Of a stretch of DNA of 64,000 nucleotides, positions 1-64,000 are shown in pieces (position 1 is the first letter of the stretch; each line of letters opens with the position of its first letter). The position numbers were made by a program, and so were the translations under genes. Below the pieces are notes generated by a model. The model saw only the letters and a program-made list of their open reading frames with translations. It did no database searches and was not told where the DNA came from. Source of the DNA: Malacoraja senta (taxonomy: Eukaryota); the NCBI GenBank assembly GCA_038087875.1, contig CM076001.1:1922001-1986000 (forward strand), read 5' to 3'.

Positions 1-1344
1 CAAACTCTTGTGCTCTACCATTCTATGCTCTATTGTCCGTGATATCTCATTTTGAAATATGTTCATACGCAGCTCTCGGCGTATTTGTGTTTTCAATTGT
101 TATGGCAGAATTTTCTAACCTGCACCTTGTCCCTTTCTACTTATACGTTTGCAAGCCGCGTATTAAATGCAAAACTAAAATGTTACAAAAGCTGGAGTTC
201 GAAGGTGGTATCACAAAGGTTCTAAACTGCATGCGAATACATGGGAATCAAAAAACAATTGACAGTTACAACCTTTTTAAGTAGACTTGATGATGGCAAG
301 TCGCAATGCAGACCTGCAGTATTGCCACAGACATGCAGGTCTCTTGGATTAAGGTGCATATATAGTGGGCCACAGAGAGAAATCTCCCCCCACCCCCACC
401 CACCTCCCTACCTAAACCAATCTCACATGGCATTTTATAACGGAACTGTGTTCATTCATTACCTAGATTGATGGGACATGTTTTTGGAAGTTGTTGACGG
501 CTATAACGAATTCGTTATCTCAAGTTAGCAGTGATCCCATTGGATGTCAGCACATATTTGGCGTGTAAACTATTTATACTGTTTTCACATTGTATACAAG
601 TATTTCCATGGATTGTATTTCCAAAGAGCTTCCTAATCCACGTCATTACCTCTCACCTCCGAATTATGTACTCGTCGCATTTCCATCAGGGCTTATGTTT
701 TCATCTTTCCATGGAGCGCTACCAACGCCATGCTCGGCATGTGATCAACTAAGTGCTGTGTTACTTGTTCAAAGAGAAGTTAAATACTAATCACATCATT
801 TTTCAATCATGGTACCCGCGAAGGAGGCATAATCGTAACCGACCCCGATTTAATATTTCTAATATAGCCGACCGAGGAAATGTAATCATCTCCCAATTTA
901 ACCTTTCCCCATTTGTCCTCAAACATATCACAGTAGTACCGCCACTGGATATATCTCTCGAGTCATATATTCAAATAATGACTTGCTCATTGAAACGTAA
1001 ATATTTTGATTTACCTAAGAAAATATTCGTCGAGTTAACGTCTACCGGTGGTAAAGTACGCCCGCGTGATGCAAAAATAACACAGGATATAATATATGGC
1101 AGAACATAAAAACGCGAGACGTCTCTTGAGGAGATATCATTGCTGACGTTGGCATTGGACATCGATTTAATTAACATCTCGAGGGCGGAAAGGGAGATTG
1201 TAAGATATAGCAGTGTATGGTAGAAGCGGTGACGCGATCGAATGGAAAACATCACGGTCTTTAAATATCTTGGTGTAAAACGTAATTGACATAAAAACAA
1301 AGTATGCGATGGGAGTACAAGTTCGCGTATAGACAGTAGACAAT

Positions 1345-1730
1345 AAATAATAGGTGCAGATGTAGGCTATTCGGACCTTCGAGCCAGCACCGCCATTCAA
1401 TGTGAGCATGGTTGATCATCCCCAATCAGTTCCCCGTTCCTGCCTTCGCCCCATATCCCTTGACTCCGCGATCTTTAAGAGCCCTATCTAGCTCTCTCTT
1501 GACCGTATCCAGAGAACCCGCCTCCCCCGCCCTCTGAGGTAGAGAATTCCACAGATTCACAATTCTCTGTGTGACAAAGTGTATCCTCGTCTCCGTTCTA
1601 AATGGCTTACCCCTTATTCTTAAACTGTGGCCCCTGGTTCTGGACCCCCCCAACATCGGGATCATGTTTCCTGCCTCGAACGTGTCCAGACCCTTAATAA
1701 TTTTATATGTTTCAATGAGATCCCCTTTCT
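1345..1730 (-). mobile_element. CR1 LINE 3' end fragment
   Basis: Minus-strand translation GDLIETYKIIKGLD...RTRGHSLRIRGKPFRTE...NLWNSLP matches the CR1 ORF2 C-terminus; the 3'UTR is shared with other CR1 copies in the window. Confidence 0.9.
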
Positions 1731-2052
1731 CCGGAATGGTGGTACTGTCGCTGGAACGCAGCTGACACATGATATTCCATCAACAACGCACGGTCCATCT
1801 TCGCGCCTGTTCTCATCCGCGGCAAGGCAGCTGAATAACAAGGTTTCAAAAGAAGAACTCAATACATAACCATAGTTGAAGTAGGTAGTGAACATTTTTA
1901 TTTCAGTTATTTTTACATGTATTCTCTCAGCTAATCAGCCTGCAGTTTTTGCATTCAGCCCAACGGTGTTTTATGAAACAAAATCTACCCTTTGCGTGAA
2001 ATAGCGATCTATGTTACAAAATAATAATGTCTATTTTCATCTGCAGTTCTCT

Positions 2053-2953
2053 CTACTTCACCAATTTCCTCATGAGACTGCAGAGGTACGTGAGCGCAAG
2101 GAATATCTCTAATCTGAACTCCCTTTGCGTCACGGTGTAAATGGCCGTGTTTGTGCAGGAGCTCAGCAGCTGAAGCATTATCCCAATTTGTTCAAATGTT
2201 GGGAACGGATTACTGATACTCCCACGTTTGAAAGCGCTCACAATTCGAAAGCTGACAAAATGTGTGACAGTTGCGGACCAGAGCAGGATAAAACTCATGG
2301 AGATTGCAATTAGTAAAACGATGGAACGTCTGCGGTTTCTCGTCTCCTCGTCCATTCCTTTCTCTCCATGACCGAGATCCCGGAGATTCCTGCGGACCAG
2401 GCTAGCAACTAAAACGCGTCTGATAGTGAGCGCGTTGAACAAAAAAATCAAACAAAATGGGATAACTGGAGTTAACAACTGTTCAGTCCAATAAAATGCA
2501 ATCCATGGTGTCCGCGTATAGAATTGTGATGCTATCAGGCACCCACGATCCGGCACATTGGAAATGCCGTATGGAACATATGCGAAGGCCCAGAGAATGT
2601 TCTTTAGAGAGAAACCTACGCCCAGTGTGACTATAATCAACATAGCGGTTTTCTCGGTGCAATATTTTGTTTTTAGATGCTGCATGGCAATGGCCACATA
2701 GCGATCAAATGTAAAAGCGGCCGTGAACCAAACCGAGCAATCTACGGCCGCGGGAGCCAGGATGTGCGCGATCTGCACCCATGAGTGTTGACTAAGAAAG
2801 ATTGCCGCCAATAAATTTCGGCCACGCGATACAAAATTACATTGTACATAATAACGGACAGGTCCACCGTTGACATGACCAGTAGGTAACGTGTGATGCA
2901 TTTGGATAGACCACACTTCCCTCTGCACAGTATCACGATCGCCACGACGTTCA
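2053..2953 (-). pseudogene. GPR139/142-like class A GPCR exon 2, frameshifted (paralogue 1)
   Basis: Acceptor tttcag|TG AAC at 2954/2953. Reads VNVVAIVILCRGKCGLSKC..., then a 1-nt deletion near 2771-2774 (TGCAGATC where the paralogue spacing needs TGC AGA ATC), resuming IAHILAPAAVDCSVWF...FTFDRYVAI...CTNTAIY to the stop at 2053. Confidence 0.85.
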
Positions 2954-3247
2954 CTGAAAGAGAATGAAAACAAAATATACATGCGCTTATCGCCTGATAA
3001 ATAACAGATCACATTCAACGATTCTCATGAATGAAGCCTGAACGGGTTAATCCGGACTTCCATTGATTATGATTGCAAATGGTGAGGTCGTTACAGTGCA
3101 ACCGTTGATTTGTTTGCTTGGACATAGGTCACCTGCCCATTCGAAATTCACCATTGATTTTGTCGACGAAATTACATTCAGAGAAGCGACATGGAAACTG
3201 TAAACAGGAGTTTTGAACACATTAAACCACCAGATAAGGCTTAATCA

Positions 3248-4059
3248 AGAGTATAATATAGATAAATGTGAGGTTATCCACTTTGGCGGCAAAAACAAGG
3301 GGCAGATTATTATTTCAATGGGGTTAGGTTAGCTAAGGGGGAGGTGCAGCGAGACCTGAGTGTCACTGAATGTTGGCGTGCAGTTACAGCAGGCAGTGAA
3401 GAAAGCTGATGGAATGTTGGCCTTCATAACAAGAGGATTTCAGTATAGGAGTAAAGAGGTTCTTCTGCAGTTGTATAGGGCTCTGGTAAGACCATATCTG
3501 GAGTATTGTGTACAGTTTTAGTCTCCTAATTTGAGGAAGCACATCCTTGTGATTGAGGCAGTGCAGCGTAGGTTCACGAGATTGTCACCTGGGATGGCGG
3601 GACTGTCATATGAGGAAAGATTGAAAAGAATGGCTTGTATTCACTGGAGTTCAGAAGGATGAGGGGGCATCTTATAGCAACATAGAAAATTATGAAAGGA
3701 CTGGACAAGTTAGATGCAGGAAAAATGTTCCCAATGTTGGGCGAGTCCAGAACCAGGGGCCACAGTCTTAGAAGAAAGGGGAGGCCATTTAAGACTGAGA
3801 TGAGAAAACACGTTTTCACCCAGAGAGTTGTGAATTTGTAGAATTCCCTGCCACAGAGGGTAGTGGAGGCCAATCACTGGATGGATTTAAGAGAGAGTTA
3901 GATAGAGCTCTAGGGACTAGTGGAATCAAGGGATATGGGGAGAAGGCAGGCACGGGTTATTGATTGGGGACATCAGCCATGATCACAATGAATGGCGGTG
4001 CTGGCTAGAAGGGCCGAATGGCCTCCTCCTGCACCTATTTTCAATGTTTCAATGTTTCT
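3248..4059 (+). mobile_element. CR1 LINE 3' fragment within the GPCR1 intron
   Basis: RT C-terminal motifs (RPYLEYCVQF, NLWNSLP-like), CR1 3'UTR and a (ttcaatgt)n tail. Confidence 0.9.
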
Positions 4060-5224
4060 CTCTTTCTAAGAGAATAATGTACCATAGAAACACTCTGATT
4101 TACCGCACTCCTACTAACTTAGGCCATGGCGCCAACGAACCCGCACATCTTGGTGAAGTGGGTGAAATCGCAACATGCAAACGAATACCACGCCTTCACG
4201 GCGAAAATATGGGAAGAGCACTCAGATTGCTCGTGATGTCACGTTTGAATTCGCGTCTCTGGCGCGCTGGAGCAGCATCTTTATTAACCGTGAGATGTTA
4301 AGACAAAACTGAACTGTTGCAGATGCGGACAACCTTGAATGAAATCATAACATATCAGAATGTCCCAGCGGATTATGCAACATTGACTACGCTGACGCAG
4401 GTGCATGGTGCGAGTGCAGTAACCATTGACCAGAGGGTAATGAATGCAGTTACAGAATGATTACTTAATTAACAAATTAACTGATTCACATATGTCATCA
4501 AAAGTATCGACGCTGTATCATGTCCGCTCTGTACCTATGCATCGTGAGAATAAATGTATGATGACGCGTTAGGGCATTTGGTTTAGGCACGTGCAAGAGA
4601 CACAGTCCGGTAGCACTAAACCAAATGAGCGCAATAGTGTTGATTACCAGTTGACTGATTTAAACATCGAAGCATCATTGCGTGCAATTCCTCGTCGGAC
4701 TCGTTTGAGGGAAAAAAATCCAGGAACATTCAATATGTCGGGCGAATCCGATTCCTTCTCAGTACCTACATAGGTCTTGCACTATGTCCATGCCATCTCA
4801 GTAATGCTTCATGTTCGAATACATCTCCAATTGTAAATGTCCAATGCTGGTGTTTGCGATTCCTGAGCATTTGCTGCCTGGCAAATAGGACGCACCACAA
4901 TCATAAGAACGTAAATAAAGCGCTACGTTTTCGTTGACGGTTTCTCAAAAATAAATATGTTATTCTTCTTTTCTTAGCGCCGCAGCGTCCGCGGCGTGAG
5001 AATAAATGCATTGCTCGAAAGAAATTGAAAACGATATGCCCCAATGCAGAGGAATAACCATCGGCATCGAACGTTAACACTTTTCCTTTCCGGGTATGTA
5101 ACTTCCTCTCCTATCCCCAATAATGTATTTCCCTTTATGTTTCTCTGCACCTTCCATGATTTAAAAAAAAACATGCAGGGTAGAGTATACTATTCATCCA
5201 GAAAGTGTGCTCACTAAGACCTAA

Positions 5225-5270
5225 CAAGAGCTCCAATTGCAGCAGAAATTGAGAAATCAAATCTACCTTC
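5225..5270 (-). pseudogene. Candidate degenerate exon 1 (TM1) of GPCR paralogue 1
   Basis: Minus strand TTC TCA ATT TCT GCT GCA ATT GGA GCT CTT G aligns codon for codon with paralogue exon 1 TAC CCA ATC CTG GCA TCA ATT GGA GTA CCC G. The phase-1 donor reads TT instead of GT. Confidence 0.4.
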
Positions 5271-6439
5271 CGTATCCGACACCAACGTATTATGTTGCTC
5301 GGCTAAAAAGCTGTAATGTTCTTTCGAACGAATTGTAAAAACTCCTTGTTTAAATCATCTCTGTGCATTTATTGCATTAGTTTCGTATAGAGAAGGGAAG
5401 AAAGTACGTTTCGGTCCACCGCTCATTTAAGACCTAGTCCGCACAAAAAGGGCAGAAGACTGTGGAAACAATGGCAGACGAGAAATAACTAATTAAATTA
5501 TTTCTAAGTCAGGAATGGACACAAAGGAAAAACACGCAGAAAGCACAGGATGACTTACTGCTGTATCCTCTGAGCCTGACGTAAAAGCGAGATTCAGTCC
5601 GTCCGTCACTCAGACTCCGTCACTCTCCTGCACTCGTTCCATCGTTCCATCGTTCCATGCCATCTTAGTGTCGTTTTCCTAACGAATGCTTTTCTACCGC
5701 TGCACGCAACCCCACCCCCACCGCCCTCCCCATCCCTTAGCTGGTGCTTGTTATGTCTAACCATTTGCTCTCTAAAGAACAGCATACATCACCAATGTAA
5801 GAATGAAAACATATCGTCATTTTATTATTTGATCGTTTTTGGCGAAAATATTATTTTTTATTCTGCGCTTCTTGGCACTTCCACTCGTGTAATGTAAGAA
5901 TAAATTCAGTGTTAATACTATATACTCATGCCTTCATGCAACAGAAACTACCAGAAAATTTAAACGAATCAACAATAATACTTATACCCAAAATGGATAA
6001 GGGCCCTGAAGATCCAGGTTCATATAGAGCAATCTCTCTCTTATACACCGATCAGAAAATATTAACTGAAATTTTTTTTTTTAAGATATTTTTTATTGGA
6101 GGTAGATACATATCATATTAAAATCGATACCAGTCTTACATTTTTAAATTACAAATATTGTCCATTATTATTACAATGTCTCCAATACTTTTTTTTTAAT
6201 TAAAAAAAAAAAACTAAATAGAACTAAAAAGATATAGATGAAATAAAGAAAGAAAGTGAGAAAAGAGAAGAAACAAGAAAAAAAAACCACAAAAAAACCA
6301 ACCAAAAACAAAACAAAAAAAAACAACAAAAAAAAGATAATAAAGAAGAATGGAATAATTTACTACGATAAAAAACTTCATTCGAGATATATTCGTACAT
6401 TTCAGAGTATAACCTTTCATCTATTCCTTGGCACGGGTG

Positions 6440-9400
6440 TTAGTCAGGTTCCTGTGCTGAACCATTCTGACCCTTTAAATAGTCAATAAAGGGAGACCAT
6501 GTTCCGACGAATAGTTCCTGTTTGTCCAACAGGACAAGTCTAATTCTTTCCAAGTGTAAGGTCTCCGTCATTTCTATAATCCACATTTTAATTGTGGGGG
6601 TTATAGGGCCTTTCCAAAATTTTAGAATTAATTTTTTCCCAGTTATTATGCTATAATCAATAAAGTTTCTTTGAGTTGTTGTAAATGTTTGATTTAGTTC
6701 TAATGTTCCAAGTATTATCAATTTTGGATCCGGGTCCAATTGAATGCTAGTCACTTTAGATATTATTGTGAAAATATTTACCCAGAAATTTTTGATTTTT
6801 ATGCAATTTGCAAACATATGAGATAAGTTAGCTTCTAAATGTTGACATTTATCACATATTGGTGAGATATGTGGGAAGATTTTATTTAATTTTGTTTTAG
6901 AATAATGTAACCTGTGTATTACTTTGAATTGTATTAGAGAATGTCTGGCATTTAATGAACATTGATGTATGTGTTGTAAACTTTATTCCCAAGTATCTTT
7001 CGTTATTATTTGATTTAGTTCTTTTTCCCAAGTTTGTCTGTGTAAGTCCGTCAATGGGATATCGCTGTCTAATAAAATATTATATATATAAGATATTAGT
7101 TTTTCTGTATTAGGATGTTTATTCCAACAGTCGTCAAAAATGTCTGAATTTCTAATTCTAAAATTTAGAGTATTTGCTTTTACGTAATCTCTAAGTTGGA
7201 GATATCTGAAAAAATCATTTACTTGAAGTCCATAAATCTGTTGCAACTCCTGAAATGAAAGAAAAGTGCCTTCCTTATAAAGGTGTCCCATCTTTTTAAT
7301 TCCATAGTTTTTCCATTGTGTGAAACCTTTGTCCAACCATGAGGGCTTAAACAAAGGGTTATTCGCAATTGGAAGAAAAAGTGATAAATTATCTAGTTTT
7401 AATGTCTTTTTTAATTGTTTCCAAATTCGCATAGTACTATATATTATCGGATTTTCCCTATAATTTTTTTAATTTAATTTAGAAGTAGCAAATAGTATCG
7501 AGCCGATTTCAAAAGGTGAGCAATCTTCCTTTTCCATTTTTAACCAATCTGGTTGTTGATCTATTCCTTCCAACCAAAAATTCATATTTTTAATGTTAAC
7601 TGCCCAAAAATAAAACAAAAAGTTTGGTAAAACCAAACCTCCATTTATTTTTGATTTGCACAGATGTTTTTTGCTTATCCTATGATTCTTATAATCCCAG
7701 ATAAAGTCACTGACAATGGAATCTAACTTTTTAAAAAAGTTTTTTGACAGATATATCGGAATTGTTTGAAAAAGGTATAATATTTGCGGTAAGAAAATCA
7801 TTTTTATGGCATTAATTTTGCCAACCATTGAAATAGGGAGTGTTTTCCAATACTGAATATTCTTATGTAGTTTATTCAGTAATGGGGGAAAGTTTGCTTT
7901 AAATAATGATGTATATATCTTAGTAACATAAATGCCTAGGTATTTAAATTTTTCATTTACTATTTTAAATGGAAATTGTTGTATTATATGTTTATTATGT
8001 TCCCTTATTGGCATAATTTCACTTTTATTCCAATTTATTCTGTATCCTGAGAGTGAACCACATTGGGTTATTAGCTTTAATAAATTTGGAATACTAATTT
8101 CTGGTTTTGTAATGTAAATTAATACATCATCTGCGTATAAAGACATTTTATTCACTGTATCCTTTGTGTTATACCCATATATTTCCGGATGGGTCCTGAC
8201 TCTTTCTGCGAGTGGCTCTATAACAAGCGCAAATAATAATGGAGACAACGGGCATCCTTGTCTACACCCTCTAGATAGGTTAAATTTAGATGATAACCTT
8301 TGGTTTGTTAATATTCTAGCCGTAGGGTTTGTATATAACAGTTTTATCCATGCACAAAATTTCTCGCCCAGCTGCAATTTTTCCATCACCGAAAATAAAT
8401 AGGGCCATTCCACCTGATCAAAAGCTTTTTCAGCGTCAAGTGAGATTATTGCTAAATCTTCATTAATATTTCTCTTAGAATATATAATATTAAATAATCT
8501 TCTTAGATTGTAATATGAATACCGCTTCTGAATAAAACCTGTTTGGTCAGGGTGTATTAGTTTATTCATCACTGTACTTAATCTGTGCGCTAAAATTTTT
8601 GTTAGTATTTTCTGATCTGTATTTAAAAGTGCAATTGCTCTATATGATCCTGGGTCTTTCGGATCCTTATCAGCTTTAGGAATAAGTGTTATTATAGATT
8701 CATTTAAGGTATCTGGAAGTTTCTGTTGAGTATAAATATGTTCATACAGCTTTTGTAAACGTGGAGAAAGCAAATCATAATTTTTTTTATAGAATTCCGA
8801 GCCTAAACCATCTGGTCCTACTGCTTTACCATTTTTTAAAGATCCAATAGACTCTTCAATATCTTTTATCGTAATCTCCGCTTCTAATAATTCTCTATCT
8901 TTTGAATCTAAACCTTTTAAATTACATTTTTGTAAAAAATCTGCTATTCCTTCTGGTTGTACTACAGTTTTAGTTGAGTAAAGATTATGATAGTATTGGA
9001 GAAATCTCTCGTTTATATCCTTGGGCAATTTTAATAATTCTCCTGTATCTGCTCTAATTTTATGAATTATTTTCTCCCCCTCCATTTTTCGTAGCTGACG
9101 TGCTAATAGTTTTTGTGGTTTGTCTCCAAACTCAAAATGTAATTGTTTAGTATGTTGATAAAGTTTTATTACTTGTTCTGAATACATTTTGTTTAGTTTA
9201 TATTTCAGTACAGCAATTTTGTTATGTTTTAACGTAGATGGCATTCTCGCATTTTCTATATCTAATTGCTTTATTTCCCTTTCCAGTGTTTGTTGTTTAA
9301 TCCGGCTCTCTTTGTTATAAAATACTTGGGCAGAAATTAATGCGCCTCGGACAAACGCTTTAAATGTTTCCCAAATAAGAGAGGCTGATGTGTCAGGGTT

Positions 9401-10255
9401 GTCGTTTGCCTCAAAGAATGTTTGCATCTGTTTAATAAGATATTCCTGACATGATCTTTCATTCAATATTTGTGGGTTAAATCTCCAATATGTTTGTTTC
9501 TTGGACATTCCATTTAATTTAATCATAAATGTTACCGGTGCGTGGTCTGAGATTATAATATTATGGTATTTTGAGTTATAAGTAAATGGGATAACCGTGG
9601 AGTCGACTAAAAAATAATCTATTCTTGAGTATGTTTTATGTACCGGTGAGTAAAATGAGTATTCCCGTCCAGTTGGGTTTTCAATTCTCCAGACATCCTT
9701 AATATTAGTGGTATTAATAAATGAATTTAAAAATACACTTGATTGAGATTTTACTTGTTTTTGCCTTGATGATCTATCTAAATAAGAGTCTAATGTGCAA
9801 TTGAAATCTCCTCCAATTATTAATTTATATTGTGTAAATTCAGGAATTATATTAAATATTTTATTAAAAAACATAGGATTATCAAAATTAGGTCCATATA
9901 CATTAAGAAGAATCACTTTTATCCCATTTAACTCTCCAACTAATATAATATATCTACCATCTATATCCGCTATTGTTGATGAATGTGTAAAAGGTATTCC
10001 TTTACGAATTAATATTGCAACTCCTCTGGACTTGTGTGAAAAAGAGGCATGATACGATTCAGCAATCCACGTAGCTTTAAGTCTATGTTGAGATTCCTTT
10101 TTAAGGTGTGTTTCTTGAAGGAATATTATATCTGTTTTGATTGAATTTAAATGTGCCAAAACTTTACCTCTCTTAATTGGTTCATTGATTCCCTTAACAT
10201 TCCAACTACAAAATGTTATTCCCTCACCCCCTCTTGTCATATTACCATCTTGCAT
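6440..10255 (-). pseudogene. L1 ORF2 (APE endonuclease, RT, C-terminal CCHC) with two in-frame nonsense codons
   Basis: SWNVKG, LQETHL, SDHAP, YADD and CDKC..HMFANC motifs. The three ORF-track pieces are in one frame, separated only by TAA at 7469-7471 and 6983-6985. Confidence 0.9.
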
Positions 10256-11290
10256 ATTGTTTCTAGGGTGGTCTATAGCCGAGCAGAAGGTACAACACAT
10301 AAAACCTGACCCTGCTCCCGAACCTCAAATAGATGAATTTTAAATAATATACATCGCTCTTCCGAACACATCTCCTTGAATTAACCTTGTAATTCCATTC
10401 AAACTTAAAATTATAACAATAGTTAAAGTGAAAAAAGTGATATAGATGATTAGTATAGGGTGAAAGAAAAAAAACTACAACTACTATTAGTGTAGTTAGT
10501 GTTAGCCACACTAGCATGGCTAGAATTCTAAAGACTTCCGTAGCCTTTGTAAAAGAAAAAAAATCCTAGCTCCGCGCTAAAAATTTTTTTTTTAAAAAGG
10601 ATGATATTTCTAACAATCAAATAACTTCTTTGGGAGTTGCAAAATTTTTGTTTTCTTTTCAAAGACCCAAAAAAGGTAAAGAACAGTAAAAGTTAACAAC
10701 GTTATTATTCTCTAAATACCATATTAATATCTTCTTTACGTATGTATTTTTAATTTTTAATTGAAAGATAAAGAGGAAAACCATCAACCCTTATTAATAC
10801 ATGGGCTAAATTACCTCTTACTTATATTCCTATGGAATATATGTATGTAATCTATTTCTACGTTAACCAGAAACTATTAGTTATTAATCATTGTTATTAT
10901 TCATACACGGTAAAAATATTTATGAATAATATAGATTTAGTAATTTTAATAGTAATAATGATATTTAATAAGTATTAGTAGTTACATGTATGGTTAAATA
11001 TGAAAATACTAAATAATAATAGTGATTAGTAACACTTGATAATTGTGATATTATTGTTCTTAGAATTTATACTAAACGCGAAGAATGAATAATTTAAAAA
11101 AAATGTAGAGAAATTAGGAGAAATTAAAAAATAAAAAATAAAAAACCCGAGAATCAAAAAAAACCAAGTTTTCTCCAATGTCCATTTCAATTTTCAAACG
11201 TCTTTAAAGCTCTTAAAAGTACTTTAAAGATCCTTTTAGACCTGGCGAGGTCCCGTTATTCCTTGACTCCTGAGGAGTAATGTATATTCT

Positions 11291-12361
11291 TCAGTCTGTG
11301 GTCACATTCCCGATACCTTTGGCAAATTCCAGTGCTTTTTCATGGTCTGTAAAAAATTGTTCCTTGCTCATGTAGGTGACTCTTAATGTTGCGGGATAAA
11401 GCAAGCCGTATCTCAAATTCGATATATTCTTCAGTATTCTTTTTGTTTCAGTAAACAGCGCTCTTTTCTTGAAGACCTCCGCCGGGTAGTCTCTGTAGAT
11501 ACTGATCCTCACTCCTTCAAAAGAGAGGTCTCTGGTACGGACAATTTTCTTCATTATCTCGTCAAATTCATGATCAAGTTGCACCTTTACTATAATTTGT
11601 CTTGGGTAGGCATCATCTCGTGTACGACGCCCCTGCGCTCTATGTGCTCGACCAAGTACAGGTTTTTGATCCAACTTTAAGGATTTTTGTAGTAGATCTG
11701 CCACAAAATCCCGAGTGCCCATAGCCCTCTCACTTCCTTCTTTCACACCTACAATTCTTAGGTTCTGGCGTCTTTGACGCCCCTCCAGGTCGATACACTT
11801 TCCACTTAATTTAGCCACCATTTCGGAGAGGCGTTGATTTTCGGTAAGGAGTCGATTTACCGTTTCCGCACTTGTCGCCACACATTTCTCAAGTTCAGTT
11901 ATCGCTATAATATGTTGCTTCAGTGTCTGAAGGATAGGGTCAATCTCTCCCTTAAGGCTCGATTCCACCAAAGCGATCCTGCCTTCCACCTCTTCCATCT
12001 GATCTTTGACCTCGTCGTCCCTCGACCTCTTCCAGATTTCCAATACATCCTGAACGGTAGAGAGCATTTCTGCTTTAAAATCTACCTTAAAAGAGTTAAG
12101 TTCCTCTTTAAGTTCCTCTTTAAAATTCAGCTTTCCTTCAAAGGTTTTCAGCTGTGTTTGAATATTTTTTATCTCATTGGAGATAACGTTTTTAAGTTCT
12201 TCCATTTCAGATTTTTTTTGTTTTGGTTTCTTCGATGGGTCTTCCTGGAGCATCGTTGTACCTGAGGCCGAGGCCTCGGTTGGGCCTACCCCTTCCGTCG
12301 GTTGTCTCGCTTTACCGGCTTTTTTTGTCACCCGGGGGGGGGGGGTATGTTGTATCGACAT
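11291..12361 (-). CDS. L1 ORF1p (coiled coil, RRM, CTD), intact, 356 aa
   Basis: Contains the conserved LEGRQRRQNLRIVG, RAHRA, RQIIVK, IYRDY and LLYPATLRVT motifs. Confidence 0.92.
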   Translation of the reverse strand: MSIQHTPPPRVTKKAGKARQPTEGVGPTEASASGTTMLQEDPSKKPKQKKSEMEELKNVISNEIKNIQTQLKTFEGKLNFKEELKEELNSFKVDFKAEMLSTVQDVLEIWKRSRDDEVKDQMEEVEGRIALVESSLKGEIDPILQTLKQHIIAITELEKCVATSAETVNRLLTENQRLSEMVAKLSGKCIDLEGRQRRQNLRIVGVKEGSERAMGTRDFVADLLQKSLKLDQKPVLGRAHRAQGRRTRDDAYPRQIIVKVQLDHEFDEIMKKIVRTRDLSFEGVRISIYRDYPAEVFKKRALFTETKRILKNISNLRYGLLYPATLRVTYMSKEQFFTDHEKALEFAKGIGNVTTD

Positions 12362-15169
12362 ACCGGCAAAGTCGCGCGCCTGATGACGTCACTCGCAGCA
12401 GGCAGCCGTTCAATTCGCAATCGCCTCAGGTAGGTCCCGATTTTTCTCCCGTTTTCGGATTTTTCAGCGCGGAGCTAGTTGACGCTGGGCTCAAGCCTCC
12501 ATAGCGCCACCGGAAGTCATATTAACTGAAATTTTAGCCCATAGATTAAGTTTAGTGATTCATAAATTAATACACCCTGACCAAACTGGCTTTATTCCAA
12601 AACGCTACTCATATTATAATTTGAAACGATTATTTAATATTATATACTCAAACAGAATAGCTAACTTAGATCTGGCAGTCATCTCGTTAGATGCTGAGAA
12701 TGCATTCGATCAAGTGGAATGGCCCTATTTATTTTCGGTGACGGAAACATTTCAATTGGGGGAGAAGTTTTGCACATGGGTTAAGCTTTTATACACTAAC
12801 CCAACAACTAGAATAATGACAAATCAAATGCTATCAACAAAATTGATTTATCTAAAGGTTGCAGATAAGGATGCCCGTTATCCCCGTTATTATTTGCCCT
12901 TGCTATCGAACCACTAGCAGAAAGAGTTAGAGCACATCCAGAAATATTTGGGTATAGCACTAAAAATACAGTTAATAATATCTCTCTATACGCAGACGTA
13001 TTATTATATATTATAAACCCAGAAATCAGCATTCCAAACTTGTTCAATCTTATAACTCTATTTGGTTCATTTTCGGGATATAGAATTATTTGGAATAAAA
13101 GTGAGATTATGCCAATAACGGAACCTAATTCATATATATTGCAACACTCACCTTTTAGAATAGTTAATGAAACATTTAAATACCTTGGAATTTATGTGAC
13201 AAAGAAATATAACTCTCTATTTAAATCAAATTTCATGCCTTTACTTAATAAATTGCATAAGAATATTCAATACTGGAAAACACTTCTCATTTCAATGCTC
13301 GGTAGAATTAATGCTATAAAAATAATTTTCCTTCCGCAATTGCTATACATCTTTCAATCAATCCCGATATATCTCCCCCAAATTTTTTTTAAATAAGTCG
13401 ACTGTATTGTGACAAGTTTTATTTGGGATTATAAGAATCACAGAATAAGCAAAAAACACCTATGTAAACCCAAGACCAAAGGAGGATTAGTTTTACCAAT
13501 TTTTATATCTTATTTTTGGGCAGTCAATGTCAAAAATATGAATTTTTGGTTGGAAGAAATGGATCATCAACCAGATTGGTTAAAGATGGAAAAGGAAGAG
13601 TGTTTGCCTTTTGAATTTGGTCCGATCCTGTTAGCTCCTACAAAATTGAATAAGAAAATCTATAGTGAAAACCCTATAATATATAGTGGCATTCGAATTT
13701 GGAAACAACTAAAAAGACATTAAAATTGGATAATTTATCATTTTCTCTCCCCATTGCAAATAATCCTTCATTTAAACCCTCAGTGTTGGATAAAGGTTTT
13801 GTACAATGAAAAAATCATGGAATTAAAAAGATGGGACATCTTTATAGAAACGGTATTTTTCTTTCGTTTCAGGAACTACAACAGAATTATGGATTACATT
13901 CAAATACTTTTTTTACATACTTACAACTTAAAGATTATGTTAAATCACATACACAAGAATACAGAACTAGAGAACCAGAGATTCTAGATGAATGTTTGAA
14001 TAAACACCCTAATACAGGTAAATTAATATCTTATATTTATAATATTCTTTTAGACAGTGAGACTCCGTCGACGGCATTATATAGATTAGCATGGGAAAAG
14101 GAATTAGCCCAACCTATAACAAAAGATATTTGGGATGAATGTTTACAACATATACATCAATGTTCATTAAATGCCAGACATTCTTCAACACAATTTAAAG
14201 TACTACATAGATTGCATTATTCAAAAACATAATTAAATAGAATCTTTCCTAATATCTCTCCTATTTGTAATAAATGCCAATACTCATCGGCTAATTTAAC
14301 CCATAACTTTGTAAATTGTATAAAAATTAAAGATTATTGGATGGATATTTTTTAAATAATCTCTGTAGTTGTTAATACTTAACTGGATCCCGATGCTAAA
14401 TTAATAATATTGGGCATAACAGAACAATATCTAAAACTTACAACAAACCAAATAAATTTCCTTGACTACAGTATAATAATTGGGATAAAATGAATATTAA
14501 AATGTTGGAGAAATCCTGCAACCCCCAAAATTAAGATGTGGATTATGGAGATGTCGGAAACCTTACATTTGGAAAAAATAGATATGTCTTAATTGACAAA
14601 CCAGAATTATTTACTAAAATATGGTCTCCATTTATAGATTATTTGAAGGGGTAGAATGGGCCGGCGCGGAGGCCTGACTGAAACCTGAACCCAGGACTGG
14701 ATGAATAGTTACGTTTTCTGACCTGTGGACCTATCTCCTAAGTTGTATTATTGATAGTTTTTCTTAATTTTCTAATTTCTTTTCTTCATTTTTATTATCT
14801 ATAAATATAAATAAATAATTAGAGGCAACGTTAATATGTAACCGATAAAGGAGGACCCCAGCTACTTTGGTAACTGGGTACCCGGAACCCTGGATACTTA
14901 ATATGTAATCGTTATACAACGTTTGTAATGGGTTGGACTATGATATGCAGATACCTCTAATACAAAATTTAAATATTTTTATAAAATAAGAATAAATTCA
15001 GTGTTAAAAAGGAATAGAAATAATAATGCTATAATGGTGAGGAACAATCATCGACATGGAACGATAACTCAATTTCCCCTCCGTGCATCCACCTCTGTCA
15101 CCAACATTAAATGTCACTACTTTTCTCTGTTTCTTCCACGACCAAAACACGTACGGTTCAGCATACTGT

Positions 15170-15297
15170 TAAAGAAGGAACTGCAGATGCTGGAAAATCG
15201 AAGGTACACAAAAATGCTGGAGAAACTCAGCGGGTGCAGCAGCATCTATGGAGCGAAGGAAATAGGTAACGTTTCGGGCCGAAACCCTTCTTCAGAT
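15170..15297 (-). mobile_element. Penelope-type terminal-repeat fragment with hammerhead-like motif
   Basis: Minus strand CTGAAGAAGGGTTTCGGCCCGAAACGTT, followed by the same downstream sequence seen at other copies (ctccagcatttttgtgtacc...cagcatctgcagttcc). Confidence 0.65.
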
Positions 15298-15764
15298 GAA
15301 CGGTTCAGCATACTGTTCACCAAACACATTGTGCGCATGAAGACCTACCGAAAACTCCCACTGCAGCGAGTATTGGATAATAAATCAATTCCACCGTCCT
15401 TATCTGATTCCAACGCATTATGTTACGAGGAGAAATGCTGTCGATGATGTATTGAGTCACGGATTAGAACTGTCGGTAAACCAACACAAACTATGGGCCA
15501 AATATACTGTGTGAAGCACTAATGTTACAGTTATCCTTATCCCCAGTGACAGGTTGTAATGGATTTGGAATTTGCCCCCTTGTGGTGTGTATCTCTCAAA
15601 ACATTCATATAACCATCGATGCCACTTCGGCTGGGTGAACATTTGCCAACCAATAAACGCGTTTGCTATCTCTTTCTGAAATCCATGTATCTGTATCAAC
15701 CTCTATGAATGCTTTGTAAAATAGGGAAAATTAAACTGCACCAAACTGCACTTTTTGGAAGAAG

Positions 15765-16050
15765 GAACAGCAGATGTTCAAATCTTCAATAAATTACAAA
15801 TTTCTTGAATAATTCAGCGGGTTATCCTGCGTATCTGGAAGGCATAAATAGGCGCTGTCTGAAGAAGAGTTCCGGCCCGAATCTTCGTCTATCAGTGTAT
15901 TCCATGCGTGGGAAGAAGTTGTAGATGCTGGTTTATACCGCTGATAGGAACACAATATTATAAAGAAGGGTTCCGACCAGAAATATCATCTATTCCCTTG
16001 CTTCCAGATATGCTGCTTGACCGACTGATTTACTCCAGCATTTTGTGTTT
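15765..16050. mobile_element. Degenerate Penelope terminal-repeat fragments in both orientations
   Basis: gtctgaagaagagttccggcccg, aagaagggttccgaccagaaa and tactccagcattttgtg resemble the other terminal-repeat copies. Confidence 0.5.
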
Positions 16051-16054
16051 AAAT

Positions 16055-16640
16055 ATTCCAAGTCATAGAGTGATATAGTGGAAACAGGCTCGTTGGCCCA
16101 ACTTGCCCATACCGGTCACATGTCCCAGCTACACTAGTCCCACTGCCAGTATTTGGTCCAAACCTGCCCTATCCATGAACCTGTCTAACTGCTTCTTAAA
16201 CGTCGCGATAGTCCCTACCGTAACTGCGTCCTCTGGCAGCTTGTTCCATACATCCACCACCCTTGGTGTGAAAAGGTTAGCCATCAGATTTCTATTAATC
16301 TTTTTTCCCTCATTTTAAACCGATTGTCTTCTGATCCTCGATTCACCTACACTGGGCAAGTTACTCCATACACGTTCCCGATCTATTCCTCTCATTATCT
16401 TATACACCTCTATAAGATCCCACCTCAACCTTCTGCGCTCCATGGAATAGAGGCCCATCCTGCTCAACCTCTGCCTATAGCTCAGATCCTCTCGTCTTGG
16501 TAACATCTGTGTAAGTCTTGTCTGTACCGTTTCCAGGTTGACAACACATTTCCTATAGCTACATGTAGCCTCACTAACGTCCTAATAACTGCAAAATGGC
16601 CTCCCAACCTCTATACTCAATACTCTTGCTGATGAAGGCC
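16055..16640 (-). mobile_element. CR1 LINE 3' fragment (different subfamily)
   Basis: Translation LYSMERRRLRWDLIEVYKIMRGIDR, plus a CR1-type 3' end. Confidence 0.85.
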
Positions 16641-17189
16641 AATGTGCCAAAGACCTATTTGACCACGCGATCTATCTAAGCGAGATGATTTTGCCTGACA
16701 TCTGAGTTACTCTAGCACGATAATGTGCACGTGTTACCTGGTCTCTGTTTTTGTCTTTCCTGGGCCGCCCCTGTCAACGTCCCTATTAGCTGATTACGAC
16801 CTTCCGTGCATTGTCGATCCTACCACGTTGTCGGCAACTTTAACATAAAATATTTTTTGAAAGTACTACATTGTACTGATACGATAGACAAGAGACCAGC
16901 TTGCTCCGATTGATTTAAATCCGCAGTTTCGTTACAATAGTTCCCCATTCCCTTCTCCTTTCACTGTTCAGACCGCGATCAGGACCCGATGTTCTACCCA
17001 CAAGCAAACTATTTAACGAATAGGGGTATACCATCATTTCAATTGATATTAGAATGATTATTCACCGTTAGTTCTGCATTGTTGCCAACTTGCTGGTGCG
17101 AGTGGGGTATCTCTGAGGTAAAAACAATTCTAAGCGAGAAGTTATTTAAATCCTGAACGGGAAGTAATAGAAGAGGTTAGTACAAAATT

Positions 17190-19440
17190 TGCTTCCATAG
17201 GAACCACCTTACTGTCCATCAAAACAAGAGATATAGACGGCGATGTGGAGAGATAAAGGACAGTGAATGAAACATACGCAAAAAAAGTTAAAATTATATA
17301 GGAAACAGGCCATTGTTAGATGTTTGTAGGGAGAAAATGAAAAGCTAGTGCGGCTCAGGATGGAGAGAGAGGGAATGCCGGGGCTACCTGATGTGAGAGA
17401 AATCAATAGACATATCACTGGGCTGTCAGCTGCACAAGCGAAATTTGATATGCTATTCCTCCAATTTGCGTTTAGTCTCACTCTGACAATGGAGGAGACC
17501 GAGGACAGAAAGGTCTGTTTCGGAATGGGAAGGAGATTTAAAGTGTCAAGCAACGGGGAGATCGTTTACGTTCAGGCAGGCTAAGTGAGTGTGTTCCGCA
17601 AAACGATCTTCAGAGTGCGTTTGTTCTCGCCGATGTGTGAGACTCCTAATCTTACAACAACGGATACAGTAGACGAGGTTGCAAGAGCTGCAAGTGAACC
17701 TCTGCCTAACCAAAAAGGACTTTCGCGGTCCCTGGACAGAGTCGAGGGAGGTGGTATAGCGACAGGTGTTGCATCTTTTGCGGTTGCAGGGGGAGTTACC
17801 TGGGGAGGGAGGTGGGAAGGGATGAGTTAACGAGGGAGTTGTGGAGGGAACAGTCTCTGTGGAACGCGGAAAGTGATGGAGAAGGGAAAATTTGGCCAGT
17901 GGTAGGAACCCGTTGGAGGTGGCGACATTTCGGGGGATTGTATGTTTTATGCCACGGCTGATGGGGTGGGAGATAAGGACAAGGCGGTCTCTGTTGCGAA
18001 TAGCAGGAAGGGGAGCAAGGGCGGAGCTGCGGGGTACCGAGGAGGCACGAATGATGGGCTCATCCACGAGAAGAATGAGGACATCTCGGATGTCCTAGTA
18101 TGGAACACTTCATCTTGGGCGCACATGCGGCGTCGATGGAGGAATTAGGAGTAGGGGTGGAGTTACAAAGTTACAAAGCATGCCGGTTTTCGGTTTTGCC
18201 CCCCCCCCCTTAAGCAGATCCCCCACGCCATATCCCCATTGTCATTTGAGTCCCCCCCCTATTGTCCATTGTTCTTCCCCCACCTCCCCCACGGCGGTCA
18301 CCCCCGCAGCGGGTCGTCCATTGTTCTTCCCCAGCCCCCCACGGCGGTCCGCCCACTCTTGGTACTCCATTATACTTCCCCTCCCTCCTTTCAGCGGTCC
18401 CCCCACGCCGGGTCCTCCGTTGTTCTTCCCCTCCTTCCTCACGATGGTAATAGACGTCAGTCAATAGTCTACTTCCTGTGATGGCGCCTGTGAGATCAAG
18501 AAAGGAGAGGGAGGTGGCAGAGATAGTCCAAGTAGATTTGAGTGCAGCATGAAAGTTGGTGGTGAAGTTAATGACATCCATGAGCTCTGCATGGGTGCCA
18601 GAGGTAGCACCGATGCAGTCATCTGTGTAACGGAGAAAGAGTTCGGGGATAAGGCCAGGTTGCGCCTGGAGCAGGGATTGGTCAACGTACACTACAAAGA
18701 GGCAGGTACAGCTGGGACCCACGCGGGTGCGCATAGCGACGTCTCGGACTTGGAGGATGTGGGATGAATCAAAGGAGAAGTTGATGAGGGTGAGGACCGG
18801 CTCCACTACCCAGAGTAGTGTCAGTAGAGGGAAATTTGATGGTTCTGCGGTCGAGGGAGAAACGGAGGGCTTTAAGGCATTCCTGGTGGGAAGTGGACGT
18901 GTAGAGTGACTGAACGTCCATACTAAAGATGAGGGAGTGGGGGCACGGAAAGCGGAAGTAATTAAAGAGACGAAGGCCATTTGAGGTATCTTGGAAATAG
19001 GTCGGGAGAAACTGGACGAGGGGTGATAGGATGGAGTCGAAGCACGTGGAAATCATTCTCCTCGGACAGGAGCAGGCAGAAACAATTGGTCTGCCAGGGC
19101 AGTTGTGTTAGTGAATTTTGGTGAGCAGGCAAAACCGGGCACTGCGGGGCTGGGAACGATAAGTTTCGAGCCTGTGAAAGGCAGACCGCCAGAAGTGCTG
19201 AAACCAGAAATGGTGTGTGAGATAAAGGCCTGGTGCTCGTCTGTGGGATCATGGTCCAAGTAGGAAGAGGTGTCTGAGAGATGTCTCCTAGCGTCATCCC
19301 GGTAGAGCTCAACACGCCAGACTACCACGGCATCTTTCTTGTCGGCGGGATTGATTATAATATCAGGGTTGCTGCAGAGTGTGCGGAGGGCTGTACGATC
19401 AGAGGGCGTAAGGTTATAGAGTAGATAATGGGAGGGTAAC
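17190..19440 (-). mobile_element. Penelope-like retroelement remnant (RT plus GIY-YIG endonuclease), with an internal replacement at ~18167-18445
   Basis: Fragments IFSMDVQSLYTS, VAMRTRVGPSCTCLFV, LFLRYTDDCIG, LSFLDL and CSSCNLVYCIRC...DRFAEH; many frameshifts. Confidence 0.88.
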
Positions 19441-19847
19441 ATTTGAGACGGTTGATGTCACTTTTTAACACTTGTCGTTTTTAGTTCAATTCGTTTTTAG
19501 TTCCATTCCGGAACATATTTTGAGTTAACTAGTGACGCTTTGATGAACATGTTTTTTTTTGTTTTTTTTAATCCTTCGGCCTCATTTGGTCATGACCCCG
19601 CGGCTGTGCGCTTTGATTCAATCCGCGGGTCAGCTGCATCTCACAAAGTGATGCGGTTTCGCTCCTCACTGCCTCTCAACCCATTGTGTTTCAGCACCGA
19701 TTCCGCAGAAATCAACACGGTGCCACATAAAGTTTATGATCGCCGAGGACATCATTCAATACCGGAAATGTAAATGTGACCATATTATCTGTGCTTTAAA
19801 GCATTTTACATGTTATAATCTTAAAAGGTATATAAAATTGGTATTGT

Positions 19848-20826
19848 GGGAGCCGCCATCTTGGAGGAACGGCTGCTAAACAGGTAGGGACAGCAGCCGT
19901 CCGTCAAATTCACTGTTTCTTTAGTTTTAGTGTCTTTTATTTCTTCGTTTGTTTGGGGGATTTTGACTTTTAATGTGGGGGGGGGGGGGTAAGGGGGAAA
20001 CTACTTCTAGGTCCCTACCTGGTCGGTGAGGCAGCTTTTTCTCCAGGCTGCCTCGTCGACCCGTCCTCGTGGCCTACCAGCGGGTCTGGAGCGCCGTTTC
20101 CTGACGGGGACCGCCCAGCACCTTCAGCTTCGGTGGCGGAACAGCGCTGGAGCGCTATCGGGGAGCGTAGCGGGCGATGCCTTGCCTGGGTCGCCGCGCT
20201 GGATCGACGCGCTGGTGCTCCGGTGAGCTGGACCGCCGACTTCAACACCTCCGGGCTGCGGGACTGCGGGGCGACCAGCTGCGGGCGGCGGCGCCGACTC
20301 CAACATCGGGAGCCTCGTGGCTCCAAATCAGCGCGGCCCTGTCGGCTTCAGGTGCCATCGACTCCGCTGGGAAACCGGCCGTTCCACCCGCTCCGAGGAC
20401 TCTCCCGACGGCCAGGAACATCGGGCCTCCGTAGAGGCAACTGTGGCGGCCTCGATGGGCCTGACTCTGGGGAGAACTGGGTTGGGGACTGGACATTGTG
20501 CCTTCCCCCACAGTGGTGGTCATTGTGGGGGGATGATTTTGTGTGCTGTGCCTGTGCCTGTGCCTGTCAGTCCGTGTACAAGATGGCGGTCGGAGGGGAG
20601 AGTGGACGCTGGCGCGAATTGGTCGCCGCTGCTCTCTCCTCAAATTGTGTTTCTTATTTTCTTTTGGTGCTTTTGAAATTGAATTTGTGTATTGTGGTGT
20701 TTTCTTATTTAATTTATTCCGATTATGTGTTTTTTGTTTTGTTGTGATTCTATGCATTGTAAGGTGTCCTTGGGTTTTAGAAAGGCGCCAGTAAATAAAA
20801 TTATTATTATTATTATTATTATTATT
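19848..20826 (+). mobile_element. GC-rich non-coding, non-autonomous retroelement with an L2-type 3' tail and (TTA)n
   Basis: Ends tgtaaggtgtccttgggttttagaaaggcgccagtaaataaa(att)n; the same tail recurs at 43410-43592. The 5' module is related to 41753 and 45436. Confidence 0.7.
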
Positions 20827-21489
20827 AAAATATTACTATAAATGCCATTGTGATGGATGGCATAGACATTACAAATCCGTTTATATGTTTCATTTTTTGT
20901 TGGATTGTTTATTTTTAGAATAATATAATGCATATATTTGTGTTATCGGACATTGAATTGTGTTACGTTCCACTACATTGCACCGTGACACTTTGCAGAA
21001 CGAATTGAGAATAGTTTTAATCAGTTGTAATAAATGGTCTAAATGTCACAATATGTTACGTGATACTACGTTTGAATATTTATGTGGTTGAATTATTTAA
21101 TCATCAAGTTTTCACAATATTAACATCTCGAAACTCATATCCGGATCACATGAACTCGAACTGCTGCTACGACAAAGATGAAAGCGCATCTTTGCCTTGC
21201 TCTGCTGCGGCGTGTGTTATGTACATTGATATACACAATACTCGGACATAAATTTCCCGAAGCGCCAAGTAGTTCCAGTGATCAGCACATCATCTTGTCT
21301 AGTTCTTATCTGCAGTAGACAAACGCAGCCATCAGGCCGGGTGACGTGCGCCATCATCCACTTCTGAGCAGAGCAGTCTTGTTGTAATCATATCAGAAGA
21401 GAACGCGGGGAAAAAATCATTTGACAAGGGTTGAAGCTTATAAAGTGTCTACTGTTCGCACGAAATGCCTCCAAATCTCTCACTGAGAA

Positions 21490-21732
21490 ACTTTACCACG
21501 TGTGCTGTCCGTACGGACCCCGTGAGCCGCGTGGGGTTTTCTCCGATATCTTCGATTTCCTCCCACACTCCAAAGACGTGCAGGTATGTACGTTAATTGG
21601 CTTGCTGCAAATGTAAATTGTCCCAAGTGTGTGTAGGATAGGCTTTGACTGCGGCGATCGTTAGTCGGCGTGGACTCGGTGGTCCGATGGGCGTGTTTCC
21701 GCGCAGTAACACTAAACTAAACTAAAACTAAA
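21490..21732 (+). mobile_element. 5'-truncated V-SINE (HE1-like)
   Basis: V-domain core gatttcctcccacactccaaagacgtgcagg, LINE-like tail and (ctaaa)n end. Confidence 0.8.
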
Positions 21733-22347
21733 TGCTTTTACTAAAGCGGAAACCGTGATAAACCCTGATTCTTACAAACAGGGGTAATTCTTCCCTCTTT
21801 TACTATAAGTAAAACCATAGTGAGGCTCCTTTAACACTACTTATTTGGTTTGTCCACTGTGTGGCCGGATGGCGGGAATCAAAGGCCTACGCTCTCAGGG
21901 GTGTATTGAAGGATTCATCATGGTGTTTCTCGTGTGACGCGGAAATCCATTTTCTACCCGGTTATTCATTGTTCGCGTCCTCACTCATGTCATCTGGAGC
22001 TGACCTGCAGTGAGTAGATGTTAATTCGACTCTAGTGTAATGCAGATTCAACGGTGACTCGTAGAAGTATTACCATTGATTTATCGGTAGGATAGCATTT
22101 AAACTATTGTCATCTCTTTCATTTTCATGTATCAAAACACATCCATGTTGAGGGCTGAGCTGTCTGCAATAAACACGTTTCGTGCCTTATGAGAGTGACG
22201 ACGAACCGCGCATTGCTCGCTCTCTTTGATGTGTTTTCTGTAGGAAGTGTCGTCATGCCAGTGTCAGTCAGTGCTCGCAGTGCTGTCAGACGGACGCTCT
22301 GCGGGTATCTCAGACAGCCAGATTTCCTGCAACCAGGGTCATCAAAC

Positions 22348-22393
22348 ATGCGACTCCTGCTACATGCGGCGGGGTGGGTGACATTCGTTGTCG
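22348..22393 (+). CDS. TCR V gene leader exon
   Basis: ATG CGA CTC CTG...GTT GTC G|GTAAGA encodes MRLLLHAAGWVTFVV plus a phase-1 donor, which splices in frame to the V exon. Confidence 0.8.
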
Positions 22394-23019
22394 GTAAGAA
22401 GAGCGATTACTCTAAACAGTTGCATTTCCAGAGCATGTGCCTGACTGCATGAAGATCCAAGGAGTTAATTTCAAAGCAACATCGAACGGTTTGGTCATTC
22501 ATTTGTTATAGAAATATGACATCGTGTATGGTCCGCAACCCCATTAAGAAATGGGAACTGATAGTTTCATAAAATAGTTTGACGAAAAGCATATTTTGAG
22601 ATAAATGTCATCGGGAAAGTAAAGGCCAAGTAGTCACTTCCTACAGAGGACACATAAAACGTTCGTACCACTGAAAACTTGTCACATAATAGATGAATGA
22701 CGCGTTTACAAATGATACAGAGGATTAAAAACGATTTTACCAATGAAAGTACAACACAAGACAGTATATTACAAAATATATAAACATGTTGCTGTGGAGA
22801 GCGGCAATAAAATGTAGAATGAGATGAACAACATTGGCATTGGTTATAGTAATAGTGAATATTTATGTAGGATTTCCAGACGGTCAAACTCAATTTGCTA
22901 CGACAGGAATAATGTGCTCTTATTGTTGCCTAATTTTGTTGAAAAGTCGCTACGTATTCCCAAAGTCCTTTGTGTTTACTTTGTATTATCAAATCTTCAC
23001 TCACTATAATGTGTTCCAG

Positions 23020-23321
23020 GTCTGGTTGATTCAGATTCCGTCACCCAAGAGGAGGGTCCGCTCACACATACAGAGGGTCAAAGCGCCACTTTTACATGTA
23101 CCTATTCTAAGGATAATTATTACTTATACTGGTATCGCCAGTATCGTGGCGGACAGCCCGAGTTTGCGGTCCGGCGATACACTTCCGGTGCCTCTGACCT
23201 GAAGGCAGAATTCGCTCAAAATCGTTTTTCGGACTCAGTCCAGCAGTCGGAGAAAAAATATCGATTGACAATCTCGGGACTGCGTGTGACTGACACGGCA
23301 GTTTATTACTGCGCAGTAACT
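23020..23321 (+). CDS. T-cell receptor alpha/delta-type variable segment, open
   Basis: Acceptor ttccag|. Translation (G)LVDSDSVTQEEGPLTHTEGQSATFTCTYSKDNYYLYWYRQYRGGQPEFAVRRYTSGASDLKAEFAQNRFSDSVQQSEKKYRLTISGLRVTDTAVYYCAVT has the canonical Cys, WYRQ and DTAVYYC. Confidence 0.93.
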
Positions 23322-23360
23322 CACAGTGATGAGAATGGTGTATATACTCGTACAATAACT
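23322..23360 (+). other. Recombination signal sequence, 23-bp spacer
   Basis: CACAGTG (23322-23328), a 23-nt spacer, then ACAATAACT (23352-23360; 7/9 match to ACAAAAACC). Confidence 0.93.
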
Positions 23361-24117
23361 GATGTGCATTTCAAGCGCACAGCTGCTATCTCGTGGATGG
23401 ATGTCGTTCATTGCGGCTTGGGCAGCTGCCGCGAAATTCACAGCTTATGTGCGGGTAGGAGACGCAGTCAGAGAATAATTCACACAGTGACTTGACTCTG
23501 TCTATTTCTGGTTGTGACCGCCTGCTTTCTCGGAGCTATCTGGAAAAACCACTTCTCCATTGAAAATAAATTGACGCCAAACTCGTTCATTTAGGAGACC
23601 CACTGCTTCGCAAAAGAGAAACGTTCGTGCAATGAGGGAATAAATACTTCTTAAAGTATCTACGGCTAGAGAAACAGAAAGGAGGCCGATGAAGAGAAAA
23701 TAATGTAGATGCTTCTAAGTTAACCATGTTCTTGGTCTTGCTGTCAAACTCAGCGTGTATTAACTACTTATTGTGAACAGAATGTATTCCGGCTGGGGTG
23801 GCTGTGTTCTTGAAACACAGACTGATCAGAGCAGACAATGAAAACAAAACGATGGTCTTACCGAAGGAGAGGTTGAGGCAGTTGTTTCTTTACTGTACTA
23901 AGTATTTATGTTATCGTTTTATTAAAGAGTATTCATTTATTTCATAATTATCATGCTGGATAATTCACTCATCCATTTGTACTTCATTCGGAATTCCGCA
24001 TTCTAACCTAACAATATAACGACGGTAAGATAATCACTGTAGCCAGATATTTTGGTCAGGTTGAATAACAATTATACGCCTCCAAAATGCGATTGAAACA
24101 GCCGAGAGGGTTACAAT

Positions 24118-24320
24118 CAAGTTCAAGTTCAAGTTCAAGTGAGTTTATTGTCATGTGTCCCTAATAGGACAATGAAATTCTTGCTTTGCTTCAGCTCACA
24201 GAACATAGTAGGCATTTACCACAAAACAGATCAGTGTGACCATATACCATTATATAAATATAATGTAATATAACATAATATAATATAATATAATATAATA
24301 TAATTATATAAATATAAATC
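24118..24320 (-). repeat. LINE 3' tail with (TTGAAC)n end followed by an AT-rich (TAATA)-type microsatellite
   Basis: caagttcaagttcaagttcaagtgagtttattgtc... followed by imperfect taata repeats. Confidence 0.55.
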
Positions 24321-25264
24321 GAGATTCGATTGGGAGCTGACAACGGACGGTTAGCAAGCAAGAACGGCAGAGTATGCTTACTTGTCGGCCCAAATTATCC
24401 TTAGAAAGGCAGAATGGTATTTCGTCGGTAGCTCGGACGGCACGACCACGTCTGACAGCAACAACTTAGATGGGAGTTTGGTAGAAGTGCGTGAACATGC
24501 ATATCTAACGCAGGCATCGTAAGGCACGGGTAGGTACATAAACGGACAGAGGATGAGAACCCCCAATAAAAGTTACACCGTCAGCAAGTATTTTGTCTTC
24601 CGCTATGGTATGCCATGATGCGGCTAGTAGCGTATGGTTGTTGAAATCACTTCTGCTAAAGGGCCCACAGTACAGAAGCGAAGTACAAAGAAGTTATGCC
24701 AGAATTGTTAACAGACTCGCAGGGAACTCTTTACGTATTGCGCCCTGATCCTCTCACGGCATTACAAGGAGACGTGTCGTACAATGGAAAGCGTAGAAGA
24801 GATTTCTATGTGGCACGGAAGTATAGAATGAAACAGTGGAGAGATGTGAGGCTTCAATGGAGCAGAGTAGATCGATGCGATACTGAACTGAGGTATTTTA
24901 CCGAAATGCGAAATCCTGAGAGGAAAACAAAGATGTATGATTACATTTTATTCTGCAAATGCCCCGGGACCTGCTGACCATCTCCACAATAATCCGACTT
25001 TAAATGCAAATTCCTCCATCCGTCCTTCTTCCTTTCGAAGGTTATGCGTGACCTCTTGCGTGCACGTGCTCGATTTGGACCATATTCAAAACATGCTTCG
25101 CATCTGTTGCAGTGATTACAAAATTAAAACGGTAAAACGAATATAATTAACACAAGGAGAGTTAACTAAAACAACAATACATAAAACAATACATCTTGCA
25201 AATCACTGAGATACAATAGACTACAGATGCTCGAGTATTGATGCAAAATTAAAACGCTGTACGG

Positions 25265-28200
25265 AATAGATACATAGAAACATAGAAAATAGGTGCAGGA
25301 GTAGGCCATTCGGCCCTTCGAGCCTGCACCACCATTCAATATGATCATGGCTGATCATCCAACTCAGTATCCTGTACCTGCCTTCGCTCCAGACCCCCTG
25401 ATACCCTTAGCCACAAGGACCACATCTAACTCCCGCTTAAATATAGCCAATGAACTGGCCTCAACTATCTTCTGTGGCAGAGAATCCCGCAGATTCACCA
25501 CTCTCTGTGTAAAAAATGATTTTCTCATCTCGGTCCGAAAAGACTTCCCCCTTTACCTTAAACTGTGACCCCTTGTTCTGGACTTCCCAAACATCGGGAA
25601 TAATCTTCCTGCATCTAGCCTGTCTAACCCCTTAAGAATTTTGCACGTTTCTATAAGATCCCCCCTCAATCTTCTAAATTCTAGCGAGTACAAGCCGAGT
25701 CTATCCAGTCTTTCTTCATATGAAAGTCCTGCCATCAGAGGAATCAGTCTGGTGAACCTTCTCTGTACTCCCTCTATGTCAAGAATATCTTTCCTCAGAT
25801 TAGGAGACCAAAACTGTACGCAATACTCCAGGTGTGGTCTCACTAAGACCCTGTACAACTGCAGTAGAACCTCCCTGCTCTTATACTCAAATCATTTTGA
25901 TATGAATGCTAACACACCATTCGCTTTCTTCACTGCCTGCTGCTCCTGCATGCCTACTTTCAATGACTGGTGTACCATGACACCCATCTCTCGTTGCATC
26001 TCCCCTTTTCCTAATCGGCCACCATTCATATAATAGTCTACTTTCCTGTTTTTGCCACCAAAGTGGATAACCTCACATTTATCCACATTATACTGCATCT
26101 GCCATGCATTTGCCCACTCTACCAACCTATCCAAGTCACATTGCAGCCTCCTAGTTCCTCCTCACAGATAACACTGCCCCCCAGCTTCGTGTCATCAGCA
26201 AACTTGGAGATGATGCATTCAATTCCCCCATCCAGATCATCAATATATATTGTAAATATCTGGAGTCCCAGCATTGAGCCTTGTGGTACCCAACTAGCCA
26301 CTGCCTGCCATTCTGAAAAGGACCCGTTTACTCCTACTCTTTGCTTCCTGTCTGCCAGCCAGTTCTCTATCCACATTAATACTGAACCCGGAATCTCTTA
26401 TGTGGGACCTTGTCGAAAGCCTTCTGAAAGTCCAGATATAACACATCCAATGGTTCTCCCTTATCCACTCTACTAGTTACATCCTCGAACAATTCTATGT
26501 TTCGTCAGACATGATTTACCTTTCATAAATCCATGCTGACTTTGTCCAATGAATTCACCACTTTCCAAATGTTCTGCTATCCCATCTTTAATAAATGACT
26601 CTAGCATTTCCTCCACTACAGATGTTAGACTAACTGGTCTGTAATTCCCCGTTTTCTCTCTCCCTCCCTTTTTAAAAAGTGGGGTTACATTAGCTTCCCT
26701 CCAATCCTCAGGAACTACTCCAGAATCTAAAGAGTTTTGAAAAATTATCACTAATGCATCCACTATTTCTGGGGCTACTTCCTTAAGTACTCTGGGATGC
26801 AACTTATCTGGCCCTGGGGATTTATCGGCCTTTAAACCATTCAATTTACCTAACACCACTTCCCGGCTAACCTGGATTTCACTCAGTTCATCTATCTCAT
26901 TTGACTCCCGGTCCCCTGCTATTTCCGGCAGATTAGTTATGTCTTCCATAGTGAAGCCAGAACCAAAGTAGTTTTTCAATTGGTCTGCCATGTCCTTGTT
27001 CCCCATGATCAATTCGCCTGTTTCTGACTGCAAGGGACCTACATTTGTTTTAACTAAACTTTTTCTCTTCACATATCTATAAAACTTTTGCAGTCAGTTT
27101 TTATGATCCCTGCCAGTTTTCTTTCATAATCTATTTTCCCTTTCCTAATTAAGCCCTTTGTCCTCCTCCGCTGGACTCTGAATTTCTCCCAGTACCCTGG
27201 TCGGCTGCTTTTTCTGGCTGATTTGTATGCTTCATCTTTTGTTTTGATACTATCCCTGGTTTCCCTTGTTATCCACCGATGCACTATCTTCCCTGATTTA
27301 TTATTTTTCCAAACTGGGATGAACAATTGTTGTAGTTCATCCATGCAATCTTTAAATGCCTTCCATTGCATATCTACCGTCAAACCTTTAACAATCAATT
27401 GCCAGTCTATCTTGGCCAATTCACGTTTCATACCCTCAAAGGTACCTTTCTTTATGTTCAGGACCCTTGTTTCTGGATTAACAATGTCACTCTCCACCCT
27501 AGTGAAGAACTCAACCATATTATGGTCACTCTTGCCCAAGGGGCTACGCACAACAAGACTGCTAACTATCCCTTCCTCATTACTCAATACCCAGTCTAGA
27601 ATAGCCTGCTCTCTCGTTGGTTCCTCTTCGTGTTGGTTTAGAAAACTATCCTACATGCTTTCCAAGAAATCCTCATCCTCAGCACCCCTGCCAATTTGAT
27701 TAACCCAATCTATATATAGATTGAAGTCACCCATTATAACTGTTTTACCTTTGTTGCACGCATTTCTAATTTCCTGTTTGATGCCATCACCAACTCCACT
27801 ACTACTGTTAGGTGGCCTGTACACAACTCCCACAAGCGTTTACTGCCCCTTAGTGTTTCGCAGCTCTACCCATATCGATTCCACATCCTCCAAGCTAATG
27901 TCCTTCTATTCTATTGCGTTGATCTCCTCTCTAACTAGCAACGCTACCCCACCTCCTTTTCCTTTCTGTCTATCCCTCCTGAATATTGAATATCCCTGGA
28001 TGTTCAGCTCCCAGACTTGGTCACCCTGCAGCCATGTCTCCGTGATCCCAACTATATCATATTCATTAACTGTCCGCACATTCAACTCATCCACCTTATT
28101 ACGAATGCTCCTTGCATTGAGACACAAAGCCTTCAGGCTTGTTTTTACAAACCTCTTACCCCTTATACAATTATGTTGAAAAGTGTCCCTTTTTGATTTT

Positions 28201-29525
28201 TGCCCTGGATTTGTCTGCCTGCCACTTTTACTTTTCACCTTGCCACCTATTGCTTCCACCCTCATTTTACACACCTCTGTCTCTCTGCTCTTGCACCCAC
28301 CCCCTGCCACATTAGTTTAAATCCTCCCCGACAGCACTAGCAAACACTCCCCCAAGGACATTGGTTCCATTCCAGCCCAGGTGCAGACCGTCCTGTTTGT
28401 ACTGGTCCCACCTCCCCCAGAACTGGTTCCAATGCCCTAGAAATTTCAATCCCTCCCCCAGAACTGGTTCCAATGCCCTAGAAATTTGAATCCCTCCCCC
28501 ATGCACCATTTTCAAGCCACGTATTCATCTGCAATATCCTCCTATTTCTACTCTGACTAGCCCGTGGCACTGGTAGTAATCCAGAGATTATTACCTTGGA
28601 GGTCCTACTTTTAAGTTTATCTCCTAGCTCCCTAAATGCACCTTGTAGGACCTCATCCCGTGTTCTACCTATATCGTTGGTGCCAATGTGCACCACGGCA
28701 ACTGGCTGTTCATCCTCCCCCTCCACAATGTTCTACAGCCGTTCAGTGACATCCCTGACCCTTGCACCAGGGAGGCAACATACCATCCTGTAGTCTCGTT
28801 TGCGGACGCAGAAACGACTATCTATTCCCCTTACAATTGAATCCCCCGTTATTATTACAGAGAGTGGTGAATCTCTGGAACTCTCTGCCACAGAGGGTAG
28901 TTGAGGCCAGTTCATCGGCTATATTTAAGAGGGAGTTAGATGTGGCCCTTGTAGCTAAAGGGATCAGGGGGTATGGAGAGAAGGCAGGTACGGGATACTG
29001 AGTTGGATGATCAGCCATGATCATATTGAATGGCGGTGCAGGCTCGAAAGGCCGAATGGCCTACTCCTGCACCTATTTTCTATGTATCTATGTATCTATT
29101 ATAGCCCTTCCACTCTTTTTCCTCCCCTCCTGTGCCGCAGAGCCACCCATGGTGCCATGAACTTGGCTGTTGCTGCTTTCCCCTGATGAGCCATCTCCCC
29201 CAACAGTGTCCAAAATGGTATATCTGTTTAGGAGGTAGATGACCGCAGGGGACTCCTGCACTACCTGCCTACTGCTACGCGGGCTAATGGCCACCCGTTC
29301 CCTTTCTGTCCGCTTAACTTTTACCTGCGGTGTGGCCAACTCACTGCATGTGCTACTCACGACTTTCTCAGCATCGTGGATGCTCCAGTATGAATCCAAC
29401 CGCAGCTCCAATCGTTCAATGCGGTCTGCCAGGAGCTGCAGCTGGACACAATTCCTGCAAACGTAGTTACCAGGGACACCGGCCATATCCCTGATCTCCC
29501 ACATGTTGCAGGATGAGCAAACCAT
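25265..29525 (-). mobile_element. Near full-length CR1 LINE (ORF1 zinc finger and SGNH esterase; ORF2 EN and RT), disrupted
   Basis: ORF1 MVCSSC...CRNC, GDSIVRG, CLPGA, VVHIGTND; ORF2 CLNARSIRNK, VGITETWL, SDHN, QHGFMKGKSC, KFADD; (TTTCTATG)-type tail. A 41-bp tandem duplication lies at 28411-28500. Confidence 0.92.
28856..29096 (+). mobile_element. Short CR1 3' fragment nested antisense in CR1 ORF1
   Basis: CR1 3' end and tail; interrupts the host RAII|TGDS; probable TSD tattat at 28850-28855 and 29097-29102. Confidence 0.8.
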
Positions 29526-29624
29526 GGGGCCATGGATTAACTGAGACAAACGGTGGATGGGCCTTAGCCGACTGTATGTGGTCAATTTGTTCTGAATAGC
29601 TAGCATCCGGTCAGTGAAGACGTT

Positions 29625-31528
29625 TCAGTTCAAGCACAGAGCAGACCGATAACTGAGTTCACGCAGAGTGCAGACCGACAATCAAGTTCAAGCACAATGC
29701 AAACCAACAATTGAGTTCAAGCACAATGCAGACACGATTGTGTTCAAGCACAGTAGTGACCAACAATTGAGTTTAAAAAAAGAGCAGACCAACAATTGTG
29801 TTCAAGCACAGTGAAGACCAACATTTGAGTTCGAGCATAGTGCAGACCAACGATTCAGTTCAAGCACAATACAGACCAATAATTCAGTTCAAGCACAGTG
29901 CAGACCAACATTTGAGTTCAAACATAGTGCAGACCAACAATTCAGTTCAAGCACAATAAAGACCAACAATTCAGTTCAAGCACAGTGCAGACCAACATTT
30001 CAGTTCAAGCACAATACAGACCAATAATTCATTTCAAGCACAATACAGACCAACAATTCAGTTCAAACACAGTGCAGCCCAACAATTCAGTTCAAGCACA
30101 GTGCAGACCAACAATTCAGTTCAAGCACAATACAGACGAACAATTCAGTTCAAGCACAATACAGACCAATAATTCAGTTCAAGCACAATACAGACCAACA
30201 ATTCAGTTCAAACACAGTGCAGCCCAACAATTCAGTTCAAGCACAGTGCAGACCAACAATTCAGGTCAAGCACAATACAGACCAATAATTCAGTTCAAAC
30301 ACAGTGCAGCCCAACAATTCAGTTCAAGCACAGTGCAGACCAACAATTCAGGTCAAGCACAATACAGACCAATAATTCAGTTCAAACACAGTGCAGCCCA
30401 ACAATTCAGTTCCAGCACAGTGCTGACCAATAATTCTGTTCAAGCACAGTGCAGACCAACAATTAAGTTCAAGCACAGTGCAGACCAACATTAAAGTTCA
30501 AGCACAGTGCAGACCAACAATCAAGTTCAAGCACTGTGCAGACCAACAATCAAGTTCAAGCACAGTGCAGACCAACAATCAAGTTCAAGCAGAGTGCAGA
30601 CCAACAATTCAGTTCAAGCACAGTGCAGCCCAACAATTCAGTTCGAGCACAGTGCTGACCAATAATTCTGTTGAAGCACAGTGCAGACCAACAATCAAGT
30701 TCAAGCACAGTGCAGACCAAAAATTAAGTACAAGCACAGTGCAGACCAACATTAAATTTCAAGCACAGTGCAGACCGATAACTCAGTTCAAGCACAGCGC
30801 AGACCAACAATTAAGTTCAAGCACAGTGTAGACCAACATTTCATTTCAAGCACAGTACAGACCAACAATTCATTTCAAGCACAGTGCTGTCCAACAATTC
30901 AGTTCAAGCACAGTGCAGACCATTAATTCAGTTCAAGCACAGTGCAGACAAACAATTCGTTTCATGCACAGTACAGTCCAACAATTCAGTTCAAGCACAG
31001 TGCAGACCAACAATTCACTTCAAGCACAGTGCAGAACAACAATTCAGATCAAGCACAGTGCAGACCAACAATTCAGTTCAAGTACAGTAGTGCTGACCAA
31101 CAATTCCGTTCAAGCACAGTGCAGACCAACAATGCAGTTCAAGCACAGTGCAGACCAACAATTGTGTTGAAGCACAGTGCAGACCAACAATTCAGTTCAA
31201 GTACAATAGTGCTGACCAGCAATTCCGTTCAAACACATTGCAGACCAAAAATTTTGATCAAGCACAGTGAAGAACAACAATTCAGTTCAAGCACAGTGCA
31301 GACCAACAATTCAGTTCAAGCACAGTGCAGACCAACAATTCTGTTCTAACACAGTGCAGAACAATAATTCTGTTCAAGCACAGTGCAGACCAACAATTCA
31401 GATCAAGCACAGTGCAGACCAACAATTCAGTTCAAGCACAGTGCAGACCAACAATTCATTTCAAGCACAGTGCAGACCAACAATTCAGTTCAAGCACAGT
31501 GCAGACCAACAATCAGTTCCAGCACAGT
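29625..31528. repeat. 29-bp tandem satellite (~65 units), consensus CACAGTGCAGACCAACAATTCAGTTCAAG
   Basis: Direct tandem periodicity is visible, with a recurrent variant CACAATA and trimer (87-bp) blocks around 30210-30430. Confidence 0.97.
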
Positions 31529-31529
31529 A

Positions 31530-31790
31530 ATATTTTTGTTAAGTTCTGGGCACCATGTTATAGGATGTATATTGTCAAGCTTGAAAGGGTTCAGAAAAGA
31601 TTTACGAGCATGTTTCCTGGACGAGAGGGTGTGAGCTATGAGGAGAGATTCTGTAGGCTGGGTCCCTATTTCATGGAGTGCAGGAACATGAGGGTTGTTC
31701 TTATAGAGATGTACAAAGTATAGAGGATAAGATCGGGAAGATGCAGAGTCTATTTCTAGAGTAGGTGCATCGAGGACCAGAGATCATAGG
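31530..31790 (+). mobile_element. CR1 RT C-terminal fragment
   Basis: FWAPCYRMYIVKLERVQKRFTSMFPG...MRVVLIEMYKV. Confidence 0.8.
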
Positions 31791-31954
31791 TTTCCCCCTG
31801 CTCATTCCCCCTGAAGAATGTAAATATGAACACTCACAAGAACTTTTCTTATTTATGTTTCAACAGGGCCCACTGGAAACACCTGGGACGAAATTGATAA
31901 TGGGTAAATGTAAAGGGATTGGGTCAGTGTCTGGGAACTGTAGTTCACGTTCTC

Positions 31955-32142
31955 CAAATAAACAAACGATAGACAGAAAAAGCTGGAGTGACGTTTCGGT
32001 TCGAAACCCTTCTTCAGAGTGAAGAAGGTCTCGACCCGAACCGCCACCCATTCTTTCTCTCCAAAGATTCTGTCGGTCCCGCTGAGTTAGTCCAGCTTTT
32101 TGTGTCTACCAATCTTTTTAAACCAGCATCTGCAGTTCCTCC
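31955..32142. mobile_element. Palindromic pair of Penelope terminal repeats (paralogue of 53320-53572)
   Basis: Inverted arms meet at ttcttcagagtgaagaa (~32010-32026). Confidence 0.7.
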
Positions 32143-32427
32143 TTGGATCGTGTGTTGTTGACTAATATTTCTGTCGGACCATTCTGCAGCTGCAACCCCG
32201 TGGAACATATTTAAATTTAGAAATATTATTCGCAATCCGCCTTTACAGTTTGTTTGTTCTATACGTGCTCAATTGGTGCATGTGCAGTGAACCACCACCC
32301 TCGTGATTGTTGTCGTATGACATCACTCGGGAGCAAAATCCGTAATGAATGTCCACAGGGAGGTAATCTCAATAACTCGTTAATCTTCTTCTTGGGTTAT
32401 AAATGTCAAGCGGTTTAACCTCCCACT

Positions 32428-32775
32428 ATGACATCTGTAAGCTTTCTACTGAATTTCCGAGGTCGATTTGAAGGAGAAATGGGTCGGATGCACATGTCGG
32501 TTCAATATTATTATTACCCAATCCTGGCATCAATTGGAGTACCCGGTATGCCACTCGATGGTTGAATGTGGGATAACCGTGACGATAATTTGATTGGGAA
32601 GCGGTAACGTTGAAGATAAAGTTAAAATAATGTGACAAATGTACTAGATACTCGGCTGCATTCAGGGAATGGGATTTGCGGAATAACCAGAAGATAATGT
32701 AGTTATTGTATGGTTTTAATGCATTTCGCCGTTGCCGTTTACTGGGACTGGTAGAGAATGCTCCTTGCAATATTG

Positions 32776-32807
<32 letters not shown>

Positions 32808-35800
32808 TTATTAGAAGTACATTACATTACAACCACATACATTAATACTCGTAATTTGTATCTTCTTACAATTAATGTACTCCCTTTATTATTTTTTTTT
32901 TTTTACACTAGAAAAGGAAAAGATTGAAAGAGAGAAGAAAGTGAAGGAAAAAGTGAAAGCGTAGAAAAGTGTAGAAAATGTAACAACAAAAAAGGACGAA
33001 GACCCTATAAGAGCGAAATTAAAAACAAAAGAAAAAGAGTTAAGAAATAGGCCCTAGGAAAAAAAAGAGAAAAAGAGAGAGGAAAAAAAAAAAGAAAAAC
33101 AAATATTTTTTTGAGCATTACGTAAATAGGACATACCAACTCTTCAACTATCATCCCCCCTTACCCTGCCCTCAATTTTTTATTTTTTTTAAAGTACTTT
33201 TGCACCCTATGTTTGTAATAATTCTATAAATGCAGACCACGTCAGGTGGAAGTGATCTGGTTTACCTGCTAGGAGAAGTCTTATCTCTTCTAGTTGTAGT
33301 GTTTCAAACATAATTGAAATCCACATATTTATAGTTGGTATTGGAGCCTTCTTCCAAAATTTTAGAATTAGCTTTTTTCCAGTTATTAACCCATAGTCCA
33401 TTAATTTCTTTTGAAACACATTTAGTTCTGGATCATCTTCCGTTATTCCGAAGATAATCCATTCTGCTTTGGGTATCAGTCTTGTTTTAAATAACTTTGT
33501 AAAGATTTCAAAAATTTCATTCCAAAATTTTTGAATTTTTGTACAGAAGACGAATGAGTGCGCTATAGTAGCTTCTTGGGATTGACATTTATCACAAATA
33601 GATGATACGTTTGGGAAAATTTTATGAATTTTAGTTTTCGAATAATATAATCTATGTAAAATTTTAAATTGTATTAAAGTGTGTCTTACATTAATCGAGC
33701 ATTTATGCACGTTTAATAAGTATTCATTCCAACTTTCCTTTGAAATTTTAATAGCTAACTCTTGTTCCCAGTCTCTTCTGATACCCTCCGTAGGTGGTAT
33801 TTGTACATTTAAAATAATATTATACAAATATGATATTAAGTTTGCTGATTCCGCTTTTATCTGCATTGCCTCGTCCAATACATCTACTGGGTTATTATAA
33901 TGATCTTTTGTATATTTTTTCAAATAGTCGCATATTTGAAAATATTTAAAATATTGATTATTTCCGAGTTTATATTTTATTTGTAATTGTTGAAATGAAA
34001 GTAATTTTCCAGTTTCATACAAGTCACCAAGCGTTTTAATTCCTAGTCTATCCCATTGTGTATAAGCTTTATCTATAATAGAAGGACTAAACGAAGGGTT
34101 ATTGACTATAGGTAATAAAAGTGATAAATTTCTTAATTTTAAATTTTGTTTTATTTGTTTCCAAATACGGATTGTACTATGAATAATTGGGTTCTTATTA
34201 TAATTTATGTTATTCAGTTTCATTGGAGAGAGGAGGATCGCTCCAATGTTTCTAGAGGAGCAATCCTCTTTCTCCATTACAATCCAGTCTACTTGCTGGG
34301 CGGAGTTATCCATCAGTTGAATCATGTTTTTAATATTTACTGACCAATAATAATACATAAAATTAGGTAGTGCTAAACCCCCCAATACTTTAGGTTTATT
34401 CAGATGAGTTTTTTGTATTCCATGAGATTTATAGTCCCATATAAAATTAGTGATATCTGAGTCGAGTTTTTTAAAAAACTTCTTTGGTAAGTATATAGGA
34501 ATTGATTGAAATAGGTATAAAATTTGTGGTAAAAAGATCATTTTTATTGCGTTAATTCGGCCTATTAAAGACATCGGGAGCGTTTTCCAGAATTTAATTA
34601 GTGTATTTAATTTATAAAGTAGGGGGTCAAAATTTGCCCTGAACATACCTTGATATGTTCTGGTAATTTCGACCCCCAAATATTTAAATTTTTCTGTAGC
34701 TATTTTAAAAGGGAATTTTAAAAGATGTGTTGAATCTTTCGGTTTTATTGACATAATTTCACTTTTATTCCAATTTATTCTATATCCAGAAAAAGATCCA
34801 AAGTCTTCAATTAAATTTAATATATTTGGTATAGTGATTTGAGGTTTTGTTATATACAGTAATATATCATCCGCGTATAAAGATATTTTATTATATGAGT
34901 CTTTAGTATTATATCCATGAATATCAGGGTGTATTCTAATTTTTTCTGCTAGCGGTTCAATAATGAGAGCAAACAGCTGTGGTGATAATGAGCATCCTTG
35001 TCTATTTCCCCTTGATAGTTGAAATTTCGAGGATAATATGTTATTAGTTAGTATTCTAGCTGTAGGTTTGTTATATAGTAACTTAATCCATAAAATAAAA
35101 TTCTCTCCCAGTTGAAATTTTTGTAATACTTTATCCATATAATTCCATTCTACTTGATCAAATGCTTTTTCAGCATCCAGCGAAATAATTGATAATCCTT
35201 GATCTTCAGATTTGTGTGAGTGCATTATGTTGAGTAGACGTCTCATATTATTAGAAGAGTATCTCTTAGGGATAAACCCTGTCTGATCTGGGTTTATTAA
35301 TTTACTAATGTATTTACTTAATCTTCTAGCTAATGTTTTCGCTAATATTTTTTGATCTGTGTTTAACAATGCTATAGCTCTATATGAACCAGGTTCTTCT
35401 AAATCTTTATTTTTCTTAGGTATTAATGTAATCGTTGATTCCGCTAATGTATCAGGTAGTATTCGTTTTTTAAAAGCGTATTGGTACATTTTTTGTAATC
35501 TTGGTATTAGTTTATCATAAAAGCTTTTATAAAATTCATTAGTAAATCCATCAGGGCCTGGTGTTTTTCCATTCTTTAATGAGTTTATTGTATCTTCTAA
35601 TTCCTTAATTGAGATTTGTGCACCCAGTTCCTCTTGTTCCTTCAGCTCTAACTTTGGAAGATTACAGGTATCCAAGAACTTTGTGATATTATCGGAATCA
35701 ATTATCGTTTTAGATGTATACAAATTCTCGTAAAATTGCGCAAATCTTTTATTAATATCCTTCGGTGTTGTTAATAATTCCCCTTTATCTGATTTGATCT

Positions 35801-38800
35801 TTGGTATAGTATGTTCCTTTTCTCGTTTTTTTAGCTGGCGAGCCAAAAGTTTATGCGGTTTATCCCCAAATTCAAAGTGCTCTTGTTTTGTCATTTGAAA
35901 AAGTCTTAAAAGTTTGGCAGATAATAATGTATTTAATTTAAATTTTAAAATTATTATTTTATTATGTTTATCTATTGATGGATCTTTAGCATTATCTATA
36001 TCCATTTGTCTAATAAGTTCTTCTAACTGTCTTTGTTCATTCTTATTCTTTTTATTTTGAAAAGCTTGATATGAAATTATAATACCCCTAATGTATGCTT
36101 TAAAAGATTCCCAAAATAAAGTAGGCGATATATCTGAAGTATCATTTGTTTGAAAAAAGACCTCCATTTGTTCTTTTAAATATATACTCGCTTGTGGATC
36201 TTTTAAAATTTGAGAATTAAATCTCCAGAACGATTTATTCTTAGACAATCCTTCCAGTTTTAAAAAGAAAGTTAGTGGGGAATGGTCTGAAATTGAATTT
36301 GTATGGTATATTGCATTAGATGTTTGGGGGATTAATTTTGTATCCAGCAGAAAGTAGTCTATACGTGAGTATGTCTTATGTACCATTGAGTAAAACGAAT
36401 ATTCCCTGCCAGTTGGATTAACAATTCTCCAAACATCTGCTATATTAGTGTTATTTATATAGGTATTGAGGAGTTCCCCAGTTTTCGATTTCATATTCCC
36501 TCTCTGTTTTGGACTTGATTTATCTAAGTACGGGTCTAAAACACAGTTAAAGTCTGCTCCTATTATAACATTTTGATAGTTTGACTCTGCAATTATGTTG
36601 AAAATGTTATTGAAAAAGTGGGGGTTATCAAAGTTAGGGGCATATATATTTACCAAAGTAAGTGGAGTGTCATGGATTTCTCCATTAACTATTAGGTATC
36701 TCCCTTCTATATCTGTTATAATATTCTTTGCTTTAAATGGTATACCTTTTCTTATGATGATTGACGTGCCTCTAGATTTTGAAGTAAATGAAGAATGGTA
36801 TGTTTGACCTATCCATTTCGCCCTCAGACTAACTTGGTCCTGAGGTTTTAGGTGTGTTTCTTGTAGGAAGGTAATGTCAGAGTTGTACAGTTTCAGCTGA
36901 GCTAGTATCTTACCCCTTTTAATAGGTTCGTTAATACCTCTTATATTCCAACTACAAAATGAGATTCCTCCTAGGTTCTTTTGTGTGGTGTCATGCATTT
37001 TGAATAATTATAGTACCTTTGAATCTTGTGGTGCGTCCATATCCCAGGTCTTTAGGTATTGGCGGAGTTTTTGAATTATTAAATTTTGCTGGTATGTCCA
37101 TTTTACGCTTATCACTAAACACAAAACACAAACAAGTGGTTTTATGTGGTAAAAAAAACTAAAAAAGTGAGGCTACAGTGTCTAATATAGTCGGCACTGT
37201 AGCGAGTGTCCCACCTGTAGGTGGGAAAAAACCTTGTTTTGATTTCCATTGCGTTGTTACACAAATAGCTCCGCTCTCTTAGTTAATCATAGCATATTAA
37301 AATATTAAAACGAGGCCTCACATTCAGATATATAATACAATTTTACCCTGATATTTCCTTATAACATATATATATATCGGAGTTTAATTATTAAACCAAT
37401 ATTTTTGACTTCAATAAGAATCAACTGTTGGTTGAAGGGGTTAACGAGACGTGCCCCTGGACATAAGCCAGGTGCTCGTTTCTCATCCCCTCCTCCCACT
37501 TATAGATAAGGTTACAATTTATTAAAAATTCATATTAGTATGTTAGTTCATTATTTTTTCTTTTTGTTTTTGTTAGTATTCTAATCTAACCTACATAACT
37601 TGTTAAGTTGTTAATAGGATAATTTCTTACAATTGGTTATAATATTTTAATCAATAAGCAATTTTCTGGTTTATATTCCAACTGTTCAGTTGTTTACACG
37701 TTTTGAACAGAAAATGTCCTTGATTCAACATTCCAAAGATAACAGTGTAACTATCCCCAGACAAAGCATTGCTTAGACTGGTACAGATCTGCCAAAACTC
37801 CCTTTCATTTCTGTTTTTCAACGATAGTTTGGGCATATTTGAATGCGTCTTCAGGCTTAACAAATGACTTTTCAAGACCATTAAAGAAAATACGCATTTT
37901 CGCGGGGTAAAAAACCCCAAATCTGATCCCTTCTCTCCCTCTTAAAAGATCATTAACCTTATCAAATTTGTTTCTTTTTTGCACAATTTCATACGGGTAG
38001 TCCCTGAATATCTTAATAGTGTCCTTGTCCATCCGCAGTTGTACACCGTATTTGATTTTGCTCATAACATATTCCAGTTCTACAGTATCCCGAAATTTCA
38101 CAATAATATGTCGTGGATAAGCTTTTCCCGCACCAGATCTTTGTTTAAATCTTGGGACACGATGAGCCACTTCGATTTTCGGTTCCTTGGAAAGATTCAA
38201 CAGTTGTTTCAACATCTTATCCATTTTCTCTGATAGTCCATCTTTCACCTCATCAATTCGTTTATTCATAATGTCCAGTAAATCCATCATATTCTTCTGG
38301 TTACCAGCGTTTAAACCCTTCATCATCTTCTCCATTCCTTCCATCATTTTTGCCGTATTTTCCCTCATTTCCTTCTTATCTTCCATCCTATTTTCCTTCA
38401 TTTCCTTCTTATCTTCCTTCGTATTATCCGAAATCTCATCTTTCAAATTTTTCATTGATTTCTTCAAGTCATCAAAGTCTTTCTTAGATCTTGTATCCAT
38501 TTCTGCAGCCACTTCGGAGACTTCAGAGGTAACTTCAGAAGTAACTTCTGCTTCAGACTTATTCTGGTCTTTCAGCAGCTTTTTCACTGCTCTCTGAGGG
38601 CTCACAGCTGGAGACAGTTTACTCCTTTAAATGGCTTCAAACCACCGTTTAAAACATCGCGTTTAACGATGACGTCATCAGCGCGATGACCAGAAGCTCC
38701 GGTAAGGTTTTTAAAAACAATCCCGATTTCTGGACCCGTTGTACAGGATAAATCGTGAAGTTTTTCGGGAGAGGAGCTAGGTGCACGTCTGTTAGTCTAA

Positions 38801-40507
38801 CATGACGCCACATGTCGGTTCAATATTATTATTACCCAATCCTGGCATCAATTGGTGTACCCGGTATGTCACTTGACGGCTGTATGTGGGATAACCGTGA
38901 CGGCAATTGCTTGGGAAGCGGTAATGTTGAGAATAAAGTGAAAATAGTGCGGCAAAATTTGCTAAATGCTCGGCTGCATCCACGGAAGGTTTGGGGTATA
39001 ACCAGAAGATAATGTAGTTAGTGTATGGTTTTAATATATTTCACCGTTTGCCGTTTACTGGGACTGGTATAGAATGATTATTGCAATATTGTTAAGTGAA
39101 GTAACAGCCAAAGTAGGTTGAGCGACAAAGGCTGTATGTGCTTATACCTCGGGCGATTGCATTTCCCGCATCTATTATTGATTCCATATGTCGTCCCTTT
39201 TAACGGCTTTAAATTTCGTTAATTTTCATTGTGGACTTTCTTCAACGACCACCGCATCGCATGCAGGTAATTTCCACTGTACACCGCCCCTGCAAATGTT
39301 GCAAACCCATAAGCAAATGCTGATCCGAAAGGTGCACCCGATTAACACTAACTTCAGTCGTGTTATTCACTCTACACTTCCGTTCAAACTGTTTCTCAGT
39401 TGATTAATTGACTGTTAGATGGAATGTTTGTTCGTGAGCACAGGATCAGGTATTCAAACCAAAGGAAATATCTGTCCATGCCGTCCTTTTAGCAAGGTTA
39501 GGAAATTAAAGCAACTTAACAATATGTACCCACCATCATTCAACTCGAAGTTCTTCCGTCCATATATTCACCATTGCTTCTTTCTTACTCCCCTAGTGAA
39601 TCTACTGGCCATTGTGGTCCTGACCCGAGGAAAGTGCGGTCTCTCCAAATGCATCACCTGTTACCTGGTGGCTATGGCGACGGCGGACCTCTCCGTGATT
39701 GTCTTCGAAGTGATTTTAAATCAAATTGCCGTTCTTTATTGGCAGAACACAATCCTGTTCTTTACTCCTGTGTGCAGGTGTATTCTGTTCCTGTCCGCCG
39801 CGGCCGTAGACTGTTCCGTTTGGTTCACGGTGGCTTTCACATTTGATAGGTTCGTGGCCATCTCCAACCAGAATCTGAGATCCAGATACTGCACCGACAG
39901 AAACGCGGCGGTGATTATTGTGACCCTATGTATCTTCTTCTGTATACAGAACGCTCCCTGGCCTTTCGCTTATAATTCTTTCCACAAGTATAATGGTTTA
40001 CTGTGGGGCTGCGGAATCCGATCGGACTTCTATGTCCTGCCATCATGGATCGCATTTTCTTGGACCGAGCCGCTGTTGACCCCAGTGATTCCGTTCTGTT
40101 TGATCGTGTTGTTTAATGCGCACACGGCGAGATGTATTGTAATGGCCAATCGGGTCCGCAGGAGGCTCCGCGATCTCAGTCGTGGAGACCCGGAGACGGA
40201 AAGCCGTAAACGGTCCATAATATTACTCTTTGCAATCTCCAGCAGCTTTATCCTGCTCTGGGTCACAACTGTATCTCATTTTGTGTTCTCTCGATGTGTC
40301 AACGGAATGTGGGTGAGAGGTTTCACTAACACATTATCAACATTCGAAAAAACGGGAGTTCTGCTGCAGCTGTTGAACACCTGTACAAATACACTAATTT
40401 ACACCGTCACCCAGGAGAAGTTCAGAGAGCAGCTCCTTCACGCACTTCAATGCCCCGTCGCGCTAATTAGAAAGTTAGTTAAACTTCCCAAACCCTGTTC
40501 AAAATGA
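32428..40507 (+). CDS. GPR139/142-like class A GPCR, paralogue 2; exon 1A 32428-32545 joined to exon 2 39597-40507 (342 aa); the intron contains a full-length L1
   Basis: Exon 1 MTSVSFLLNFRGRFEGEMGRMHMSVQYYYYPILASIGVP G|gtatgc; acceptor cccctag|TG AAT. Seven-TM pattern with FTFDRFVAI and CTNTLIY. Exon sizes are identical to paralogue 3. Confidence 0.8.
33207..36998 (-). CDS. L1 ORF2p, uninterrupted, 1263 aa
   Basis: SWNIRG, LQETHL, SDHSP, QGCSLSP, LYADD and CDKC...HSFVFC motifs in a single ORF. Confidence 0.95.
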   Translation of the reverse strand: MHDTTQKNLGGISFCSWNIRGINEPIKRGKILAQLKLYNSDITFLQETHLKPQDQVSLRAKWIGQTYHSSFTSKSRGTSIIIRKGIPFKAKNIITDIEGRYLIVNGEIHDTPLTLVNIYAPNFDNPHFFNNIFNIIAESNYQNVIIGADFNCVLDPYLDKSSPKQRGNMKSKTGELLNTYINNTNIADVWRIVNPTGREYSFYSMVHKTYSRIDYFLLDTKLIPQTSNAIYHTNSISDHSPLTFFLKLEGLSKNKSFWRFNSQILKDPQASIYLKEQMEVFFQTNDTSDISPTLFWESFKAYIRGIIISYQAFQNKKNKNEQRQLEELIRQMDIDNAKDPSIDKHNKIIILKFKLNTLLSAKLLRLFQMTKQEHFEFGDKPHKLLARQLKKREKEHTIPKIKSDKGELLTTPKDINKRFAQFYENLYTSKTIIDSDNITKFLDTCNLPKLELKEQEELGAQISIKELEDTINSLKNGKTPGPDGFTNEFYKSFYDKLIPRLQKMYQYAFKKRILPDTLAESTITLIPKKNKDLEEPGSYRAIALLNTDQKILAKTLARRLSKYISKLINPDQTGFIPKRYSSNNMRRLLNIMHSHKSEDQGLSIISLDAEKAFDQVEWNYMDKVLQKFQLGENFILWIKLLYNKPTARILTNNILSSKFQLSRGNRQGCSLSPQLFALIIEPLAEKIRIHPDIHGYNTKDSYNKISLYADDILLYITKPQITIPNILNLIEDFGSFSGYRINWNKSEIMSIKPKDSTHLLKFPFKIATEKFKYLGVEITRTYQGMFRANFDPLLYKLNTLIKFWKTLPMSLIGRINAIKMIFLPQILYLFQSIPIYLPKKFFKKLDSDITNFIWDYKSHGIQKTHLNKPKVLGGLALPNFMYYYWSVNIKNMIQLMDNSAQQVDWIVMEKEDCSSRNIGAILLSPMKLNNINYNKNPIIHSTIRIWKQIKQNLKLRNLSLLLPIVNNPSFSPSIIDKAYTQWDRLGIKTLGDLYETGKLLSFQQLQIKYKLGNNQYFKYFQICDYLKKYTKDHYNNPVDVLDEAMQIKAESANLISYLYNIILNVQIPPTEGIRRDWEQELAIKISKESWNEYLLNVHKCSINVRHTLIQFKILHRLYYSKTKIHKIFPNVSSICDKCQSQEATIAHSFVFCTKIQKFWNEIFEIFTKLFKTRLIPKAEWIIFGITEDDPELNVFQKKLMDYGLITGKKLILKFWKKAPIPTINMWISIMFETLQLEEIRLLLAGKPDHFHLTWSAFIELLQT
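37805..38605 (-). pseudogene. L1 ORF1, apparently internally deleted in frame (266 aa)
   Basis: Has VAHRV, RHIIVKF, IFRDY and VFYPAKMRI but lacks the LE.R.RR.NLRI.G block present in the other ORF1; the ORF opens on GTG. Confidence 0.7.
38812..38863 (+). CDS. Duplicated, 5'-truncated GPCR exon 1 (exon 1B) abutting the L1 5' end
   Basis: ATG TCG GTT CAA TAT...GTA CCC G|gtatgt encodes MSVQYYYYPILASIGVP, in frame with exon 2 at 39597. Confidence 0.75.
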
Positions 40508-40589
40508 CACCAGGCAACAAGTCTGTCCGAGTGTGACTTCATGGATCTCTGTTGAAGAGGGAGCATTGAACGAAAATCACACCTATCTT

Positions 40590-40740
40590 TCATAGAAACA
40601 TAGAAATTAGGCGCAGGAGTAGGCCATTCGGCCCTTCGAGCCTGCACCGCCATTCAATATGATCATGGCTGATCATCCAACTCAGTATCCCGTACCTGCC
40701 TTCTCTCCATACCCTCTGATCCCTTTAGCCACAAGGGCCA
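40590..40740 (-). mobile_element. CR1 3'UTR stub
   Basis: catagaaacatagaaa tail plus a 3'UTR nearly identical to 25270-25420. Confidence 0.85.
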
Positions 40741-41752
40741 AAACGTTTCAAAAAATGCCACTCATAGTCGGCTAAAACATGAATATCCCCCATACGTGAC
40801 GGTGTACAGGCGTTTCGGCGCCCCCACCGCTCCGCAGACACAAGCCACTGCCCTTTAAAATGAACACCGCCCGTTTCCATATTCCTCTAGGGCGGTCGTC
40901 GGGAACCCGATGTTAACTTTTACTGGAGCGGGCGTCCAGTATCTCCAATTGAAAAATTCCGCGACATCCCTGATTTCCTTTCAATCCAGCGGCCAGCCCA
41001 TTAGGCTCTAAATGCCCAAAGCTCTCAGTTCCCGATACGTTCCACGTCCTTCTCATTTTAGTTCTTCGAAGCACTCATGTGGGTGCCCAAGTCACAAATG
41101 TCTTGATGACATTAAAGTAGAGTGCGTCTCCCACATTCCAGCTGCTGCATTTAGCTAAACGGGAGCTTCATTGTATTCTTAGTGCTCCCTTTCAACAGAA
41201 CCTGTTATTCCCATTTAGAGGCGTTTGGGGATTACATTAAACTAGTTATACACGAATGGATGCTGTCTGGTTATATAACTCATTCTTCAAATATTTTACA
41301 ATATTACACGTCAAATCTGAGCATTCAAATTCAGGAACAAAATGTGGAGCCTCACGACTTTCACATAACACCTGTGAGATATTGCCAATCTTTTGCCAGT
41401 GACACAGGGCGAGTTCTCTTCCAAGAGTCAAGAGTGTTTTATAATCCTCTGTTCGAAAACGGAGCAATGAAAAACGTACTCGCAGCACCACAACAGCTAA
41501 GTAAATATTGCACTCTGCAAAAATCACAATATGAAACAATCCCGCCGCCCCCCCCCCTCCACCATCCCCCAAAACAAACTGTTCTAGTGAGTAATTGAGT
41601 TATATTGTAGTGTAACTCAATTCCAGCTTCATTATCAAATGTGCCCCACGAGATGCCGATTTACATTCAACCGTGACTTCGGGAAGGAAGTGGCCTCTAT
41701 CGCAGAAATTTTTCCAGATTAATCGTTCGTTCGTTTTCACACGGAAGGGGAA

Positions 41753-42413
41753 GGGGGCGCTGCTCTGGGCAGCAGCCATGTCAGCAGCCCGTCAGTTTTT
41801 TCAACTTTTTTTTAATTTTTTAGTATGTTTTAAAGTATGTATTTTGTGTATCTTTGTGTGTCTTGTGTGGGGGGGGGTGGTGTGGGGTGGGGGGTAAGGG
41901 GGAAACCGCTTCGGTCGCCTCCTCCATGGAGAGGCGACTTTTTCCAGGTCGCCTCCCCCGTGGCCTAACATCAAGGATCGGCGCGGCCTTTCCCGGAGAC
42001 GCGCCCGGGGCTTCAGCGGCGGGCGCAGCGTGGACTCTGGGCGTGGAGCGGGTGAGCCCTCGCTGGGGCTCGCTGGAGGGGAGCGCTCCGTTTCGCTAGC
42101 CCGGGGCAGCCGGCAGCCTGAAGTCGCAGCCTGAAGTCGCGGTCTGCAGAGCTCCAGCTGGTGCGGTGTCTACAGCCCGGGATCCCTCGTGGGGGACCCG
42201 GGGGAAGAAGAAGAAGCCATCACGGAGGGGAAATGGAGGAGGATTGGCCAAATTGTTGTGCCTTCCACCACAGTGTTGAATGCTGTGGTGGATGTTTGTG
42301 TTACTTTTTTTTTTAAATTGTAGTTGTGTGTTCTTATTATTGTATCGCTGCTGACAACCCAAAATTCCACCAGCTTGGCTGTGTGGTCAATATAATACTA
42401 TACTATACTACAC
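41753..42413 (+). mobile_element. GC-rich non-autonomous retroelement, internally deleted copy, (TACTA)n tail
   Basis: Near-identical to 45436-46286; absent from the paralogous position near 57300. Confidence 0.75.
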
Positions 42414-43409
42414 TCTATGCAGGGTCCCGTTAAACATCTCGCAGAACTCATATTACATTGCAATTAAAAGCCATAGGGAGGCATATATGACTTTTTCTCC
42501 TGTTATCAATTAAGGACATGTGAAATATTTAAGTTAATGTTTATATGGTGATCAATCTCTTTATCTCAGGAAGTTGCAGACAGTTCCTTGGAAACATGCA
42601 GTGACAGAAGAAAGCGAATTAATGTAAATTATGGAATTTCCCCGGAATCGTTGAATGTTCATTTAAATATCGATTCAAATTGACTTGTTCGATGTTCCCT
42701 TTGACATTAAAGACTGAAGTCTTCTCAATACCAAATATCTAAAATCGCTCTCCGAGTGCTCCTTTCACTATTGTCTTAAAATGAACGGGCGTTTATCAGT
42801 GTTCAGGATTGTATTGGTTGAATACATTTTAAGTGCTGATTGACGTGTAACTATTGGTGTAAATCAGAAGGGAACCCGTTCCGTCGCGTTCATTTGCTGC
42901 TTTGAATCTATAATAGCAATTGAGAGGGGCGAAGGGCTAACACCTGAAATATTGCGACTGCTTCGGGGCTACCTCCTGCACCCACGTAGAACTCCCGTAC
43001 TTCAAAAACGTCACAACTGATTTCCATCCCGCACTCAAATTCACTTGGACCATCTCCGATATCTCCTTACCGTTTCTTAATCTCACCGATTCCATCGTAG
43101 GAGATAGACTATCGACGGACATCCACTATAAACCCAATGACTCCCATATCTATCCAGACGACATTTCTTCTCTCCCTGCCTCCTGTAAAGACTCTATCCC
43201 CTATTCCCAATTCCACCGTCTATGCCGCATGTGTTCCCAAGATAAAGTGTTCCATACCAGGACATCTGAATTCTTCTCGTTCTTCAGCGACCGGGGTTCA
43301 CCTCTTCCATAAATGAGTCCCTCACTAGCGTCTTCTCGTTATCCCGCAGCTCCTCTCTTGCTTCCCTCCCCCAGGCCCAACAGGGACAATGTCCCGCATT
43401 CCTCACCTT

Positions 43410-43592
43410 TAATAATAATAATAATAATTCATTTTATTTAATGGCGCCTTTCTAAAACCCAAGGACACCTTACAAGGCATAGAATCACAAAAATACAAAA
43501 CGCATAATCGGAATAAATTAAATATAAAAACACCACAGTACACAAATCAAGGACAGAATTCAATTTCAAAAGCACAAAAAGAAAATAAGAAA
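43410..43592 (-). mobile_element. 5'-truncated L2-type tail element
   Basis: Reverse complement of the 20635-20826 tail with (AAT)n; absent in the paralogue (ctcaccttt|caccc near 58757). Confidence 0.75.
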
Positions 43593-43789
43593 CACAATTT
43601 CACCCTATCAGCCATCGCACACAGAACCTAAACCTCCGCCATTTCCGCCACCTCCAGCGGGATCCTACCACGAGCCATATCTTCCAATCTCCAACCGTAT
43701 TCGTATTCCGTAGACAAAATTCCCTCCTAAACTCACTGGTTAACATGTCCTGTCCGTTAATAATGAACCTACGCTGTACTCAATCAATC

Positions 43790-44210
43790 AATCAATCAAT
43801 CAATCAAAAACTTTATTGTCATTTAGAAATACATCGATATATGCAATTCTAAACGAAATTCCGTTGCATTTGGCTCCCCGTGCAACACAAAAATAAACAG
43901 AAGGATAAAATGGATTAAAATATGAAATGGATAGAAAGATAAAATAGATAATGATGGCGGCCCATTTACATGGCATTCAAGAGTCTGATGGCTCGTGGGA
44001 AGAAGCTGTTGCAAAACCTTGACGTTCTGCTCCTTATGCTACGATATCTTTTGCTCGAGGGCAGCAGAGTGAACAGTCCACGATGGAGATGTGTGGGGTC
44101 CTTTATAATACGGCTGGCCTTAGACAAGCAACGTTTGCTCGCAATGTCCCCGATTGAGGGGAGAGAATTCCCGACGATTTTTCAGCCGTTCTCACCACTC
44201 TCTCTCCCTC
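43790..44210 (-). mobile_element. Rex1/Babar LINE 3' fragment with (TTGA)n tail
   Basis: Minus strand GLFTLLPSSKRYRSIRSRTSRFCNSFFPRAIRLLN matches the Rex1 C-terminus. Confidence 0.8.
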
Positions 44211-44631
44211 AATAGCAAGAATGTTGATATCGGCGATACCAAGCGCAGCCTTTTCGATCGGTTCGCTGACAACCGTAGCTCAGTCCGCCTGGACCTGCCA
44301 CATCTCTCTGTTGCCAAATACTTTAATTCCCCTTCCCATTCCCACCCTGACCTTTGGCTCCAACGCCTCCTCCATTATCAGAGCGAGACCAAACACAAAT
44401 TGGAGGAACAGCATCTCATATTTCGCTTGGACAGCTTACAAACCAGTGGTATGAATATTGATTTATCTAACTTCAAGTAACTTCTGCATTCTCTCTCTCT
44501 CTATACCTCCCTTACCTCAGTCTCAGTAGATTCCAAGTCATGTTGTTCAGTCTCTTTGTGCATAACTCGTTCAAACCTTAGGAACAGCTAACAATTACCT
44601 TTCTTCTTTATTATTGTAAGTTTTTTCATAT

Positions 44632-46490
44632 CTTAGAAACATAGAAACATAGAAGAATAGGCGTCCGGAATAAGCGAGTCTGCCCTTCGAGCCAGCACCG
44701 CCATTCAATATGATGAGTGGAGCTGATCTAAAATCAGTACCCCGTGCATGCCTTTTCCCCGTATCCCTTGATTCCTTTTGCTCTGAGAGCAGACTCAAAC
44801 TCTCTCTTGAAAAAAGCGAGTGAATTGGACTCAACTCCATTTAGTGGCAGAGAATTCCACAGATTCACAACTCTACGGTTGAATATATTTTTCCTCATCT
44901 CAGTCCTAAACGGGCTCCCATTATTCTGAAGCTGTAACACCTTATTTTGGACTCCCCCAACATCGGGAACATTTTTCCTGCATCTAGCCTGTCCAATCCA
45001 TTAATTTTTTAATATGTTTCTATAAGATCCCCTCCCATCCTTCTAAATTCCAGTGAATACAAGCCCAGTCGACCAATTCTTTCATCATATGCCAGTCCGG
45101 CCATCCCGGTAATTAACCTACGCTGCATTCCCTCAATAGCAATAATGTCCTTCCTCAAATTAGGAGACAAAAATTGCACACAATACTCCAGGTGCTGTCG
45201 CGCCAGGGCCCCGGACAACTGCAGTAGGACCTTCCTGCTGCTAAACTCAAATTCTCTCGCAATGAAGGCCAACATGCCATCAGCTTTCTTCACTGCCTGC
45301 TGTACCTACACGCTCACTTCCAGTGACTGATGGATAAGACCTAATCCCTTTTCCTAATGTGACACAAGTCCGATAATAATCTGCCTTCCTGTTCTTGCCA
45401 ATAACCTCACATGTAACCGCATTGTACTGCATCTTAGGGGTAGGGGGCGCTGCTCTGGGCAGCGGCCATGTCAGCAGCGCGTCAGTTTTTCAACTTGTCC
45501 TTATTTTTTAGTATGTTTAAAGTATGTATGGTGTGTTTCTTTGTGTGTCTTGTGTGGGGGTGGTGTGGGGGGTAAGGGGGAAATTGATTCGGTCGCCTCC
45601 TCCATGGAGAGGCGACTTTTTCCAGGTCGCCTACCCCGTGGCCTAACATCAAGGATCGGCGCGGCCTTTCCCGGAGACGCGCCCGGGGCTTCAGCGGCAG
45701 GCGCAGCGTGGACTCTCGGCGTGGAGCGGGTGAGCCCTCGTTGGGGCTCGCTGGAGGGGAGCGCTCCGTTTCGCTGGCCCGTGGCAGCCGGCAGCCTGAA
45801 GTCGCAGCCTGAAGTCGCGGTCTGCAGAGCTCCAGCTGGTGCGGCGTCTACAGCCCGGGATCCCTCGTGGGGGACCCGCGGGAAGAAGAAGAAGCCATCA
45901 CTGCCGGCCCGCGGCTAACTTCTACCGCGGGGTCGGCATGGACTTACCAACACCCCTGCAGGGGAGATTCTACCGCCGGCCCTGCAGTCTACGGTGCTTC
46001 TGGCTGCGGCGGAGACTTTAAATCTCGACAGCCGGCCTGCGGCCTGCAACAACTTAAAGCCGCGGTCTCCGGTGAGGAAGAGCCGATCCTGGACTGACTC
46101 TGGACTCTGGTCCTGTCCACGGAGGGGAAATGGAGGAGGATTGGCCAAATTTGTGTGCCATCCACCACAGTGTTGAATGCTGTGGTGGATGTTTGTGTTA
46201 CATCGCTGTATCGCTGCTGACAACCCAAACATTCCACCAGCTTGGCTGTGTGGTCATTAAAATACAATACAATACAATACAATACAATCTGCCATGCATC
46301 TGCCCACTCACCCAACCTATCCAAGCCAGTCTGCAGCCTCATAGCATCCTCATCGCATCTCACACCACCATCCAGCTGTCATCGGCAAACTTGGAGATGT
46401 CACATTGAATTCCCTCGTCTAAATCGTTAATATTAATTGAAATTAACTGGTGTTCCAGCACCGAGCCGTGCGGCACCCCAGTAGTCACTT
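44632..46490 (-). mobile_element. CR1 3' fragment interrupted at ~45434-46286
   Basis: RQHLEYCVQFLSPNLRKD...GDLIETY; the host resumes gccatgcatctgcccactc at 46291. Its 3' part is paralogous to 59457-59995. Confidence 0.85.
45436..46286 (+). mobile_element. GC-rich non-autonomous retroelement, longer copy, (AATAC)n tail
   Basis: Near-identical to 41753-42413, plus ~220 bp extra at 45902-46119. Confidence 0.75.
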
Positions 46491-46499
46491 CATTACTTT

Positions 46500-46670
46500 C
46501 ACTCGTCTATTGTATATCTACCAACATCACCGTCTGCACATCTCGTTTCCATTTCCCCTGACTATCCAGTCTGAAGAAGGGACTCGACTCGAAACGTCTC
46601 CTATTCCTTTTTTTCCAGAGATGCTGTCTGACCCCCTGAGTTATTGGAAGCTTTTCTGTCTATATTCGAT
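46500..46670 (+). mobile_element. Penelope terminal-repeat fragment with hammerhead-like motif
   Basis: CTGAAGAAGGGACTCGACTCGAAACGTC at 46571-46598. Confidence 0.65.
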
Positions 46671-47189
46671 CCTCAGTATGACATTGGGTTAAACACGAAA
46701 CGCATGGCGACAATGCAGAACACTCCTCGAGACTTCTCATCAGAACCATTATTAACGGCAGTAAAACATCTTTACCCAGTAGTCAAGGCCTCGTGTTAGA
46801 AAGGCCAATGCAACATTCGGCTCTACACGGTTGCGAGCTATTTTCAATGACACGAACATCAATTGCCCTTTGAACTCTAACACTACCAAATTTCTCATCT
46901 AAATGTGTTATTTTTGCGCCATAATGAAAAACGTCGAATTTCCCCCCCAATCCTGCATCGCCAATAATCATCCATTATGTGCGCCGCTGAAGCATCTCAA
47001 CGTCCTTCTCCCGACCAACATACCAACACCTCCGTTGTTTGTGCACATGGACGCTAGATATCGGCCGCGTGGTTGAAACAGCTGGCCCAAAACTCTGATC
47101 TCTGTGACATCTCATCTATCTCACCCTGCCAACTTGTTCCAATTCAGTCAGTGCCATTATTTCCACTCTGACATTCTGCACATAGACGT

Positions 47190-59310: not shown

Positions 59311-59456
59311 TCTGCATTCTCTCTCTCCCTATCCCACCATCAACGAAGTCGCAGTAGATTCAAAGTCATCTTATTCAGTCTCATTGTCTATAACTCGTTC
59401 AAACCTAAGAAACAGCTAACAATGCCCCTTTTTCTTTATCGTTGTTATTTTTTTGC

Positions 59457-59995
59457 ATAGAAAAATAGGTGCAGGAGTAGGCATTTCGGCCCTTCGTGCC
59501 AGCACCGCCATTCAATATGATGACTGCTGATCATTTAAATATCAGTACCTCGTGCCTGCATTTGCCCCATATCCCTCGATTCCTTTAGCACAAAGACAAA
59601 AATCTAACCCTCTCTTGAAAACATCCCATGAATTGGCCTCTACTCCCTTCTGTGGCAGGGAATTCCACAGATTCGCAACTGTCTGTGTGAAAATGTTTTG
59701 CCTCATCTCAGTCCTAAATGGCCTACCCCTTATTCTTCAGCTTGTTTTGGGCTCCTCCAACATCAGGAACATATTTCCTGCATCTAGCCTGTCCAATCCT
59801 TTAATAAATATATATGTTTCTACAAGAGCCCCCCCATCCTAAAATCCAGTAAATACAAGCCCAGTCCACCCGTTCTTTCATCATATGTCAGTCAGGCCAT
59901 CCCGGGAATTAACCTACGACGCACTCCCTCAAAAGCAATAATGCTCTTCCTCAAATTAGGAGACCAAAATTGCACACAATACTCCAGGTGCGGTC
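59457..59995 (-). mobile_element. CR1 3' fragment (paralogue of 44632-45160)
   Basis: CR1 3'UTR at the same flank junction as the copy at 44632. Confidence 0.8.
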
Positions 59996-60029
59996 ACACA
60001 GGTGGCTCGCACAACTGCATGTATAACAC

Positions 60030-61945
60030 AGCAAATAGTAGCGGGAAACCAGAGGATTGGGAAACGTTCATAGGACAACAGAAGGAAACAAAACGGACAA
60101 CACGGGCTGAAAAGATGAAGTACGAGGGGAAGCTGGCCAGAAATATAAAGAGGGACGGTGAAAGCTTCGTTAGATATTTTAAGGAAAAAAGAATAGCAAA
60201 GTCAAATGTGGGTCCCTTGAAGGCAGACACGGGTGAAATCATTATGGGGAACAAGGAAATGGCAGAAGAGTTGAACAGGTACTTCGGATTGTCTTCACAA
60301 ATGGAGACACAAACAATCTCCCAGAAGTACTGGAGGACAGAGGATCTAAGGGGATAGGGGTACTGAAATACATTTTCATTAGGCGATAAATAGTAGTGCG
60401 TAGACTAATGGGACTGACGGATGATAAATCCCTTGGGCCTGATGGTCTGCATGCCAGGGTCATCAGGGAGGTGGCTCAAGGAATAGTGAACGCATTGGTG
60501 ATCATTTTCCAATGTTCAATAGATTCAGGATCAGTTCCTGTGGATTGCAGGATAGCTAATGTTATCCCACTTTTCAAGAAAGGAGCGAGAGAGAAAACGG
60601 GAAATTACAGACCAGTTAGCCTGACTTCGGTGGTGGGAAAGATCCTGGAGTCAATTATTAAATAGGTAACAATGGGGCATTTGGATAGCAATAAATGGAT
60701 TAGTCCAAGTCAGCATGGATATATGAAAGGAAACTCATTCTTGACTAATCGTCTGGGACAAGTAACATGGATGAAGGGGAGCCGGTGGATGTAGAGTGTC
60801 TGGACTTTCAGAAAGCCTTTGATAAGGTCCCGCACGGGAGACTGGTGACTAAAATTAGAGCACATGGTATTGGGGGTAGGGTGTTGACGTGGATAGAAAA
60901 TTGGTTGGCAGACAGGAAGCAAAGAGTAGGAGTGAACGGATCCTTTTCAGAATGGCAAGCAGTGGCGAGTGGAGTGCGGCAAGGCACGGTGTTGAGGCCG
61001 CAACTCTTTACCATATATATTAATGATTTGGAACAGGGAATTAGGAGAAACACTAGCAAGTTTGCGGATGACACAAAGCTGGGTGGCAGTGTGAGCTGTG
61101 AAGAGAATGTTAGGAGGTTGCAGGGTGACCTGGTCATGTTGAGTGAGTGGGCACATGCGTGGCAGATGCAGTATAATATAGATAAATGTGAGGTTATCCA
61201 CTTTGGCGGCAAAAACAAGGGGCAGATTATTATCTCAATGGGGTTAGGTTAGGTAATGGGGTGGTACTGCGAGACTTGGGTGTCCTTGTACACTATTCAC
61301 TGAAAGTTGGCGTGCAGGCACAGCAGGCAGTGAAGAAAACTAATGGAATGTTGGCCTTCATAAAAAGAGGAATTCAGCATAGGAGTAAAGAGGATCTTCT
61401 GCAATTGTATAAGGCTCTGACAAGGCCACATCTGGAGTATTGTGTGCAGTTTTGGTCTCCTAATTTGAGGAAGGACATCCTTGTGATTGAGGCAGTGCAG
61501 CGTAGGTTCACGAGATTGATGTCTGGGATGGCGGGACTGTCATGTGAGGAAAGAGGGGACAGACTAGGCTTGTATTCATTTGAGTTTAGAAGGATGAGGT
61601 GGGATCTTATAGAAACATATAAAATTATAAAAAGGACTGGACAAGCTAGATGCAGGAAACATGTTCCGAATGTTTGGCGGTGCAGATCCAGGGGCCTCAG
61701 TCTTAGAATAAAGGGGAAGCCATTTAATACTGAGGTGAGAAAAAACGTTTTCACCTCGAGAGTTATGTATTTGTGGATTTCCCTGGATTTAAGAGGGTGT
61801 TAGATGGAGCTCTAGGGGCTAGTGGAATCAAGGGATAATGGGAGAAGGCCGGCCCCGGATAATTGATTCGGGACGATCAGCCATGATCACAATGAATGGC
61901 GCTGCTTGCTCGAAGGGCCGTATGGCCTCCTCCTGCACCTGTTTT
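60030..61945 (+). mobile_element. 5'-truncated CR1 (RT and 3' end)
   Basis: [56 protein letters not shown]. Confidence 0.9.
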
Positions 61946-61949
61946 CTTT

Positions 61950-64000
61950 TCTTTCAAATTTTTTATTAGTTTTTTTCAAAACTAAATACAAAAAAACAAA
62001 AAAGTAATGATCAACATAACAGTGAAATTGATACATAGAGATCAGGGTTACATTAATAGCAGGTATAACCTAAATATGAGTCCAGTGTCAAAATAAACAT
62101 TGAATATAGACCTCCCGGTCTCTATGTAAATATAGTTAAGTGTTTAAAAGAGAACTTATATACATAAAAACAAAAAGATAAAACGAAAATCAAAAAAAAG
62201 AGAAAAAAGAGAAAAAACTAAAAAAAAAAAAAACTAAACAAAGAAGAAAAAGAAAAAAAAGAATCTGGGCTGCAAAGAGTTTCAACAATTTAATTCCTTG
62301 TTTGTCGTCAAGTCCGTTCCACCGTATACCAGTAAAAAAAATTATAACAGTTGGAGAGGGGACAGTTTATGGCGTATGAAAATGTTGAATACATCTTCCC
62401 CAAGTCCTATCAAATTTAACCAAGGGTTCAACAATGTCCTATTTTTTTCTAAATTTAAACATGATATCGTTTCAGTGTACCAATGGAATGTGGTCGGAGG
62501 ATTGGAATCTTTCCATGTAAATGAAATAGAAATTCCGTCAATTAATGTGGTAAAAGCAATCAACCGATGGGCTGAGCGGGACAGATGGATAGAATCTAAC
62601 ATTGGTAGCCCACAAATTGCAGTACTAGGGTGAGGTTGTAAATCAATACCTAAAACTTCAGAGTTAGTATCAAAAATGTATTTCCAATATTTTTCTAAAA
62701 GTGGGCAGGACCAAAACATATGAGTCAATGAGACCACTTCAGAATTACATCTGTCACAGGTAGGATTTATTTGACGATAAAAACGAGCTAACTTATCTTT
62801 TGACACATGAGCTCTGTGAACCTCCTTGAATTGTATCAAAGCGTATCTTGCACACATTCAGGAAGTATTAATTAATTGAAGAATTCCTTCCAATTTCTCA
62901 ATAGATAAAGACATTTTAAGTTCTCGTTCGGAGTCTTTCTTAATTTTATCAAATGTATATTTTTTTAATTTCAAAATCAACTCATAAATAGTCGTTTTAA
63001 GCCCTTCTGATAAGGGTTCAAATACAAATTTCCCCCAAAATATAGGTTTGATGTGGTAACGGAAAAAAATGGTAGAGTAGCCCTAAAAAATGTCTAATTT
63101 GTAAATATCTAAAACATGTGCGTTAGGTCAATTATATTTATTGGAGAGACGTTTAAAAGACATAAAACAACCATCCGAAAACTAATCACGTAAAGCTACT
63201 AATCCCTTCCTCTTCCATCACAGAGAGGCTTGATCAGTGCTTGAAGGTTGGAAGAAACAATTAGATATGATAGGACTCGATAAAATAAAATCATTGAATC
63301 CAAAATACTTACGAATTTGAAACCATATTCGAAGTGTATGTCTTAATATTGTGATAGTCGTATATTTATTCAATCTCGTAATTGTAAAAGGTAACGAGGC
63401 CCCTAGAATAGAAGCCAATAATAGCCTTTGCATAGAATCACGTTCAAGATTTATCCATCCTGGACATTGGGTATCTTCTAAATCTTTTGTCCAAAACGTT
63501 AAATAGCGAGCATTAACTGCTAATAAAAATTGGTATTGTCTGAAATAAATATAGAAACTTAGGTAAGATAAACATTTTAATAGCATTGATTCGGCCTATT
63601 AGAGACAATTAAAGGCGAAAAATTGGCTTTAAATAAATCCTTGTGTTTCTTGGTAATCTTAATGCCCAAATAACTAAAACATTCGGTAGTCAATCAAAAC
63701 GGAAACTGTCCATAATTCGAACCTAAATTGATTAATGGAAAGAGCTCAGTCTTACTAAGATTTAGTTTATAACCAGAAAAACTACTAAATTGATTAAGTA
63801 AAGCTACTATTGCCGGAATAGATTTCTCAGGGTTAGAAATGAATAATAACAGATCATCTGCATAAAGAGATAGCTTATGTGTCTTATTCCCACGGACAAT
63901 ACCAGAAATATTAGGGGATTCCCTAATAGCGGTGGCCAAAGGTTCCAAAGCAATATCAAACAGTAAAGGACTTAAAGGACAGCCCTGACTAGTACCTCGA
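61950..64000 (-). mobile_element. Degenerate L1 3' portion, running off the window
   Basis: LSLYADDLLLFISNPEKSIP and CDRCNSEVVSLTHMFWSC, a T-rich 3'UTR and an A-rich tail. Confidence 0.88.

Follow-up and report, generated by a model that had tools for sequence, protein, structure and literature searches.

The gene for a GPR139-like receptor in the skate Malacoraja senta carries the end of its first exon twice, once on each side of a full-length L1, and the question raised by this locus is how the second copy was produced. The target duplication (TSD) left by an L1 usually measures 13-20 bp, far shorter than the segment repeated here. Most records of long L1 target duplications come from cell culture and tumours, and their origin is debated between a distant second nick and repair synthesis from the reciprocal end. 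A sequence-only reading of the window, which is the whole stretch of 64,000 nucleotides that was analysed, had described the repeat as a "giant TSD" made by the L1. The analysis given here indicates that a single L1 insertion probably made the duplication as a long TSD, and that the copy at the L1 5' end carries a patch from a paralogous gene, acquired either by later conversion or during the insertion.

Structure of the receptor gene, the L1 and the direct repeat

The positions of the features are collected in Table 1. The receptor gene has the two-exon structure of its annotated relatives, split in TM1, and the N-termini encoded by exon 1 align. The product is predicted to be a GPR139-like class A GPCR; it matches Pfam 7tm_1 (8e-18) and shows 86% (98% coverage) and 80% identity to the "probable GPR139" proteins of Amblyraja radiata. 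The gene is part of a tandem cluster of GPCR genes. The window contains at least three related units of this cluster, and one of them, paralogue C, is located 15 kb downstream, in cis. The native upstream region of exon 1A aligns with paralogue C at 89%. Masked N runs are present at 51275-52767 of the window.

Table 1. Features of the receptor locus and of paralogue C, with positions in the window; a slash marks the nick.
Feature	Position	Strand	Remarks
Exon 1A, GPR139-like receptor gene	32428-32545	+	ATG 32428, donor GT 32546, phase 1
Copy A of the segment	32491-32777	+	last 55 bp of exon 1, donor, 232 bp of intron
Full-length L1	32778-38808	-	6,031 bp, both ORFs intact
L1 poly(A)	32778-32802	-	pure A-tail, 25-27 nt
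L1 ORF2	33207-36998	-	1,263 aa, uninterrupted
L1 ORF1 (putative)	37805-38605	-	266 aa
L1 5' UTR	~38606-38808	-	~200 bp
Copy B, left native block	38809-38868	+	59/60 identical to copy A
Candidate exon 1B	38812-38863	+	ATG 38812, donor 38864, in frame with exon 1A
Copy B, paralogue-C-like patch	38869-39080	+	39 columns where B equals C and not A
Copy B, right native block	39081-39093	+	13/13 identical to copy A, adjoins endonuclease site
Inferred first-strand nick site TT/AA	39092-39095	.	A: GTT then poly(T); B: GTT then AAGTG
Remaining intron 1	39094-39596	+	
Exon 2	39597-40507	+	starts after AG, reading frame intact
Paralogue C gene with upstream region	53681-55582		
Donor-like tract in paralogue C	53941-54152	+	matches copy B patch

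The L1 at 32778-38808 is young, as indicated by its intact ORFs, its pure A-tail, the abundance of its family in the same species and the near-absence of that family in two relatives. The word depth of the family is ~3e5, compared with ~25-35 for unique DNA of the same species, where thousands of near-identical copies exist, and it is ~0 in the two related species. By read depth, the family sequence extends to about 38808, and in the 5' 800 bp at least one base private to this element (38625) occurs among those listed. The Pfam domains of ORF2 are Exo_endo_phos (3.7e-14, residues 15-239) and RVT_1 (1.7e-39, residues 526-778). The single Pfam match of ORF1 is sub-threshold and coiled-coil-like, and Pfam gave no match to Transposase_22 in this ORF. 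Another L1 of a different family, at ~6076-12518, has a perfect 17-bp TSD (6059-6075 and 12519-12535), in agreement with the 17-20 bp that had been given for the other L1s of the window.

The end-to-end alignment of 32491-32777 (copy A) with 38809-39093 (copy B) shows that they are homologous, with an identity of 86.5% over 289 columns (BLAST, E ~1e-93), and that both begin with CACATG and end with GCAATATTGTT, as the sequence-only reading had proposed. The two copies differ in 40 of the 289 columns, and 39 of these fall within 38869-39080. Copy A leads straight into the T run at 32776-32802, preceded by GCAATATTG; 25-27 nt of this run are the poly(A) of the minus-strand L1, which bears out the earlier claim that the left copy runs into the poly(A). 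Copy B begins directly beyond the L1 5' UTR, and AAGTG comes after its end, which makes the target GTT/AA; the letters GTT/AAGTG are those of the TT/AA junction that had been claimed for the right copy. The L1 poly(A) tail adjoins the target at this TT/AA-type endonuclease site. The direct repeats adjoin both ends of the L1 exactly, and the repeat on the poly(A) side begins at the nick.

Judged from its sequence, copy A is native to the lineage of the receptor gene. The rate of lineage-specific change is 8.3% in the middle of copy A and 6.5% in the intron after copy B, and similar rates are expected if these two parts were once contiguous.

Mosaic composition of copy B

As shown in Table 1, copy B is a mosaic of a native block, a paralogue-C-like block and a second native block. 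The patch is identical to copy A in 177/216 columns (82%) and to paralogue C at 215/217 sites (99%), from which it differs only at two C-private sites, 38898 and 39005. The background identity between the B and C sequences is 88.1% over 1,796 columns, and the divergence right after 39093 is ~12%. Perfect runs between B and C reach 41, 106 and 80 bp in the patch and at most 44 bp elsewhere. The patch has the properties of a gene-conversion tract: its near-identity to C lies far above the background, it is bordered by divergent sequence on both sides, and the donor is present. The word depth at 38910-39000 is ~2x the unique level in two samples, which indicates that the C-like middle is present twice in the genome.

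Outside the patch, copies A and B are identical at 72/73 bp (one difference), and these 73 of the 285 bp are the only ones that bear on the identity of A and B. Base 38856, a T, is private to copy B, and exon 1A has an A at the equivalent position, 32538. Derived bases common to A and B only are found at 38812, 38821 and 39086, where the ancestral base is retained in paralogue C and in both Amblyraja radiata genes. In the same blocks, the A-C and B-C identities are 85-95%, and those of neighbouring non-coding DNA are 88-89%. The right native block mismatches paralogue C at 39086 and 39091, so its length is 8-13 bp, the size of a normal TSD. At the other side, 38822-38868 is a 47-bp exon stretch which is identical in A and C. 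The native sequence in copy B is limited to 12-59 bp at its start and 8-13 bp at its end.

Since ~212/285 bp of copy B is paralogue-C sequence, "giant TSD" alone is an inadequate description of this repeat, although a duplication made by the L1 is still the best-supported reading of it.

The outgroup comparison covered the two closest genes of A. radiata, each taken as a locus with 10 kb of flank per side. The paralogues are closer within species than between the Malacoraja senta locus and A. radiata; consequently, A. radiata provides no one-to-one orthologue and no empty site, and its genes served only as outgroups to call derived bases. Neither an empty allele nor a close orthologue was found at the two A. 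radiata loci or by an exact-product look-up in public assemblies, where the exact product of the exon-2 ORF gave no record.

Several other origins of the mosaic were considered. Hypermutation of an exposed single strand does not account for the A-B differences, which mix transitions, transversions and four indels, with B equal to C at each. If the duplication is a TSD, a transfer from B to C would have left B still equal to A. It is unlikely that the patch was native to both A and B and that A alone was altered, because this requires a second conversion with an anchor of 8-13 bp before the poly(T). Polishing is also an unlikely cause of the similarity of B to C, in view of the two-copy depth of the C-like middle in two samples.

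Origin of the duplication and of the patch

In the favoured reading, a full-length L1 would have entered intron 1 of a single GPR139-like gene of the cluster, in antisense orientation to it. The L1 endonuclease would have nicked the target at GTT/AA and reverse transcription would have started there, which places the poly(A) next to copy A. At completion, 285 bp of target, comprising 55 bp from the 3' end of exon 1, the donor site and the first part of the intron, would flank the L1 on both sides as a long TSD. The copy at the L1 5' end now carries ~212-260 bp of paralogue-C sequence. In the conventional version, this patch would result from gene conversion from C to B soon after the insertion. 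The gene would retain exon 1A with the original promoter as well as exon 2 in intact form, and intron 1 would be longer by 6.3 kb.

A duplication made by the L1 is favoured because of the exact geometry, the fitting endonuclease site, the youth of the L1 and the derived bases shared within the 73 bp. A TSD of 285 bp is itself an uncommon outcome. The version with later conversion needs, in addition, two coincidences: genes with an identity of only 88% would have converted very recently, and the converted tract would have to be contained entirely in the TSD copy, with one end 8-13 bp short of the border of that copy.

It is conceivable, though rather doubtful, that the patch was made during the same insertion, in which case the "giant TSD" would be a templated fill-in and not a wide stagger. 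The break would have a normal stagger of ~13 bp (39081-39093), and the overhang of ~13 nt would prime homology-templated repair synthesis, copying ~212-260 nt from paralogue C. A switch to the native template within 38822-38868 would add the last 12-59 nt, followed by joining to the L1 cDNA. The positions of both ends of the patch are consistent with this course of events: on one side, the first C-like base lies 8-13 bp away from the nick, the length of a normal TSD, and the other switch falls within the longest run of identity between A and C. Moreover, the retained block keeps its C mismatches at 39086 and 39091, as a primer would, while its last 5 nt, beside the patch, are identical to C. 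By their differences, patch and insertion seem equally young, with 2/212 and 1/73 differences, respectively, although their relative age is not set by the sequence. A single event would also replace the two coincidences. It would require, however, that a template with an identity of only 88% was invaded, that the synthesis changed template twice and that it ended by jumping to the cDNA.

A quite different origin, which we consider improbable, is that A and B represent the 5' portions of two tandem genes, recently duplicated, that were fused by an L1-associated deletion, either at the insertion itself or by recombination between two L1s. The deletion would have taken the remainder of gene A, the spacer, and the promoter and first 22 codons of gene B, leaving an apparent overlap of 285 bp. 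The tandem arrangement of the cluster is in keeping with this origin, and deletions are known at L1 insertion sites (PMC5223499; bioRxiv 10.1101/2024.12.14.628481); both homology boundaries at the L1 ends would then become trivial. However, A and B differ at 1/73 positions and share three derived bases, compared with a divergence of 11-13% for A-C and B-C, and this closeness means that the tandem genes would have to be very recent duplicates. The flanks are thus not as diverged as other paralogue pairs, and a deletion joining tandem genes that had long been separate, which the sequence-only reading had named as an outcome that would overturn it, is contradicted by the shared derived bases. With very recent duplicates, the deletion would stand only in a less economical form. 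The lost DNA would have to be 285 bp shorter than one repeat unit (~10-15 kb), or very nearly so, whereas such deletions are expected to be <10 kb (bioRxiv 10.1101/2024.12.14.628481), and one extra duplication is required while the C-derived patch is still required.

An assembly artefact, either a mis-join through the high-copy young L1 or a false haplotypic duplication, is very improbable. The thousands of near-identical family copies make a mis-join conceivable, and among the Logan contigs listed, which come from runs of unknown or probably DNA type and are mostly 100-500 bp long at the locus, none crosses 38808/38809. On the other hand, both flanks come from one gene, have the same orientation and have private derived bases in common, and so are not random flanks drawn from thousands of L1 copies. 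A simple haplotype with an ordinary insertion would not contain the junction between the L1 5' end and CACATG. In two other samples, the C-like middle is present at two-copy depth, and the right boundary of copy B is found as well, spanned by contigs without differences at 39056-39171 and 39046-39171 (Logan).

Transduction was rejected in both directions, as a 3' transduction would call for a second poly(A) beyond copy A, where the sequence has none, and a 5' transduction from an L1 in a paralogue would need a chance landing at the homologous nucleotide.

Comparison with known L1 insertions and the candidate first exons

Gilbert in 2002 and Han in 2005 and 2008 reportedly described L1 insertion-mediated or recombination-associated deletions. 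Such deletions resemble the present locus in that an L1 lies between formerly non-adjacent sequences; however, they lack TSDs and unique DNA is lost, whereas the skate flanks have a 285-bp overlap and several derived bases in common. The resemblance to interparalogue gene conversion lies in the ~220-bp tract at 99% identity in an 88% background, with a donor 15 kb away in cis. The skate tract differs in being confined to the duplicated copy and in ending one normal TSD length from the nick.

TSDs longer than 100 bp account for up to ~10% of L1 events in HeLa cells and are common in NER-deficient cells (PMC5223499), and lengths of 242, 275 and 277 bp have been tabulated (Servant et al., Genetics 2017, PMC5223499); that paper cites Gilbert 2002/2005 and Symer 2002 (PMC5223499). 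These human insertions are like the skate case in having a polyadenylated L1, a TTTT/A-type site and repeats of hundreds of bp, but they are engineered and mostly 5'-truncated, arose in cell lines, and have repeats that are taken as identical (PMC5223499). The skate element is full-length and in the germline, its repeat duplicates part of a coding exon together with the donor, and one copy carries a patch from a paralogue. In tumours, L1-associated tandem duplications of 1-10 kb have been described (bioRxiv 10.1101/2024.12.14.628481). They also lie at the insertion site, and of the two copies, that at the 5' junction would be the product of new synthesis; in contrast to the skate case, they are somatic and have no reported ectopic template (bioRxiv 10.1101/2024.12.14.628481). 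The skate mosaic, if read correctly, would be a footprint of templated synthesis.

The locus would offer a germline example of a long-TSD L1 in a cartilaginous fish. Because the duplicated piece lies in a multi-copy gene, the source of each base can be traced. If the patch arose during the insertion, it would directly support the repair-synthesis model, and the locus would be a natural footprint of the formation of a long L1 TSD.

One retrotransposition may also duplicate a start codon and a splice donor beside the 5' end of a mobile element, and these could serve as raw material for an alternative first exon while the original gene remains intact. Exons 1A and 1B are two candidate first exons, a possibility suggested by the sequence. 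Exon 1B is a partial exon 1 without its own promoter; it has a good donor and adjoins the L1 5' UTR. L1 antisense-promoter chimeric transcripts were reportedly described in humans by Speek in 2001 and by Nigumann in 2002. As in those chimeras, the 5' end of the skate L1 is directed towards an exon that lies downstream and has a splice donor, although the skate 5' UTR is only ~200 bp, unlike that of the human antisense-promoter L1s. We know of no antisense promoter of the skate L1; a candidate one could drive an mRNA joining exon 1B to exon 2. The product starting in exon 1B had been given as 22 aa shorter, which holds when counted from the ATG at 32428, but the difference is only 5 aa from the alternative start at 32479 (MGR...), which corresponds to the start annotated in the Amblyraja radiata homologues.

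Flanking repeats and the L1 element

The left copy of the segment, A (32491-32777), and the right copy, B (38809-39093), are homologous end to end, with the shared start CACATG and the shared end GCAATATTGTT. A adjoins the L1 poly(A), and B adjoins the L1 5' end. Each spans the last 55 bp of exon 1, the GT donor and approximately 230 bp of the intron. Because AAGTG directly follows B, the undisturbed target reads GTT|AA, which is acceptable as an L1 endonuclease site. The repeats, the nick site and the exon structure were all found as the sequence-only reading had described them. In L002, one of two Amblyraja radiata outgroup loci, an insertion of ~350 bp (~10283-10640) lies 5 bp from where this site aligns, with a target overlap of ~14 bp between its BLAST pieces (window 54170-54183). 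Insertions may recur at this spot in the intron.

Features of the locus in window coordinates, except where L002 is named
Feature	Position	Strand	Remarks
Exon 1A, two-exon GPR139-like gene	ATG 32428, donor 32546	plus	
Exon 2, GPR139-like gene	39597-40507	plus	intact frame
Candidate exon 1B	ATG 38812	plus	in frame, A at -3; donor GTATGT
Full-length L1	32778-38808 (6,031 bp)	minus	intact ORFs, poly(A), flanking repeats
L1 poly(A)	32776-32802		T run on the plus strand of the window
L1 ORF2	33207-36998	minus	1,263 aa, uninterrupted; endonuclease and reverse-transcriptase domains
L1 ORF1	37805-38605	minus	266 aa, intact
B, left native block	38809-38868		59/60 identical to A
B, C-like patch	38869-39080		177/216 columns match A, 215/217 match C; 39 columns B = C, not A
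B, right native block	39081-39093		13/13 identical to A; unlike C at 39086 and 39091
Paralogue C	53681-55582		third paralogue in the window
V-set (TCR V-like) genes	22942-23855; L002 1-1502, 17131-18031		

The L1 has two intact ORFs, a pure A-tail and a high family depth in its own species, and it looks very young. Contigs at least 90% like its 5' 800 bp, which include a 5' UTR of ~200 bp and at least one private base (38625), have a word depth of ~3e5 in two same-species samples, where unique DNA is at ~25-35, and a depth near zero in two related species. The earlier remark that other L1s here have ordinary TSDs agrees with an L1 of a different family (6059-12535, ~66% identical to the studied L1), which is flanked by the two copies of a perfect 17-bp TSD (6059-6075 and 12519-12535). 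At 12519-14544 there is another L1 fragment, in the opposite orientation.

Mosaic structure and ancestry of the right copy

As shown in the table, B consists of two native blocks around a patch that resembles C, the paralogue downstream. The contribution of C accounts for the identity of only 86.5% between A and B over the whole segment (BLAST) beside a young-looking L1. The background identity of B and C is 88.1% over 1,796 columns, and their perfect runs of 106, 80 and 41 bp all fall within the patch, where elsewhere there is one 44-bp run, in exon 2; directly after 39093, the divergence is back to ~12%. The "giant TSD" of the sequence-only reading therefore stands as a pair of ~285-bp repeats at the exact L1 ends, but B is only a mosaic copy.

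The ancestral state was set by the two A. radiata genes (L001 and L002) as outgroups. Derived bases common to A and B only were found at 38812, 38821 and 39086, where C and both outgroups are ancestral, and private bases were found at 38856 in B and at 38811, 38898 and 39005 in C. In the native blocks, A and B differ at 1 of 73 bp, and the shared derived bases indicate that they are mutual closest relatives there, a conclusion that rests on these 73 bp. The sole difference, 38856, is T in B and A elsewhere; this T has low depth in one same-species sample (X2) and is absent from the contigs of another (X1), and it may be polymorphic or may have been dropped in contig assembly.

The rate of lineage-specific change is 8.3% in the middle of A, which is comparable to the 6.5% in the intron right of B, as expected if the two were once contiguous in one gene. 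The distances from C are also alike, at 89% identity for A upstream and 88% for B in the intron. Neither an empty site nor a close orthologue was obtained in the comparison with the two closest A. radiata loci.

Origin of the duplication and of the patch

The feature is real, and the most likely explanation is that a single L1 insertion left a long mosaic duplication of its target, 285 bp in length. This would explain why the boundaries are exact and a nick site is present, why the native blocks are nearly identical and have derived bases in common, and why the region upstream of A and the body of B have diverged equally from C. Long TSDs are an established but uncommon L1 outcome: those above 100 bp make up to ~10% of L1 events in HeLa cells and most L1 events in NER-deficient cells, with examples of 242-277 bp (PMC5223499), and duplications of 1-10 kb at L1 insertions in tumours and induced-L1 clones are regarded as large TSDs (bioRxiv 10.1101/2024.12.14.628481).

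The patch can tentatively be attributed to gene conversion from C to B later than the L1 insertion, which is the conventional view. Such a conversion needs two coincidences: a very recent event between genes that are only 88% alike, with no other long recent tract, and a tract lying wholly within the duplicated copy and ending 8-13 bp from its edge. It is possible, if somewhat doubtful, that the patch was instead laid down during insertion, where a normal stagger of ~13 bp would have been followed by homology-templated synthesis at the end joining the L1 5' end, with C as the template and then a switch back to the native strand; break-induced replication has been proposed as the origin of large TSDs (bioRxiv 10.1101/2024.12.14.628481). 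Synthesis of this kind fits the nick-side native block: its length is that of a normal TSD, it has kept two mismatches to C, as expected of a primer, and its five bases adjoining the patch match C. The other switch falls within 47 bp of exon identical in A and C (38822-38868), and the patch, with 2/212 differences from C, looks as young as the insertion, with 1/73 between the native blocks. However, the synthesis must invade a template of 88% identity and change templates several times. The mosaic may record the mechanism of long target duplication.

Fusion of two tandem genes by an L1-associated deletion, which the earlier reading had named as its refuting case, is improbable. It makes both repeat boundaries trivial, but the derived bases that A and B have in common contradict its long-separated form, and it works only if the two are very recent duplicates; the length deleted must also be very close to one repeat unit less 285 bp, and one extra duplication is required in addition to the C-derived patch. 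Mis-assembly is very unlikely: none of the contigs among the matches listed bridges 38808/38809, where the L1 5' end meets B, but the flanks share private derived bases, and two other samples give zero-difference contigs over 39046-39171 and 39056-39171 and two-copy depth for the C-like middle.

Receptor gene, candidate exon 1B and neighbourhood

The best protein matches of the receptor exon, 86% and 80% identical to it, are both A. radiata 'probable G-protein coupled receptor 139'. As judged from sequence, the gene retains an intact native promoter, exon 1A and exon 2, and intron 1 is lengthened by 6.3 kb and holds the antisense L1, which carries three AATAAA motifs on the gene's strand. Candidate exon 1B has neither its own promoter nor an upstream acceptor, and it could be expressed only through antisense transcription from the L1 5' UTR. 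It was described as 22 aa shorter, which holds when counted from ATG 32428; however, its product would lack 5 residues relative to the start annotated in the A. radiata proteins, at the ATG equivalent to 32479 (MGR/MSR...). ATG 38812 includes a derived base common to A and B; at this codon C and one A. radiata gene have TTG, and the second A. radiata gene has TCG.

At the start of exon 2 (TM1-TM2, 39547-39728), the word depth is ~2,000-4,900 in X1, compared with ~30 for unique DNA, and reaches ~57,000 in a related species; these depths indicate that GPR139-like receptors are a very large family in skates. V-set genes are interleaved with GPR139-like genes both in the skate studied and in A. 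radiata (DNA identity 85%), so the arrangement is conserved. Just upstream of the receptor gene lies a long tandem satellite (~26000-31700) with strong negative GC skew, where spurious ORFs repeat a unit of ~28 residues (...QAQCRPTIQFKHSADQQFSSSTVQTNNS...). Between genes B and C, ORFs at 50577-52794 surround masked N runs (51275-52012 and 52025-52767). A short interspersed element at 40591-40727 has a word depth of 1.6e7 to 4e7 in four runs from three species, and each A. radiata locus also carries copies, such as L001 12972-13103 and L002 16761-16899.
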